Shown one piece after another: positions 1 to 64,000 of a DNA stretch of 64,000 bases (the first letter of the stretch is position 1; the number at the start of each line of letters is the position of its first letter). The notes beneath the pieces were generated by a model that was not told where the DNA came from, searched no databases, and was given only the letters and a program-made list of their open reading frames with translations. Source of the DNA: Penicillus capitatus. Lineage: Eukaryota > Plantae > Chlorophyta. Both the position numbers and the translations under genes were made by a program. The stretch spans positions 62,001 through 126,000 of the forward strand of contig OZ287710.1 of the NCBI GenBank assembly GCA_965649825.1. The letters are read 5' to 3'.

Positions 1-3000
1 ATCCTCATGGTATTCAGGTCTACCAAGAGAGGATAAAGAAACAGAAATGCGAAATCGATTTGATAACGGCGCTCGAGACAATGATGGAAACATATGAGAA
101 ACTAGAAGAGATGAGAAAGAAGCAAGATCACGCGACAACATCACTAAAACTGGAGACAGTGGATCGCAAAATGCCTATCCAGAGGAATATGCAGGTTTCA
201 TTTGTTGGACGCATCTTGCTTGCACTGACTTGTCAAACAAACAGAGAAGACACGAGCGACGACTATTGAATGCAGAGAATGAAGAAATCTCCGGGATGCC
301 TCATTTTCCACTACCGTTGCATGAATCTTTCGCCCCTGATGACGGGCCGCTGCCTCGAAGGCTAGAAACAATGTGCCAAGCACATCGGCTAAGGATTTTG
401 GAGATGTCCACAGAGCTTGAAAACATCAAAGACTCTGGCGTTTCGACCACAGAGAGAGCGACATCTCTTCAGGCTTTGCTCGAGGAACTGGGCCCCGTTC
501 CAAAAAGAACTGAACGCGCAAGAGCGAATAATCGATCCGTTCATCACTCTTCTATGAGATCTTCAAACACGCGCTCTGTAGCAATTTGAGCTCATGGACG
601 TCCTTGCTGAAAAATGGATAACATAGGTGAAGCGAACGTCGCAGCTTCTGTGCAAAGAGTTCAGGATCTCTTCAATGAGTGATCTCTCAATGCTAAAGCA
701 CCATGGAACGGTGAAGCCGGAAATCCGCTATCAAGTGGACCTCGTCATTGATGGGCGTCGGGTTGGAGGGACAGCAGCTTCTTACATGCACTCAGGGTTT
801 GAAGCAACGTTCTTTCACGCGTTCAAGTGTGACAATGACGCTCTCTGTGCCCCTCAACGTTTCCATGTGCATTGCACAGAGTTCTGCTGCATGCACAACC
901 AAATCGTATGACGCTAAATCTCTATCAGGCTACTGGGAGAGAAGTGCCAGCTTTGCTCGCTGTCCTCGAAGTGGATGTTCCCAATTCGGTCCCACTCCAA
1001 TCCACCTCCTACGCATTCTCATATCAATCGCTGTCAGCTGGATCTGCAAGCGATGGAGACAAGATGGCGGGCTGGATAGAGATCACAACAGGATGGGAGA
1101 CACCAGAAAAGGGACAGACGATAGAGCGCGAGGCCCTTCATTTGATAGAAAACTCAATTCCAGTTCACGATCAGGATACCACAAGGATACCCAAACCTCC
1201 AAAACACACAGTGCCGGCATTCCGTACCATTAAAGATGGCTCACCGTGCTAAATCTCTTCAGGAGTGCCAAGCAAAAATCGGAGAAATGCACAAGGACGC
1301 TACAGAAGAGCTGGACCAGTCCATTTCCAAAAAGGCTGCGGAGTTAAAGGCGCCTGATCGACATACAGCTAAAAGAACACAGTTCCTCTATCGTCGATGG
1401 AGAGCCATCAACATGGTTAAGAATGGATTACTGAGCGACAGGACTTTGGCGGATATCGCACTGCCATCTCTGGGCTCAGACGATCTGCAATCCATCGACT
1501 ATGCCGAGAAGATCCATACTCTCGACAAATTGATGAACACCTCTTCTGTGACATCTTCGCCGACTCGAACTCTGACAGATGAAGCGGAGAAGTTGTTTCC
1601 AGGTTTGTTCTCACGAGCCGAATGCAGACGCCATTCACAAAGTCTCCTTCAGATTCTCTGCTGCATCGAGAACTGGAGATACGTGATCGGAAGATCGGCG
1701 AATGTGTTATGCAGCTCGAGTCTCTGCTCAGATCGCAAAGAACAGAGTCCCAGACGCAGCTGACGAAAGCAGATATCGTTAAGCAATTTGAATTTCGGCA
1801 CATAACCAGGATTGCGCCGTTGGACCACGCATTCTCTATCCTGCGAAGATCCGTAACCAAGGAACCGGGTATTCAGGTATGGGTATCCGAGAGACTTCTG
1901 TATGCTCATAGACGTGTGCTCTAGACCCAAATGCCTTCCGCTTCTGATGGTGAGCCATACATTGAGATCGAAGTGCGCTCCGCTTTCAATCTCCCCCAAA
2001 GACATCTCTCGTTTCTCAACTCCGAGAGAACAAACAGAACGAGACCATTCGCCGACAGACACAACAGAACTGCACAAGTGTTGTCGCCTTTTGTCGAAGT
2101 CCATCACAATGGAGCGCGCGTTCGGACGTTTGCAGCGTCTGGTGTGGATCCCACATTCAATCAGAAAGCAAGCGCTTTCCCGTGTCTTTACGATCTCCAC
2201 TTTCTCTTTCTCCTTAGATCGAACTTCCTTTTGTTCCCATGGACGGTTCTTTGGCCCCGACGGATTTGATGCAGTCCAAGGATGTCATCGATATCCAAGT
2301 ACTTGATGAATTTCCTGTGTCTTCTGTCAATGCCGAAGGACGCGGAGCGAGAACCGTGTGCGATAGAGAATACCGATTGCTGGGGACATTAGAAATCGCA
2401 GTGGCCAGTGTTTGCCGCATGGGAAAGATAGAAGGCGAACTGAAAATCACGACACCGCCTGTGTTACTCACTTACTGCCAGAGTGCTAAGCCAGCTGTGG
2501 TATCTCTCTCCATTCAGCTGACGCCTCCGCTTTCCGAAAGTGCCAAAACTGATGGTGTCGCTCAACGAGTTCTACCGGGTACAGAAGATTCCTGGCAAAA
2601 GTGAAAAGAGGACTGAAAATTGAGATCAGACTGGATCTTATTGATTTGTAGGTGGATGTCAGATCTCCGTCACGCGAGAAAGTTCGCTGGAAGATCAAGT
2701 GTTGTCTCCTGTACGACCCTCGATGGGCAGAAATCTCTGATCTGTGATCTGATCTCTCCGATAACACTCCCGCCAAACATAGCAGAGAAACTTGATATGA
2801 ATTCTGAACAGTTTTCTGTTATGCTTGACTGTGCCAACTTCGTCAGTACCATTCCTCTGGTGCACGGCAGTCGTTATGCATTTCTGCAAGAGGCAGTCTG
2901 CTTGAGGAATGCAGAACTGTTAGATCTGGCTGCGGGAAGTGGCCGAGAGCACGCTTTTCTTCTGGCTGGCTACTTCGTGCAGCTCGGGATCGAGGTCTGT

Positions 3001-4051
3001 CGTACTTATCAGGAGAACTAGCTCCACTTCTCATCTGCAACAGGTGGCATTGGTTTATGGAATCGATCTCCACACTTCTCCCTCCTTCTGCGTTCTGACC
3101 ATGGACCAACAGAGCGCGGAGACCGACAGAGAATATCTCTTCTGGCATCCACTTACAGGAAAACGACATAAACTCAAGGATGTATCGAATCCATTGAGAG
3201 AAGTACAAGATTCTTTAACCCCATTCAGATGACAGGCTGGCGCTCATCGTTAGGTTCATTGTGTCTTCGATCGGAAGAATATCTGGGCAAATATCCAACA
3301 GGCTACAGAACCTTGGCTTTTGGATTGGAATTTGCACAAGCGCACGAAGTGGAAAGCACTCTACGGCAAACGCCATGCGAGATCGGCTGCCATGGACGTC
3401 CAAAGACCAGTTAGCTACACGCAACACAAAGAAGCAACCATGCTGTACCAACAGCTGGAAACCAAAATCCTTGAAATCGCCAAGGAAACCATCTGTCGTA
3501 TGTATGCTAAACGCAAAATCATAAAACGAGTGGCTGTCTTGTCAGGAATGCGAAGATTTACTGTCACTCCACCACACAAACGCGCAGCACGTGTTCTGAA
3601 GCGACTACTCTGTGAACTTCCTGACGCTTTGCAACAACTGGAAGAAATGGAAACCGACGTCATCCTTTCGCTCTCTATCTCTTTTTTCTATTCATCGTTG
3701 TGCTTCATCTAGGAAGGCGATGGATGGATGTTGAAGCAACAGTGGATCAGCGCTTTGGAAAGTAAGCACAGGACCGAGCTTGAAAAAGAGATCGGTCACG
3801 ATTGCTTCCATGGATGTGTTCTCTCGATCCCCTTCACAGATTCTCTCGAGCACGGCATAGAGAATCTCGTTTCGAAATCTAGATTGACAGAAACACAGCA
3901 AACGGATGCGAAACTCGCCATTGCCGCTCTTATTGAGCCCTCACATATTACATTTGCCTGTCGCATCTGGCTATACATTGCTGTCATCAATGAGCATCGT
4001 TGCGACATTAGAACGCATCAAAAACAAACGTGCGAGATTAAAGATCTGTAA
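1..4051 (+). CDS. CC2D2A: Coiled-coil and C2 domain protein 2A (MKS6, ciliary transition zone), multi-exon, 5' end outside window
   Basis: Spliced exons give CC2D2A-type segments: FKVLLHAQPNRMTLNLYQ (first C2), PFVEVHHNGARVRTFAASGVDPTFNQK|IELPF..DVIDIQVLDE..LLGTLEI..ITTPPVLLTY (C2), LLDLAAGSGREHAFLLAGYF, EYLFWHPLTG and C-terminal RIWLYIA. Introns are about 45-55 bp, one GC-AG (2168-2217). Exon structure at 530-665 is ambiguous. Confidence 0.9.
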
Positions 4052-4219
4052 TGTGCCGGACGTCTCATACGACGCCTCCTAATCGTACTATTCCCCCACA
4101 ACGCTTAAGTACTGTCAATTTACGACACAACAATGTGTTCAATTAAGAAAGAAGTAAACGTTTGCCTGCTTGCGTTGTCAAGGAAGACGAATGCTTCGAT
4201 AAGTTGATGTGACTTGAGC

Positions 4220-5373
4220 CTAGAGGAGCTTGACTTTTCTCGGATACCATGGAAAGAGGAGGTTCGTTCTATCTTTGTACTGCAGGTAGAAAAGATCCCC
4301 ACTGTACTTCTCATCATGCGCTGCCTCCAATATGGGGATGCCAGAGACGTATCTGAGAAGGAGATAGACAAAGATTGGACTGATGACCACCCACGGCGCT
4401 TTCTTCATCACCGTTCTGTTGGATGCCAAGACACACATGCTTGCCCAAACAACCATTTCGCCAAAGTAGTTTGGATACCGAGAGTAATGAAAGAGTCCTA
4501 GGTAGAAACGGTGTTATCCGTTGGTGGGTAGAGAGCAGAAAGAACACGTACCGTCTTGGATCCACCTCCCTCTGTTTGCAGGATTACTCTTGAAAACGTA
4601 CTTCTGCACGTCTGCCACCGTTTCCCAAACAAAACCAAAGAGAAAACCAGCGACCGAGAGCCAGTGAAAGGGTTTCAGTGGATAAACAGGAGTCAGTTTC
4701 TGAGATACAAATACTGGAAGGAGCACCATCATCGGCCACAGACTCTGAATTCCCCAAAACCCTGCCAATTTTAGCGGATAACTGATAACAGACTTCTTTC
4801 GTGAGGAATAGCAACTTCGAAAACGATGCTTACATGCTTGGCCCGGTCAACCAAGATTCGCCTGTCTGAGGAAAGAATCCAGCCAATCGACTGTCATCCG
4901 TACATTCTGCATTCAACGAAATTACAGAAGGCACGGAGGTTACCTATCGTGGCCGGTTTTCAGTATACGAAAGAAGAGATAACCAGCAAGTCTCATTCCC
5001 CAAAGGGAAACGCAGGATGTCAGCAGGAGACTGGAGGAAGGTTGGAAAACCCGCACTCCTGCCGCCGAACAGCATCGGACATGACTATACCAAGTCGTCG
5101 CCACAAACGCCCCAGTTCCCTGCACGACTCTCTCAGAAGCTACGCCAAACAGCTCCCCGCCCTCACCAGTAGATCGGTAAGTTTGTGCGTTTGTGTGAGT
5201 GCCGTGAGGCCAAAACCAATTCCGTTGATCCCGAGAACCACTTTGGCACATGACCATAGATGTTGCTCTGCATCATTCCACGTCTTGCCATGTCAATGTC
5301 CAATCAAGCCTTTCCCCTTACTCAACGGATCGGATACGATAAATCTGTTCAACGCCGTGAGCCATGCACGCAT
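4220..5373 (-). CDS. DUF1295 / steroid 5-alpha-reductase-like membrane protein, multi-exon
   Basis: Spliced motifs LWGMRLAGYLFFRILKTGHD|SRLAGFFP, LAGFWGIQ, ETVADVQKYVFK, GLFHYSRYPNYFGE and VSGIPILE match this family. Start codon is approximate. Confidence 0.85.
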
Positions 5374-5523
5374 CTTCTGCTCGGGTTCCCGAAGATTCGA
5401 ATCCCACTGTCCCTTTTCAGGCCGTTGTGCTCTCGACGAAAAATTGCGTGACGCACCGGACGTGTCGTTGGGAGTCGATCCAACTTTGTCAATCGGTCGT
5501 TCATGTACGCATGTGATTGATGC

Positions 5524-6273
5524 ATGGTGGTTTCACGCTTGTTCGCAACGTCGTCGTCCTGCCCAACGTCGTCGTCCTGCCCAACGTCGTCTCTCCGACA
5601 AGGTGGGCGACACGACTCGCGATGCACAGCATTATACGGACGACGTTTTCACCCGTCTCTATCTCGATGTTTTTGGGCAAGGAACTTGAATCGACGCACA
5701 CTGACCACACATCTCCCATCCAGTGCCACCAACTCTCCAAAACTGCACCAATCTGATGACAGTCCCATCCATCACCAAACAACAGAGGACGCCGAATCTG
5801 TCAGTGAGAGAGAGCAGGATGAAGAAGTGCCCTTGTCGTTCTGGGGTCGTATTCGAAAATGGTTTTATATAGACAAGGCCCGATTGCAGAATCTCGGTAT
5901 TGGAGCGTTCCTTGCTTATGGATTTGTGAGCAATGTCAGTTATGGCGTCTGCTTCACTGTCGCGTGGTTGACACACGTGAAGCGGACAGGGACCATTCCG
6001 TTTGCCCGTGGTCAGTGGAAGGCTTTCTTGGGCGTCTATGCTGGACTATGGGCTCTGCAGAATGTACTGCGTCCTCTACGGTTTGCCACAGCTGTTGCCT
6101 TAACACCACTCGTGAATCGCATGCTCCAGTCACTCACGACAAAACTTGGAATCAACAAACGGCAGGCAGTGATGTTACTGCTTTTTGGATTAGCCGTCTT
6201 TACGATATCTTCATTAGTGACTGGCATCTGGATATTGGGTGGTATTCCTACGCGTCCTCCCAAAGCTGTTTAG
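5524..6273 (+). CDS. Intronless membrane protein, probably plastid-targeted (possibly DUF1279/FAM210-like)
   Basis: 249-aa ORF with a Ser/Thr-rich N-terminus resembling a transit peptide, then hydrophobic blocks (GIGAFLAYGFVSNVSY, GQWKAFLGVYAGLWALQNVLRPLRF) of a type seen in green-lineage membrane proteins. The family label is tentative. Confidence 0.7.
   Translation: MVVSRLFATSSSCPTSSSCPTSSLRQGGRHDSRCTALYGRRFHPSLSRCFWARNLNRRTLTTHLPSSATNSPKLHQSDDSPIHHQTTEDAESVSEREQDEEVPLSFWGRIRKWFYIDKARLQNLGIGAFLAYGFVSNVSYGVCFTVAWLTHVKRTGTIPFARGQWKAFLGVYAGLWALQNVLRPLRFATAVALTPLVNRMLQSLTTKLGINKRQAVMLLLFGLAVFTISSLVTGIWILGGIPTRPPKAV
5546..5591 (+). repeat. 18-bp tandem repeat (CAACGTCGTCGTCCTGCC, about 2.5 copies) inside the putative transit peptide
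   Basis: Directly visible. Encodes the TSSSCP repeats. Confidence 0.9.
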
Positions 6274-6430
6274 TCATGTATCGCCCGAAAGATGCGATGG
6301 GATCGTTGGGACCGACCGTTGTTCGAATACGTGTTTTAATGCTACAAACGATCACGCGTCGTCGCATCGCGTTTGTTAACGTCACCGTCATTTGGAACGT
6401 CAGTCCGTTTGAGTATTGCGCTCGGTCACG

Positions 6431-8432
6431 ATGGAGAATCCGAGAACGACAACGAAGAGTTACCCGACGGCGGGAGCTCTCTACGTTGGTGATCTCGACG
6501 CATCTGTGGACGAAGGACTTCTCTACCAAATCTTCTCACGCGTATTGCCGTTCCATCGTTTGCCGTTTCGCCAACGTACGAGCGTGCGCGTGCACGCCTG
6601 TGTGTTAATAGTTTGGTCCAATCGCGTCAATTCGCGTCTGCCGCGACTCGGTGTCGCGCAAGAGTTTAGGATATGCCTACGTCAATTTCATCGCCTCTCT
6701 CGATTCCCAAGCGGGTAAGCCAAACGCTGCTGTTGTCTATCAACCGACCACCACCTGGTTTGGTTCAGCGCAAAAAGCAATGGAGGTGTTGAACTACACG
6801 ATGATTCGCAACAGGCCGATGCGTATCATGAAAGCACAAAGAGATTCAGAACTGCGAAGATCGGGAGTTGGCAATATCTTTGTGAAAGGATTGGATGCTG
6901 AAATCGATTCGCGCACATTGCACGATACCTTTGAAGTTTTTGGGTCTATTGCCTCTGCCAAAGTGGCCATGGATGACAGTGGGAATCCACTGGGATATGG
7001 CTACGTTCAATATGAGGCAGAAGAATCGGCTGTTGCAGCAGTGGAGCGTGCAAATGGAATGTTGCTAAAGGGACGGCAACTCTATGTAGCGCCGTATAAA
7101 CCTAAAACAGCACGGATGGCAGCAAAGGGCTTTACCAATCTCTATGTGAAGCACTTTCCACCGTTCGTCGTAGATGACGACTCATTCCGAGATCTCTTTA
7201 AAGATTTGGGCAAAATAACAAGCATCTATCTTCCCAAAGCAAGCATTGGATGTTATGATGAAGGAGTCGATGTGGTGGTGATGGTGAACAGGGTGAAGAT
7301 GGAAAGCATAAAGGATTTGGTTTTGCCAACTTTAGTGACCCTAAAGAAGCAGCAGAAGCTGTGGCAGCTCTCGATAAGAAATCTTTTGACGGAAGTTTAC
7401 TCTACGTTGCGCCAGCGCAAAAGAAAAACTTCAGAACCCGTGTTCTGCGAGACAAGTACGTGGCCTTTGTTATCTCTGTCTGCCTCGTCATCCATCTCTC
7501 TTCTTCTTCTTCAGGTTTGAGCAGATTAAGCGCGAACGGCAACGCAGTTGTCAAGGACGAAACCTTTACATCAAGCATATTAGTTTGGACTTGGAAGACA
7601 AAGACCTCCAGTCCCTGTTTGAGAAATTTGGGACAATCACCAGTGCAAAGATTATGGTTGACGAACAAGGCCAGAGTCGAGGATTTGGGTTTGTCTGCTT
7701 TGCATCCCTCGAAGAAGCATCAAATGCCATGAAAGAAATGAATGGAAAAACCGTAGATGGGCAGCAAATGTATGTGGCAGAGGCACAGAGCAAGGCAGCA
7801 CGCCAGGTTGAACTCTCTCGCATTCGCATGGCGACTTTGGGTCTGGGTGGAATCGGAACGGCACCGTACTCTCAGATGAATCCAGGACTTCTGCAGCCAG
7901 GGACCGTGTGGCCAGGAATGTATGGCTCGCACAATAACTCAGAGGATTTCCAGGGCAGAGGCAGAGGACGTGGAACAGGAGTCATGAGAGGAGGCGCTCG
8001 CGGAGGAGGCCGTTCCATGACAGGAAGAGGCCGCACTCCAGTTTGATCATGCATTCCTCAACCGTAGTGGCATATGTGGTCTGATGTCTGTAGGCTGGGC
8101 GTGGTGACGGAGGGCCGTTCCGTCCGAACTTGCAGCAGAATTCCATGGGGCCATCCACATTCCCTGGTGGAAGCAACTATCTATATCCGAATATCGTGCA
8201 CATGCCTCAGCAGAGCCCCCGGCAGCAGAAAGTTGCTCTTGGGGAGTCTCTGTATCCACATGTCTCGAGTCTGCAGCCGAAGCGCGCAGCCAAGATCACT
8301 GGGATGATCTTGGAGATGCCCAATCATGATGTTGAGGCTTTGTTGCAAGATCCAAATGCTCTACGAGCCAAGGTGGAAGAGGCTGTGGTTGTCTTGAATG
8401 AGAGTGGAGTTATGGATGATGAAGCGGAATAG
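6431..8432 (+). CDS. PABP: Cytoplasmic poly(A)-binding protein (4 RRMs plus MLLE/PABC domain), multi-exon
   Basis: ALYVGDL, SLGYAYVNF, GVGNIFVKGL, FTNLYVK, SRGFGFVCF and KITGMILEM. GC-AG intron 7239-7291 restores IYLPK|GEDGKHKGFGFANF. Confidence 0.97.
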
Positions 8433-9200
8433 AGTTTCAGTCTCCTGTGATAAATTTCATTGTGCATGGCGTTATGCAGTTAATAAGGCAGTGACAGATT
8501 AAGGTGATAATGATTGACCTTCCAAGAAAGTTCGTTGACTTTTCTGTTTAGACAAGATGAAAGAAGAGATAAGATTCAGCAGATTTTCGATTTCACTGCG
8601 AATGACGTTTTTAGACGATGGGCATTTCTTTCCAACATTCATCTTGTGCTCTCTTGCTCGATTTGAAGCAATCTGTCATGACTTGGCATCTGATGATGGC
8701 TCAATGTTATCGACGAGATGCCTCTTCTGCCTACAGTCCTTGCTATTAGTATGGTAAAAGATTCGTGGGAAGCCTTGTTTCATTTCATGTGAGCATGGAA
8801 GGGGCACTGAATATTACGATCTTCACGATTTTTGACAAGGGAGCAGCTGAATTGAGATTGATTCTTGAGGTCGTCAGATTGCAGACAGTTAGATCAAATC
8901 CAGCTGTGTTTCTTCCATCCTCTTCTACTGCTGATTTCTCTGCTGTTCACAATCTGCGAGTGTGTTCGTTTGCTCTGTTCTGCTTTGTGCCTGTCTGGAC
9001 GCAGAAGGAACGAAACAACAAGGAAACAAGATTGGCGCGTCTAGCAAGAAAGATGGCTTAGCCGATTTCAACGACCATTGTGTCTGTACATCCTGTGTAT
9101 GTGTTCGAAGCCAACATCGGCTAAAAAGATCAGAGTGATTTTGATAACAATCGATGGTTATGTGTAAAGCTTACTGAAAGCTGATGAAATAAACGTCCCA

Positions 9201-10025
9201 TCATTTGGACAGTTGCCGAAGTTCATGAATCACATCGTCCACCGAGCGCTGACGGCTGAAACCGGACATCGACTGCAGTCCATATTCATGGTTCTCCCCA
9301 CTGGATGCCACGCATCCATCTGATAACACAGTCTCAGATGAGATGATCAGCAATACTCTCTGAGAGTCGCCTGCCTGTCAGGACCGTGATCTGATAGCCG
9401 AGATCACACGCATCTCGCACGGCATGACTGACGCATTGATCCGTAAGGCCGCCGCCGACGATGAGAAATCGTTTCTCCATCTGACGAAGAAGGTAATCCA
9501 AATGCGTCGATTGAAAGACGGAGCAGCTTGTTTTGGGCAAGACGATCTCATCGTCACCCGGCGCGATCACATCCAGTACCTAATAAGCAGTATAGGCTCG
9601 CAGATACTTGCTGCTCTGTTGTCGTGTGTACCACACTTTTGCATCCCAACTGCCAGGAGGGATATGGAATCCAGAGATCTTGTAATCTCGCGAGAGGTCG
9701 CGCCCGTCTTTAGTTAAGGATTGAATAACAGTGTAAACTACTTCAATGCCCATAGCACGGCACGTTTCGAGCAATTCTTTCCATTTCGGGCAACACGTTG
9801 CTAGCATTCTTCTTTTCTCCGTTTTTACCTTCTCCTACAGACGAGACCGCATGTCTCGCATAGATGGCGATCAACGGAACAACGCACCGGGTGTTGTTTA
9901 AACAGAGTGCCTTCTTCATGGAGGCTATAGTTTTGAATATCGATGAAGAGACAGGCGACCTCAGCGACCTTCTTGGCAAAGCACTCGCGCTGTGCTATCT
10001 TCGGCGCATAGGCAGCATCGGACAT
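9201..10025 (-). CDS. Isochorismatase/cysteine hydrolase family protein, 4 exons
   Basis: Catalytic-triad contexts LFIDIQN, LPKTSCSVF and GGLTDQCV, plus VRDACDLGYQITVLT|DGC (GC-AG intron 9320-9374). Confidence 0.92.
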
Positions 10026-10317
10026 CGTATTCGCCTGTCACGTCGATGGGTCACTGTGCTTGATTCGCCGCATTTTGCGCGTAACAAGCCCAGCTGGAAG
10101 AGGTAAGTCGGGGAGAGCCACTGGAAATGCGTTCAAGTCACGGTGACGACGCGCCAGCGTGTCGAAGTCGTTCTTTTCACTTCTGGCGCGCTGTACTTCG
10201 CTTTGCTGGCTGGATTTTCTGGAAAGGCGTCGAGGGAACGTTTATGTCCAATAAAGCCGGCTAACGTCGTTGCGCTAATGGACTGTTGACGCCAAAGTGT
10301 ATGTTCGTTCGCGTAGG

Positions 10318-11406
10318 ATGCTCAAAGACGCCGTGGTTTTTGTCGGTAACTTACCACTCGATATCAAAGAATGGGAACTCATCGACCTCTTCGAGAAGTA
10401 TGGAGATATCCGTCATGTCGACCTAAAACTGCCTTCCCGTCCGCCTGGCTTCGCCTTTATTCAGTTCTCAGATCCTCGCGACGCCCGAGGCGCAGTGGAG
10501 TCGCGTGATGGATACGATTTCTACGGCTCGCGTATTCGTGTACGCTGCTCTGGTCTCTGGACCGTATATCATCTGGGACAGTCTCACTCTTTAGGTGGAG
10601 CTTTCACATGGAGGCTATCGCAGTCGTACTGGAGGATATTATCGTAACAAGGGATCCAAAATGTATGGCGTCTCAAAAAAGACAGAATACAGGGTGATCG
10701 TTACTGGACTCCCGGCCTCATGTTCCTGGCAGGATCTCAAAGATCACATGCGAAAGGCGGGAGATGTGACCTATGCAGACGTAAGGATCATTTTTCTCAC
10801 ACAATCTCACTCATGCTGCATTCTAGGTGTTCAATACCCGAGATGGCTGGGTTGGACTGGTGGATTATGCAACAGAAGATGATATGGTCTATGCCATTCG
10901 CAAGCTGGATGATACAGAATTCGAGAATCCATTCGATCGCTCTCGTGTCCGTGTTCGCGAATACACGGGTCAGCTGCAGTTAGGAGGCGGCAGTGGCGGC
11001 GGCGGTCGAAATCATTACCGTTCGCGATCTCGATCCCGATCTCGTTCGATCCGCCGTTCCCGTTCTCGGTAAGCGAATCTTTCTATCGTCGATCGATTCC
11101 AATCGCCTATGAATTGCATGTTCATCACGGTTTAGGGATCGAGGGTACGATCGATCTCCGAGACGCAGTCGTTCACCAAGAGCTGGGCGTTACTCGCCTC
11201 GAGGAAACTACGTGAGAACACCTCAGCCCAAACCAGAACCGTATACGCGATCCATGAGTCCCAGAAAACCGTCTTCCCCTCGAGAAGAAGACTTCAAGAG
11301 GAGACCGCCAGCCTATTCGCATTCTCCTTCGCCCAGAAGAGGCGATTCCTTTGACTCAAAGAAGCGCCCATCGTCCAAGAGTCCGCGCTCTCCACCACGT
11401 TCATGA
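10318..11406 (+). CDS. SR splicing factor, SRSF1/SR30 type (RRM, pseudo-RRM, RS domain)
   Basis: [16 protein letters not shown], the [13 protein letters not shown] signature and an RS/SP-rich tail. Three GT-AG introns. Confidence 0.95.
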
Positions 11407-11657
11407 AAAAACTGAACCTCGTCGTAACATTTGTGTGTGCGATCGATCGATCGATCCATCATCATTGGATGGGGTTTGCGTGCAATCTTTGTTAATGAGA
11501 ACGTCGGAAGTGATATTCATGATGGGTTCATTCGTGCGTCATTAAAGAAACGGGCTCGACAACGTGACTCGCGGCGACGACTTTTTCTCTCGGTTTCATC
11601 AATCACGACATGATGTGAGGCGAAGTGCGATGCAATATGCAGTTTGAGAAGGGTTGT

Positions 11658-12697
11658 ATGCGCAGGTCGATGTCGACGACGCCTTCCCCTCAGCTTCCCT
11701 CTTCCACAGGCGATAGCCATCCCGCAACGCAAGTGGCGCAGGCATTAGCCGCTATGGATGCAACCATTATTTTCGAGAAACCGTTGACGTCAAGCGATGC
11801 CAGCGGCTCGGGACGAATCGTCATTCCGAAAGCCATCGCCGAGATGTACTTTCCCCATCTCGAAAACCAAAGCGGCATTCAAATCGACGCCATCGACTCG
11901 ATGGGCAATGCCTACTATTTCCGATTCAGGTCGATAGCATGTCGACCTATCTCTGCCTAACAGCTTTGCAGGTTTTGGATCAATAACCAGAGTCGAATGT
12001 ACTTGCTGGAAGGGGCAGCTGAGCTTCAGAAGCGATACAATTTGCGTGTCAACGACGTCATGATCTTTGCCCACAAGCCTGACAAGACACTCGTTGTGGC
12101 TGGTCGCCCACAGACAGATGTACCATCCTGCGTCGTGTTGTGATGGCTCGTGGAGAGTAGTCTCTCGTAGACGGATGTCATTCGAAAGAGTGTGATACGC
12201 AAGGCGCCGAGTGGTGGTGGTCAAAAGAAAGAGCAGGTGTTTATATGGATCTTCCAACACATGTGTGAGATGTGTGATTAGAAAAGGAGTTTGTCGGGAT
12301 TCCAACGAACAGCTGTCCACAAGAAATCGAGAAAAGCACCGGGAAGAGAAGGGCAAGTGACCATGCAGCAACACCAGCAGCACAATTTCAACCCTTTCCT
12401 TGCTCCTGCTGGTCTGCCCTTCTCTTTCCGATCATCTGTCCGATGGCTCCTCATTGCTGTGCAGATGGTGTATTCCGCTTCTTGTTGAATTCGCATGGTC
12501 TTGAAAGAAGTGCTGTCTTTGTACAGTCGGGTGTGTGGACAGCAGTGCTTGACATTAAAGGTAACGCATGTCTGCGTGTCATCAGATGTGGATGTAGAGG
12601 GGTGGGTGGGTCTGTATGCGTAGGCGAGATGTATCAAGCCTTCTTTGATTCGCAGAACGATGCTCTGACTGCTTTCAATGCTGCCGGTTATTACTGA
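11658..12697 (+). CDS. B3-domain transcription factor (LAV/VAL-type B3), multi-exon
   Basis: FEKPLTSSDASGSGRIVIPKA..FP.L and FR|FWINNQSRMYLLEG. Later exons DGVFRFL..VWTAVLDIK|GEMYQAFFDS end at the stop at 12697. Confidence 0.9.
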
Positions 12698-12851
12698 CAG
12701 TGTTGTCCAATTGTGGCTTTTTTGTCGTCCAATTGATTTGTGCTGCATGATCGAGGAGTATCGAGTCCTCAATTTTTCTTTTCAAACATTATAGCCTCCG
12801 AATGAGTTCATTAATTCCCTGAAATCGTCTTTTTGAGAATAAGAAACGAGT

Positions 12852-15800
12852 TTAGTGTACTGTGGTGGTACTCAGCTGGAACCATTGTCTCAGCAAATCG
12901 GCCATTGTACGTGGCAAGGCGATAATCTCATTCAAAACAATGTAATAAGGAAAGGGAAAATCATCTAGATACTTCATGAAGTGAGGCTCTCCAGCCTCGA
13001 AGCAAACGGTTGCGAGATCCAGGAGAGAATGCTCGGGATTGTCCAAAATAATAAAGGACACCATGACGCCGGGTCGGTGACAAAGTTCATAGGCATGTCT
13101 TTTGAGGACACTCTTTTCATGAAAACGGCCGTCTGCGATGATGACGACCAACTGATGGAGCTGTTGTTGAACGGATCTTGTTGAAAAATGCCTTCTTTCC
13201 GCCTTGTCCAAAATCTGCTGCAGGGATTCTAGGAGATGTACCATGGGCCGATCTTCGATGCGATTGTCCTGATCGAAGTGCATTCGGTCGATGATCTGTG
13301 GTCCATGGGCATCTGTGAATGGCATTCCCAGAGGATGCAATACCGTCTGTTTCCCGGAACCGCCAAAACTGAGGAGGCCCAATTCTCCCACGTCCAAACG
13401 CGACATGGCGCGTGTCATGAGTGTTAATGCCTCCAAGGCGAATGTCCCGAAGCCGTTTTCACTCATAGACTTGGAATCATCGATGGCCAGCAGTACCTGG
13501 TAGGTGCGTTTGTTCGGCTTTGTTCGTCTCAGCCAGATCTTGTCTTTGCGATACTGGCTGGCAACATAAGGAATCACACGTTTCATATTGATTCTCTTGC
13601 CTGCGTGACAGAGGGCAGAGATGAGATCAATTGTGTCAAGCATAGGGGATGCATTCCCGCACCTGTTCTGTAGTCTCCTGCTAGACGACTGGCGAGGGTT
13701 GGTTCCAGAACAAGGCACAGATGTTCGGTCAATTCAGATGCAAGGGCAAACGTCGCTGCTTGGCACCGATTCCATTTCTCCTGTGCCTTCGATAGGTCTT
13801 GCACAGAATCTGTGCCATCCACTTGATGGTGTTCGATCTCTGCTCTCGTATCCTCATGATCTTCCATTTCTCTTTCGCCATAAGGCAACGTCTGGTCCTT
13901 GTAACAAACTTGGCTTTCCATTGCAGACACTGGTTCTGGGCAACGGTCTTCGTCTTCATCAGCGATAGACATGTCATCACTCTTTTGATCACTTTCGGTC
14001 TCTTCCACTGGACGATTGGGTTCTTCATCGAGAAGCATCGACGGTATTGGCTGTATCGTTCTCAGCAATCGTTCACCCGACAGCTCTCCTGTTTTGGTTG
14101 CATCGATGTTTTCTTCGGGCTCCTCCTCTTGTCGGATCTTCTCGTTCTGCACGTCAAGCACCTGCTGCATCTGTTCTTCGGTGGCCGTTGCCAATGTCTG
14201 CATTGTGGCTGCGTTTTCTTGCCCTTCCAGAACAAACTCGAATTCCATTGCCTCCAATGATTGTTGATGTTGCTGTACATCTGCCATAACTTCTGCTCGT
14301 TCTTCCATTCCATGCATCGCATCTGTAACATTCAGGTGTCTTTTCCACTCTTCCAATGCATCTCCCAAGCTCCTGAGCGGATTGACTGACTCTTTGTGAG
14401 ATGGCTTCTCCTTGGATGCATTGTTTGATTCAGCATGCTGTGCAGAAGTCAATGCTCCATCTATACCCTCTCCAGAAGTGCCTAACGCAGATGGACCGCA
14501 TTCCGGTGCTGCATCATAGTTCTCCATGACCTCCTCTGCTCGCGAAGGGACATCCACAGACTGCTGTTGCGTACTCTCCTTCTCATGTGTCACGTCACCT
14601 TCTTGATACCCCGCAACAGCTGTTTCCTGAGAAGGCATTGTCGGATCACCTCTGACTCCATCTCCCTCGCTAATCTCAGTTCCTTCCCTCTCTTGTGGGG
14701 CGATCTCCATCTCACTCTCAGAAGAAACGGACAGTGAATCGTCTCCTTCGGATTTCTTATCCTTCGATTCTGTTGGTTGGCCATTATCGTTGTCATCCAT
14801 GTCCATCTGAGATCCTTGCTCGTCTGTCAGATTTTCGTCGTGGTTCTCTTCTCCTGCTTCTGGGTCGATGTCTGTCTGGGAATCCTCTTTCTTGCCTTCT
14901 TTCTCTTCCGTTTCTGCGAATTTCTGAATGGATGGCTCTTCTGACTCTGGCTCTTGAGAACCGGCTTCAGAATGGAGACTGTCTTTGTCGTCTCCCTCTT
15001 CACCATCAAGCTTCACATCTTCGGATATCTGCAATTCTTCTTCCTGTTCTTCAGGTTTCGTAAATCCAGGGTGAGGCGGACCCTCTCCTTCACTCATCTC
15101 ATCTCCGTCGCCGTTATCCCTCTCCTCCTCCTCTTCCATCGGATCTCCCCGTTCAATCGTATCTTCCTTACGGTTCTTTTCTTTCTCTGATTCCTCTTGT
15201 TTTTCATCCAGTCGTCCTTCCATGTATTCAGATGTGTCTCGACCATCTTCATTCTCTGCTTCAGAGGCATCCTGCGTTTCGCTGTCTTTTGGTTGGTCTT
15301 CATCCCACAGCCGCTCATCGACCGTTTCCCCTTCCTTACCGACCTTTCCCATTTGGTCATCCAATCGTTCTTCTCTTTCGTGGCCGCTGTCTGATTCACT
15401 CTGATCGCCCTCTTTCTCTATGTCTTCAAAACGACCTTCAAAATCGTCTTCCATTTCGATCCCTCTGACGTCTTCTTTGTCATTGGCTTCTGCTTGTTCT
15501 TCCTGATCTGCTGCTTTCTTTTGCTTTCCTGTGTTGATCTGATCTTGATGTTCGATTTCATCACTGACGTCTTTTCTACCTTGGCCATCGTCCATCCCTG
15601 TACCGTCCTCTTCTTCAAATTCCCCATCTCCGTCAGCCTCTTCTGCTTCGCCCTCTGGCTCCGTACAGAATCCCTCGTTTACCAATCCAAGGATGAGATT
15701 CATGGAGATATAGCACAGCTTGCATGTTTTGTGGTGATATTCAGTGAAAGACCGAAACAACTGTGAGAGATTTTTCAGCAAAACACGCCCCGAAGGTTGT

Positions 15801-18800
15801 ACACATTTTATCATCATTGCCAGAAGACGGGCAATTTGAACAAATGTCCTGCTCATATCTACCCTCTCCTGATTCTCTGTCCATCCAGTTTCGGAGATTT
15901 TGAGCAGCACTCCGAGCGATTTGTCGAAACACTGAGTGATCTCCAAAAGCCTGTCAAATCCAAAGCACTTAGATAACATCGATTGAATCGTAGAGAAGTC
16001 CGCCATCGTTTCTTCTTCGTCTTCTGCCGCGTTGGCATCAGGTTGACGATCATACTGAACTTGAATCCAGAGCATGGTTTTAATCAGAATGTTCTCGACT
16101 TCACATCGGAAATCTTCGATCTTTTGCTCATCGACATCGCTGGCAGCAGCACTTTTCGAACACAGGCCAGGAATCAAGAAACGCTCTGAATTATGAGCTT
16201 CAGATTCCAAAGAGTCCATAAGTTCCTTCCACAGAGGAATACAATCCGAAAAGCTGCATTGACGCACACCGATTTCTTCCAGCCGTTCTCTGGATAACTG
16301 TATCTGCTGTTTCTCTTTTAATTGCCGCCAAAGATGGACTATAGATTTGAAGTTTTCGACCAGAACTGCAACATCACGGTATGCTATCCCCGTCTGCCGA
16401 CTTCTATGGATGCTTTGAAGTGAGAGCCAGCATTTACTAACCGTAGCTTTCACGTCTTCGCACTGAAGCAAGCACGAATTCAGCAGATCCTGGTAAACAG
16501 GATGGTTCTCGACGTCTCTTACACTACAAAGCATCTTCTCCGCTTCAGTTGTCTTCTGATTCAGCCTACAGGCATATTGTTTTCAGATATCACGAAGGAC
16601 ACCAGGCCCACCTTCTTAGCATGTCCCACTGATGCTCGATCCAACAATGAGCGATGGACTGACAAGGGAAAGGAGGAAATGGTGGTTCTGTAGATGGCAT
16701 CATCATTTCTGACAGTTCTTCTATGGTGTCACTGCATGATGCTGCGGCGACCTCGTCCAAGAGACCATTTAATCTTGGCTCCAGTGCGAAGAACCCATTC
16801 AAGAGTTCTCTTTGCTTTCTCAGGATGTACAAGAAATATTCGGCAGAATGTGACAGAGACTGGATTTCTGACAGGGATAAATCCTTAGCTGGCTGTTTCT
16901 GCCCTTCCCAGATCCTCTGCATTCGATCTATACAACTGTAGTAGTATCTGTCGACTTTCTCAAAAACAGTGGGCGAAATCTGTCGACTGAATCTTGTGGC
17001 CTGTTCCGCTGTCAACTCTCCCTGTCCTAAAAACGATCTCCATTCCAAGACAGGTTTTTCAAACCAGCACCCAATAGACTGTTCATCTGCAAGTCACGTC
17101 AGCTCAATATGCCGTTTACTACAGAAATCATATCACCTTTTGGAATATCGGCCCTTCTTCTGGAAATTCCCAGTCCACGAAGAGTCTTTAAGTAATCCGA
17201 CAGTGCTTTCTTTTTGCGTCCACGTGATCCTTTACTCTTATCTTTCTGCAGTTTTTGAATCCGATCCAATATCCCACAGCTGATCGCTTCCAAATGCTCT
17301 CTGCCTTTTTCGAGCTTATCAAAAACGGGAGACTGCAATGCGAGTTCATGCATTCTCGAAAGAAGTCTGGGCAGCTGATTGAATCGAAGCTCGCGATTCT
17401 CCAATTTTAAGAGCTCTGCCATGGACACACCATTTCTCGACACTTCTTGAGCCATGCCTCGTAGCTCTTCCATCAAGGAATCACAAGTCAAAGGTCTCAG
17501 AGGCGGATCTTGCTGGCAGACGACGACAGTAGATGGACTGCTTTCGTCATCTACATGGCTCAATGCGACATAGCCTGCAGATTGCGACACTTGTGCAAAG
17601 GCTGAAGCGGCCGGTTGCCTCAGCACGTCCTCGGCTTTCTTGCAAAGACGGTGCAGTTTTCTCTGTGCGCGATCCCCTGCCGTCTTCATTGCTAGGTATC
17701 CACGATCTTCCCATTTCTGAAGTTTCACAAATTCCTGAAGCTCCTTCTCTATCTCATCCATTCCTCTCTTCAAAAGGTTGTCGACCAACGACCTGGTTTG
17801 CACCAGAATTTTACAAAGTCAAAGCAGAGAGAAACGAAAAACAAGTCAATTACTGGTGCTGACGATAATAGACGACCAAGTTGCCAAGGATACAGACCAG
17901 TTTTTCATCCCCCTGTCTCGTTTTGAAATGTGCTAAAAAGGCTTCGAGAATAGACATCCGCTCGGAGAATTCTCCCAAAGTTGATAGCGTCAGGTACTCT
18001 TCCAAAGAACACGTAACATCCTCGATCTACACAGAGAGAGCATCGTTTTCCATAGAGAACACATCGGGTCGACTTACATTCAGTGAAGTGTGTGCATCAG
18101 ACAAGATTCTGAGAATGTAGAACCACGTCTTGTGGGCTCCTGTTGCGTGTCTCTTCACCAAACGGTCCAGTGCAGTTTCCCAACTCTCCAATTCTATTCG
18201 CTGCCATCGAACAACCAATCCTGACACCTGTTTGAGTTCGCTGGCCAACGACACGAAAGAAGCCGCTGTCTCTTCCCATATCTGAGATCTGGCAAGCAGC
18301 AGCTCCAATCCTGTCAAGACTTTGCGAACGGGAGTCGTGATTGGCATGGAGAGGACTCTGATACAGATCTCTTTCAGTTGTGTGAGAATTGGATTCTCCG
18401 GCCATTCTTTCAGTAATGCATCGAGGCGAATTCGCAATGGAATGAGGCAGGAATGCGTCAATAGAACTTCCTCCAAACACGGTTTCTCGAGATCTAAAGC
18501 CTCTGACTGCCTATCTCTGGGCAAAGGACGTTTCGAAAGTGATCTGCACACGGAACAGAGATGATAGAGATGACCTAGAGAGAGTCCATCCTGCACAGGA
18601 TGCATAGGAACGATGAGGATGTACCTGATAGCGTCACTTCATCAAACCTCTTCGGTACGTTCCGGTCCAGTATTTGCAGCATGATCTGAGCAACCTTGTA
18701 GCGAATGTCATCGTCCAGATGTTCTTTGCTCTGCTTTGTATCCAATTCTTCAAACACCGAGCGATGTAGGAGAACAATATCTGTGAGAAAGGATCCATGC

Positions 18801-21800
18801 ATCAACGACTCGGATCGAGAAGATTGAGCCTGAGATGGCGTTGCTCTGCTGTGAGCATCGATTGGCATTTCATCCCATTCGAGCTCTTCGAGATCGAGAA
18901 AATCTTGATGGTGATCTGGAAACATGGCTCTGTAAGATGCTTCTTCCGCCTCTTCATCCGTTTCCATTCGGAGCGTCTGTGCACTAGTTTTGAACAGTTT
19001 TGCCTCCTCTTCTGCTTTGGAGTCCCGAAATGCATCGAGCTTCTCGAAAACGTGCATTAGGTTTCTGGCCAGTGTGCTGAATTTCGCCTCGGCTGTGGAC
19101 TGAAATGGTGTGTCCTTGAGACATCGGCAATGAAAAGTCGATACACAGAGAGCCACATGTAAGCACATTAACTGCATTTCGAATACAACAGCATCGGTGT
19201 CTGGCACCTGGAGAAAAGTGAGAGGACTGCCAGAGGTCTTAACGGAGAAGGTTACTTCTAAATCCGTGAATCTGTTAAAGAGGATACGGCCAATTTTCTC
19301 AACGGTGTCCTGCATCCCAAGATCAGACGCGTCATGATTCGGTATCACTGCCATCATCTCCTCTGCGCATTTCTCCATGAACGAACACTCAGGACGGACG
19401 CTTTGGACTCTTGTAAAGGATGCTATGGCACCGAGGCCATGACAGATCTCTAAGATCCCATGGAAAAATGGCTGAAGAATATCCATATACAGTGGGTGAT
19501 CTTTCTCTGTCTGGCGCATGAAGTTCTTGGATGTTTCGATCCAGTTGAGGCTTTGCGCAGTAATGGTATCCTTATCATCACATGCCTTGTCGTCGAGGCC
19601 TCTCATCAGTTCCTCAATTCTCTCCAATGTGCCTACGAAGCATGTCTTTGTGAGGCAGGGAATGTCGAAAGGCGCACCCTGAGAGGCCAAGTACTGATGA
19701 AGGCAGTGACAGAGTTCTTGATACTGAGACGGTTCTGGTCGGGCGACAGTTTGCTCGTTGAGTATCGCCACCTGAGCCTCGATCATATGGATGGTGTTTG
19801 ACAGCTCTTCAATCTTCTCTGTTTCGTCGAATCCTCCAGCAATGCTCTGGATGTCTTTTCGAATGGCCAGTTCAGGTCTCATGTCAGAGGCAAGAGTGAA
19901 CGATAGATGTCGTGCCTTGAACTGCTGCTTGGTGGCGGGGTCTACACCAACGGGAGGAATGGCCAGACGCATACGCAGATAACCCAGCAGTACCCATGCT
20001 TTGCCTAAGCAGACCAGTGCTCTGGCTGATCGGACTGGATGTGCCTTGACCAGCAGATGGCAACAAGGCAGATAACATGTCTCGGAGAGGGTAACCATCT
20101 CTGCATGATCACTGTGACCAAAATGAAGTGTTAGACATCTCAGCACATGCTGCATCGTATCATCTGCATCTTCAGAATCTCTGCTTTGCATAAAGCGGCA
20201 GAAATCACGAAGCAGCTGTTGAATGGCTGATCTGCTTGTCGATGGAAAACTGCTGAGATGTGCCCATAGGATACATGCCAAGCTAACGGCTATCTGATAA
20301 CGCATGTCAAAAATAAACTGTTGACTGGAGACACGATGTGAACGAAATGCACACAGCAGGTGTCTGGATGCCAGTTTGAGGTGCCTCAAAAAGCATGGAG
20401 CATCCAGGATTGAAGGCATCTCTCTTGTGCATGACGCTGCAGCAAACGTTAGACTTCCCTACAGACATGAGTGGTAGGTAACAGACATCGACATGGTCCA
20501 CTAAACCTGGTAGATAATGGCTGGTCCATCGAAATGCGTATCTGGAAAAGGCACCTGTGGTCCAAAGTGCTTAACGGAAGGCAGCGTGATTTGTGTCAGG
20601 GTTGTAGAAATCAGCCATTGATAGAGAGCATTCTGCATGAGACAACAACACGCATTTCGCCAGTCGATCTGAGGGGAATTGTCGTCCGATTCCTTTTGTG
20701 TGGCATCCAGGAGCCACAGGATATCTTGAAGGGCGGTCATGTAGCTGACAGGAAGGGCATGATGATCTGTGGCCTCTTGGATCTGCCATTTTAATTCATT
20801 AGAGATGTTCTGTGCATTGCTCTTGTTTTTGTCCTCGATTCCGCAAACACTTAGAAGCCACGGCAGCAGAAATGTCAGAGAACTTGTGGAGTGAACTGTT
20901 CGCTGTAGACAGCGGAGATGTGTTTGAAAGCCACGATTGGATGACGACTGCATGTACATGGGTGTCAAGAAGAGCTCGAAACTTCCACTTCTGCCGTCAG
21001 TGATCCGGCTTCCTTCATGTTGATCGACGAGTCTCTGTCGAGCGACTTGTATTTCTGAAAGAGTTAATTCTAGAGCTTCGCAAACGACAGCATCTGTCCC
21101 ATTCTCTGACGCACATGTGTATGCTGCCAACGATGAGATGGACAAAGCGCCCAACAACGATCTAAAGAAGCATGTCTATCGACCAGACACGAACAACCAT
21201 TGGTCCGTCCAGGTACCTTCTCAGATGAGGATCGTGCATCAGGCCTGTCAACAGAGCTAAGCAACGCTCTTCTTGAGTACCGCGCTCATGTTCTTCGATG
21301 TCCATGTTGACAGGATCGGCCTCTTCTAGCAACTTCAGTTCTCGGAGGATGGACAATTGTGTCGGATCCGCCATGCACGCATCGGGTTCTTCGCTGAGGA
21401 GAGCGCAGATATTGGCAAGCTTCAGATGATGGTGGGCTGTTTCAAGACATCGATGTTGTCTCGGATGGCCACCATGTTTCCACAACAGGGATTTGTGTGC
21501 CTCGATCTCTGGTAAACCGAACGCCGCATTCATGCCATCAGCGATCAATCTCCACCTGAGATACAGAGAATTAAACGAACCAGAGGAAATCGAGATAGGT
21601 TAACGGAACTTTGCCGAGAGGCTAGAAGACAAGGGGAACTTCGCTGCTGCTTTCGTAACGATCTTTCTCATTTTGACCCAAATATAGATGACAGTATCGA
21701 GAAACTCCTGCTTCAGCTGTTGTCCTGCCTTTACTGCCATCCACTGGTGCCAAAAATGACGAAGGTGCTTCAGCAGTGCCTCCAACTACACTGGCCCAAA

Positions 21801-24800
21801 GTCACACCATCCAGGACAAGCACATGTACCTCTGGCATGCTGTATTCCGTGACCCTTTGGTTGTTCCCGTGTGCGATTGCCGTCTCAATGTAATCATGAA
21901 AGAAAGAGAAGACAGGGAAGATCCATTCAATCAGCAGTGTGTGTGCGTGTTTGAAATTGTGTCGAAAATGCGTCTCTGTTGCTCGGATGTATGACAGCTG
22001 ATAGAAGGTGTTCTGTGTCAGGATCTCCAGATTTGCGTTCTTGCAACTGACAAGACCTTCGCACTGCAGCTGCAGATCCTTCATCAGCATCGTCAGAGAC
22101 TCAGAGGATAACCTCTGGTCTACAAAAACAATAGGAACCTCCAGTCCTAAGCACTCGCTCATAATCGACGCACCTGATGAAGCATTCTTCCAATAGGCTG
22201 GATCAAACGGAAGGAGCTTAGACCACGATGGATGGTTGCCTTGTGCAGAGCAAACAAAGTCTCGAAATAAACGGCTGCGACTTAGATTGTGTGCCATCTC
22301 GTGCAAGTGATACCAAATGGGCATCTGAAGACACACACTGTCGATGTAACGTCTTGTGACAGGGGCATACATGTAGACTCCAGTGCTGGATGTGCTGCAA
22401 CTGCTCTGCGTTCATTCTTGATATCACAATTCTGGGAGCAATCCATGCTTCATGTATTCCTGATTGATTGGCACCGTATTTCGATAGGATCAGGGTATCT
22501 CGAAACATGGATGAAGCCAAAGATGAATCTGCCATGGACGAAAGGGAAAGCGATCTCAGTATCCACAGTGGAGGACCCTTCTCTTTCTTCCGAGGGATGC
22601 TGACCTCAGAGCTTTCTCCAGTTCCTCTGTCGCTGTTGTGCTCGGCAAACATCTCCTCAACAACTGTCACATCATGTCTTTCCATACTGGGCTGATGGTA
22701 AACCTAGAGGCAGAAGAGAATCGGAGTCAGAGTATATTCTTCTTTAAATCATCCTCATGTATCATATTCACTAGCATTCATGTCATCATTTTTGAGAGCA
22801 TTGTCTGATCAGCGGTTTGGACATTAGAATCATGTTGACATCATTCGAAAGATGGTGATGTGCATCATCCCCTCAGACAGGCAAAGGCAATTGAGTGGTC
22901 AGAAGGAACAATTGTTTTTTGCATTTCATAGACAGGCCAGTCCAATCAAGTGTACAAACAAACTCATCATTCCTCGCCGTAAAGATGATGCACAAGGTCG
23001 AGAGCGATGGTATTGGTATTCGGAAGGTTATATACAGGGTTACCTCTTCATAGGCAGCACGAATGGCACATGCCGGATCGCTCCCTGCCTCTGAAAGATT
23101 CTTGAACAGAGAAATGGCCTGGAAGAGATCTCTGATGTTTGGTGTCTGTCCTGCCCAAGGCCTTGATGTCTCGAGATGCAAAGCGTGTGCTTTTGTTAGT
23201 GCTTCAACTGCCGATGTTTCGTGGACTTGCATGGCAGACTGTATCATCATTGGCAGATGCACAAATGTCTTTCTAAGGACAGAATCGGCGACGACACTAG
23301 AAATCTGACAGACAGCTCTGTCAAAAGAGATGTCTCAGTTCTCGGAGATGTACCTCGTTGGGCAGATAGGTTTCTAGGGAGCGATTTCTCATGGCTCTCG
23401 ATATCTCTCCATTCTTTGGATCATAGCTGAGAAACAGTCGAAAATCTGAATGCGGTTTGATAATGCGTGCTTCTCCATTGGTTCCTCCACATTCGTTGAG
23501 ATGGAGAACACCATCTGGCTCCATCACAGAATTCAGGCGATCTAACACTGTAGGATTGCAGAGATTGGCATGATCCAACAACAACCAATCGCCGTTCTCC
23601 ATGGCCTCTACCAATGCACCATCCACCCATTCAAAACAACCTGTTAAACATCCATCCCTTCACACTGCTGTGACATTCTCTTCTTGTGTTTACCAGCCGA
23701 GGTGCATTCGTTTGAATGAGAAAGAATGTCGTCTATCCTTGTTGAGTGACATTTCACCAGATCTATAAGATGCTGTGGAGCGTTGTCATGCTCCAGAAGG
23801 CTCTTGAGTTGTTGCAGGAAGGATGGAAGAAAATCGGAGAGCGATTCCACTTTCGCCTCGGCAAACCCTATTCGTTTTTCCATGTCGCTTCCAAACTCCT
23901 CTAGCCTCCCACTAAGCTCCAGAAACTGCAGGATGGCACCTGGATTTAATTCAGAAACGAGCTCGGCGAACAGGGTTCTTGTTAATGCTTCTGTCTCTTT
24001 GCAAGCCTGCACACCTGTATGCGATCCAAGAAAGAAAGGTTGATGGAGTTACTTTCAGCATGTGTCTGCTGTTCTCTCGTTTTTCAAATCCACCCAGCAA
24101 ATCACTGGAGTCGGTCCCTGGTGTTAAAGTGACTTCCACTAAATGCTGATGACATAATGCTGCCAAACAACGTACGAGGCATGTTTTTCCACTGCTCGAA
24201 GGGCCGACAATCAATGCTGGCCAATTCTTGACAACGCATACGGCCAACGATTCCAGAAAGGGCAAATGATGTTGGATAAGGAACAGATTTGCCAGCCGTT
24301 CTCCTGCACCTAAACGCAGTATCCCTTCTCACATAAATCGTCGAGATAAGGGACAGAGATGCATTTGGCATTTCATATCAGAATACGTGCATGTGTAATC
24401 ATCAATTGCTTTCATCCCCGAAAGATGGTTTCAAACAGTATCATCATTGCCGAAATGCACCATACATCCAATCCAACACTTACTCTGAGACATGCGTCGA
24501 AGATGCTGGTCTCCGATGACAATGCAGGATTCGGAGATCAGCATCCTTGGAGAGGAACACCGAAAAGCGGCGTTGAAGATTTCATGATACAAGGCGCTCA
24601 GAGATTGCCTAGAATGCATTCCTGTGTCAATTAAACGACACGTGGACCTGCAGACTGCATTGAACCTGTCTTCGTTCGAGCGAAAACGTCGACAGAACAG
24701 AATCTCTGCTGCCTTCATGAGATTTGATGCAACATCCGATGATCCTTGCGCCCCGTCTTCTACCAGTGTTGCCCATCTATGCACTCCTTTTATAGTAAAT

Positions 24801-27800
24801 GCGACAAAGTGTGACACCTTGCCTTAAAAAGTCTCGCAGATTGAATTCCCATGGACCACCACTGCTTCCCATTTTGCCGCTGGCGCAGAGTTGGCTAACC
24901 CGAGACAAAAACTGAACCATCCCATACAAGATTGGCGTATCGATTTGATTGCTGCACAGTGCCAATGCTATCTCTGTCAGATCGCTTTGCCGAAAAGGCT
25001 CGGCGTAGACTCGCGTAAATCTGTTCAGAAAGGACTTTGGGAGTCCCTTTCGCCCTCCTCCTTGACCAGTCGGATTCTGTGAGGCAAAAAGCCGAAAGGA
25101 AGCAGGACATGTGAATGTTCTATTCAGTTCGGGGACGAAGATCTCGGTTCGATGATCTGTTAGAGCGTTCAATCCTTCCAAGATCTGTTGATTGGCCAGA
25201 TTCAATTCATCGAGGAGTACCCAGTATCCACCCTTAATGGCACGGAGCAATGGTCCATCACACCAGCGAAACTGACCAGGTCTGCCGCCAGAAACGGGTA
25301 GATCTGCACCGAGGAGATCCATCATGTCTGTCTGTTCACTTAAGTTGATTCGGATCAGTCTATGGCCTGTCAAAGCGGCAAGGGCAGAAACCAAACTCGT
25401 TTTGCCAACTCCTGGACTGCCTTCCAGCAGGACTGGTTTCTTCAGCTGCATGGCACGGAGAAGACGAAAGACATTGCGCTTTGGAGTTGGCGCTGTCAGG
25501 TTATACTTGAGATCTGCGATGGGCTCATCAGATCCGAGAGGCAGGGCAAAGGGAGATAAGGCAAATACTCCTTGATGGACATGACACTCCAATCCTGTCA
25601 GATCTCCTTTAATTTGAGCCAGGGTTTCATCACAGTTAACAGGAATGAGTTCATGGAGGAGTTGGTGAGATCTGGTTCTCAAGCCTGAGATAACGTCTGC
25701 TCCTTGGGAAGCTAAAGACAGCTCCAAGCCGTCCAAAAAGACCATTGCTATCCCATGCAGCAAAGCTGGCCATTCTCCCAGCAATGTAGACATGCGATGG
25801 GTAAAGTCTGCGACAGAGAGCAGATCACGTATCGTGACGGTTGCATGCGTATCTGCTATCCATTTTCGGAACTGAGTCGTAAATTCTAAGAACGCGCAAA
25901 CTAAGGGACCCCTCGACGGCAGATCCTGCATATGGATTTCGAGAATCGGTCTAAGTTCAGAAGGATCGTCGATGGGAGGAACCCAGATCTGTGTAAAACG
26001 ATTTGAAAGGGCAGGGGAGAGTTCTTTCTTTCCGAAATCGCCTCCGGGATTCATTGTTGCCACGATTCTGAAGTCTGGATGGGCAGTGACGATTTCTGGC
26101 GGCTCTCCTCCCTTCTCGGCAAGTGTGAGCGTTCGTCCGACATCCAGCACACTGTTCATGCGTTCGAGCACGGCATCTTCTGCCAAGTTGAGCTCATCGA
26201 TGAGGATCATGTCTCCTTTCTTCATTGCCTCGACCAGCACACCATCCTCCCACAGAAACGGCATCTGCAAAGAAGCAACGAGAGATGCCAGCTTCTGATG
26301 TGACACATTCAGTTGCTTCAGAGTACATTGGTCTCTGGCGATCCTCCTCTTTTCCTTCTGTGAAAGGACATGCGATTGAGCTTTTGCATTCAGGGTATCT
26401 GCCAATGCCCTCAACGAACAAGCTTTCTCTTCGATCACAGAAGACAGCTCGTTGAAGGGCAGTATCTCGGTATCTGTGATCGGCATATCGATGTTATGTC
26501 TCTTCCATAAAGGATGCGTTTCAAAATGCGCCAGAACTTCTTGACATTGTCCTTTGAGATAGGACCGATCTCGCACTGGTCTGAATCCGCCCACAAAATC
26601 TGCCGTCTCTGTGTGCAGATGGCAGTTCAGGATATGGAGTTTCTGATGGTTCAGTCGAGCCAATTCCTGACAGACGCTTGTCTTGCCGGTTCCTGTATCT
26701 CCAATCAGCAGCACAGCTTCTTTCATTGTCAATGCTTTCTGCACCAACTGAAACATCCTCGTCGTCGAAGGGATCCACTCCAGTGAACAAACGGAGATGT
26801 GGTTCTGCGATGGTGGGACCGTGTAAAGCGTCGAAACATCGAGAGGCACTTTCATGGTCCTTGAAAGAACCTCCAAGACGGTTTGTTTCTCTGCATTGTT
26901 TCGCAGACGCTCGGCCAGTACGTAGTAGCCGTTCTCTGTTAATTGAGCGTAGCCATCCGCTGGCCGTTCTGCCCAGCGGAATAGATCACGGGCCGTGATG
27001 TATCCGTGTTTTCCTGCAAAGGCATTGCTCATCTGTCTCCTTCTCTGCAGTTCCCTCATGACAGTGATCATCTTTGTGGCGAAGCTGCGCGGAATCTCAC
27101 TCCTTTTCTCCAGAATCTCAGCGAGTTCTGAATCGGGAATGTCATCGATGTTCAGTTCAAGGAACCGACTGCGGAAAGCTCTGGAGAGATGTTTGCGTCC
27201 TGCATAGTGCATTGGCGGATTCTGTGTTGCAAAAAGCATGAAATGTGGATGCGGTTTGATTGTTTGCTGCAGATCTGGAACATAGAGTTCCCGATGATCA
27301 TCTAGTAGTCGATTCAATGCCTCCAGCACTTCAGATGGGGCTAGATTCAACTCATCCAACAGAATCCAATATCCTTTCCGCACGGCTTGGACCAAAGCTC
27401 CTTCCATAAACACAAGCTGTCCTGTCGAATCGGCAACGTAGCATCCCAAGTACTCCTGCAAATCTGTGTGTTCGTGGTTGTTCATACGTATCAGCTTATG
27501 ACCTAGACGCCACATCTGCTTCCTCTGTGTCCACGTGAGAGAGGGCCGAGTCACCTGTCTGCTCTGCCAGATGAGCAACCAGTGTCGTCTTACCACTGGA
27601 TGTAGGCCCTTGAAGGAGAATTGGATGGTTCCTAGATACAAAACGCGAGATCGGATGAGGCTGTTCTCGAGACGGTCGTCCTACCGAAGAACAACAGCTC
27701 TCGCAAGATTCTTGAGGTTTTCGGCGATGCTTGGTGTTACAACGAATTTCTTTCCCGTTGCACATCCATCCACTGGTATCTCTTCTGTTCCAGTTTCTAA

Positions 27801-30800
27801 CCAGAACTGTTCAAACAACACTGTCTCCTGCTTTCCTCGCGGCCGTTGGGGAACTCTCTTAGGCACAACGGGATCGATATCTTCTGCCAAGATGTCGTGA
27901 TGAATGAGATTTGCCATTTTGTGATGCGAGATGCTGTCCAACTGCGTCGCGAAGGTCATCAAGGCACCATCCATCAAGGCTCTTTGCAGTCCATAGGTAC
28001 CGGCCATCTTCTGAATGTACTCCAGAAAACGACACAGTGTGCGAAGGCTGTAACAAGGGGACTGTCCTGTACCATCTGTCAATCCACCCCTGCTCTCTTC
28101 TTTCACTTTTATATAGAAATCGACAATTCTCGAAGCTGTCATAGGCGGTCCGAGTTGTGAAAGATATCCAGAAACGATCATTTCCAGATCCTCCCTGCTC
28201 TCCGGTTCTGCAAACCAGAATTCTGTGAACCTGTTTCTGAGAGGTGCAGCGAGATCCCGTTTGCCAAAATCCGTTGCCGGATTCATGGCCCCTATCAATC
28301 TAAACTGAGGATGCTTTGGCACAAGGACGGATCCTTGATCGGCAAGTGTCAGAGACACATTCGGTCCTGGTTCCAAAACAGCAGCCAAGCAATGCAGCGT
28401 TTCTGGAGGAGCTAGATTGATTTCATCCAGAAACAGCCAGTATCCTTGTTTCAATGCCTTCAGCAGCATTCCCTCAACATACTGAAAGGCAAATGATGCC
28501 GATGCTGCACGACGAAAACGACACGCCTTGGTGTAGTCTTCTTCAAACCGTAGCCATTCTTCTCTACGGAGAACACCACTCATTCACGTCATGTCGAGTC
28601 TCATGCAGCAGAGATGATGTACCCGAGTTCAGATGTCACATCCTGTTTCTGGCGTTTTGCTCGATGAGAAGACGTGACCGTCTCCACCTCTGCATCTGAT
28701 CGTGTCGATCTGGCTTTGTCGATGGCGACCTTGAAAGCGCGCTCCAAGTTTTTCCAGTGACTCCTTTCGGCATACTTAAGAACACGCGCCACAAATGCCT
28801 CATTGTTGCCCTTGGTCCATGTTCTCTTCATAAGATCCAGTAAACGATGAACGAGGGGCAGGAGAACATCTTTTGGCGAAATCGGCTTGAACCCGCCCAG
28901 TAGATCCGAGCTATCTGTCTGCTGGCTGAGATTCAGAACAATCAGTTTTGCTCCTACATGTGAGGCAATGTGTTGAACCATGGCTGTTTTACCCGTTCCT
29001 GTCTCGCCGATCAACAAAGCAGACTCCTTCATTTGCAGACATGTTGACAGTTGCTCTAACAGCCGAGCAGAGTGGCCGGTGTGCACAAACAGTGCCTGTC
29101 TCTGCATCGGATGAGTGCGCTTCACAACAGACAGACTGGATCGACCGATCCGCACTTCATTCTCTTTCACCTATATCCACCACAGACGCATTCAGATCAG
29201 GTGCACAGAATTCAAGTGTCAGAGCTCTGTAACGTTCAGATTCGATAACGGAATCTGAATTGACTGGAGATCTGTTTTTATTTACTTGGACGGAAAACAT
29301 GATCATGCCTCAAGATGCATGACTGTAGACTTGACCAAGCATCAAAGATTATTGTCGATCACGCGCGGGTCGTCCTCACCGTGATCGATGGTTTGTTCAG
29401 GAGGAGATGATGCATTGCATCTTGTTCGGTAAGGCACCAGAGAGAGGCAAATCCACGCATGAGAAGCAGCTTAGATTCGAGAGATGGCAAAAAGGCTGCA
29501 TAGCAATCGTGGCATTCGGCCAGTGCTGCGTGACGGAGTGCAAACGGCAGGCGTTCCATGTCAACACGCTCCAGTCTATCGACACGATGCAAGATATCTC
29601 CATGCAGAGTCTGCAAAGACACCATATCGCATTTAAACGTCATGTTGTGTGCGAGGACGATGGTGTCACTTGCAATCGATGGCACCATTTGTGGATGTCT
29701 CTTAAGGAGAAATGGCGTCCAATGTGCAGCCGGTGAACATCTGACCCACAACACTCCATACAGCGCGTCACCAATTGGCGAAGATCTGGGCAATCGTGGA
29801 AGGAGTCCAGATGGCATTGGTTGGTGATGCACTGAATGAAGAGGAGCGCAGCATATGCAAATGGCAAAAGAGGCAGCAGTTGAGGAAACAGTGTTTGAAG
29901 AACGAGGACGTGCTCCTCCAGAGATGGAGATGGTATTCTGATGATGGAAAGCAGACCACTCAGCACATCCTACCACACAGGCATGACCGTTCGATAACTG
30001 TTTTCAGGAATTGGATGGACTTTAATAGCATCCGCTGACCCATAGGTACCCACACCACTCCTCTCTGGAGCGCAGGTCACGGTGGCGATGAGATGGAACC
30101 CATCTCGGATGTTTAGTGTTTCTGCCCTTTGAGGAATGGCCAATCTTCCATTCTCGAGCAAAGGAATGAGGGATGCCAGCACTTCAGGTGGAGCCACATT
30201 AATATCTTCAACAATTAGCCATTTTCCGTGGCTTACTGCCTGTCTGGCACATTGAAATGGGATCGGCAAGATGGTGAAGTAAACCTCTGCCAGTGGTCCC
30301 GGTTGCCATCGGAATTCGCCAGGAGTGGATGTGCAGACATAGGCACCGACAAGGCTCTTGGCATCCATCTGATCATCGATCTGTATCCAAATGGCATCGT
30401 CGTTTCTTGTCTGGCGCAGCATCTCCCTTATACACCGTGTCTTTCCACATCCTGCACAAGGAGTCAGTGATTGGTAGGAGTCTCGGCATCAATGCTGTCG
30501 CATTAGATACAAAACACGGACCAAGTGAAATCATCATCCCCTTGATTACGTTACAGAATCTCAGTTAAGGAATCAGTGAGTGCCTCACATTGGCTATGAA
30601 TTGCCATCGAGAAGAACGGAATCATCAGAGATTCATACAAAAGACTCAGTTGCGACTAATACCCATATCAGCACGTGCCGGAGCACATCAGTTAGGGATA
30701 ACTGGAATAGCTTTCATCATTGCCTTTCGCATCTTATTGCCAAACACGATCGAATGCTGTTGTCACATTACCTGGGGGACCTTCCAAGAGACATGCTCGA

Positions 30801-32067
30801 CGTTGATTCAATGCCACTGCCATAGAGAAGAGAGCACGCTGAGATGTGGGTGTCACGACAAATGCCATGGAAGGAACTTGGTCCGGAATGGCATGTCTTT
30901 GTCTGGCTCTCCTAAGAAACGAACACCGTTCCATGTATTGTCTTTCTCACAGAAAGAGCTCTGTGTCTCAGACGAGGATCTGATTTTTAGTCATCGGCAA
31001 GTGAAGCCTCTTCTAGGCTAGACTTTCATTCAGTTCATCATGGACATAGATAGATAGATGGCCCGACGGCAGATCATGGAAGTACCTCGATGCAGCAACA
31101 GTGACACCGGCAATGGATACGTAATCTGGTGGCAATGCAACACTCTCTTCTGCGTCATCTGTCATGAGTTGCCCCTCAGACAGTAATGAACTCTCTCTGT
31201 CACACTTAGCTGCCATCTCGCTCGATTCTGAGTCTTCGTTGTCGAGTCTCGCATGTCTGTTAGAAAAAACAGGTTCTAGCGATTTTCAGAATCACAGATC
31301 GGGAATCGCACTTGAACGAACAGGATAGGATGGTAGATGTCGGCACTTTGAATTTTTGATACAGCAGCATTTTGGTTTCTTCACTCAAAGCAAGGATTTT
31401 TGCGATTGCTTCAATGCCACACCATCGTATGTTCTCATTCTAAATCCCATCGTCAAACGATAACTCTCGATCTTCTATACGCACCTCATGCATCAGCGTG
31501 GCCTTCCAATCAGCAACATTGCTTAGATAAGGCACTTCCAATGGGATCGCATCCAGGAGGTATAGATATGCATCTTCTTCCGACAAATGACACATAGATT
31601 TCACATCCCCATAGTCAAGAGAGACACATTGAGGTGTTTTTTGGATCAGTTCCTTCACACTTCTACAAGATCATGATGATCTGAACGGACAGCGTTTTGA
31701 AAAGGTTATGAACCTTTTGAGGGTAGGAAATCGGCGATACACTCGACACAAGGCGACGGTCACCAAAAGAGAAGGGACACTCTTGGACAGCGCCTTCAGT
31801 CCTCGGGGCAGCAGCGCGATCAGGTGCGGGGCAAAGCACTGCAACGTGACACGTGTCGTGGATGGCACCACGAGCCCCTTAGCGAAGATCTGAACAACAA
31901 CCGGCGCGTCTATATCTTCGTCGTCCTATAGGCACTCCGCCTCCATCCACGAACGCTCTCTACCGTCATATGGAATGGACCAGGAGATCGTGCCTCTCCA
32001 CGACGTCGCGATAGGCTGCCGTTGCTCGAAATCGCTCGAGACATTGGTGCAGAGTAGGACACGCCAT
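12852..32067 (-). CDS. MDN1: Midasin (Rea1), AAA-ATPase for pre-60S maturation, roughly 25-30 exons
   Basis: Six AAA modules (LLEGPP|GCGKT, GETGTGKT, QGPTSSGKT, GDTGTGKT, EGSPGVGKT, GPSSSGKT), LDELNLA repeats, PWEFNLRDFLR|W, a long linker, a D/E-rich region and a C-terminal MIDAS domain (AIDDSKSM). Exons were traced across all ORF-track breaks. Start MACPTLHQCLERF is inferred. Confidence 0.98.
22723..22795 (-). ncRNA. Box C/D snoRNA candidate, target unknown (MDN1 intron 22704-23043)
   Basis: Minus strand: C box ATGATGA (22783-22789), internal D' ATGA and C' ATGATT, D box CTGA (22727-22730). No terminal stem and no recognised rRNA complement. Confidence 0.6.
22802..22879 (-). ncRNA. Box C/D snoRNA, predicted guide for LSU rRNA Am807 (yeast numbering; snR39/snR59, U51 type)
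   Basis: 7-bp terminal stem TGTCTGA/TCAGACA, C-like ATGATGC, 12-nt guide CACCATCTTTCG complementary to conserved LSU CGAAAGAUGGUG, D' ATGA and D CTGA (22809-22812). The D'+5 rule lands on the A equivalent to yeast A807. Confidence 0.88.
22895..22975 (-). ncRNA. Box C/D snoRNA, predicted guide for SSU rRNA Am541 (yeast numbering; snR41/U62 type)
   Basis: C box ATGATGA (22964-22970) and D CTGA (22899-22902), preceded by CAATTGTTCCT, complementary to 18S AGGAACAAUUG. D+5 lands on the A541 equivalent. Confidence 0.8.
24368..24458 (-). ncRNA. Box C/D snoRNA, predicted guide for LSU Gm805 (snR39B/SNORD2 type) and possibly an 18S Cm (human Cm174 equivalent); MDN1 intron 24310-24483
   Basis: Flanking stem GCATTTC/GAAATGC, C box ATGATGA (24441-24447), 13-nt guide ACCATCTTTCGGG before D' ATGA (D'+5 = G805 equivalent). 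A 10-nt TGCACGTATT before D CTGA (24378-24381) is complementary to plant-type 18S AAUACGUGCA. Confidence 0.9.
29214..29341 (-). ncRNA. Box H/ACA snoRNA, 3' hairpin predicted to guide pseudouridine in LSU helix 69 (yeast 2258; snR191/U19 type); MDN1 intron 29171-29379
   Basis: Hairpin 1 (CTTGG/CCAAG, TCATGC/GCATGA), H box AAATAA (29278-29283), hairpin 2 (CAGA/TCTG base, TTCAGATTC/GAATCTGAA top), then ACA plus 3 nt. Pocket AGTCA + GTTAC pairs with GUAAC-UA-UGACU, 14 nt from ACA. Confidence 0.85.
30457..30544 (-). ncRNA. Box C/D snoRNA, U18/snR18 type, predicted LSU Am649 guide (MDN1 intron 30452-30771)
   Basis: Stem CAAGG/CCTTG, C box ATGATGA (30531-30537), 14-nt guide CTTGGTCCGTGTTT complementary to LSU AAACACGGACCAAG and D CTGA (30464-30467). 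The D' box is degenerate (TGTA). Confidence 0.88.
30556..30634 (-). ncRNA. Box C/D snoRNA candidate, target unknown (MDN1 intron 30452-30771)
   Basis: Terminal stem GAATC/GATTC closing C-like CTGATGA (30622-30628) and D CTGA (30561-30564). Lies between two recognisable snoRNAs. Confidence 0.65.
30640..30727 (-). ncRNA. Box C/D snoRNA, snR38/SNORD1 type, predicted LSU Gm2815 guide (MDN1 intron 30452-30771)
   Basis: Stem AAAGGC/GTCTTT, C box ATGATGA (30714-30720), 12-nt guide CCAGTTATCCCT complementary to LSU AGGGAUAACUGG, D' CTGA (D'+5 = G2815 equivalent) and D CTGA (30646-30649). Confidence 0.9.
30964..31046 (-). ncRNA. Box C/D snoRNA candidate, target uncertain (MDN1 intron 30912-31085)
   Basis: Stem TGTC/GACA, C box ATGATGA (31035-31041), D' ATGA and D CTGA (30968-30971). 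Splicing out the whole 174 bp joins TVAASR|RARQRH in frame. Confidence 0.72.
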
Positions 32068-32165
32068 GTGAGTGGAGCCGCCAACGATGCGCTCAAATGC
32101 AGAGAGATGAGAAGGGAGAGCGATGTGACGTGTGAGGTGACGACTTTGAGGAGGAGAAAGGGAGA

Positions 32166-32950
32166 ATGGACTGTCTTGGCCAGTCAAGATGCGGCATCTC
32201 ATGTCGACAGTTCTTTCGAAGAATTCTGTCTTCTGACGTCTCGCGCCGACCTCCTGTCCTCTGCATTGGACTCAAAGAAAGACCGATGATGCCCATTCGA
32301 TCGCGTTGATCCTGAGCATTAGGGTTCTGGAAAGACAGAACTCATGCAGAGCATGCAAAGATCCAAGGAGGATCCATATCCACATGAACAGAGACCTCCT
32401 CTGCCAACCATCGGCGTGGAGTATCACGTGCTAAGAGATCCAAAGAATACCAGAAGATCTGTCACTGTCAAGTTTGTTCGATATATTTCTGACAGCTTCC
32501 TTAGCTGAACAGCGCGAGCTATTGTTAGAGAGGTGGGCGGGCTGATGAGGAGCACATGGCCAAAGTACTATCATCAGGAACACTCAGCCATTCTCTTCGT
32601 CATCGATGCAGCCGATGCTGTCAATGCCACCATTGCCATGACAGAACTGCAAAAAATCGTCCATCATCCAGATCTCAAGGTCACCCATCCACCTCTCTCA
32701 CTCTCTATCTACACATAGAGTGCAGCACGTGCCAGTGGCCGTCGCTCTGAACAAGGCAGATCTGCCGTTCACTTTGCAACACGCAGAGATGGATGCCTTG
32801 GCTTTAGCAACTCTAGGAAAGAGGTTCATGTTCAACAGAGATCGTCACATCACGTCTTTCATCACATCTGCTTATGAGCAGGGGCATTATTCTTCGCTGC
32901 TTCATTGGCTCATTAAGACGACATCTACTCAAAACGCGAGAGCTCTGTGA
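32166..32950 (+). CDS. ARL16: ARF-like small GTPase ARL16, 4 exons, first intron apparently GA-AG
   Basis: PVLCIGLK|GSGKT (P-loop), PTIGVE, K|EVGGLMRSTWPKYY (ARL16-type switch II, EVGG in place of DxxG), ILFVIDAAD and VALNKADLP. Confidence 0.88.
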
Positions 32951-32997
32951 TTTGAATATGAGAACTGTGACAAAGAAGATGAGACAGATGATTTTGT

Positions 32998-34074
32998 TTA
33001 TCCTTTGAATGACCCGACATCAAGTTTGGATTGGGACTCGTTTTCTGATCCGGCTTCGGAATCAGACCACTCGACATCTGCTCCCCTTAAACCTTTTGCC
33101 TCTCCAGAATTCTCTTTGAACCCTTCCACTCCAGCCAATGTTGCCACAAAGAGGACCCAGACCAAAAAACTTTGGCAGAGTCGACCACCAACGGCGACGA
33201 TTCTCTTCCGCATCCTTCTGACGATCCCATGATGTCCGCCTCCGTACTTAGCACACATGCTACTAAATGGTCGTTCATCTTTTCGCATCAGATGGTGTGG
33301 CGCCACTCCATCTGAAGGAAAGAGACAATCTGGTTCGTATGACGGATCTCCACTGCGAATCTGCCAAGATTGCATATCTGTTGGTACAGTATGTTGTTGC
33401 CCAAAGACAGTATTCGGTCCCCACGGATTCTGAGACAGACGATAAAGATCCTCTCGTCGACTGACACCTCTTCTCTGTAACCCTTGCGATGTACAGATGC
33501 TACTGGCGGCGTTCCGCACAGACCGACTGCTTTCTGCAAGAACCGTTCCTTGAGGGAGACATCCATTCATCGTGTTCAGGACACCAGACTCGACGATAGA
33601 AGACGACTGAGGGAGAAATCTCGATGTCGATGGCGGTCTCCGCGATGGACATCCGTAGACATAAGGATGCATCGATGAGACGGACCCATCGTCTCTTCGC
33701 CAACTTGGATTCTCACTCCACGGCACGTCAGTCGCTGCTCCTCCGTTCCGATGTGTGAATGGCAGATCCAGTGCGATATCCTGTGTCGCGGCTGAATGTG
33801 TTAAGTATGTTTCTGTTGCTGTCCTGTCTTGCAGGGCAGATAAGGGAATGTAGTCTGGCAGGGTAAGTGGTGACGATAGACTCTGAGGTACCGTCTGACA
33901 CATTCCTGCCCCCAGAAACGGATCGTCCGTGAGCTCTGTCCCTGTCATTTCATTCTGTACTGCTAGAGATGGCCGAGCATCGTGGGGTTCCGTTGCTTCG
34001 GGGGCGTTGTTTGTGTGATGACTGTTTTCTGTCTGGGGGACGACCTCCTCTTCTCTTTCAACCGCTTCTGACAT
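32998..34074 (-). CDS. Hypothetical intronless protein (about 358 aa), low-complexity with a C-terminal basic plus hydrophobic segment
   Basis: Long open frame. The ATG at 34074 (MSEAVEREEE) was chosen because the ORF upstream of it is antisense to the ABCD coding region. No family recognised. Confidence 0.65.
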   Translation of the reverse strand: MSEAVEREEEVVPQTENSHHTNNAPEATEPHDARPSLAVQNEMTGTELTDDPFLGAGMCQTVPQSLSSPLTLPDYIPLSALQDRTATETYLTHSAATQDIALDLPFTHRNGGAATDVPWSENPSWRRDDGSVSSMHPYVYGCPSRRPPSTSRFLPQSSSIVESGVLNTMNGCLPQGTVLAESSRSVRNAASSICTSQGLQRRGVSRREDLYRLSQNPWGPNTVFGQQHTVPTDMQSWQIRSGDPSYEPDCLFPSDGVAPHHLMRKDERPFSSMCAKYGGGHHGIVRRMRKRIVAVGGRLCQSFLVWVLFVATLAGVEGFKENSGEAKGLRGADVEWSDSEAGSENESQSKLDVGSFKG

Positions 34075-34157
34075 CGAACCTGTGTACAGGTCGTACGTAC
34101 GTACCAACGACAATTGAGCAAAGGACCGGCAATAACTCACAACGTGTGGATTCTGTG

Positions 34158-36922
34158 ATGCGACTCGCATTCGCGCTTGAAACGCTGATGCCTGCGATGA
34201 CGCCTCTACGTGCGACGACACGGATCGTCGATTTCCCTCGTTTACGACGTCCATCTCGACGGCACTCCTCCCGACGCGAAGCTGTCGGCCATTCGAACGA
34301 CGCACAGAGCGTCTCGTTGCCGAGTCCTGTCCAACGAGAGGGTCCCAGCACGGATGCTGATGTGATCTGGAGCCGCCTGCAGAGACTGGCGTTGCCGTAC
34401 TGGACGGATGCTGAAGTGGGATCACGTGCTCGGTGGCGTCTGGCAGGCGTTGTTGCCCTGACGCTCGCTACGACGGGCATCAGGTAGTGTCCTGTTTACC
34501 CACTCCCGTTCGGCATCGTACAGGATGTCTGCAGTGTTGGTTTTAATTTTATGGGTCGCGATTTTTTCAACGCCCTCTCAGAGAAGAACGTCGAGCAATT
34601 CACAACGCAACTCGTTAAATACTTGGCCGTTTTTCTCGCCGGGATTCCTGTCTTCGTCTTCCGCACATACTTCCAGGTGGAGACATTGCCCAAAATCTTT
34701 GTTGACTGTGTCTAGTGTGTACTTTAATTTCACGGCGCGAGATTTTTACAATGCCCTGGATGCCAGAGATAACGTAGAGCTGCGGATTCAACTGTTCCGA
34801 TTCTTCATGGGGACGTTGATCGGAACACCAGTCTTTGTTTTCAGTCGTTATGGAAAGGTCTTTACACCATACACACTCTTATCTCACACTTCTGCATGGC
34901 ATGGGCTACTCTATGAACATTGTCCTGATGCAGAACACTCTGGCGAATGACTGGAGGGAATGGATGGCCGAAAAGTTTGTCTCGGATTACTTGGACAATC
35001 GAACGTTCTATCAAGTGCAGTCCACCGCCGCCTTTGACAATCCAGATCAGAGGATTTCAATTGACGTTCGGTAAATCTCTTACAGATGATGGCGGTGTGC
35101 GTGTTGAGATGGGGATGTTGCTGGATTAGGGTGTTTACAGAAACGGCATTGGGGTTTGTGTTGACGCTGTTAAATGCCTTCATCGATCTCGTGTCCTTCT
35201 CTGAAATCCTGTTCTCCATCTATCCGCCGCTGTTTGTAGCATTGGTTGTCTACTCCGTCGGTGGAACATGGTTGTCTGTCATTATTGGTCGAGTGCGTTT
35301 TGACAGATACGGGCCAACAGTGGTGATCGATGCCGACTGCTGTGTAGAAACTGGTAGGACTGAACTTTCGACAAGAAGCAAAGGAAGCAGATTTTCGTTT
35401 TGGCCTTGTCCGAATACGGGAGAACGCTGAGAGCATCGCCTTCTATAGCGGAGAGAAGAAGGAGCAGAATGTGCTGCTAGAGGTGGTTCCCTCAACTCCC
35501 TCCCTCTCACACATCCCTCTCGCGTTGGATTTAGAGATTGCAAAAAGCCATTCTAAATTACAAAGATTTGCTGGTGGCTTCGAGGAATTTGGACTTCTTC
35601 ACCACCTACTATCGATATTTAATTCAGCTGCTGCCAGCGGCTGTCGTGTCACCTATTTTCTTCAAGGGAGAGATTGGATTCGGTGTGGTCACACAGAGTG
35701 CTTCTGCTTTCAGTCACATCTTATCTGACGTCTCGCTTGTCGTCTATCAAGTCTGCCATTCTGACAACACTGTCCTACGTGACTCTCGTACCCAATGCAC
35801 AGTTTGAAGCACTAGCAGGGTTCAGTGCCGTCGTCGATCGCCTGGGAGAGTTTGCAGAGACGGTGGATGCCTTGAAGGAAAAATCTGCGTCTCCTGTGGG
35901 AGAGAAAATCGAGTTGAAATCGCAAAACCCACCAGAGAAGCCGGAACAACCATTACTCAAAGTGGAAAACTTGACACTCTTAACGCCGGATACACGTTCC
36001 GTGCTCATCGAAGATCTCAGCTTCGAAGTGAGATAGATTTCTCTCGTGTCTTCAAGTCTGGTCGGGTCTCCTTCGTTAGGTCTCGCAAAAACGGTCGTTG
36101 CTGATCATGGGACCCAGTGGTGCAGGAAAGACATCCCTGCTGCGTGCCATTGCTGGATTGTGGTCCTCCGGTAGCGGATCCATCACACGATACGGCAGTC
36201 CAATTGATGCAAAGAACCAGAGGGGCAACATCATGTTTGTTCCGCAGAAACCCTATCTCGTTTTGGGAACTCTTAGAGATCAACTGCTGTATCCCACATG
36301 GGCCAATGGAGTCGCCCCCACCCATATCAACCGTCAGTCTGGCCTTCTGCACTTCTAGCATTCCTGACGGGAGTCATGGGGTATAGATGACGGCAAGGAA
36401 AGACCCGTCCCAAACGACATGGAGTTAGAGAAGGCAATGCTAAATGTGAATCTTGGCGATGTCTTGCAGAGATGTAGAGAAGGTATAGGCATTGATGAGA
36501 AATGCATGGATCTATACAAGTCGAGATGTTGTAGCATCTGCGGGATCCAATGCACTGGATACAGTGACAGATTGGTCGAGCCAGCTGTCTGTTGGGGAGC
36601 AACAGAGACTAGCATTTGCTCGGATTTTGCTCTCTTCTCCTCAACTGCTGCTCATGGATGAATCGACCAGTGCATTAGACATCACGAACGAGCAAGCTCT
36701 GTACAAGGTTCATTCAGCATTGGTGTCTTCGCAATCTGTTCTCCTGAATGGGTCATCTGTCTTTAGTTATTGTCGGATGCTGGTATTTCTTATATCAGTG
36801 TTGGACATCGACCATCGCTCAAGGGCTTCCACAGTCATTCGTTGCATCTAATGCCTGCTGTAGAGGAAGGCCAAGGCGCAAAGTGGTCTATTGATGATCT
36901 CACTATGGCGTCATCTACTTAA
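34158..36922 (+). CDS. ABC transporter subfamily D, plastid ABCD2-like half transporter, with two alternative paralogous exons
   Basis: Transit-peptide-like N-terminus, [42 protein letters not shown] (EAA motif), Walker [30 protein letters not shown] and SVGHR. Confidence 0.95.
34535..34676 (+). other. ABCD alternative exon A (142 bp)
   Basis: CAG acceptor in phase 2, CAG|GT donor in phase 0. Encodes [47 protein letters not shown]. Confidence 0.9.
34716..34857 (+). other. ABCD alternative exon B (142 bp), paralogous to exon A
   Basis: TAG acceptor in phase 2, AAG|GT donor in phase 0. Encodes [47 protein letters not shown], 20/47 identical to exon A. Confidence 0.85.
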
Positions 36923-36960
36923 TCAAACATTTTTCAACTTTTAAACAATCTCTGTGTGCT

Positions 36961-38419
36961 TTATTCATTAAAAGTTGCATCTTTCAGTGCGGCACGGTCC
37001 AAAGCAAAATACCGAAGGACATTGCGCATCTCCGGGTCCGTCTCTTCTGTGATCAAGCTGCTGAGAATGTGGCCAATGACACTGCTGAATTTGAATCCCA
37101 TGCAAGAACAGGCAGAACAGAGCACAACCTAAATTCGGCACCTCACACAACAGCCAGGCATTGTGCAGCAAAAACTTGTGGGAAGAGAGGATGTCGATCC
37201 ACAACGAAATTTTTATCAGGGACGTTCGTGCAGAGACAGCTCGTCATTTCGTGCAAGCGATGCTGACCTGGACGAAAATAGAATCCCAAAGCATCGTCCA
37301 GAACCGACCGATCCTTTGAATGCACATGGCGATCCACCGATGAAGGATCGACGCTCTCATGCAAATGTCCAAACTGTGCGATTTTCATCCCTAACAGCCA
37401 CTTCTGAACACATCCAGGATGAAAAGCCTGTCTAAAGAGACCTACCTCTGTTTTCGTAAGAGGGCACACCGTAAGCGTATTCTCCAGACGGTAGAATGCC
37501 AAGAAAAGTTGGCAACCGTTCCGGCGCGAAGTCCTCTACTGGTTTGCTCTGGTACCATCCGATCACTTGCCTTTCGATGTCGCATGCCGTCTGAGAGCAG
37601 CCATGAATCATGATCGGTCCTTGTTCTCTTTACCTTCATCTGGGGCACGAGCTCATTGATCCACGGACCACAGGAGAGGATGAGACATTGTGCATAGTAT
37701 GTGTTCTTGTTGGTCTCCACCCTTACGCCTGAACCATCTGGAGCCCATTTCAGGACGCGCTCGCCCACGTGGACATCTGCATTCATCTTCTGCGGGCAGA
37801 GGATCGGCAACGGAACACAGAATGCCACCTTCTACTCTGATACCTTTGCTAGGGATACATGTGTGTACACTGCTTTATTGGAATCTAGAAAGCCTCCTTC
37901 TGGATCAAAGAGCACGGGCAAGGTTTCATCCTTGACGTCCATTCCGGGAAACTGTTTGTGCATTTCGTTGACAGACATGATGGAATACTCTCGTGACGTT
38001 CCTTTCGAAGCATCTGCCATTCTGGCAGCAAAAGGACCAATGTTCAATGTGCCGCATCGATAGAGGAGTTTCTAGAAAAGCACCATGAAAATGCGGAACG
38101 GTAGGAATATTTCATGCACCTGCCGACTGTCTTCCTCTAGCTCTTCCCACAGCTTTCCAGCCCAAATTGCGAATGGCGTATAAGGATCAGCGGATGGGTG
38201 AGCGACTCTAAAGATCCGAGTGTAGCCGTGAGAGGATCCAAAAGAGTGCCCCACATCAAACTGCTCAAGCCCAAGCATCTAATGCCAGTGGAGAAGTTGG
38301 CTGAAATGAGCCTTTGAATACACGACTTTGAGGGAAGATCGCGAGCCATGATATAGCGCAGCGCTGCCCATGGCGCCGAGACCCACTGCAATGGCATCGT
38401 AGGCCGCCCGTATCTGCAT
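36961..38419 (-). CDS. FAD-dependent sarcosine oxidase / pipecolate oxidase family, multi-exon
   Basis: YDAIAVGLGAMGS (Rossmann fold), GLEQF..GHSFGSSHGYTRIFR, FDPEGGFL, CLCTNVPDKNFVVDRHP and SACSCMGFKF. An in-frame upstream ATG at 38491 is also possible. Confidence 0.93.
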
Positions 38420-38497
38420 CGCTACTCTGCTCGAGCGCCTTGTCCTTGACGGCGGTGAACAGCGCTTTGCGAATCGCGATCGGATTTGCATCGAACA

Positions 38498-39004
38498 ATG
38501 GGCAACAAACCCAGTTCCGACGCGGGTATGTATCGTGTTCAGCCAGACGAGCTGGACGAAGGACCGAGCTCAGCTGTGGACACTCGAAGTGTCGTGGAAA
38601 GACTTCACGCTCTACCTCAGCTCACACCCCTACTGCAGCTGGCATCTGATCCACTCTGGGAAGACTTGCGCCGTCTGCAGAGCATTTCTAACGACCCTGT
38701 CCAGCAACAGCTGCGAAAAGATCTTGAAGAAATGTGGAAGGCTTTCAGAATATGGGCTCAAGTGCACGAGGCTGCCGTTCATGAGAAACAGATTGAGTTG
38801 CATACGATGCTGGATGATGTTGCCTTGCTTATTCAGCGGGTGCGGGAGAAGGTGTTGCAAGAGAAGGCAGCTTCTGCTCAGCTTCGGCAGGAGATGGATG
38901 CTGTGCAGGCCATCCATCAGAGAGCACAGAACTTGGCACGGCAACTGCAATCCTTTCATCATCGACTTCACAATTTGTCGAACGTTCAAGGAAGCAAGCA
39001 TTAA
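38498..39004 (+). CDS. Small coiled-coil protein with an MG N-terminus, BORCS5 (myrlysin)-like
   Basis: 168 aa from MGNKPSS (myristoylation-type). VVERLHALPQLTPLL resembles the BORCS5 KLQEIPTFQPLL block and is followed by long helical segments. Remote similarity judged by eye. Confidence 0.6.
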   Translation: MGNKPSSDAGMYRVQPDELDEGPSSAVDTRSVVERLHALPQLTPLLQLASDPLWEDLRRLQSISNDPVQQQLRKDLEEMWKAFRIWAQVHEAAVHEKQIELHTMLDDVALLIQRVREKVLQEKAASAQLRQEMDAVQAIHQRAQNLARQLQSFHHRLHNLSNVQGSKH

Positions 39005-39913
39005 GAAACAGCCTTAAAGGCCACGGCCAAAACAATAATGAGGCCAGCAACTAAAAGGAAGATCAAACACCACCATTTCCATTCACTGGCTGTATTCATG
39101 ACGATGTGAATGTGTTTGTTTGCCACGGTCAGTCGATTGTGTACAGTATCGGTCTCTTCTTCGAGATTTCCCAGGAGGGCCTCCTGCTCCGTCAACTCTT
39201 CATTGATGGCACCCGCCACATGCTGCAGGGGATATGCTGAGAACAGCTCAGGAGAGATGGAGAACGCACTTTTACAGTGTGCACGGATTTCTCGATATGC
39301 ACAAGCTCCTCGTCCTGATCCTTCATGATGCGATCCTGCATAACCAGGAGCTCCTGGTTATCCAATCCTGCTGTCTGTTCTGTCTCTCTGGGAGGTCCAC
39401 TTGACTGCCCAGTTCCAAACAAACCTGCCCTAAGCATGGCGCCTCTCGTCATGCAGCATCGCCTGATGGGCGGGTACTTGTCTCCTGTGTCTCTTGCCAT
39501 GCCTTGAACCAAATTCTCTTTCTTGCTTTCTAATGTCCTGATCAAATCTCGTCTTCTGTTCCGTTCGTTTTCTGTACTGCGAAAAGAGAAGGATTAAAAG
39601 AGTGAGAATCACTCAATTTGTGAGGAAGGCATTACATGTCTCGTGCAACTCTCGGATCGTTCAGCATTTCTCTGAGCGTCTGGATGGCTGTTCCCAGAGA
39701 GCCCAGTTTCCTTCGGGCTTGAGCAGTGATATGGGAGGCACGACTGCCACCCGATGGATACTTCAAGTTACGCTCCTGTGCTCATTCGATTACTCTCACA
39801 CATCGTCTAAGGAACAGAACCTGAAGAGAAGCCGCAATTTCTTGCGCCATCTCAACCGCGCGTTCGTGTTCTCTTAACCACGCATCGGTATCCAAGTCAA
39901 GACCTGAACCCAT
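39001..39913 (-). CDS. Qc-SNARE, SYP5 / syntaxin-8 type, 4 exons
   Basis: DAWLREHERA..ARRKLGSLG N-terminus, SNARE motif QDRIMKDQDEELVHIEKSV..AINEELTEQEALLGNL and a C-terminal transmembrane segment. Confidence 0.92.
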
Positions 39914-40268
39914 CAACCTTTACCCGTCCTCATGTATCCACAACCATGCCGATGATACCAGAAGGCATGTTGTCGAGGCACGCGTTTCTGCGTTACGAAG
40001 GCAATGAATTGGTCAACGAATCGATGTTTGAATCGACGTCACGTCAAGCCAGAACATACGTACGACGCGATGCTTGTTCAGACATGCCATCAAGCATGAC
40101 GGTTTGATCGTAACGAATTCTTCAATAGTGATTTCAGCGATCGACGAGAGACTCTGGTACCTAAACCCCTAATCAAGGCTGGTTACCGCGTTTTATTCCC
40201 ACATCTCACTTCAGCAAGGCAGGATGCAGACATGCCTGATCCGAAGAAAAGAGCATGCGTGCGCATCA

Positions 40269-42199
40269 TCAAACGTAACTTAGCAAGCACCACCTGCCCA
40301 CATGAGAACTTGAAAAGAATGGGACGATTGCAGATAAAGAGGTGAGTATGAAATGATGTGTCGGATCTTTTTGATGGTACAAGGAACGCTCAGACGAACG
40401 AACGCTGTCGGCTTTCTCAAGCGACGACTGTTTTGAATCAATCCAATCCTTAACTCTTATCATCGAACTGCGATACTTGCATGTTTGGTTGTTGGCTTTT
40501 TACTCTTCTCAACCCCCATTCCGTACTGGGATTCATGCGTAAAAAGGGACCAACAGACGAAAGGTGCAACAAAAGACGGAAAAAGAAATGTGGGAAAAAT
40601 TGCAATGGGCTAGCCAGTGCATCACCCCCAGCCACAGAGCTAAGCCTGCCAATGAAACGCCCATCTTCATACCACACCATCTGAGATCGTAACAACAATA
40701 CTACTGATAATGGAACAGAAACGAAATAAGAGTCAGTTCATAGTGCTTTAAGGCTGAGCATTACGTGAACCTCTTCTCACTCGATGATGACGCAGTGAGA
40801 TGAAGAAGGCCACTTAGAACCTTCAGATCTGATGGATATGTAGAAAACGAAGTAAAGAAGTCCAGACACTTAAGAACGGTAGCCAAGAAACCCAACAGTC
40901 GACAGGCATCCGAAACAGCTGCCGTCGTCGCTTCATGCTGTGCCATGAAGTCGTTCCCTCTTGCTTGGATGACTCAATGCAGCATACTTGGACCTGGAAC
41001 ACCCACCCATCCGTTATCAACGATGGCAGAGGCAGTTGTTGTTTACTTCAGAGCATCGATCATATGCTCGTGCTGCTTGAGTTTCATCCTAAGATTCTCG
41101 GATCGCGTCTTTCTCTCAGCGTTAGATGCGTTCTGCATCGTCGTTTCCTCTACGCAGTCTAGACGGGTTCCAACTGCTTGAGGTGTCAATGGTTGCGATT
41201 CAGGACGCAGAGAAAGGCGCTCAGCAGAGTCATTCACTCCCCAGGCATCCAACGATAGCGCCGTTCTAGGGCGCTCCATCACAGACTGGCTCCGTTTTAT
41301 CCCCCTGCACCATACGAATGCGATCATCCTTCCACCATCGAGAAATGTGTCAGAGATGACCCCGGGGCTGAACGCGGACCAGTTTTCAATCCACTCAATT
41401 GCTTAGACAATTGAACCATTTCCTGTTGGCACATGAGCAATTCTCGGCGTGTCAGAGATGGCTGGTCTGTCGCGTTTCTTTGAGATAAGCTCTTAATGCA
41501 TTCTGTTGCATTGCTCTTCATGTTTTCGAGCTTGGAGATCAAGCGATCACGACTCTCCGATGTATTGTAAGTCTTTAGCACCTACTACCATCGCCATTCC
41601 ACCATTATCTCATCTCCATTCTTCTCGCTTACCTCTGCGATGTCCCGAGAAGAGCTGTCAACTGCGTCAGAGTGATTTCGACGGTGACGCGTTATTACTC
41701 CTTTGGGCATCTCAGAGGCCGATCTCTTAAAACATCGAAGAGGATGAGACTCCAGTACTGGAGCTGGACGACTCGTTAAAGTTCTCTTGAGAGGCGAAGG
41801 CGTAAGACGAAGAGCCTTTTTCTGCACCATACATACAAATGATGCCGACAAGCACGACACTTGTTCGGAATCGCATACCGGGAGGCTCTTTGATTTTGAA
41901 TCAATGGCGACTGACTTTGTTTTCTTCATCGAAAGAAAATGTCTGAGTGGCGTCACGCCGAGCGTCAGCGCTGAATGGACGACGCCTCGCACCAATCCGA
42001 ACATAAAGCTAAACAAAGCCCTGCAACAGACCGTTGTTATCTGCGTACATCTCCTCGGAATACAGATGTACCTGAATGGGCGGACCACGTTTTTCTTCAG
42101 TGGGTCGTAACGCATCACCCCAACTTTCGCAAAGAGAGGTTGCGTCAAAGATGCGCCCCGTATGGCGCTGGTGAATGCCAACACATCAACCGTACTCAC
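40269..42199 (-). CDS. Hypothetical multi-exon coiled-coil protein, 3' end uncertain
   Basis: Chain of minus-strand ORFs joined by about 50-bp GT-AG introns (e.g. 41582-41632). Helical segments RDRLISKLENMK and NLRMKLKQHEHMIDALK. No family recognised. Confidence 0.5.
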
Positions 42200-43315
42200 A
42201 CCACGTCGCGCAGATTCTACGCCGCTACTTAAGACAGAGAAGCAGATATATCTTCATGTGTCACCTTCACCTGTGCGATTCTTGGAGGCGAGCGGAACAG
42301 CAAAGCCGCGTTTGTTTCTTTCGGACGCTCCGCAAAGGGCACTTTTGTTAACCTTCGTCGAGAGAGCACCATAACTTGTGAAACGGGTTCGTCCCGCCAC
42401 GCGTCCGCCGCGATGCATGGTTGAATGGAATACGAGTGTCGGCAAAGATTTGGAGCTGATCTTGTTTGCAGAAGGCAGCGAAGTTCTTTGAATTGGGACT
42501 CAAAAACGTAAGAGTAGCCGAAAGGGTCAACTCAGATAATAGCGAGTCGATGTACGAGGTTGCCGGGATTGAACAATTGACACATTGAATCAACCCAACG
42601 AGCCCATTCGTTAACCGGCCAATCTATCCAACCGATACTTTGAACAAATTTGCAGACAAACGAAAGATCATCCATCCCAAGTGCCTTGTTGGTCGAATCG
42701 CTCTAGGCCAGAGCCATAATACGAGATTTTCTTTGACGATTAGCCGAATGAACGTGGCTGCTTGATTTCTAGCGTTCAGCTTCAAAGGGGTTAAACATGA
42801 TGTTGATATAGGTCAATGTCCTTCCTCTTAAACCTCTCACTCATTTGAGAAGGAATAAACGGACAAGATCATAAAATACAGGTGAACATACCAGAAGAAC
42901 GATGATTTCGTCTGGTGCTCAGGTACTAAGAAATGAAATAGCACGCCTGAACTGTGGCAGCAGATAGAAGAATCCTAACAAGGCAGCGTTTCTTGTTTCT
43001 TCTCCTCTTCGCCGTCTGGTTCATGATCAATTGTCAGGAAGAACAACGCATGCTCTTCATTGGCGCACTGCGAGAGAAACATACTCCAGCCATAGGCGGC
43101 TTGATGTTAGCACTGCCTCCCGACATGTAAAGAGGAACAGACGGACGAACGAACGAACTCTCCGGAAAATCCTATCCCCAATGAACTCAATGGTACTTCG
43201 TTGCGAATGGTAGGTAGGTAGGTAATATCAAGATGAGGTTTTCTCGATAGGTTTCGAACACAGAAGGTATGTTTTAAAACTCATTGATTGTCCCTTATCC
43301 ACTTGGACACGTCAG

Positions 43316-45169
43316 TTATTCATGAATGGAGTGATCAGGGTATGCATGCGAACGCAGATCAACGACAACGACAGAGATATTGTCATTGCTGCCCTTGGTA
43401 AAGGCAGCTCGAAAAAGTACACTGGCTGCTACACGGCATGCAGATGCTGATGAAGCATTTCTCTCTTTTGCGCGATTGAAACATCGTTCGACCAGATGGC
43501 ATGCCTCCTACAACACATTCCATCAACAACGATGTCCACATGATGCGAAATGACACGTACATCGTCAGCAAGAACGTCCCAGAGTCCATCACAGGCCAAG
43601 ATGAGGAATTCGTCATCTTCACAGCGCGGCAAAATGGTAACCTATGAGAAAGAGGTTAGGATAGGGGCATGATTGGCACGAGGTCATTCATACTTCTGGT
43701 GTGGCGCAGATTCCAAATGGTCTTAAACAGTCGTCTCCAAACGCTCTCGTCATGGCTAGCAGCCCCATGACGCGTCGTCCGTTGAAGTCCCAGACGCGAC
43801 CACCGCTTCTACGAATACGTTCTTCCTCGTCCTCCTGATCAGGTTTGTGATCTCTACTCAATCGAAATGCCACTCCTCTTCGTCGAAGAACTGCTCTCGA
43901 GTCGCCGACATTAGCGATAACCAGATGCCAGTCACTGATTAAGGAAACAATAGCCGTTGAACCAACTGTTTTCTCTTCAATGTGCGGCAAGTCATTGTTG
44001 AATTTCGTGAATGCATGAATGATGCGATCTTCGAACTCTTTCAACGTCAATGCAGGACATGTCTGCCTACTATCATCTGCCCCCTCAGACACAGGATGCA
44101 TTTCTGCTTCAAGTCCAATCGACGTATCCATCATGTCAACGTGCATGTTGTTGTCACTTTCGGATGACTCTAGACAGTTGTTACTGTCCGTCCAGGCACC
44201 CTGTTTGACGCATGATGCCGGACGTGTGTATGGAGTCCAAGAACAATTCTGAGGTGAGCTGCCCATTTCCACTGCAGAATGTCGATTTGTCCTCGTCTGA
44301 AACATGGTTTGCGGCAACTGTTGGCCTGTCTTCTCCTCGTTAACTCCACCCTTTGACAATAACTCTTGAACGATGTATCCCGGAAGTTGTTCGGCGAGCT
44401 TTGTTGATACATCTGTTCCGCCATGTCCATCAAAGACACCGACAAAATGAAACGGGAGGGTGGACAACAGCAATGGTTCTGCGACTGAACTCTCATCGCT
44501 TCGCAATCCAGTGATGTATCGTAAGGACTTCGAAAGCGAAGCTGGAATTACTGTCTCTGTGGCATACGCAAGGGTGGTCGTGGTCACAAAACCCTCGACA
44601 ACAGCTGTCGAGTCTTCCATCTTGGTTCTGTAACCAGGACTCTCCTTCATTCCCCAGAGAAAGAGTCTCCGACTACCATTGAGTTTTCTGCCAAGTGGCA
44701 AAATAGACGAATCAGAATGCGCCCCATCAACACGAATACGTTGCAATAGTTCTGATGGAAACCCCATTTGAGAGTAGTCTTTCAAGAGTACTTTATCTTT
44801 AGAAAGCTGTGCCAGTCCGTTCATGCTTCCGCAACCTTCAAGGCAAATATCCGACTCTTTTCCAGAACCTAACACAACCACACATGCTTTATAGTCCTTT
44901 GTCATAATGACGAGGCACCCTGCCAGCGTGACGCCGCGGGCAGTCTGAAGAATGATGTTATGCGGAAGCTGTCGCATACCTTGCTCATTCGCGGAAGCAA
45001 ACTTGTTCACGTCCACGGCTTCATCGCTGGACTGTGAGCTGGCGTCTTTCGCTTCGGCACACTCGGACTTCAGCGCTTGAGTTTGCGCTTGAGTTTGATG
45101 TAACGTCGTCGGTGCCGTGCGACAACAGCCTTCGACTCCGGCCACAGACAGGTCCTCGACTCGTATCAT
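43316..45169 (-). CDS. Protein phosphatase 2C with a long N-terminal extension, 3 exons
   Basis: GYRTKMED, GVFDGHGG, GSTAIV, IANVGDSRAVL, LSRDHKP, LAMTRAFGD, FLILACDGLWDV and GSNDNISVVVVDL. Start codon is approximate. Confidence 0.95.
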
Positions 45170-45905
45170 TTCTCCCCGTGCTGCAGCACCAAACCAACCA
45201 GCTTCAGAATGAATTCTTGAATCGAGGGAAAGCATGTGAAAGATATACAAAGAAAGAGAAGGAGTATATGAACGCAAGAACACAAAGAAATACTAACACG
45301 GCAAGAGAAAACTGAATCAAATGCTCACGAGTCCATCACGACAAGCTCGGCACGCTTTTAAGGAGTAGCAGATTCACATCAAAGTTCTTTGGTTACGCTA
45401 GAGCGAAGCTACTTAGAAGCGACCAACTAAGACTGACGTGAGACTAAGCGATCAATGACAGCACATTTGCAGGTAGAAGAATACAATGATTCTCATTTTT
45501 GCATGCAGAAGCTCGCCCGCGGCTCGATTCCTTTATGCATTCGCATCATCTTTGGCAGCCATTTTCAGAAAGATGAAGGAGGCGCTGTCGAATAGCCACT
45601 TTCCAACACAAGAACTCTGCCTTTTCTTGAAAAGACGTTTAACAGAAGTGCAGTAATGATGATTTATACCGAAGTTTAAAGAAGTGAGAGACAAGGAGTT
45701 GAAGTAAAGGTAGTCGACGATGCGATAAATTAACCATAGGGCAAAAAATAACAACAAAACAAAACTCCGAGGCGTTTGAGAGCGCTACTTGGGAGGCCGA
45801 AAGGAAATCTGATGCCTGGTGAAATGCAGCAGTTTTTCTGGTGGAAATCGCTTAGAATGTCTGTTTGCCTTTCGCGGCTCTTGAATGGATAATCGTTCCA
45901 TTCGC

Positions 45906-46660
45906 ATGAGGATAATGATGCTGAAGACCAAGACAAATATTCTGCCGTGTTTGCCACCGCGGACTATAAGCGGAAGGACGCGTGTGAGATCAACAAAGCG
46001 TTCTTCGACGACGCGGCCCAGAAGAAACGCGCCACCGCCTCCGCCGCCACCACCCCCACCGTCTCCCGAATCCTTCAGCCGAAGGGCCAATGTGCATAGA
46101 TAACCGTTCTCCACCCGTTCGTTAACCGGAGGAACGAATACCTAGACCAACCGACGGGACTTTCTTTTCGTGGCAGGCGCTTCACTAAGCGCATGTGTGG
46201 CGTGGTTGCTGGTCGCACAGCAAGCAGAGAGATCCGTTGATGACAACCCACGTTAGACGCCGACACTGAGGAAAACAATGCTCAATGTGTGGATGGGTGT
46301 GAATAGAGAATGTATTATCACAAACGAGAATGAAAAGAAACGAGAAGGGACAGCTTTTCTTGCAAGCCAAGGACGGCGATTGGATGTTTGTGCGTCCGAG
46401 TTCGAAGACAAGTGGCATGCTGTACTTTCATGACCGCAACGGGTATGTCTATCGTTTACAAATCGAAGACCGTGCACAGGTTAAAAGAACGCACGAGAAT
46501 ATTTTTTGCAGATACTGCGTGCCAGGTGGATCTGTCAGATGACGATGTGGTGATCGCGTTGTTCGGAGACGGAAAATGGGAAAACTCATTGGAACAACTG
46601 TACAAACAGAATGGAGATGTAGTCGTGATGACGACGGACACGTTTACTCAGATCACATGA
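45906..46660 (+). CDS. Hypothetical thylakoid protein with a bipartite transit peptide and Tat motif, 4 exons
   Basis: Three GT-AG introns of 46-55 bp join a basic Ser/Pro-rich transit peptide, TNRRDFLFVAGASLSACVAWLLVA, a beta-rich LFLQAKDGDWMFVR..YFHDRNGYVYRL segment and VDLSDDDVVIALFGDGKWE. Confidence 0.7.
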
Positions 46661-49341
46661 TTGGCTCCTGTGTCAGACACTTCTGTCAAGGAATGGCCAT
46701 TGCACAAACCTTTCATCCTTTCTGATGGCGTCCTCGGCGAGTTTGAATTGAAAATGCTAGTCCCTACATGACACTGCAGTTCTTGACCGGCCTTGCGTAT
46801 ATTTTTCCAATCGCAAGACATCAGCTAACTACGTTTGCCGCCTGTTCCGGTCAATTCAATCTGAAACGGCGAAACGTCGAACGGTTCTTCGGTTTGTACG
46901 GCAATCACTGGTGGGTAGTTGACGAGGCCGAATTCAATGCAACTCGAGTACGCTTGTCGCTCTGATGAACGCTGGAGACGAAACGATCAGTGTCGCCGGT
47001 CGCGTCGAACGAAAGCGATTCAGCGGAAGACTTCTCTACAAGCGTCCTGAGAAGTTAACACAAGTCCAGATCGTCCCTTGAATACTTACGTGGTGACGTG
47101 ACGTCCCTCGGCGGATGAGTCACCACGCCGCCTGAGCCAGAGAAAGGGTCCTTTGGCAGACAATGCGCCCGTGTGACAAGACATCCAGCACCCCAAGAGA
47201 ACACGAACCCCTTCCCAGCGAGGCAGTCCCATCGCCAGGGAAATCTTGGCGACAATAAGGACGACAAAAAAAGATCCCGAAAGGGAGACTGACGTCGAGC
47301 TCCCGTCTCCGACCACGGCGTTTCAGCTGTTCCTTTCGCATTGTGTGAGCCAGATTCGAAGGAGCCAAACCGTCTCTCCGAGTTGGAAGAGTGGATGAAA
47401 GGGGGGATCGACCCTCAGCGGTCTTTTGTTGATGTGCACGAGTCGTCTGCCGTGCTTGTGCTCTTGCTTGTCTGACATCCGATGATACTTTATTTTCCAA
47501 TCGACCCGCCTGTAGGTTTGCGATTACACGGGTGGATGGGTAAAGGATGCGCGTCAAGTTTTGAGCCTCTCACGCAATCCCGTTCGATAAACTCGTTGCG
47601 TTGACCGTCACCGGTTCGCGCATGCGCATTCCGCATTCTCTGACGACGCCAGAAGCGCTACGTGCCTATTAATCAAGTTAGAAGAGCTCAAAAACCGCGT
47701 CTTGCAGGTTAGCATAGCGCATTGCCGCGTTAACCGGAAAGGCCACCATACGATCGTCCCATGTCACCTCATGTTCTGACGGCTTATGGATTCCCAAGAA
47801 TTCTCCGCGTTCCGAAACCATGCAAGGACGTTCTTAACCAGTAAGAGAAGCAAGTTGAGGGGCACAGAAAGAATTTTATACCACTGTTTGACTGTCATTT
47901 ATAAGACAATGATTGTCCATGAATTCATCATTACCTCTATATTGTCAAGACTAACGATCTGATACAACTGATACCAACGAATGAAGTGAGAGATAGATGC
48001 AAGAGAGTATTCTTGTATAAAGACGTTTTAAAGTTCAATCTCGTTTTTAACAAAGGTGACCACTAATGGATCACAATGGTTTGACTCAAACCACGGGCAG
48101 ACCCAATTACATCTGCTCAATTGCGATCAAATAAGATTGAAAGCTTTGCGAACCCTGGAAAGTAGTAAAGATTTACTGTGTTCTTCCCTATAATAAAAAC
48201 ATTGGTTTCATATGAATTGCAAAAACTGTATACAAGCCGTGGCTGTTAACAATGAGCTGACGAGGAGAAGAAAAAGACCACCTCGTGGAGATTAGAAGTC
48301 TCCTGCGGTCTATGTAGGATTGGTGTATAAGAATGGGGAAGCCGCGAAGCTCGGCTATACAGTTTATCGGAAGTCATACTCAGTGCCTATCCACCTAACA
48401 TGCTACTGGCATGTGGGGATTGAAACTTCCGATTTCTATGTTTCACACTGTTCAGAATTAAGATTTTTGTCAAAAACGATGTTCTCAGTGTTGATGGGGA
48501 ATCTGTACGTCGTTTGAATGTAAGCTTGTTGGTCGCAAATGATGCATATACTTGTATTATGTTTCTACATCTCCTCAGAAACCTTGGATAGAGATACTTT
48601 TGTTTGTAAACTAGACCTTGCGTTATTCTTAGGAAAAGAATAGAACCTTGGCAAGGAGGGTCTGCCAAAGAACTACAAATGATTGCACTCACGCATTAAG
48701 TCCGTATGAGAAACGTCACGTCGACAGACGACACACGGCTAGCAAGAAGAACGCTCTTGTCTAGATCTGCGTTTGCCGTGTACCGTTAGAAGACGTAAAG
48801 GAGAACGATGAAACGCACGCACATCCAGATGGTGCTACCTGTATTATTCGGTACATTATTTGTGAGCCTATAATCTGCCGAATTATCGAGACGAGTTGCT
48901 TGTTGTTGTCTTTTCGGCTGCGTCCTGACCTCTCGTTTTGCGCGCGTTCGTCAACGCTCGCGTGAAAACAAACGGCTTCCGCGACAACTTCTGTCGACGT
49001 TATAGTTAACAGTTTTCCGTTTATCGGTTTTGAATAATGGAATCCAAGTTTCCTTTAAAACAACTTCATTAGGTGTTACCTTAGCACTTTGATGATTGAC
49101 TGGCGAAAGATTCTTAGCAGAGTTTCGAAATCGCCGAGTAGTCTCAGTTTCGCGAGGTATCTGAGTCATCGACATCCGTGCTCGACGATCCGCATTACAG
49201 ACAAAATCGCCGATGCGGCGAGATGCGTTCGACAAATCATAACCAAGCGTTCGATAGATAATGAGAGATGATGATAGACGCAGCGAATCGATAATACCAT
49301 TGCGCATCACAGCAGATTCTTTACTTTGCAGAAGGATCCGC

Positions 49342-50283
49342 CTAGAAAGTGAGCTATTGACGAGACAACAAGAAATGTGTTTGTACCGTCATTCGAATGT
49401 AGGTTTTTCCAGAAGGAACAGGAACAACTTCAAACCCGCCCAACTTCTCCTTCGCGGCTTCGTCAGAAAGTGTGGGGACGACCATGCATTTGTCGCCGTG
49501 CTTCCAGTCCACAGGCGTGGCCACACTAAACACACCCTCTCATCCTTGATCTCTCAGTCGTGGAAAAACCTGTGATTTGCGGTCAGCTGAAGGGAGTCGA
49601 TGACTCTGAGAACTTCGTTAAAATTTCTGCCTGTCGTGGCAGGATAAAGAATGCTGAGCTTCAGTTTCTTGTCGGGTCCAATAATGTAGACAGCTGCAGT
49701 AGAGATGAACACAGATCTCTTCCTTTTCCTGTGCAGACAGAAATGTTTACCTCTGCAGGACATGGGCAATCCCGTCGCGCTCTTCTCATCTGGATCAATC
49801 ATTCCGTATAGTGTCACGATCTCACGACCCTCGTCTGCAATGATAGGATAGGCAATCTTCTGACCACTGCACCACTTCGTGGCCTCGATATCCGTCGTCC
49901 ATCCCTTTGCACGAAGACTTTTTTTAAATATCTATGAAATCGATGAGGATGACTTTATGCGACTCCGCGTCATTGCATGACAGAGCTGCAACTTTTACTC
50001 CACTAAAAGAAAGAGCGCAGGATGAGAACCGCCGCCACTTTGGTGTTGTTACCGTTTTGCAAATTCCGGTATGAGAGACGCAACCGTACCCAGTTCCGTT
50101 GTGCACACAGGTGTGTAGTCCGCAGGGTGCGAAAAAAGAATTGCCCAGGAGCCGTCTACGATAACGCCTTTTTTACGATCGCGTGGAGGAACAGCGGTTT
50201 CAACCAATGTAACTGTGCCATTCGATGTCGCCGATTGTGGAATCGGCTCTGAAATTTGGCACGACGTCGCCCAGTTTGATCAT
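49342..50283 (-). CDS. 1-Cys peroxiredoxin (Prx6), multi-exon
   Basis: [57 protein letters not shown] and VATPVDWK. Confidence 0.97.
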
Positions 50284-50996
50284 CGCAGATTGCACGGGCT
50301 TCTTGCGCGAAAACACTTTGCGAAGCATCCGGCTTGATGGAAATGACGTGCAGATAGATGCGTCTGTGTTGTGTTTCGTTGAGAAGACAGCTCGAGCTAG
50401 TAAGGTATATCCGCAAGTCACTTTACATAAAATTTCAGACAGAATACGTAAGGCTTTCAGCGTGAATGATGATTGTCATGAGCGTCCAGTGTTTATTCTA
50501 AATCCCCCAGTCCACGGTGAAACAGCCGGGTTTTCACCAGCTGTATGGTTATCGGAAATCCAATCTCACAAACGATTCAAATTGAATCAAAGGTGGATGA
50601 TACAGATGCAAACAGCCCCAATTATCGCCAGCCACATTCAAGACTCTGAACGGGCGAGTCAATTGTCAGCTGCATCTATGGCTTTGTTGGTGATGGCGAT
50701 GGTAAATGTGCAGTATCGGATCTGTGCACTGACGCTTTTGCGTTGACACATCTTCAACCTCAACTGCACTCTTACCATACAGAATTAAAAGAGAGAGATT
50801 GTGCGAAAACACCGAAAAATGTTACTTGTCGACTCCAATTTACCCGTCACATGTCGCAGAGATGGTCCCCTGGTGATGGTACGGAAAAACGAACTTGAAC
50901 TTGTGACGAGCGGAAATAAATAGAGCTTGGAATCGTTTCAAAGAATAAGACAGAATCGTTCACGTGAACGATCCTGTAAAAATTCCGGGTGCAAAG

Positions 50997-51591
50997 TCAT
51001 TTGCTTGCGGTCTTTTTGTGATCACTGTCAGGATTATGAAGCATTCGCAATGTACGCAGCTTTTCTCGCAAGCGTGCGTTTCTTTGCTCTTTTTCTTTGT
51101 TCTTGTTCCACAGAGCATCAGATGCCTCGGTACATCTGTCCAGATGATTACTTATTTCTTTCACTCTCTTCCTTGCATCTTCAACTCTGACAGAAATCGT
51201 TTGTGCGTCGTCAGAGAGACGCATTATCTGACAATGCTGCTCGTGAATGACGCTAACGAGATCGCGCATTTTTAGTTCTTCGGTGGCCTCGCGTGCAACG
51301 AGACAACGCTCTTTCAAGTGATCCATGATGGCATCTCCGTTGTTTATGTTCGCCCCAGCAAGGTCAGAAACTTCAACATTTCTTGAGATATCCACCGTTT
51401 TTTGCACAACGCTGTGTGGTACACATTAGGGTTATCTCAAGAATTCAAGAACAAAACGAAACAAACCGCTTTCTCTCAGTTGTGGCGGAACGACGGTCTA
51501 GACTCTTAAACGTTTTGCTAGGTTTCGTCTCCCTCAAAAGAGAAGCGGAGTGCGATGCATCCGTTGATCGATTGGTTCTCGATATCTTCAT
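50997..51591 (-). CDS. Hypothetical coiled-coil protein, 2 exons
   Basis: ATG at 51591, GT-AG intron, then a helical ORF (VEDARKRVKEISNHL..EKEQRNARLREKLRTL). No family recognised. Confidence 0.55.
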
Positions 51592-51937
51592 CGTCTGTCT
51601 GACACGTTTCTCTCGACACCGCGGACAAAAGGTATGACGGAGGCAACTTTAGAGTAATCCCCGTTTGGAAGGTATCGCGTCTTTCTTTGATACAACCGCG
51701 TGATAATATTGCGTGTCACGTGACGCGAAAGCGAAGATCTGGTGAATTTGAATTTTTGCATGATTAAAAGTACGCACGAACAGTTTTCCGTCGGCCACTG
51801 TCTGATGAATACGCACGGACAAACAAACGTTCCTCTAGAAAAGCATGCTCCCTCGCTGTGCATGGCGTCAGAAAGAGTAGAGTCGGTGTGGTTGTAGGGC
51901 CGAAGGTGGAAGTCTGTTTCATGATGACTCGGACAGG

Positions 51938-53726
51938 ATGTCGCGTATGATATCAACGATTTCCAACGATTCGATTCGTCAGCTCATCAAGATCGCTTCT
52001 ATGTATGGTGACAGCGACGGTTTTCTTTGCGAGTCTGGCTGTCTGTAGTGGAATCGAAGAGCAGCTATCTCTGGATGCCATTGATTTGACGGAGCTTTAT
52101 GAAGGATGGGACGTACCTTTGGGCCCAGACTTTAATCAAGTGGAGCGGCCGTCGATGGATTTGCCGATGGAAGTGGATACCATGCGACAACAGCTCCATC
52201 GACATGAGATGGAATCGGAATTCGTAGAGATGCCTCGCTACGATGCCGGTCCTCCTTTATCCGCGCCCGGACAGGAATCCTATGAGGCCCAGATACCTTA
52301 TAATCCTCCGCCGCTGGCACCCCAACACACCATGTCAGAATTTGACACTTCCCAGACGTACCCTGATCATCGATCCATGATGCATCCGATGGAACAAAGA
52401 GGGACGCCGGAAATGGACGTCCAACGACCTCGTATTAATTTGGTGTTGGACAGTAATGTTGTGATGCTAGATTCTCGAGCCTGTCCGAAACCGGCAGTGA
52501 CGATACTTCCCAGTCAGGTCATTCGTGCACCAGATCATCCCGCTATCTGTGACATGAGTGAGTGCCTTTCTGGCGAAGCACCATGTCAGAGAGCTGGATT
52601 TCTAGGTGGCAGCAGTGCACAAACCATACAGGGATATCCATGCAACGCAATGAATTGCACGGATTTTAGTTGGTCACACTCAGATACCCCTATGCAGCCC
52701 CATCACCCACAAGGTTACTACAATAATGCCCCGCCCATGTATGATATGCGACATTCGACAGACTACAATCAAAACATTCAAAGTATGTGCCGCCCTTTGA
52801 CAGACGCCTTGCATTCTGTTCTGTTGTACCCATAGGTTCCATGATGAATGAAGTGAATTGTGAGTTCTCTCGGATGATGATGGCGGAGGATAAGATGGAC
52901 AATCTCTACATGGTAGGACTCTTCTTTATGGATGGATGCATGAAGGAGATGTCGTGCATGCAGATGATGAATGGAATGGGAGGCGAGCAGTACCCTCCTG
53001 TGGCAGATGTAACGCCTGTCGATGATAGACAACAGCTGGCTGCCGATGGGAATATCCCTGACGACAGGGCTGGAAAAGTCGTTCGCAAGAACACTCGAGG
53101 CGAAAAACTCCCTGCAGAGAAACCACTGAGCTACCGAGCAGAGGACCTGATGACACCAAAGGAAAAAACAGAGAGCCACTTGGATGCATTGGGACCGGCT
53201 CAGATCGAAAGTCAGTCGGCGGAGCTCCGCAAGATCGAGAGTATGACTGAGGCAGAAATCTGTGATTATGTGAAGAGCATGGCCCCTACTCTTCAGAACA
53301 ATGCCTGGGAGGAGGTCGTGCGCGAGACAGATTTCAGTCAGAGACTGATGAAGGCAGAGCAGAAGATGCAAGAGCACAACGACGAAATGGAACGCATCCG
53401 TAAAGAGATCGAGGCAGGTCGTATGGATCATCGAACAGGTCAAGAACAATTGCGAAAGGTCTACAATCGTCGTGAGGCAGCAGCATCTCGCACAAAACGC
53501 GAACAAGCCCTCGTCAAAGCTGCCATCAAGGTACACGTTTCTCATACTGTTACACAAGAAAGTATTGACGGGTTGTTGTGTTGCATCTTTCTAGAAGCGA
53601 ACATTGGAGAAGATCTGTGGCTGGATGCGCGAACATCTTATTGGCCATTCGGATTTGTTTCGGACAGCATCGAAAGAATCCGAAGTTCGTCGGAGTCGTA
53701 GCGACTGCATGAAGATGTGCCCATAA
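51938..53726 (+). CDS. Hypothetical protein with a bZIP-like basic motif near the C-terminus, multi-exon
   Basis: Two long ORFs joined in phase by a GT-AG intron. NRREAAASRTKR fits the N-x7-R basic-region pattern, but no clear leucine zipper follows. Start is approximate. Confidence 0.55.
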
Positions 53727-54784
53727 CAGACAAATTAATGAATGTGTCAATAAGAATGAACGCATTGTACATAACCGAGTGTGAGAACACATCTGCAAAC
53801 GTGTGTTTCAGAGACATGTGTCTAGATAAATCTCGAGCCGCCTCTATGGAATCTAATTAGCATCCAACACGCCCATGTCCTTTAACAGTGTGTTCTCTCT
53901 TTAGACTGAGCGTTCGTGTGTATGAAGCATTGTGTCCGTCCGTTTTGGAAATGGGGATTGTCAGTAGATGACTTCGCATACCACAATGCTCACTGCAAGG
54001 AGATACATTTGAGATTGAGAGTGCGAGATGCCTCCACTATGCTAACCAAAGGCAGATCTTCCAGCTTCCTGGATTTGTTTCCAGTTATTCCCATCCTTTT
54101 TTAAATTTTCTTTCTTTCTAGTCAAGCTAAAATAGTGCATCGGAATGCAAGCAAGCAAGCAAGCCAGATAACTGAACATGTTGATCAGGTAGGTAGGTAT
54201 ACTCAATAGCGCACACGGTCTTGGTGCAGCCGTTTGTTCAAGAAGCTCTCCGTGTGTAGTATATAAGGAGATCCAAAACGGAAGCATAGAAAGAACAGTA
54301 GAAAAGAAAATCAGTTAAACTGGAGAGCATGGTATCAACCCACACCGAAGATTGTTTTTGCTCGACGCTTATCGAGACGTTTTCACTCCTTTCGATCGAA
54401 GACAAAACTACCTTCTGAACAGGGAGACATGCTTGATTGAGACGAAAATCTAAGACCCATAGATGATGAGATGTCGTCATATCTAGGTTGATGTGCAGAT
54501 ACACGGCACTATCCCAGATAGAGGATCCATGGTTTTCTTTTCTTCTACATGGGATCATGCATGCCGTCAATAGTCACGAATAAGCTCCACCCACAGGTGC
54601 AAGGATATTCATCAAAGAACTCAATATAAGCATTCCATTCCAAAGTCGAGGCTCGTTAGTCAGAGAGGGTTGTCATTGTGACGCTTACGTACGTACGTAC
54701 ACTAGAAATGCTCGAAACACACAAAGAGAGAAAGAAAGGACGCACAGGCAAGCGAACCACACAATTATGAAATCGAGAAACAAT

Positions 54785-56846
54785 CTAGTGAGCGGCCACC
54801 GCTGCATTATGTTCTGTATAATTCGTGGTGGTGGTGCCCCAATGCTGCACAGGAGTTCCTTTTGATCCAGGCTTCTGCCCTTCGCCTTCGATGTCAAACA
54901 CGAGAGGGAGATAGTCCGGATCATTGCACGGAAATCGCGAGTTGCGGAAGTGTTCAATCAAGCAATCTCTGCCCTGAACACGGGCATAGGTGATCTCGCA
55001 CACTTTCTTGCTGTTGAACTCTTCCCAGCTCTTCGTGTGGAACTCCTTGTAGAACTCGACAGTCGTGGCTGCGTCTATAAAATTCACAAATGCATAGCCC
55101 AAATTGCAACGATTCTTGAAATCAATGGGCAGATAAAAGAAGTCGAATCTTCCGCTAAGCAACACACACTCTCCTCACGACACCATCATTAGTACCATCC
55201 TGATGACAGACCTGTATTTCTTGTTCAATACATCAAGCAACATTTTTTGGCTGTATTTGTTTGGAATGTTGCGAATCATCAACGTTGTACGTGCAGCTGA
55301 GGGATCGTTGTTGGCCTCAGCGAGATTGAATTGAAATTGAGCTGGATCATAGACGCGATCTCCGCCGCTCCTTGTTCTATGAGGTCTCCACGTATGCGTA
55401 TCGGACGCATGAGACTCATAGCCAGGCGAACCAGAATGGCTATCTATGCGATGCACGTGATTCGCATTGTCAAAACGGCCTGATGTCGGAACCATTGGCA
55501 TGGCTGGACCATGTGGATTTCCAGCAAAAGCCCATGGCTGCAGACCTAGAAGACATAACAAGATGATGATGTGACTAGTCTACAAAGGAAGGATCTGAAG
55601 AGGGGCGCATACAATGTGGTGGCGGTGGCGGTGGCGCATATCCCATGTAATGTCCTGACCATAGTGCGTCTGGTCTGCGCATTGAGTAGACGTTAGGACG
55701 GTGGTGATCAGTGTACCCTGCCGCTGGAGCACTGTGCTGTCGTTGAAGGGGAGGAACGTCTCCTCTGTAAGGTTGAAGAGGCATGGTATACGGCCCCCAT
55801 GCATTGTGATACGGGGTGTTTGGCGCAGGCCATGATGAACTCTGTGCAATATCACCGCCGTCTGTCGACCCATTCTCATCTGTCTTGCCACCAGCGCCAG
55901 CGTATGCATGGATATTGTTGTTCGTCTGCTCAGGTGGCGGCGTCACTGGTGCAATCTCCACATCGTGTACGATGGCGTGATGCTCTGCGGAAGACTTGAT
56001 TTCGGCGATGGCTGCTTCGGCCGCTCGCGCATCATAGAATTCCACAGCCTTCGACTGTTCACTCACTGTTCTCACACTCTTCACATCTCCAAATTTTGAA
56101 AAGAGGTTACGGATCATTGTTGAAGTGACATTTTCTCCTATCTTCACTGTCAAGAGTCCCTGATTCTCCATTCCGACGGCAGACGGAGGTATCATATAGA
56201 ACGTGTTGCACGGGATTTTTTGCGTGTCGTCGGATCCAACGCCAGGCAACATCTCTGGCAGTCCACGTACAGCTCGTTCTGCATGTCGTGTGTCCCAGTA
56301 CGATACGAACATACCAAACCAATACTCCCGCAGTGACGCATCGACGCCACGCAGAGGTCCAAACTTGCTAGCAGCCTCAAAGACGTGCTTCTCTTTGACG
56401 GAAGGCGAGAGATTGCCGATGAAGACGATGCGTGTTGCCTTGTCTGAGCGCTGCGACATAACCGTGCTGTGCACGTACATACCATAGGCACTCCACTGAA
56501 CGTCGTAGCCAGACACCCAAGGATGATAGACAGGGATCTGTGGCGGGTGGAATGCGCCGTCCATAGGTCCAGCGGCGCGGGCACTGCCGGGTTGATAGGG
56601 CGGTGGAGCGGCGGGAGAAAATCCACCACCGGGCAACGATTTGTATCGGCGATGGGGTCCTTGCGGCGGTCGGTGTGGGTGATTAGGGTTCCGTCGGAAG
56701 CCGCCGTGTCGATTGCGCTGAGTGTCGCCACGGTCCGACTGGTCGCTTCCCTCGGACGAAGAAATATTTGAGGGAAGATCTCCAACACCGTTCGCCGATG
56801 TGAACGCCGACTCGCGGTGCTTTCCGACTTCGCTCGACTGCTCCAT
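54785..56846 (-). CDS. Mei2-like (AML) RNA-binding protein, 3 RRMs, 3 exons
   Basis: RIVFIGNL..YWDTRHAERA (RRM1), EFYDARAAEAA (RRM2) and the diagnostic RRM3 RTTLMIRNIPNKY..FDFFYLPIDFKNRCNLGYAFVNF..CEITYARVQG. Confidence 0.95.
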
Positions 56847-57045
56847 AGAAAACAAAAGTGGACGGGAAGACGAACGAACGAACGCACACACGCGCACACA
56901 CGTACAAGCTTGTGGACGAGCAACAATGCAGGTAGTCTAGAAGAGACAACCAACCAAACCTCCAAAGTACCTTAATCTGCCACGTTGACACTTCAAACTG
57001 ATCAGCACGTCACATCTGGGCCACAAACGAAGCTGACGAGGCATT

Positions 57046-58275
57046 TCATCTATTAAACTCATTCATGAAATTCTGTGCAAAGCTCGACAGTTTCTTCCCC
57101 GCCTGTTGCGCTACATTCTTCAAATGCGTCGCCTCTTGACGTGCCTGAAAAGATAATCGCGCCGCCATGTCGGCAACAGTCACATCATCATTGCGTGTTG
57201 GCGCTGAACGTCCGAAATAGGCATCCGATGAAATGGCCGTTGCCCCACTGAACTGCTCCATGCGTGATTGCCGCTCATATCCATTGTCATCGTCTTTGCC
57301 TTGGCCAAAGTACTGATCTGATGAGATCGCCTTCGCATTAGCAAAGCGATCCTTGGCCGACGTCGTATCCGTCTGAGATTTCTTCAACATCGACTGAGAC
57401 ATTCGCTGGGACGATGTCTTATTGCTATTTGGCTTCGAGGAAAAGGGATCTCGAAAGAAGTCCCCAGCATCGGCATCCCCCAATGCTAGATGTCCATCGG
57501 CGCCTCTCCGAACGGCTGGCGGCTCTGGATGAAGTGTCTCGTAAGCAAATCTCGATTTGGTTGGCGTTTCCTTCGCTTTACTCTCTTCTCCACTCGATCC
57601 GATTGATTTGACAGGCGTCAAAGGCTTCACTTCTGCCGGTGCCTGTTCAAAGAGACTGCTATCTACTTGAGTTGTCAGTTTCTTCACTCCCAAACCACCT
57701 CCTGCCTTGCCCCCTTTCTTATTCACAGTTAGTCGTGTGCGTCGCGTTGTGGCTGCAGAAGAGGTGAGTCCCTTTGAAATGACAGGTGCTTTGGGTGAAG
57801 ATATCTCGGCCAGCGTCTCGGCCTTGGGCGTTTTGTCCAAATCTACCAGCGATGGTGAAGAAGGGGAATGTAAATCCTTCGGCGATGTGCACGGTTCGCC
57901 GCCTAGTGCTTTATTGGCTTCCTTTTCCAGATGCGTCCGATACAAACGTGCTGCTCGCGAGGCGTACTTCGCTTCAAACTTATCCACTCCGCCATCGGCC
58001 CAGCCATGTTCCTTAAAGAACCGTCGAGCCAGAGCGTTTCCGCCCAGCTCCATCACCAGTAACTGCTTTTCGGTCCACTGGTCGAGCGTCGTGCTACGGA
58101 CGAAGCTCTTGTGGACGCCAAGTTGGCGGTGACTTCCAGCGCAGTTCAGACAGAGAAAGACACCGTAGGTGACGGAGGCCCATGTTGGATTTTTGGCCGG
58201 ACAGTCGAAACAGACTTTGTTTTCGGGTTTTGATAATAATTTGCGAAACAACGTATCTCTGTCGAGTTCGGTCAT
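57046..58275 (-). CDS. ARF GTPase-activating protein, ArfGAP2/3 (Glo3) type, intronless
   Basis: CFDC-x16-CLNC zinc finger, [19 protein letters not shown] and Glo3 motifs [11 protein letters not shown] and [11 protein letters not shown]. Confidence 0.96.
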
Positions 58276-58330
58276 CGTTAGTAGACAGGATAAAGATTGA
58301 ACAGGAGCCGAGGGACGATGAGTTGACAGG

Positions 58331-60051
58331 TCATCGCTCAACATTCGGCTCATCTGCATAACTGGACGCCGTGCCCGATCGTCCTGGCAGAATCGGCGAG
58401 ATGGCGGCGTTCTTTGACTCGAGTCCATGAAACTGCCGTCGGCTGAGGAAATAATCAGCGGCGGAGGTCAAAGCGGATGTCGTTGTCAGTGTTTTTTCAT
58501 CGCGAAGTGTGATCTGACGCTCGGCTGACACAGCAGAAGTGTGATCTTCTGTCTGAAGATGATAGCGATACTGACGATGGGAGAGATACTGGCCCGTGAA
58601 GGCCAGCTGCGCTTCATACGGTGTCACACACGGTGCCAAAAACTCCTTGCAATCCAGGATCATGGCATGCGGATCGCAGACGAGAATAAACACATCCATC
58701 TGATAACATACGGCACGTCGCTTTCGACAAAAAAAGTGAGAAGATGAGATCGAGTACCTCTGGAAAATTGGCAAGCTTTGCAGGATTAGGCTTGGCCACA
58801 ACGATCTCGTAGACATGTTTTCCGGCTCTTTGAGCCAATTGCTTCACACTAAACGAGAAGGCACACCGATGGATGCCTCCCTCAAACGATGTGTGCCTTA
58901 CGTATTAGCAGTTTCCATGACGCCATGAACTGAGACGGTCGACACCTGACAAAAGAAAGGAGGGATGAGGATCTCTCGACAGTGGCTACGGCTGACATAC
59001 CAGAATGCCGACGGTATGTGCTTCTCTTGCTTTTTCAACCAGAAAGGCTCGCCTTCGTAACATCGCTGTCACATCAGACGACAAGCCATGCTGCTCCATG
59101 CATCGTCAATAAAAATGAGACATGGCACACACATAGGGAGGGTATCACTTGAGCCGTGCCTGCCTTTGGCTGCAGAGAGATCCATAATGAAGTCGCCAGA
59201 TGCAGTTGTAGTTGGTAAAAGACTTCGGATTGGACATCGCCGATCCAAACACATAAACAAGAGTCGAGCTTCGCGTCTCTTTTCGACGTCCAGCGATAGC
59301 CACACATGTTGAAAGAGAGCATTCCATCCTACGAACAGAACACGACATCTGGTCGACAGACAGTACATACAGTATTTCGCCGTACTGCCAAAATCTGTGT
59401 TCCATTATCGGCAACGGTGGCCGTGCGAAGAACGGCGACGTGGATATTGCTGCTGTCCTAAACAGTGAAAACAATGAGATCCATATGTATCCCCTGATGC
59501 TGATTCTCGCACATATAACGCGGCCGTTAAGTCCTGGCGTCTGTGCTCTAATGAGCTATCCAAGAAAACCCAGACTTCTTCGCATGTGCATTTGGCGATC
59601 TCTTTCCTCAAACTCTCGATCCATTTCTCATCTAAGTTCTCCTGAGGAATGACGTAGAATGCGGGAATCTGCGTTGTCGCCGTTAGAGAAGCAGGTCCAT
59701 AGTGAATCTGCACATCCATCTTCAGCATCCCATCCATCTGTGATGTGACAGTTAGTCCTACCATACAGTCTGCTTCCACATGCTCTGCCGCGACGGCATC
59801 CACACACGCATCATCATAAGCACTGTCGGCCAAGACATATAGCTAAACGATGTCCATTCCATGTATCGGGCATCTGTTAAGTATGACGGTACTTCAGCAT
59901 CATACTCTACTCTCCTCAGTTCTCTCTGCAGAGATTCGGTGACAGAGACGCATTCTTTGAGAAGGACATGAGGGAACTGCAGCGCCACGCGTCGATAGTC
60001 TCCCCGCCTTATAAATTCAACAGAAGGGCCAATTGACCAACGGCATTCCAT
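58331..60051 (-). CDS. DPH2: Diphthamide biosynthesis protein DPH2, multi-exon
   Basis: [62 protein letters not shown]|[20 protein letters not shown] and GRSGTASSY. Confidence 0.92.
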
Positions 60052-60079
60052 TTCACAAATCGTCCATTTCACCGACGCG

Positions 60080-63000
60080 ATGTGGCCTCTGCTCTGCAGT
60101 GGCCGTTCTCCCTTCGATCCCGTCTTCTGTTTCCGCTTCGCCCGGCGATTGGCGGCGTATGAGGTGCGACACCTCAGCCATGTCAGTACACGCCGCGAAA
60201 AGGAATCGGCATTTCGCGATCCACCTCTATCATCCAACGACTCCGTTCCCAAAGATATTATGGCCTCCATCTCGACAGCAGATCCGGAACCCTGGCCGGA
60301 AGGAAAAGGAGGAGCGACGGCGGCGCTGTTTGAAGGATCTGCAGTTGTGCCATCTGTTGTCTGGCAGGAGAACTTCTCCGAGAGAGATGCCTATTGGCGA
60401 CAGAAAAAACAGCAGCAACTGAAACTCGAAGAGAATTTTGTCTTCGACGCGTTGGAGAAGCACAAGGAATTTGTGAAGGACGTGCGGAGCAGAGAGAAAG
60501 TGGCGACGCTGAATATTGCTCGAGATCTCCTTCACAGATGGTTTGATCCGTTGAGAGAGGGCATCGCCAAGGAGCAGCAGAAAGTAAACAGTGTCCACGA
60601 TTGGATCTGGTGCGATGCATACCGGTGCAGTTGCTGACATCGAGAAGAGACCTTGGCGAAGCTGCGCAGAATCTGCTTGTACTCGAACCGGAAGAATTGA
60701 CCATCATCACTGTCCACAGTAAACACCGTTTCTTCACGAGCATGTCGACCAAGGGTGTCCCTCGCAGCTGTGCTGGGAATCATGTTGAGAGGCAGGCGTG
60801 ATGATAAAGAGTATAATGGAAACGTGCCGTTTGTCGATGTGGCCAGTCGAGTGGGACGAGTGAGCGAGCATCACCTGAGTGGACCCCTTTTCATACAGCG
60901 TGTCATTTCAGGCCGTTCAAGCGCAAATCAATCTTCTGAAACTGCGACATCGAGTGGACAAAGAGAATCGACGTCGTGCGCAATTGAACAAACATCTCGA
61001 ACAGCTGAAAGGTGAAGAGGGGACAACAGCATCCATTGCCAAGCTTGAATCCGGCGAAGATCTTGCCGAATGGGAGATCAGAATTATCAAGGTCTGCCGA
61101 TTGGCTGTTATACGATGCAAGATCCAGTGCCGTGCTTTCCAGAGATGTATGGAGATGGATACAAAGATCCGCCTGCTGCGCAATCGATGGAATCTCAAAA
61201 ATACAACCCTCAGAGATGTGCTTCTATCGCAGTGGACGCTCGAAAAGCAGCAATCCAATTGGAGTGAAGGCGCCCAGATTCAAGTAGAACTGCCAAGCCC
61301 ACTCAACTCTTTCACTCTGATGATGTGACAGCTCGGTGCGATCCTTGTCAATGCATTCAGAGAACACGCAACGGCGCAAGTCGACAAAGTGACAGGGAAG
61401 CTCATGGGATCGAATGCCACGAGTACATGTGTCAACGAAACTGTGCTGAAACATGAGGTCGTGTGGAAAAGAGGAAAGAGAGGAAAAAAGAAACTGGGTG
61501 TTCTCAGAATTCACCCATCCATCGTTCGACGGGTGGAAGCTGCCGAAGCAGTAGGCGTTCTGCCAATGCACAGCGACATGGCATGAGTGTGGTGTATGTT
61601 GCAGCATTCAACGTGGGCTTTGTCGCGATCTTATCCGATGGTCTATCCACCATTGCCATGGACCTGTTACGATTCGGGTGCCTATCTCACGATCCCTTCG
61701 CGCGTGGTGCGGAGTTTCGATCATTCCGAACCGGCACTTCTGGTAAAAGAGGCCGACAAGAAGGGACAGCTGGATAAGATCTATACTGCCTTGACCATCC
61801 TCGGCAAGACACCCTGGTAGGCAGCGATGGGGAGGGGCAATGGATTGAGTGCGCATTGTCCAGGGTGATGAACAAAGAAATGTTTAGCGTTGTGGAGCAG
61901 GTGTGGAAATCAGGAGGTGGCAAACTGGGCCTACCGAGTCGCATCAATGTTCCTCTTCCTCCAGAACCAACACCGTACTTCAAATGTGCATCCCACAATG
62001 GTGCCCTTTACGTCTCGGTAGTACTTCGGTTCCTGTCTCTCTGCCACAGAGGCGTCTGAAATTTACGTGTAGTATTTGGAAGAGACTCCTCAGGAAGCAT
62101 ACTTCAGAAAAGTGCAGACGGCACGGGTTCGTAAGAAGAATGCAGAGCTGCATTCGCTGCGATGTGACATCGAGTTGAAATTGGGCGTTGCGAGAAAGTT
62201 TATGGACGAGGAGCGATTGTACTTTCCACACAACATCGACTTCAGGCACATCGATCTCCTCCTGCGCTTCTCAAGATCTCTCTGCATAACAGGGGCCGAG
62301 CCTATCCCATTCCGCCGCATCTGAATCACATCGGAAATGACATGTGTCGTGGACTGCTCCTTTTTGCAGATGCTCGGCCGCTCGGTAAAAATGGACTGGA
62401 CTGGTTGTATATCCAGATTGCGAATCTCTATGGAGCGGGCGAGAATAAGAAGAGCATGAGAGATCGGCAGCAGTTTGGCATGAAGAGTCTGGATAAGATT
62501 CTGGATTCAGCCAACGATCCGTTGGGCGGTTTGCAATGGTGGATGACAGCAGATTCTCCCTGGCAGCTTCTGGCCACGTGTATGGAGATCAGAGATGCTC
62601 TCAACCATGACAATCCAGAAACGTTCCTCAGTCGAATGCACGTTCATCAGGTCCACCCATCTCTCTCCTGAATCGGATAAGTCATGGAATGCGTTTGCGG
62701 TACAGGACGGATCTTGCAACGGACTTCAGCATTATGCTGCACTGAGTAAAGATGCATCGGGTGCCGAGGCCGTCAACCTAAGACAGGGAGAACGGCCAAA
62801 TGATGTTTACACGAAGCTGTCCAAAAGCGTCAAGAAAACAGTGGAAGAGGATGCGGCGGCGGGGCATAAGTATGCCCAGATTCTGGATGGTCATGTCGAT
62901 CGGAAACTGGTCAAACAGACCGTGATGACATCTGTCTACGGCGTCACCTTTGTCGGCGCCCGTCAGCAAATTGAGAATCGATTGAGAGAACGGGGATGGG

Positions 63001-63648
63001 AAGACAACAGAGAGCTCTTTTATATATCGGCCTATGCTGCCAGGGTCACGCTGAGAGGACTGCACGAGATGTTCAAAAATGCCAAGGATGTGATGCATTG
63101 GCTGGCATCCTGTGCCGAGAAAATCGCATCGACTGGGCGCATTGTGTCATGGACAACGCCCCTTGGCCTCCCTGTGGGTCAGCCTTACCGCAATACAGTA
63201 CATAACGCGTGTATTCAACTGACCCAATACGCTTGTACGCTTCTAGGATAAGCACTCTGTCAAGACAGTGGTGCAGACGGTCTCTTTGGCAAAGCATGAG
63301 AGAGATATGCCCATTCTGAAGCGCCGGCAGCGAACGGCCTTTCCACCCAACTATGTCCACTCCATCGATTCCACACACATGATGCTGACCGCCATAGAAT
63401 GCTATCGACAGAATGTGACCTTTGCAGGCGTGCACGATTCTTTTTGGACCCATGCTGGCAGCGTCGACGCGCTGAATCGAATCCTTCGGGAGCAGTTCTA
63501 TGAACTGCATTCGAGGCCGTTGATCCAAGAACTCCGGGAACAGTTTCAGGAGGCATACAAAGACACGGGCGTGGAGTTCCCTCCTGTTCCCGAGAACGGC
63601 GATTTCGATCTGAAAGAGATCTTGGATGCCCAGTACTTCTTTAACTGA
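60080..63648 (+). CDS. RPOT: Phage-type (T3/T7-like) organellar RNA polymerase, multi-exon
   Basis: PMVYPPLPW, PHNIDFR|GRAYP (GC-AG intron), HQ|DGSCNGLQHYAAL, RKLVKQTVMTSVYGVT, TPLGLPVGQPY, FPPNYVHSIDS, VHDSFWTH and YFFN terminus. Confidence 0.98.
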
Positions 63649-63784
63649 GGATTGGGATGATCGGCATCATCTCTCATAGATGGAGCGATTTGAACAATGC
63701 ATGTCATCGCACATTTTCACTGTAGAAATCAAAAACTCAAAGGACACAAAGAATCCAACAGCCAGGCCAAAAAATCCACGACGT

Positions 63785-64000
63785 CTACGTGGAAGGTGCT
63801 TTTGCTTTTAAGTCGTTAGCGATTCGTCCCAATTGTCCCTTAACGGACATGTCGATTTGATCGGAGTCAAACTCCACGACAAAGCCTCCGATGAGACTGG
63901 GATCTAAAGCAGGCTTCAGTTTTACATTCTTCGCTCCGCTGAGCTTCTGTAGCTTCTTAGCAATTTCGTACTGCGCCGCTTCACCCAACGGTTGAGCCGA
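63785..64000 (-). CDS. Chloroplast ATP synthase CF1 delta subunit (nuclear-encoded), 3' part only
   Basis: IAKKLQKLSGAKNVKLKPALDPSLIGGFVVEF..IDMSVKGQL is the delta/OSCP C-terminal domain of plastid type. Confidence 0.9.
   Translation of the reverse strand, partial: SAQPLGEAAQYEIAKKLQKLSGAKNVKLKPALDPSLIGGFVVEFDSDQIDMSVKGQLGRIANDLKAKAPST

Follow-up and report, generated by a model that had tools for sequence, protein, structure and literature searches.

The five long introns of the midasin gene (MDN1) in the window, the 64 kb stretch of DNA that was analysed, are very probably snoRNA host introns, and on sequence analysis they hold eight box C/D units and one box H/ACA unit (Table 1). Splice sites, box layout, guides and conservation agree on nine snoRNAs in these introns, as had been proposed in an earlier note on the same DNA. 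Intronic snoRNAs and clusters within a ribosome-biogenesis host gene are of a well-known kind; these nine members are new, and gene-only annotation would miss them.

Table 1. Coordinates of the host gene, its five long introns and the nine snoRNA units
Feature	Position	Strand	Type or length	Details
MDN1 (midasin)	13583..31670	-	host gene	stop codon 13583-13585; 5' end approximate
Intron A	22704..23043	-	340 nt	GTAACC...CTCTAG; holds A1, A2, A3
Intron B	24310..24483	-	174 nt	GTAAGT...GTTTAG; holds B1
Intron C	29171..29379	-	209 nt	GTGAGG...ATATAG; holds C1
Intron D	30452..30771	-	320 nt	GTAATG...GTGCAG; holds D1, D2, D3
Intron E	30912..31085	-	174 nt	GTACTT...TTCTTAG; holds E1
A1	22895..22975	-	box C/D	C box ATGATGA 22970-22964; D box CTGA 22902-22899
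A2	22802..22879	-	box C/D	C box ATGATGC 22868-22862; D' AUGA 22844-22841; D box 22812-22809
A3	22722..22794	-	box C/D	C box 22789-22783; D box 22730-22727
B1	24368..24458	-	box C/D	C box 24447-24441; D' AUGA 24415-24412; D box 24381-24378
C1	29214..29340	-	box H/ACA	H box AAATAA ~29283-29278; ACA 29219-29217
D1	30639..30728	-	box C/D	C box 30720-30714; D' CTGA 30691-30688; D box 30649-30646
D2	30556..30634	-	box C/D	C box CTGATGA 30628-30622; D box 30564-30561
D3	30457..30544	-	box C/D, U18-like	C box 30537-30531; D box 30467-30464
E1	30964..31046	-	box C/D	C box 31041-31035; D box 30971-30968; stem TGTC/GACA

Midasin host gene and its introns

The minus-strand gene is a midasin on the evidence of its sequence. 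Its open frames form a chain, carry AAA_5, midasin AAA_lid_7 and AAA_lid_5 domains (Pfam), and have midasins as homologues; among named proteins identity does not exceed 48%, and the closest matches are spread over animals, fungi, plants and algae. All five long introns have GT..AG ends on the minus strand, and their removal gives stop-free translations of 909 and 710 amino acids. The junctions of introns E, D, C and B are spanned by BLASTP alignments to distant midasins (L126 for E, L125 for C, and P0005 for B, with 37% identity and E = 1e-119). Intron D splits the codons of the AAA1 Walker A motif GPPGCGKT, which is restored only when the intron is spliced out. The splice sites of intron A fit the consensus, and its removal joins open frames without a stop; in the comparison with midasin homologues, no alignment spans its junction.

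Continuous alignment likewise confirms other MDN1 introns, which measure 58, 46, 53 and 49 nt, and a further one, of 59 nt, keeps the spliced translation stop-free. The gaps between aligned exons of the PABP gene in the window are of similar size, about 53 nt. Compared with these, the five introns of 174–340 nt are clear length outliers. The earlier note had called them the only long introns in the window, which holds within MDN1 and PABP, the two genes that the comparison covers; its suggestion that intron length is a pointer to hidden RNAs is borne out in that all five carry snoRNA units.

Architecture and proposed biogenesis of the units

The nine snoRNA-shaped units are distributed 3+1+1+3+1 over the five introns, with three-unit clusters in introns A and D, exactly as first counted, and comprise eight C/D pairs and one hairpin-hinge-hairpin-tail unit. 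They all run in the sense direction of MDN1. The eight C box/D box pairs lie on the gene strand, with their boxes 60–75 nt apart, and no such pair was found on the opposite strand of the five introns; the gene strand of the 64 kb has 15 ATGATGA motifs, of which six fall within the 1,217 nt of the introns. Terminal stems of 4–8 bp or more are present in six of the eight C/D units (for example TGTCTGA/TCAGACA in A2, GCATTTC/GAAATGC in B1, GAATC/GATTC in D2 and CAAGGGG/CTCCTTG in D3), and are short or absent in A3 and A1. The fold of C1 has two hairpins, with both an H box and an ACA box; 15 nt separate the latter from the upper stem.

When the whole window was scanned with Rfam at permissive settings, snoRNA matches occurred only in the five introns and on the gene strand: snoR38 (D1, 34 bits), SNORD96 (B1, which also matches ceN70) and SNORD18 (D3). 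Scanning the region alone added a SNORD51-like match for A2 and a weak SNORA79 match for C1 (21 bits). The orthologous units in a related genome, L003, match snoR38, snoU18 (D3), SNORD2 (B1) and SNORD33, with a ceN65-like match for A3 and a weak snR61-family match in the D3 region. The gathering score is reached by none of the nine units, the best being 34 bits against 45. E1 and A3 are the least certain units.

The units may alternatively be real snoRNA genes, driven one by one or as polycistrons by intronic promoters of their own, and independent of MDN1 transcription and splicing. Independent polycistronic snoRNA clusters occur in plants, algae and yeast (PMC7671301), and the three-unit introns resemble them. 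The last units of the clusters also lie awkwardly close to the 3' splice site for splicing-coupled assembly: in D3 and A3 the D box is only 11 and 22 nt, respectively, from the first base of its AG, so that a branch point would hardly fit outside the snoRNA. Against this stand the sense orientation of all nine units in five separate introns, the scant room for a promoter ahead of the first unit, which lies only 36–73 nt from the 5' splice site, and the identical intron positions in three species, so that we consider independent genes improbable.

If the snoRNAs instead derive from the MDN1 pre-mRNA, C/D kink-turns in the nascent introns would be bound by Snu13, Nop56, Nop58 and fibrillarin, and H/ACA hairpins by Cbf5, Nhp2, Nop10 and Gar1. 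Splicing and debranching would be followed by exonuclease trimming to the protected ends. In the three-unit introns only 17–30 nt separate a D box from the C box of the next unit, so that endonucleolytic cleavage between the units would be required as well, as it is for the polycistronic clusters of plants and algae. The mature snoRNPs would then pair with pre-rRNA. That the units are transcribed together with MDN1, and that they are tied functionally to 60S remodelling, is inferred solely from where they lie, and the expression, ends and modification of the nine snoRNAs are likewise predictions.

Guide sequences and predicted rRNA targets

Targets were sought in the rDNA of other organisms, using five eukaryotic rDNAs and 120 rDNA loci. 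Four C/D guides (of 13, 13, 12 and 14 nt) are exactly antisense to LSU rRNA common to the five rDNAs, and three of the four are immediately followed by a D'-type box. A C/D snoRNP would 2'-O-methylate the nucleotide opposite the fifth guide position, counted upstream from the D or D' box. The D' guide of B1, ACCATCTTTCGGG, is complementary to LSU CCCGAAAGAUGGU and is predicted to target the G of CCCGAAAG (CCC[G]AAAG), while that of A2, TCACCATCTTTCG, is complementary to LSU CGAAAGAUGGUGA and would direct methylation two nucleotides downstream, at the second A of the same sequence (CCCGA[A]AG); these are positions 790 and 792 in one helix of the L005 LSU. For D1, the D' guide CCAGTTATCCCT is complementary to AGGGAUAACUGG in the peptidyl-transferase loop of the LSU, with the middle G of CAGGGAUAAC as its predicted target (CAG[G]GAUAAC). 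D3 carries a 14-nt guide, CTTGGTCCGTGTTT, complementary to LSU AAACACGGACCAAG, and, its D' box being degenerate, would methylate some nucleotide within LSU GAAACACGGACC in the manner of U18.

Two further guides have leads in the SSU, which emerged on comparison with more rDNAs. The D guide of A1, CAATTGTTCCTT, is a candidate to pair with GAGGAACAAUUG, probably directing methylation to GAGG[A]ACAAUUG, and that of D2, ACTGATTCCTTAA, with CUGAAGGAAUCAG, probably directing it to CUGAA[G]GAAUCAG. The 3' pocket of the H/ACA unit C1 (AGTCA / GTTAC) fits GUAAC-UA-UGACU in the helix-69 loop of the LSU, with a pairing of only 5+5 bp, all Watson–Crick, and the same LSU site present in all five rDNAs. It would pseudouridylate the U of GUAAC[U]AUGACU. 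No target was found for the C1 5' pocket in the 120 foreign rDNA loci.

Chance boxes and complementarities in ordinary long introns or decayed insertions, with no functional RNA, would be in keeping with the sub-threshold Rfam scores. Antisense runs also occur elsewhere: the rest of the window has eight, counting both strands, in which 12 nt or more are complementary to shared rRNA, including 13-nt matches at 5402-5414 and 6975-6987. However, neither these two nor a third examined run outside the MDN1 introns, at 7481-7494, which matches only two of the five rDNAs, has a C box or an adjacent D box. The 556 nt of C/D bodies contain four runs of this length, compared with a shuffled mean of 0.014 (5,000 trials, with a maximum of one run per trial); moreover, three of these guides adjoin a D' box, and the C boxes cluster on a single strand of the introns. 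Together with the conservation described below, this makes a chance origin of the units most improbable.

Among 16 C/D guide positions, there are four with a match to universal rRNA and another two with leads. A2-D, A3, B1-D, D1-D, D3-D and E1 have no complement in the 120 foreign rDNA loci, and no complement of the orphan conserved elements was found within the window. The proposal that the units guide modification of LSU sites thus stands for the four LSU matches, including the peptidyl-transferase site of D1, and for helix 69 (C1); A1 and D2 fit the SSU best, and about half of the guide elements lack a matching target in foreign rRNAs.

Conservation and relation to known systems

The locus was compared with two metagenomic genomes, L002 and L003, making three species in total. 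Midasin identity with L003 is only 62%. Both relatives have each of the nine units in the corresponding intron; intron D is at the same position in L003, and intron A is present in both. The snoRNA bodies are 90.1% identical to those of L002 (intron remainder 74.2%) and 61.7% to those of L003 (remainder 36.7%, unalignable). The earlier note had turned on boxes and guides being more conserved than flanking intron sequence, and the bodies are indeed the better conserved in both relatives. The guides of A1-D, D2-D and D1-D (GTATTAGTCGCAA) are invariant; A3 and E1 have conserved elements, TGCTAGTGAAT directly before the D' box ATGA and AAGTCTAGCCTAGA, respectively. The C box of D2 reads ATGATGA in L003.

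The stems change by compensation: that of B1 is GAGGA/TCCTC in L003, and that of D3 is CAACGGG/CCCGTTG in L002, while a T-A pair of the A2 stem becomes G.T. In C1, 5 of 31 pairs are changed on both sides, and 95% of cells are paired, compared with 19–37% in slid controls. This covariation comes mostly from one divergent genome among three species. Such compensation, and the conservation in L003 of exactly the unit segments between unalignable flanks, are not expected of chance boxes. Within the species there is one difference in 790 snoRNA nt, against about 5.4 expected at the locus-wide 0.69%.

The guides themselves turn over. The peptidyl-transferase guide of D1 is absent from the L003 ortholog, where it is replaced, and is hence not the conserved part of the D1 snoRNA; D3 of L003 carries an 11-nt guide to the LSU (UUUUUGGUAAG), the counterpart of which in the window is degenerate. 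Such turnover, and conserved elements that lack a complement in the 120 rDNA loci or the window, would suit a reading in which only some units guide rRNA modification, the others being orphans (with non-rRNA targets or acting as chaperones) or decaying copies; the candidates are E1, A3 and perhaps also the second guide of A2 and that of D1. But elements invariant over 10–13 nt amid scrambled intron flanks argue for function, the rDNAs searched are foreign rather than the organism's own, and A1-D and D2-D, once apparent orphans, now have plausible targets. We regard such a mixed set as somewhat unlikely, though clearly less so than the other alternatives. The guide motifs were not found at two more distant midasin loci, and the link of these snoRNAs to MDN1 is limited to this small clade.

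Several units have recognisable counterparts. A2 and B1 share the guide cores CACCAUCUUUCG and ACCAUCUUUCGGG with yeast snR39/snR59 and snR39B and with human SNORD32A/SNORD51 and SNORD2, and likewise pick out, in LSU CCCGAAAGAUGG, an A and the G two positions away from it; we take these sites to be yeast 25S Am807 and Gm805. A2 and B1 differ in score (21–27 bits against gathering scores of 37–50), second guides and genomic context. Yeast snR39 and snR59 lie in other host genes. D1 matches the full-length model of yeast snR38/plant snoR38 (RF00213) in terminal stem, boxes, guide CAGUUAUCCCU and the same middle G, presumably Gm2815 of the peptidyl-transferase loop, but is below its gathering score, and the L003 ortholog keeps only the other guide. 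Like U18 (SNORD18/snoU18), D3 carries the guide GGUCCGUGUUU directly after the C box, and this is kept in three species; it differs in its sub-threshold score and degenerate D' box, and the second guide of the L003 copy fits LSU UUUUUGGUAAG. C1 resembles helix-69 H/ACA guides, presumably yeast snR191 and human SNORA74/U19, in its pocket, its unpaired loop U and the usual 14–16 nt from ACA, but has no family match at the sequence level.

Midasin is not named as a snoRNA host in the literature searched. Chlamydomonas reinhardtii reportedly has intronic snoRNAs and intronic clusters (Chen et al. 2008, Genetics 179:21, as cited in PMC7671301). In Ostreococcus tauri, sense-strand intronic snoRNAs occur in protein-coding genes, one or several per intron within the same genome, and ribosome-biogenesis and RNA-processing genes are over-represented among the hosts (33% and 18%; PMC7671301). 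The units described here share with these green-algal systems the sense strand, the single and multi-unit introns and the ribosome-biogenesis host, and differ in that nine units lie in one gene, and that this gene is midasin.

The host gene and its long introns

Pfam analysis of open reading frames identified the very large gene on the minus strand as midasin (MDN1), from AAA_5 domains of the dynein type and two midasin-specific lid domains, and the homologues of these minus-strand ORFs found by homology search are midasins. Five intervals of the gene that an earlier note had called introns (A-E in the table) carry GT and AG ends on the minus strand, and once they and a few short introns are removed the sequence gives translations of 909 and 710 residues without stops. 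Intron junctions were judged from homologue alignments across the spliced sequence. BLASTP alignments to distant midasins continue unbroken through the splice junctions of B, C, D and E, which bears out their status as introns, and GPPGCGKT, the Walker A motif of AAA domain 1, is formed only once intron D is spliced out. Intron A has consensus splice sites and connects two open frames; its junction is reached by no homologue.

The long MDN1 introns, at 174-340 nt, are clear outliers in length, because the other MDN1 introns checked are of 46-59 nt (58, 46, 53 and 49 nt for four within the same continuous alignment, and 59 nt for a further one whose removal keeps the translation free of stops) and the aligned exons of the neighbouring poly(A)-binding-protein (PABP) gene are separated by gaps of about 53 nt. 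The claim that the only long introns are in MDN1 holds for MDN1 and PABP, the two genes checked in the window.

Positions of the long MDN1 introns and of elements within them, with the guides that match LSU rRNA (positions are those of the window; intron ends read from the sequence)
Feature	Position	Strand	Intron ends	Units held	Guide	LSU target	Match
Intron A	22704-23043	minus	GTAACC..CTCTAG	A1, A2, A3			
Intron B	24310-24483	minus	GTAAGT..GTTTAG	B1			
Intron C	29171-29379	minus	GTGAGG..ATATAG	C1			
Intron D	30452-30771	minus	GTAATG..GTGCAG	D1, D2, D3			
Intron E	30912-31085	minus	GTACTT..TTCTTAG	E1			
A2					TCACCATCTTTCG	CGAAAGATGGTGA	exact, five rDNAs
B1					ACCATCTTTCGGG	CCCGAAAGATGGT	exact, five rDNAs
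D1					CCAGTTATCCCT	AGGGATAACTGG	exact, five rDNAs
D3					CTTGGTCCGTGTTT	AAACACGGACCAAG	exact, five rDNAs
A3, D box	22727-22730	minus					
D3, D box	30464-30467	minus					
E1, conserved element	31013-31026	minus			AAGTCTAGCCTAGA		no rRNA match

Several other features of the locus were recorded. The PABP gene (about 6600-8430, plus strand) has short introns of roughly 40-57 nt. Its linkage to MDN1 seems to be conserved in the clade, since the PABP homologue P0125 and the midasin P0003, both of the type of the relative L003, share the same recorded longest contig of 109,373 bases. The final exon of MDN1 is a 983-aa ORF that matches nothing in Pfam; a strongly strand-skewed stretch at 14001-16000 (AT skew -0.30 to -0.36, GC skew -0.17 to -0.29) falls together with it and probably encodes midasin's acidic linker. 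On the opposite strand, a 143-aa ORF at 30590-31021 (plus) overlaps introns D and E and is almost certainly spurious.

Architecture of the nine units

The observation of nine intronic snoRNAs in MDN1 is confirmed: eight C box/D box pairs and one H/ACA unit were located in introns A-E, in the 3+1+1+3+1 arrangement described earlier, with two introns holding three units each. The layout sought for box C/D units was a RUGAUGA C box close to the 5' end and, 60-100 nt away, a CUGA D box close to the 3' end. All eight pairs show it on the gene strand, with C-D distances of 60-75 nt. The C box is ATGATGA in six of the eight, ATGATGC in one and CTGATGA in one (whose counterpart in L003 is ATGATGA), and the D box is CTGA throughout. 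Six of the 15 copies of ATGATGA on the gene strand of the whole 64 kb sit within the 1,217 nt of the introns, and the opposite strand of the five introns has none. Terminal stems of at least 4 bp lie next to the boxes in A2, B1, D1, D2, D3 and E1; in A1 and A3 the stem is weak or absent. The spacers from a D box to the next C box in introns A and D, taken from the coordinates, are 30, 19, 17 and 23 nt, so that each of these introns is an intronic cluster, with three units on the host strand at short intervals.

The single H/ACA unit, C1, is 127 nt long and folds as hairpin-hinge-hairpin-tail in the minimum-energy and the consensus structure alike. An H/ACA snoRNA is expected to have an ANANNA H box in its hinge and to end 3 nt after ACA; C1 has both boxes, the position of ACA being relative to a predicted 3' end. 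The H box reads AAATAA in the window, AAATGA in the relative L002 and ATATCA in L003, and the ACA is invariant. In the 3' hairpin the distance from the upper stem to ACA is 15 nt, within the expected range of about 14-16 nt. The fold is also favoured by comparison between relatives: 95% of cells are paired, against 19-37% in slid controls, and both sides have changed in 5 of 31 pairs, a covariation that comes from one divergent sequence and was reached by 1 of 500 shuffles.

Because the units are in sense orientation, with just 36-73 nt separating them from the 5' splice sites, the MDN1 pre-mRNA would be their simplest source, and from orientation and position we infer processing from the host pre-mRNA rather than independent transcription. 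In such a pathway snoRNP proteins would assemble on the intron, followed by splicing, debranching and exonuclease trimming to the protected ends. The two three-unit introns (A and D; spacing 17-30 nt) would also need cuts between the units, resembling in this the polycistronic clusters of plants and algae (PMC7671301). Both introns end with a unit (A3 and D3) whose D box reads CTGAC; the first base of the acceptor AG follows 22 and 11 nt later, respectively, so the branch point may fall inside or against the last snoRNA. No branch-point consensus that would point to the D box as branch site is visible in the short introns.

Predicted targets of the guide elements

The window has no rRNA, and eukaryotic rDNA was therefore taken from metagenomes by means of a conserved LSU pattern. 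Five complete rDNA units (none of them the organism's own) were delimited with Rfam and used as the target set. Four guide elements, those of A2, B1, D1 and D3, are exactly antisense to sequence common to all five. The guides of A2, B1 and D1 are exact over 12-13 nt and stand immediately 5' of a D' box that reads AUGA or CUGA, thus providing an antisense element of at least 10 nt adjoining a D or D' box; that of D3 is exact over 14 nt and its D' box is degenerate. A chance origin does not account for these matches: against the four seen, shuffled C/D bodies (556 nt) gave a mean of 0.014 such matches and a maximum of one in 5,000 trials.

Eight such matches occur in the rest of the window, both strands counted. 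Antisense rRNA matches of 13-14 nt at 5402-5414 (minus), 6975-6987 (plus) and 7481-7494 (minus), and others at 21065-21077 (minus), 51128-51140 (minus) and 57034-57046 (plus), are without a C box or adjacent D box and were attributed to chance. The first three and the last of these, all outside MDN1 and antisense to conserved LSU rRNA, are usable as a background rate; the second is inside a PABP exon.

Methylation sites were predicted from the fifth-nucleotide rule. B1 would direct 2'-O-methylation of the G of CCC[G]AAAG in LSU CCCGAAAG, and A2 that of the second A of the same stretch, two nucleotides downstream; by the yeast and E. coli sequences, these correspond to the adjacent pair Gm805/Am807. 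D1 would methylate the middle G of CAG[G]GAUAAC in LSU CAGGGAUAAC, presumably Gm2815 in the central peptidyl-transferase loop. The predicted guide at that loop is present, as an exact antisense match common to the five rDNAs. The predicted D3 site is within LSU GAAACACGG.

A candidate helix-69 guide was also recovered. The arms of the 3' pocket of C1 are invariant and form 5+5 Watson-Crick pairs with GTAAC-TA-TGACT, at one and the same LSU position in each of the five rDNAs, and would direct pseudouridylation at GUAAC[U]AUGACU, whose flanking context we take to be the helix-69 loop. For the 5' pocket there are weak 8+3 candidates only, such as SSU ACGGAGAA-UU-AGG, and no convincing target was found in 120 foreign rDNA loci or the window.

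The proposal that the units guide modification of LSU sites fits A2, B1, D1, D3 and the 3' pocket of C1, but not the conserved guides upstream of the D boxes of A1 and D2, whose best fits are in SSU. In a comparison of more rDNAs, the A1 guide fits GAGGAACAATTG, at about SSU position 540, and the D2 guide fits CTGAAGGAATCAG, in a semi-variable SSU stretch following GCGCTACACTGA. These putative SSU targets are plausible, as leads only. A candidate D' guide of A1 to LSU AGACAGGUUAGUUU was rejected as a chance score: four of its 14 pairs are G.U, and it is lost in L003.

The orphan elements were compared with the five full rDNA units, 120 rDNA loci and the window itself. The guides upstream of the D boxes of A2, B1, D1 and D3, and those of A3 and E1, have no target in the 120 foreign rDNA loci or the window. 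Five orphan elements (those upstream of the D boxes of A2 and D1 and of the D' boxes of A3 and E1, and the 5' pocket of C1) have stayed unchanged over a divergence in which the intron flanks were scrambled. The conserved element of E1 contains a near-palindrome (TCTAG-C-CTAGA) and may serve structure or protein binding rather than guiding. A far-reaching picture, which we regard as improbable, would make MDN1 a long-held "super-host" of this clade, with the orphan guides acting in snRNA, tRNA or mRNA modification or in pre-60S folding tied to midasin, and with the position of the last D box coupling snoRNP assembly to MDN1 splicing, in a feedback on 60S production.

Conservation, lineage and annotation

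Three metagenome loci carry close relatives of the window's MDN1: L001, from the same species (99.3% nucleotide identity); L002, which is colinear and 86% identical in nucleotides; and L003, whose AAA-ring exon is 62% identical in protein. All nine units occur in the same introns in L002 and L003, and intron D of L003 interrupts the Walker A codons exactly where that of the window does. The comparison of MDN1 introns across relatives that had been suggested shows boxes, guides and stems kept beyond the level of the flanks: identity to the window is 90.1% in the snoRNA bodies against 74.2% in the rest of the introns for L002, and 61.7% against 36.7% (essentially unalignable) for L003. Terminal stems of the C/D units are kept or compensated. 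For B1 the external stem reads GCATTTC/GAAATGC in the window but GAGGA/TCCTC in L003, in the D3 stem a G-C pair of the window is C-G in L002, and a T-A pair of the A2 stem is G.T in L003. Two strains of one species differ at a single one of 790 snoRNA nucleotides, where about five differences would be expected at the locus-wide rate; this is suggestive only.

Two units differ in their guides. The D1 ortholog of L003 (6937-7010) keeps the boxes and the guide upstream of the D box, GTATTAGTCGCAA, which is without an assigned target, and has AAAATCATCCCTTT in place of the peptidyl-transferase-loop guide, with no match among the rRNAs examined. A guide seems to have turned over here within a snoRNA that is itself conserved. 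The D3 ortholog of L003 (7092-7178), which is U18-like, has a second guide, CCTTACCAAAAA|CTGA, with 11 nt complementary to LSU TTTTTGGTAAG, and a weak Rfam match to the snR61 family; the equivalent position in the window's D3 (CCTACCAATCA) pairs over only about 6 bp and is decayed.

Two more distant loci, L125 and L126 (midasin 46-47% identical), are intron-poor and no guide motifs were found in them, so that hosting by MDN1 is, on the loci compared, a trait of a small clade and not of midasin generally. For midasin and PABP the best named matches, none above 48% identity, are spread alike over animals, fungi, plants and algae; the algal affinity assumed in the earlier note is putative. A possible fourth relative, L124, reached via the PABP neighbour, was set aside: its contig is non-syntenic and represents another organism or else a paralogous locus. 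This contig, of the window's own metagenome (ERZ25074695), encodes at 321-4751 a 1,476-aa retrotransposon polyprotein of Ty3/gypsy type, with capsid, protease, RT, RNase H and integrase. A PABP homologue with 56% identity to that of the window lies about 5 kb away; MDN1 is not nearby.

At Rfam gathering thresholds none of the nine units matches any family, and gene-only annotation would miss them, as the earlier note had anticipated. The Rfam scan proposed there gave C/D and SNORA79 matches in the introns, but all below gathering score. In a permissive scan the scores were 34 bits for snoR38 (gathering 45), 26.4 for SNORD96/SNORD2 (43), 23.2 for SNORD18/snoU18 (41), 21.5 for SNORD51/SNORD33 (50) and 21.2 for SNORA79 (55). 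A permissive scan over the whole window gave five matches, of which the top three (snoR38, SNORD96 and SNORD18) are in these introns and on this strand; SNORD51 and SNORA79 were added when the region was scanned alone. In every C/D family match the matching block is the guide, and orthologous units of L003 independently match snoR38, snoU18, SNORD2 and SNORD33. The units are thus like these families by guide and target, and not members of them.

The placement of snoRNAs in introns, their clustering there and a host-gene bias to ribosome biogenesis are established. Of the 131 snoRNAs of Ostreococcus tauri, 72 lie in introns, and ribosome-biogenesis genes make up a third of the hosts (PMC7671301); a remark in the same paper has Chlamydomonas snoRNAs organised into intronic clusters. 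Midasin as a host in this lineage fits the known bias, and no paper found in the literature searched names it as one. It is a host-gene detail and not a new principle, and the understanding of snoRNA biology is unchanged by it. The reading of the units as MDN1-hosted snoRNAs that include LSU guides is supported, subject to the qualifications above. Nine snoRNA genes are added to the annotation of a eukaryotic lineage, with guides among them predicted to reach the LSU at the peptidyl-transferase loop and at helix 69, both of them central to its function. The units were recovered by comparison of introns across relatives and antisense matching to rRNA, unlike with Rfam gathering thresholds. Intron length proved a useful pointer to hidden RNAs, the long introns holding all nine units, and a simple annotation rule follows: in genomes with introns of about 50 nt, those longer than about 150 nt should be scanned for snoRNAs. 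We note also that the recorded gene calls of the source assembly, which are prokaryote-style, split MDN1 into many pieces, so that protein-only annotation of such contigs is unreliable.

Follow-up and report, generated by a model that had tools for sequence, protein, structure and literature searches.

The 64 kb window analysed here, that is, the whole stretch of 64,000 nucleotides under study, is eukaryotic DNA with about 48% G+C and many short introns. Two of its genes lie head to head, with their start codons about 100 nt apart: a very large midasin gene on the reverse strand (about 12.8-32.07 kb) and, on the forward strand, a gene assigned below to the small GTPase ARL16 (32166-32950). The upstream region common to both (about 32065-32166) is 92% identical between the window species and a related organism, referred to throughout as species B, and is more conserved than the introns. 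The window also encodes an ABCD-type transporter, a PP2C, an ArfGAP, a mitochondrial phage-type RNA polymerase, an SR-type splicing factor and a Mei2-like RRM protein; for a number of them the assignment comes from translations of open reading frames and not from Pfam matches. A search of the whole window against Rfam gave no tRNA, snRNA or other RNA family above threshold, and it likewise recognised none in the related loci.

The putative ARL16 gene is composed of four exons, all on the forward strand. Exon 1 (32166-32276) encodes a Cys-rich N-terminus, strand β1 (VLCIG) and the beginning of the P-loop (G35-L-K37), and ends in phase 0; its final 38 nt are the same in the two species. It is followed by a 46-nt segment (32277-32322, GAAAGACCGA...CTGAGCATTAG) with a non-canonical GA donor and an AG end. 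Exon 2 (32323-32471) contributes GSGKT, the remaining part of the P-loop, together with helix α1 and the G-2 motif PTIG. Intron 2 (32472-32528) is a GT-AG intron of 57 nt with a 2-nt indel relative to species B, and it precedes exon 3 (32529-32679), which encodes the G-3 motif KEVGGL and the segment WPKYY. Intron 3 (32680-32725), also GT-AG, has 46 nt and a 1-nt indel relative to species B. Finally, exon 4 (32726-32950) carries the G-4 motif NKAD and the C-terminal helix, and finishes at a TGA stop codon (32948-32950) that is the same in species B.

If exon 1 is not spliced, the frame opened by ATG 32166 reads MDCLGQSRCGISCRQFFRRILSSDVSRRPPVLCIGLKERPMMPIRSR and then finds a stop; reading through the 46-nt segment in this plus-strand frame leads from MDCLGQSRCGISCRQFFRRILSSDVSRRPPVLCIGLK into ERPMMPIRSR and the stop codon. 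The open frame ends after ...GLKERPMMPIRSR unless positions 32277-32322 are spliced out. Immediately downstream of CATTAG, which ends at 32322, the codons GGT TCT GGA AAG ACA encode GSGKT, and the removal of the 46 nt from GA to AG joins ...VLCIGLK to GSGKT, giving rise to VLCIGLKGSGKT. The initial annotation had described the interruption after ...RRPPVLCIGLK and the GxxxxGKT motif obtained by this removal in the same terms, and both are borne out. The intron is in phase 0: the codon for K37 precedes it and that for G38 follows. Once all three introns have been taken out, an ORF of 211 aa is obtained. It has to be noted that, with G at both 32277 and 32323, a rightward shift of the two borders by one position (AA...GG) would produce an identical mRNA; only the GA-AG version of the borders has a canonical acceptor.

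The spliced product is recognised by Pfam as a member of the Arf family (69.7 bits), and its best solved structure is ARL6, whose sequence VLCLGLDNSGKT aligns across the spliced junction. A word-indexed protein search with the spliced ARL16 returned no match, and an exhaustive HMMER search gave, as top full-length matches, proteins of about 200 aa, one of which, from Tetraselmis, is named ARL16 by UniRef. In an alignment of the spliced protein with ten of these ARL16-family matches there is no gap at the K37/G38 junction, residues V31, L32, G35, G40 and K41 are invariant, and the family shares the consensus sequences VLxxGxEGSGKT and REVGGxM. With respect to the motif definitions GX4GKT, PTxG and NKxD (PMC9250359), the protein has G-1 as GLKGSGKT, present only after splicing, G-2 as PTIG and G-4 as NKAD. 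In ARL16, the characteristic G-3 sequence RELGGC replaces WDXGGQ, and cysteines are common at the N-terminus (PMC9250359). The protein encoded here has KEVGGL at this position, which is devoid of the Trp, Asp and Gln of WDXGGQ and corresponds to the ARL16 type. In its homologues the residue after REVGG varies (Gln in some of them, and Cys, Ser, Asn or Pro in the others) and the next one is mostly Met. Several cysteines are also found at the N-terminus of the protein encoded here. Thus, the KEVGGL motif, the N-terminal cysteines and the match named ARL16 by UniRef support, at the level of sequence, the assignment of the gene as ARL16. An AlphaFold model built on the ARL16 alignment has a mean pLDDT of 81.6, reaching 92-96 for residues 31-50 (β1, P-loop and α1); the spliced product is predicted by this model to fold as a small GTPase, with the junction inside a high-confidence P-loop. 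The collections searched contained no sequence of this ARL16 gene derived from a transcript, nor a spliced, cDNA-derived protein of the gene or of a close relative.

GA is among the rarest donor variants, and most of the reported cases are annotation or sequencing artefacts. A miscall of base 32278 in a true GT donor would be the simplest explanation of this kind, since a single T-to-A change would suffice to separate the site from a canonical one. Public long-read metagenome contigs, reached through a midasin exon of the window, bear directly on this point. A contig of 493 kb from ERZ25074695 (L001/L006) matches the window at 99.3% identity along 22.7 kb (window positions 14775-37516), and two contigs from ERZ26696514 (L004 and L005, of 959 kb and 2.24 Mb), which are 99% identical to each other and collinear with the window, to which each is 86-87% identical, represent species B. 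The donor CTCAAA/GAAAGACCGA and the acceptor CTGAGCATTAG/GGTTCTGG (the slash marks the exon-intron border here and below) are identical in the window, L001/L006, L004 and L005, and the coverage given in the names of the independent contigs that carry A at 32278 is 47x and about 180x. The presence of the same GA donor in four assemblies from two species excludes an assembly error for practical purposes, and the probability of a miscall has to be regarded as negligible when four separately assembled contigs, from two ENA assemblies and two species, share the A at these coverages. A T/A error at 32278 had been named in the initial annotation as an outcome that would overturn its reading, and the independent long-read contigs speak against it; the orthologous intron of a relative, to which it had also pointed, keeps the GA donor in both species B contigs. 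The window and L001 diverge by 0.7%, and L004 and L005, from one and the same assembly, by ~1%; these pairs are probably haplotypes of heterozygous diploids or co-occurring strains.

Comparison of the two species is also informative on the segment itself, which is one base longer in species B (47 nt, L004 3558-3604) than in the window species (46 nt). The two versions are separated by six substitutions and a single indel, all of them central: neither the first 10 nt nor the last 11 nt differ, and the exon bases on either side are also unchanged. As a consequence of this 1-base difference in length, one of the two species at most could be translated in frame through the segment, and in both of them its removal leads to the 211-aa ORF with the same stop. 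The GA intron is 85% identical between species, as against 65% for its GT neighbour intron 2 and 72% for intron 3, and this higher conservation would fit an extra constraint on a weak intron, in what is a single case.

The possibility that the gene is a pseudogene, or that exon 1 is foreign to it and the reconstruction of the P-loop is fortuitous, could find some ground in the fact that exon 1 is the least conserved ARL16 exon (79% identity). Against it, the indels of this exon are of 3 nt only, and thus multiples of three, the spliced ORF is intact with a shared stop in both species, and the junction fits the ARL16 family alignment exactly. Furthermore, the spliced ORFs of the two species differ by 29 synonymous and 21 non-synonymous codon changes, which, with roughly three times more non-synonymous sites available, points to purifying selection. 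Taken together with the rest of the evidence, this makes a pseudogene or a chance junction extremely improbable.

Members of the clade to which the window species belongs were encountered only in assemblies derived from metagenomes and from SRA data, with PABP identities of 56-82%. The search for the ARL16 locus was extended to a more distant relative (L003), in which it was not found, and to two JGI metagenome scans, which gave either nothing or just a distant ARL16 without an intron in the P-loop. The latter (L009, JGI contig Ga0194135_10128302, positions 120-380) is 28% identical and carries its P-loop, LCLGPQGSGKS, in a single uninterrupted exon, and so the position of the P-loop intron is not universal in the ARL16 family.

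Two GT dinucleotides in exon 1 (32238-32257, forward strand) have to be considered as alternative donors: GAC/GTCTCG at 32238 and CCT/GTCCTC at 32256, located 39 and 21 nt upstream of the GA, respectively, and both in frame with the acceptor at 32322. According to this explanation, transcripts would use one of these sites with the same acceptor, the GA would never be used, and a protein without β1 would be made. Both dinucleotides are kept in species B, as Val codons, and the sites look no worse than many real donors of the window, GTCCTC and GTCTCG resembling GTCCAT and GTCACC, which are used here. In addition, the shortened proteins are still above the Pfam threshold for Arf, with 59.6 or 63.9 bits versus 69.7 bits, although their matches are shorter and start 6-12 profile positions later. 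However, splicing from 32256 or 32238 removes V31, L32 and G35, three positions that never vary in the ARL16 alignment and that correspond to β1 and the first glycine of the P-loop, as the initial annotation had anticipated for both sites. Moreover, the 21 nt from 32256 to 32276, which show 100% identity between the two species, translate exactly into the family consensus VLxxGxx, and the resulting introns would have 67 or 85 nt, lengths that are less typical here and exceed the main class of 45-62 nt. On these sequence grounds, the use of the upstream GT sites for a functional mRNA is unlikely, and the exclusive use of one of them clearly so; minor use may occur.

The GA intron has to be seen in the context of splicing in this genome. 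A two-species Viterbi gene finder, applied to 37.5 kb of the window aligned to two merged species B loci, delivered 42 high-confidence GT-AG introns, each of them conserved in both species. These introns are short, mostly 45-67 nt with a mode of about 50 nt, and their signals consist of a weak donor consensus (AG/GTnnGT) and an acceptor of the form T-n-YAG/G; no clear branch-site consensus was found in the introns beyond a mild enrichment of TCATC. With the donor left free to be any of the 16 dinucleotides, the gene finder distributed its non-GT calls evenly over the different types, at noise level, which makes automatic counting of GC or GA donors unreliable here. Codon-usage maps of ORFs, brute-force two-species lists of candidates and motif-anchored scans were equally unable to count them. 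Thus, the set retained comprises the high-confidence GT-AG introns and those non-GT introns that were validated singly by homology, which in an incomplete census of 37 kb amounts to 42-55 GT-AG introns versus three GC donors and one GA donor.

The three GC-AG introns are located in different genes. The one in midasin (24822-24777, reverse strand) has 46 nt, AAG/GCAAGG...CATAG, and its splicing restores NLRDFLR/W, the Trp being found in 55 of 58 midasin homologues, with the three exceptions corresponding to unspliced ORFs of the same clade. At the same midasin position, the more distant relative L003 (62% identical) has a 44-nt GT-AG intron with the donor GTTTAT, which indicates that the base at +2 has changed within the clade. 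The second (2168-2217, forward strand; 50 nt, AAA/GCAAGC) belongs to a C2-like gene, so assigned from sequence motifs and not from Pfam, and joins DPTFNQK/IELPFVP; in species B this segment is shortened by an internal deletion of 4 nt. The third (7239-7291, forward strand; 53 nt, AAA/GCAAGC), in a PABP gene, joins ITSIYLPK/GEDGKHKGFGFANF, a junction that matches ITSIYLPKGDDGKPKGFGFANF in a related protein, and the segment contains an in-frame stop in species B.

AAG stands at positions +3 to +5 in the GA donor and in each of the three validated GC donors, versus 4 of the 42 GT donors; the initial annotation had seen it in the GA donor and in three of its five GC donors. As a statistic this enrichment is not clean, since it was a scan for GCAAG that brought up two of the three GC introns. 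With the same bias of sampling, three GC-AG introns among roughly 60 (about 5%) would be several-fold above the usual share, which is about 1% of introns. In GC-AG introns the weak +2 position is offset, as a rule, by stronger pairing at other donor positions, and the AAG at non-GT donors, set against its low frequency at GT donors, fits such an offset.

Two further candidates were rejected. In the ABCD gene, a GC donor at 34905 was discarded in favour of a GT-AG intron (34858-34933) which gives a nine-residue spacing between Tyr and Trp, a spacing that presumably matches that of the related ABC transporter YddA of E. coli. The other candidate is a second one of the GA type, located in midasin (15528-15463, reverse strand; CAG/GAAAGC, 66 nt, 67% identity between species). 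It was not accepted because it falls in a long, open, fast-evolving acidic stretch, contains no stop and has a length divisible by three; it may simply be fast-evolving coding sequence.

Mechanisms other than removal by the major spliceosome have also been weighed. The segment could be a degenerate U12-type intron, it could be spliced after RNA editing of A at +2 to U, or it could be skipped by translational bypass. U12-type introns are defined by the donor RTATCCTT and a branch site TCCTTAAC located 10-20 nt from the 3' end. The 5' end of the segment, GAAAGACC, has no similarity to such a donor, and only TCCTGAG, near the 3' end, is loosely like a U12 branch site; in the window, no RTATCCT site is accompanied by a match to the U12 branch site that lies about 15 nt or less before a plausible 3' end. 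A U12-type reading was rejected in view of this donor and of the absence of convincing U12 signals in the window, even when it is taken into account that human ARL16 is among the genes with a minor, U12-type intron, whose splicing is disturbed on loss of ZCRB1 (PMC13216214). The segment can fold as a hairpin in both species (-9.7 and -12 kcal/mol), but the z-scores are weak (-1.5 and -2.4) and compensatory changes are absent. With regard to bypass, there is neither a pair of take-off and landing codons nor an adjacent stop as in the known cases. Its length and its AG end are, moreover, like those of the ordinary neighbouring introns. Altogether, these non-U2 routes are very unlikely.

The hairpin would pair AUGCxCA with UGAGCAU, its stem covering the CUGAG just upstream of the acceptor, and in species B this stem is fully paired owing to a C-to-U change (-12 kcal/mol, z = -2.4). 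Euglenid-type non-conventional introns have variable borders and a base pairing that joins the two intron ends. The segment studied here does not behave in this way: the hairpin is internal, the first 10 nt are unpaired, and the z-scores are only -1.5 and -2.4.

Taking all of this into account, positions 32277-32322 are, with high probability, a genuine U2-type spliceosomal GA-AG intron, located in phase 0 between K37 and G38 of a probable ARL16 orthologue. The G at +1, the AG at the 3' end and a length of 46 nt, within the range of the neighbouring introns (mostly 45-67 nt), are those of a U2-type intron. Judging from the two genomic sequences, a normal small GTPase is encoded only when the 46 nt are cut out to the exact base, and both the GA donor and this requirement are kept in the sister species. 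The claim of the initial annotation that ARL16 needs a GA-AG intron to build β1 and the P-loop is thereby upheld by comparative genomics, with a conserved donor, a 1-nt internal indel, an intact ORF under selection and an exact fit of the junction. Four assemblies of two species and an invariant protein motif make this a clean natural example of GA-AG, in a gene unable to work without the precise removal of its intron; it is a new instance of a rare, already known type of splice site.

The most likely mechanism would be removal by the major spliceosome, the donor being recognised through G at +1 and the A, A and G at +3, +4 and +5, with this AAG pairing with U1 and later with U6. With the A at -2 included, some five base pairs with the 5' end of a standard U1 would be possible, which exceeds what many GT donors of this genome can form. 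Donors here would carry very little information beyond G at +1 and T at +2, and the distance of 46 nt between the GA donor and the acceptor would correspond to the preferred length, in contrast to the 67 and 85 nt that would result from the upstream GT sites. The same G-N-AAG rule appears to be visible in the three validated GC-AG introns.

The initial annotation had also suggested that this spliceosome tolerates variation at +2, a suggestion that stands in part: three GCAAG introns and one GA intron are in its favour, while at least 42 GT-AG introns show that GT dominates. A relaxed +2 position in this lineage is thus weakly supported, and there is a hint that G-N-AAG donors are used more freely than in most eukaryotes. 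A stronger proposal would be an either/or rule for the 5' site, in which either T at +2 or AAG at +3 to +5 would suffice when joined to a length ruler of ~50 nt. Under it, GC-AG introns would reach several times their usual share (about 5% here) and GA-AG introns would form a regular, constitutively spliced class; this is rather doubtful at present. If it were true, it would imply an independent origin of relaxed donors outside tunicates, copepods and dinoflagellates. In any case, the GA and GCAAG introns provide a testable G-N-AAG rule for a minimal-donor spliceosome facing a base other than T at +2. On the practical side, gene finders restricted to GT and GC donors will mis-annotate this ARL16, as a truncated or β1-less protein, and probably other genes of the lineage too.

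The intron can be compared with the non-canonical donors described in other organisms. A at +2 is far rarer than C and is considered the more damaging of the two for catalysis. In this the GA donor differs from those of GC-AG introns with a reinforced donor, with which it shares AAG at +3 to +5 (GAAAG in one case here, GCAAG in three). Very short introns are a feature of Oikopleura dioica as well. In this species and in Eurytemora affinis, GA-AG introns are unusually common, with an exonic AG before the donor and an A after it (PMC7072748). The intron of ARL16 resembles them in its GA donor, the A at +3, the normal AG acceptor, its location in a protein-coding gene and the presumed participation of the major spliceosome (PMC7072748). 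In these two species, however, GA-AG introns outnumber GC-AG introns, represent about 3% of the supported junctions in one of them and have a conserved exonic AG (PMC7072748), whereas here the exon side is AAA, a single GA intron has been established and GC-AG is the commoner type. A U1 whose 5' end is altered so as to pair with A at +2 has been proposed for E. affinis. The host of the intron of ARL16 is probably not an animal, since the window encodes a Mei2-like RRM protein, of a family that is not known from animals. The GA-AG introns of human FGFR genes are likewise found in an otherwise GT-AG genome, and their ends are efficiently used (cited in PMC7072748), but they depend on a canonical GT six nt upstream, and in ARL16 there is no GT within the 20 nt upstream of the GA.

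In dinoflagellates, GC and GA are standard donors, and in one group of them, the Symbiodiniaceae, GC-AG and GA-AG donors account for 25-74% of introns (PMC7789003 Table 1, PMC12584245). As in these organisms, the +2 position may be T, C or A in combination with a standard AG acceptor. Unlike in them, GT is dominant here, with at least 42 GT versus three GC and one GA donors validated; a donor usage relaxed to the dinoflagellate degree does not agree with the small share of GC and GA in the 37 kb covered by this incomplete census. A relic of the dinoflagellate spliced leader was sought in the window and none was found. If the either/or rule held and the host were a myzozoan, the situation could represent an early stage of the dinoflagellate condition.

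The figures for Perkinsus marinus are 47.4% GC, a median intron length of 49 nt and 0.7% of GC/GA-AG introns. The architecture observed here, with about 48% G+C, introns of ~50 nt and few GC or GA donors, is closer to that of P. marinus than to that of the Symbiodiniaceae. No Perkinsus proteins appear among the top named matches, and the best named matches of midasin and PABP are 41-47% identical.

Follow-up and report, generated by a model that had tools for sequence, protein, structure and literature searches.

Homologous mutually exclusive exons are a major source of isoform diversity in animals, and cases in the green lineage have rarely been documented. Animal pairs that arose by tandem duplication include exons 2 and 3 of alpha-tropomyosin, which are kept apart by a steric block, exons 3A and 3B of the mitochondrial phosphate carrier gene SLC25A3, and the clusters of Drosophila dMRP; such pairs are regulated by known tissue-specific factors or RNA structures. 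Clusters of the docking-site/selector type, in which RNA structures compete, are exemplified by Dscam and ATE1 (PMC6071210, PMC7797038). Among green algae, exons 4 and 5 of Volvox carteri cyn23 are homologous, and their mutually exclusive use has been verified by RT–PCR (PMC4378016). Mutually exclusive homologous exons are therefore already known in Chlorophyta; the case described here, in an ABCD2 gene, is new.

The locus lies in a 64,000-nucleotide stretch of DNA from a bryopsidalean green alga (the window). Like cyn23, it has adjacent homologous exons of equal length in a green alga (106 nt in Volvox, 142 nt here), with predicted isoforms of equal size that differ at a subset of residues. 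The Volvox gene encodes a cyclophilin, comes from the Chlorophyceae and is experimentally verified, whereas the window pair is known from comparison only; it has been conserved over deep divergences, and other algae have a pair at the same exon. With the animal pairs it shares homologous neighbours of the same length and phase, a frameshift on double inclusion and alternative versions of a membrane-spanning transporter segment; in some cases, the distance from donor to branch point is too short for splicing. The animal pairs differ in having known regulators, and the algal spacer is short in some species only (24 and 39 versus 311 and 854 nt). Like clusters of the Dscam and ATE1 type, the pair stems from an exon that was duplicated in tandem together with flanking sequence (9 nt upstream here), but no RNA structure of that kind was found in 34470–34945.

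The window gene is an 11-exon gene for an ABCD2-type (chloroplastic) ABC half-transporter (Table 1). The encoded protein has an N-terminal ABC_membrane_2 domain (PF06472; 174 bits, cut-off 24.4) followed by one ABC_tran domain (PF00005; 82.5 bits), an architecture that matches chloroplastic plant ABCD2 (Arabidopsis At1g54350 type) and the cyanobacterial-type COG4178 or SbmA–BacA-like half-transporters. Exons 3–11 encode the rest of the membrane domain and the ATPase domain, in the translation of which the Walker A (GPSGAGKT), signature (LSVGEQQR) and Walker B (LLLMDE) motifs are readable. The best protein matches are from Caulerpa lentillifera (68%) and Bryopsis (62%), and the named top matches are all ‘ABC transporter D family member 2, chloroplastic’ (49–68% identity); identity to plant ABCD2-type homologues is about 50% over 90% of the length. 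Relatives in the PDB are ABCD1, ABCD4 and Rv1819c, and the plant ABCD1 deposited there aligns only domain by domain, with lower similarity than the ABCD2 proteins. On these alignments, we assign the gene as an orthologue of plant ABCD2 and not of peroxisomal ABCD1/CTS. The conserved core is preceded by an N-terminal extension of about 60–90 residues, in which R, S and T are frequent; the choice of start codon among in-frame ATGs at 33969, 34158 and 34188 is uncertain. To our knowledge, no substrate is known for the ABCD2-type family. The transit peptide of Arabidopsis ABCD2 directs the protein to the chloroplast inner envelope (bioRxiv 10.1101/2024.02.14.580295). The GC content of the window is 48.7%, intermediate between those published for C. 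lentillifera (40.4%) and Ostreobium (52.4%), and the protein encoded by the window gene itself is absent from the protein collections searched.

Table 1. Features of the ABCD2-type gene, in window coordinates
Feature	Coordinates	Strand	Length	Description
Exon 1	34158..34483	+		N-terminal extension and start of TM1; basis, ABCD2 protein homology
Intron 1	34484..34534	+	51 nt	GT..AG
Exon 2A	34535..34676	+	142 nt	Canonical copy; encodes end of TM1, turn and outer half of TM2
Spacer between 2A and 2B	34677..34715	+	39 nt	GTGGAG...TCTAG; in-frame TAG on retention
Exon 2B	34716..34857	+	142 nt	Diverged, B-type copy; conserved in L002, L003 and Caulerpa lentillifera
TAA	34725..34727	+		Ends the reading frame when 2A is spliced straight onto 2B
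Intron between exons 2B and 3	34858..34933	+	76 nt	
Exons 3–11, span	34934..36922	+		Final exon includes stop; introns 52–59 nt
Exon 3	34934..35070	+		
Exon 4	35130..35292	+		
Exon 5	35348..35482	+		
Exon 6	35535..35750	+		
Exon 7	35803..36027	+		
Exon 8	36080..36332	+		
Exon 9	36387..36482	+		
Exon 10	36535..36707	+		
Exon 11	36767..36922	+		

Exon 1 ends in GGCATCAG before its GT donor and carries over two bases (AG) of a split codon, after which 2A and 2B are both open in the same phase. The flanking sequences are CTGCAG and GTGGAG for 2A, and GTCTAG and GTCTTT for 2B; all four twin-exon sites are YAG acceptors or GT donors, as they also are in Bryopsis (L001), in two related genomic contigs (L002 and L003) and in Tetradesmus obliquus (L007). 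The twins are identical at 20 of 47 residues plus the common split codon, and at 73 of 142 nucleotides, and the repeat unit includes 9 nt upstream of each. When the 64-kb window was searched with the exon A peptide (tblastn), exon B was returned at E = 1.2e-9, with no other match; judged from sequence, the likeness is not due to chance. Third codon positions are saturated between the copies (32% identity), with positions 1 and 2 at 57–64%. An earlier note on this DNA had taken exon A as the canonical copy and B as the diverged one, and the scores bear this out: A reaches 80 bits and B 47 bits against a green-plant consensus, and the A and B isoforms score 174.4 and 168.5, respectively, with Pfam ABC_membrane_2. 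Each isoform translates to a full-length protein of 673 residues in which the Pfam domains are complete.

The arithmetic of the reading frame is central to our interpretation. As the length of each twin is 3n + 1, either exon alone keeps the frame. Splicing both into one transcript gives the junction TGT GTA CTT TAA, exactly as the earlier note had read it; skipping both shifts the frame and leads to stops in exon 4, and retention of the spacer also introduces a stop. The coordinates of the same note proved exact, as did its observations of equal length, common phase and a frameshift on double inclusion. A productive mRNA would thus join exon 1 to exon 3 through exactly one twin, 2A or 2B, and the two resulting full-length proteins would differ solely in 47 residues, which form the membrane-domain hairpin on the outer side, away from the ATPase. 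The exclusivity of productive products would be set by the frame itself, with mRNAs containing both exons or neither expected to go to nonsense-mediated decay. Because the frame is lost whether both twins are included or both are skipped, A-only and B-only mRNAs should each be translated, and it is on this ground that we regard 2A and 2B, with a probability of about 0.8, as a tandem-duplicated, evolutionarily conserved, mutually exclusive exon pair in a chloroplast-type ABCD2 half-transporter gene. Mutual exclusivity in the mRNA is what we infer from selection and frame logic.

Absence or degeneration of exon B in relatives was the outcome that the earlier note had named as damaging to its claim; the opposite was found, with full-length copies, intact splice sites and strong purifying selection. 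L002 has exon A at 28–169, a 24-nt spacer and exon B at 194–335, and L003 has exon B at 65–206; all of these twin-type exons are 142 nt in length and bounded by AG and GT. In Caulerpa lentillifera, for which the gene models g593.t1 and g593.t2 were read, an A copy precedes a B-type copy in which G-H replaces the family-invariant R-D; B may be drifting in this species, on the basis of the gene model. Bryopsis (Bryopsis sp. KO-2023; BSYQ01000001.1, about 9.83 Mb) has an unannotated second 142-nt copy (L001:4262–4403); its annotation, for which RNA-seq was used, gives the first copy (L001:3809–3950) only. Tetradesmus obliquus (CP126210.1) also has two 142-nt copies (L007:2045–2186 and 3041–3182). 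Five other green algae have a single copy of the 142-nt exon and, unlike in the window gene, no twin is visible in them.

In a tree, the B-type exons group together as one clade (support 100/98). Exons 3–11 give the species tree (Bryopsis,(Caulerpa,(window,(L002,L003)))), and on the sequence evidence we place the duplication before the split from Caulerpa lentillifera. The pair is possibly conserved across Bryopsidales. With regard to the number of duplication events, no topology was rejected (AU P = 0.2–0.5, 47 columns). We tentatively raise the idea, which we consider rather less probable than its converse, that the 142-nt ABCD2 exon became an alternative pair on more than one occasion, in the Bryopsidales (Ulvophyceae) and in Tetradesmus (Chlorophyceae), the close relatives of which have one copy, and that this reflects a recurrent advantage of having two outer TM1–TM2 hairpins. 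If so, one half-transporter locus would, without gene duplication, encode the two unlike members of an asymmetric dimer, or else two variants that differ in substrate or gating.

Both copies carry the mark of selection. Between orthologous B exons, dN and dS are 0.167 and 2.24 (window and L002), 0.194 and 2.06 (window and L003) and 0.173 and 1.48 (L002 and L003); for exon A of the window and L002, dN is 0.156 and dS is saturated. The dN/dS ratio of exon B over these three genomes, a comparison that the earlier note had called for, is therefore about 0.08–0.12, and its dN equals that of exon A. Conservation is far stronger at codon positions 1 and 2 than at position 3 (Fisher P = 0.0004 to 0.004 among B orthologues and 0.001 for A versus B). 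Of the 9 residues in the segment that are invariant in the family, exon B retains 8, and it has a type-specific signature of conserved residues in four taxa. By these measures, purifying selection maintains both 2A and 2B across species. It is thus very probable that the membrane domain is made in two versions, and the suggestion of the earlier note that one gene yields two such isoforms gains support from both exons being conserved, selected and frame-exclusive.

These patterns also bear on readings in which B contributes no protein. Were 2B a dead tandem duplicate left out of every transcript, the gene would make the canonical A protein alone, and the greater divergence of B, the presence of the first copy only in the annotated Bryopsis protein and the failure to find B-containing proteins in the databases searched would be as expected. 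A search of a 5.8-billion-protein collection with the B region gave no candidates; a profile built on fragments of the B isoform of three species retrieved distant A-type fragments from protein databases and no B isoform; and neither a scan of JGI metagenomes with a B-exon profile nor a search of JGI metagenome contigs for a degenerate spliced junction of B with exon 3 returned a match. However, a neutral copy so old that its third positions are saturated would no longer have an open frame or intact splice sites, yet positions 1 and 2 remain well conserved, B is exactly 142 nt with AG/GT boundaries and an open frame in three genomes (dN/dS of about 0.1, dN as in exon A), and its signature persists in four taxa. 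We consider a dead duplicate very unlikely. A second possibility is that B acts as a ‘poison’ exon with no coding role, its inclusion beside A bringing in the TAA and down-regulating the gene through nonsense-mediated decay. The immediate stop in the A–B transcript and a 39-nt spacer that could be spliceable are compatible with this, but a stop alone would suffice for such a role, and 47 conserved codons would not be needed; the codon-position pattern and dN/dS indicate selection on the peptide in the frame that runs from exon 1 through B to exon 3, and leave this reading with scarcely any credence.

We give equally little weight to joint inclusion, in which an internal in-frame acceptor would join both exons into a longer protein with a partly duplicated TM1–TM2 hairpin. 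Predicted gene models of Caulerpa (714 aa) and Tetradesmus (948 aa) take this form, but they mend the frame differently and ad hoc: B is truncated in the Caulerpa model, and the Tetradesmus model has a junk linker of 42 residues. The extra half-hairpin of 26–41 hydrophobic residues would, given the ABC type IV fold, be expected to invert the topology of the later helices and the ATPase domain, and truncated use would require neither the full 142-nt length nor the 5′ part of B, both of which are conserved. It is somewhat easier to imagine, although still unlikely, that both copies are conserved in the clade and that only one isoform is made here, the other having been silenced recently or being confined to a rare stage. 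Sequence cannot exclude recent silencing, and the donor and acceptor motifs of this genome are too degenerate to score; nevertheless, in the window neither exon is damaged and each of the four splice sites is intact, and the dN between the window and L002 is alike for A and B, with no sign of relaxed constraint on the window branch.

For the mutually exclusive pair that we favour, the earlier note had counted a short spacer among the hallmarks. The spacer is indeed the shortest in its surroundings, falling below all 16 other introns annotated in the window (43–76 nt), by 4 nt in the case of the shortest; these introns are 51–76 nt in the ABCD2-type gene and 43–55 nt in a neighbouring DAO-family gene, which was annotated by hand for intron lengths. 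A window-wide intron survey based on ORF-joining GT..AG candidates gave a signal that was not above its reversed-sequence control. As a general hallmark, shortness does not hold, because the spacers of Bryopsis (311 nt) and Tetradesmus (854 nt) are long. In L002, the case for a steric block is convincing, with a spacer of 24 nt against other introns of 39–64 nt; at this length, and possibly at the 39 nt of the window, the A donor would probably lie too close to the branch point and acceptor of B for joint use. A steric block is less certain here than in L002, as the 39-nt spacer may well be spliceable: the window has a 43-nt intron, and introns of 39–40 nt are constitutively spliced in relatives. 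Given these introns and the long spacers, the exclusivity mechanism common to all species is the 3n + 1 exon length and not steric hindrance. Competing RNA structure was also considered as a mechanism and rejected: the folding energy of 34470–34945 is no better than that of shuffled sequences (z = +0.83). Inverted repeats of 8–9 nt bracket exon A (34525–33 and 34678–86) and exon B (34714–21 and 34870–77), but their number is about that expected by chance (a rough estimate) and they are absent from L002.

On the AlphaFold model of the Bryopsis orthologue, the segment is a confidently modelled helix–turn–helix, in which a turn of three residues joins the outer end of TM1 to the outer half of TM2. 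The proposal in the earlier note that both exons encode the same transmembrane segment agrees with this model, which places them at the outer TM1–TM2 hairpin. The B-type signature includes Thr in place of Phe142 and Ile146 of the family, two TM2 positions that are separated by a single helical turn. Half-transporters of the ABCD type function as dimers. Because of this, and because the B hairpin has its own conserved signature, our best guess is that the isoforms assemble into AA, BB and perhaps AB dimers whose translocation pores differ, either at the outer gate or along the path of the substrate; a difference in substrate or regulation, as the earlier note envisaged, is speculation. The locus is suited to structure–function studies of how the outer gate operates in ABCD-type transporters, as it offers two natural hairpins that differ at otherwise invariant positions. 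It is also a test case for the choice between neighbouring exons in algae with introns of 40–60 nt, and for the role of nonsense-mediated decay in that choice. Annotation pipelines mishandle the locus: in the current models for Caulerpa lentillifera and Tetradesmus obliquus, the two copies are run together in a single aberrant protein, and the Bryopsis model lacks the second copy.

The window is eukaryotic, with a GC content of 48.7% and very short introns, and carries an ABCD2-type transporter gene whose second exon exists as tandem twins. With either exon 2, the product is predicted by Pfam to contain a complete ABC_membrane_2 domain (PF06472; 174.4 bits with exon 2A versus 168.5 bits with exon 2B), together with a single ABC_tran ATPase domain (PF00005, 82.5 bits). 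Its homologues are green-plant proteins named 'ABC transporter D family member 2, chloroplastic', with top matches at 68% identity in Caulerpa lentillifera (g593.t1) and at 62% in Bryopsis sp. KO-2023, which places the window in a siphonous green alga of the order Bryopsidales; relatives with solved structures are plant ABCD1, human ABCD4, ABCD3 and ABCD1, and Rv1819c. These domains and best matches bear out the plastid-type ABCD identity assigned to the gene in an earlier note. In Arabidopsis, the inner envelope of the chloroplast is where the ABCD2 transit peptide delivers its cargo (bioRxiv 10.1101/2024.02.14.580295).

Features of the transporter locus and neighbouring genes in the window
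Feature	Position	Strand	Description
Midasin (MDN1/Rea1)-like large gene	21770-31000	-	repeated dynein-type AAA_5 and midasin AAA-lid domains
Open frame, 475 codons	32998-34425	-	overlaps transporter exon 1 on the opposite strand
ABCD2-type transporter gene	~34158 to 36922	+	11 exons
Exon 2A	34535-34676	+	142 nt; YAG before, GT after
Exon 2B	34716-34857	+	142 nt; YAG before, GT after
DAO-family (sarcosine-oxidase-like) FAD oxidoreductase gene	36961-38450	-	seven exons
Coiled-coil-like ORF	38486-39004	+	172 residues; adjoins SNARE exon
SNARE protein, last exon	39001-39219	-	SNARE domain and C-terminal membrane anchor

Both twins begin within a split codon (two bases) and end on a codon boundary, and each is open in the entry-phase frame only. 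Their peptides share 20 of 47 residues, and the exon A peptide matches exon B at E = 1.2e-9, the sole match in 64 kb. The 39-nt spacer itself runs GT...AG and is the smallest of the 17 intervals annotated. Splicing 2A to 2B reads TGT GTA CTT TAA, with the stop at 34725-34727; retention of the spacer gives TAG, and inclusion of neither exon shifts the frame, with stops in exon 4. The equal length, shared phase, identity, A–B stop and a spacer shorter than most introns here, from which the earlier note had proposed mutually exclusive exons encoding two isoforms, are thus all exact.

Searching a set of 1.84 billion representative proteins with the 47-residue exon B peptide, we recovered two short 'proteins' (74% and 70% identity). 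Both are prokaryote-style ORF calls, made on genomic contigs (L002 and L003, Logan assemblies) that belong to related algae. On L002, exon A (28-169) is followed by a 24-nt spacer and exon B (194-335). On L003, exon B lies at 65-206, and the contig begins 42 nt upstream, after sequencing adapter; positions 1-22 are a Nextera-type adapter remnant (…AGATGTGTATAAGAGACAG), so the 5′ end is an artefact and the contig does not reach exon A of that species. All of these copies are 142 nt long with AG and GT flanks, and the remainder of the orthologous gene is present on both contigs, with introns of 39-64 nt. Exon B is therefore intact in relatives, the opposite of the absence or degeneracy that the earlier note had proposed checking for. 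The Caulerpa gene models g593.t1 and g593.t2 run from the A segment directly into a B-type segment (...LRFLMGTLFGTPIYVSRRYFK) and then into exon 3; the B copy is 5′-truncated and joined to exon A, adding 41 residues, and, as seen in the gene model only, has G-H where the family has invariant R-D. Here the predictor has used an internal acceptor to bring both copies into one reading frame. Elsewhere, the two models differ by one residue (RCKEASS in one, RCKEVASS in the other), a difference suggestive of a NAGNAG-type alternative acceptor.

Codon comparisons indicate that exon B is alive and under strong selection. Between species, its dN is 0.167-0.194 and its dS 1.5-2.2, giving a purifying dN/dS of about 0.08-0.12; for exon A, window versus L002, dN is 0.156 and dS is saturated. 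Matches between B orthologues fall mainly at the first and second codon positions (Fisher p 0.0004-0.004), and the same bias holds between A and B within the window (Fisher p 0.001). Of the 9 segment residues that do not vary among 50 green-plant sequences, exon B keeps 8. A B-type signature (Y120, D127, R137, F138, G141, T142, T146, R153 and K156, isoform numbering) is common to the window, L002, L003 and Caulerpa, and B-type exons form a clade (support 100/98). The gene tree of exons 3-11 is (Bryopsis,(Caulerpa,(window,(L002,L003)))), its nodes supported at 98-100; the exon duplication is therefore older than the Caulerpa/window split.

Bryopsis has a second 142-nt copy (L001:4262-4403), unannotated and intact, which lies within the intron that follows the annotated copy (L001:3809-3950), 311 nt downstream, and is consensus-like rather than of the window's B type. 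Unexpectedly, Tetradesmus obliquus (Chlorophyceae) also has two intact 142-nt copies (L007:2045-2186 and 3041-3182), with an 854-nt spacer, a stop when joined and a dN/dS of 0.42 between them; its annotated 948-residue protein OEZ85_011930, which carries both copies and a 42-residue linker, is probably a mis-prediction. A single copy occurs in Pedinophyceae sp. YPF-701, Coccomyxa elongata, Chlamydomonas eustigma, Chlorella vulgaris and Monoraphidium minutum, the last from the same order as Tetradesmus, yet with one copy. On the 47 columns, no topology was rejected (AU p = 0.2-0.5), so that one, two or three duplication events would all fit.

This comparative evidence supports exons 2A and 2B as a mutually exclusive pair, as the earlier note proposed. 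Because selection acts on the peptide that each exon encodes in the exon 1 frame, and because including both or neither destroys that frame, A-only and B-only mRNAs would each be made and translated, which is the definition of such a pair. No B-isoform protein was found in protein collections, and neither a B exon nor a spliced B-exon 3 junction in JGI metagenome contigs. The safeguard shared by all species is the 3n+1 exon length, with aberrant mRNAs carrying early stops presumably cleared by NMD. Steric hindrance is a plausible added block where the spacer is tiny. In L002, where the shortest of the nine other introns is 39 nt, the 24-nt spacer is too small to hold a branch point that stays clear of the A donor. 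The case is weaker in the window, where other introns are 51-76 nt in the transporter gene and 48, 48, 54, 43, 55 and 47 nt in the DAO-family gene: the spacer falls 4 nt short of the smallest of these, and introns of 39-40 nt are spliced in relatives. Folding of the twin-exon region (34470-34945) and a survey of inverted repeats found no competing RNA structure. An 8-9-nt inverted repeat brackets each twin exon (34525-34533 / 34678-34686; 34714-34721 / 34870-34877), pairing its acceptor with sequence just past its donor; by a rough estimate, such repeats are about as numerous as chance would give, and neither is conserved in L002.

The Bryopsis orthologue was modelled with AlphaFold (mean pLDDT 79; 88-93 over the exon region). 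In this model the exon covers residues 127-174: 16 residues at the end of TM1 (106-142), a turn of three residues, and 29 residues at the start of TM2 (146-205). The isoforms would thus differ in the membrane domain, as anticipated, and the model places the exon-encoded hairpin on the membrane side away from the ATPase domain. In B-type exons, F142 and I146 of the family, one helical turn apart, become threonines, and there are further changes in the turn and at L115-G116, which is nearly invariant. ABCD proteins function as dimers; therefore, two hairpins could, speculatively, yield homodimers that differ in the properties of the outer gate or the substrate path, or asymmetric heterodimers.

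Homologous mutually exclusive exons are well known in animals. The verified green-algal precedent is Volvox carteri cyn23, with two 106-nt mutually exclusive exons confirmed by RT-PCR (PMC4378016), whereas the window pair is known from comparative evidence. We found no published description of the ABCD2 pair in the literature; the gene, the depth of conservation and the type-specific divergence are new here, as is the same duplicated exon recurring or persisting in two algal classes.

Among the neighbouring genes, the repeats of the midasin-like gene explain the internal protein-level repeats in the window self-comparison. The 475-codon open frame may have arisen by chance or belong to a neighbouring gene, and the 172-residue ORF has no Pfam match. 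The SNARE gene has further upstream exons to about 39900 on the - strand. The DAO-family gene is convergent with the transporter gene, their stop codons lying ~40 nt apart, and its 43-nt intron is alternatively 58 nt.
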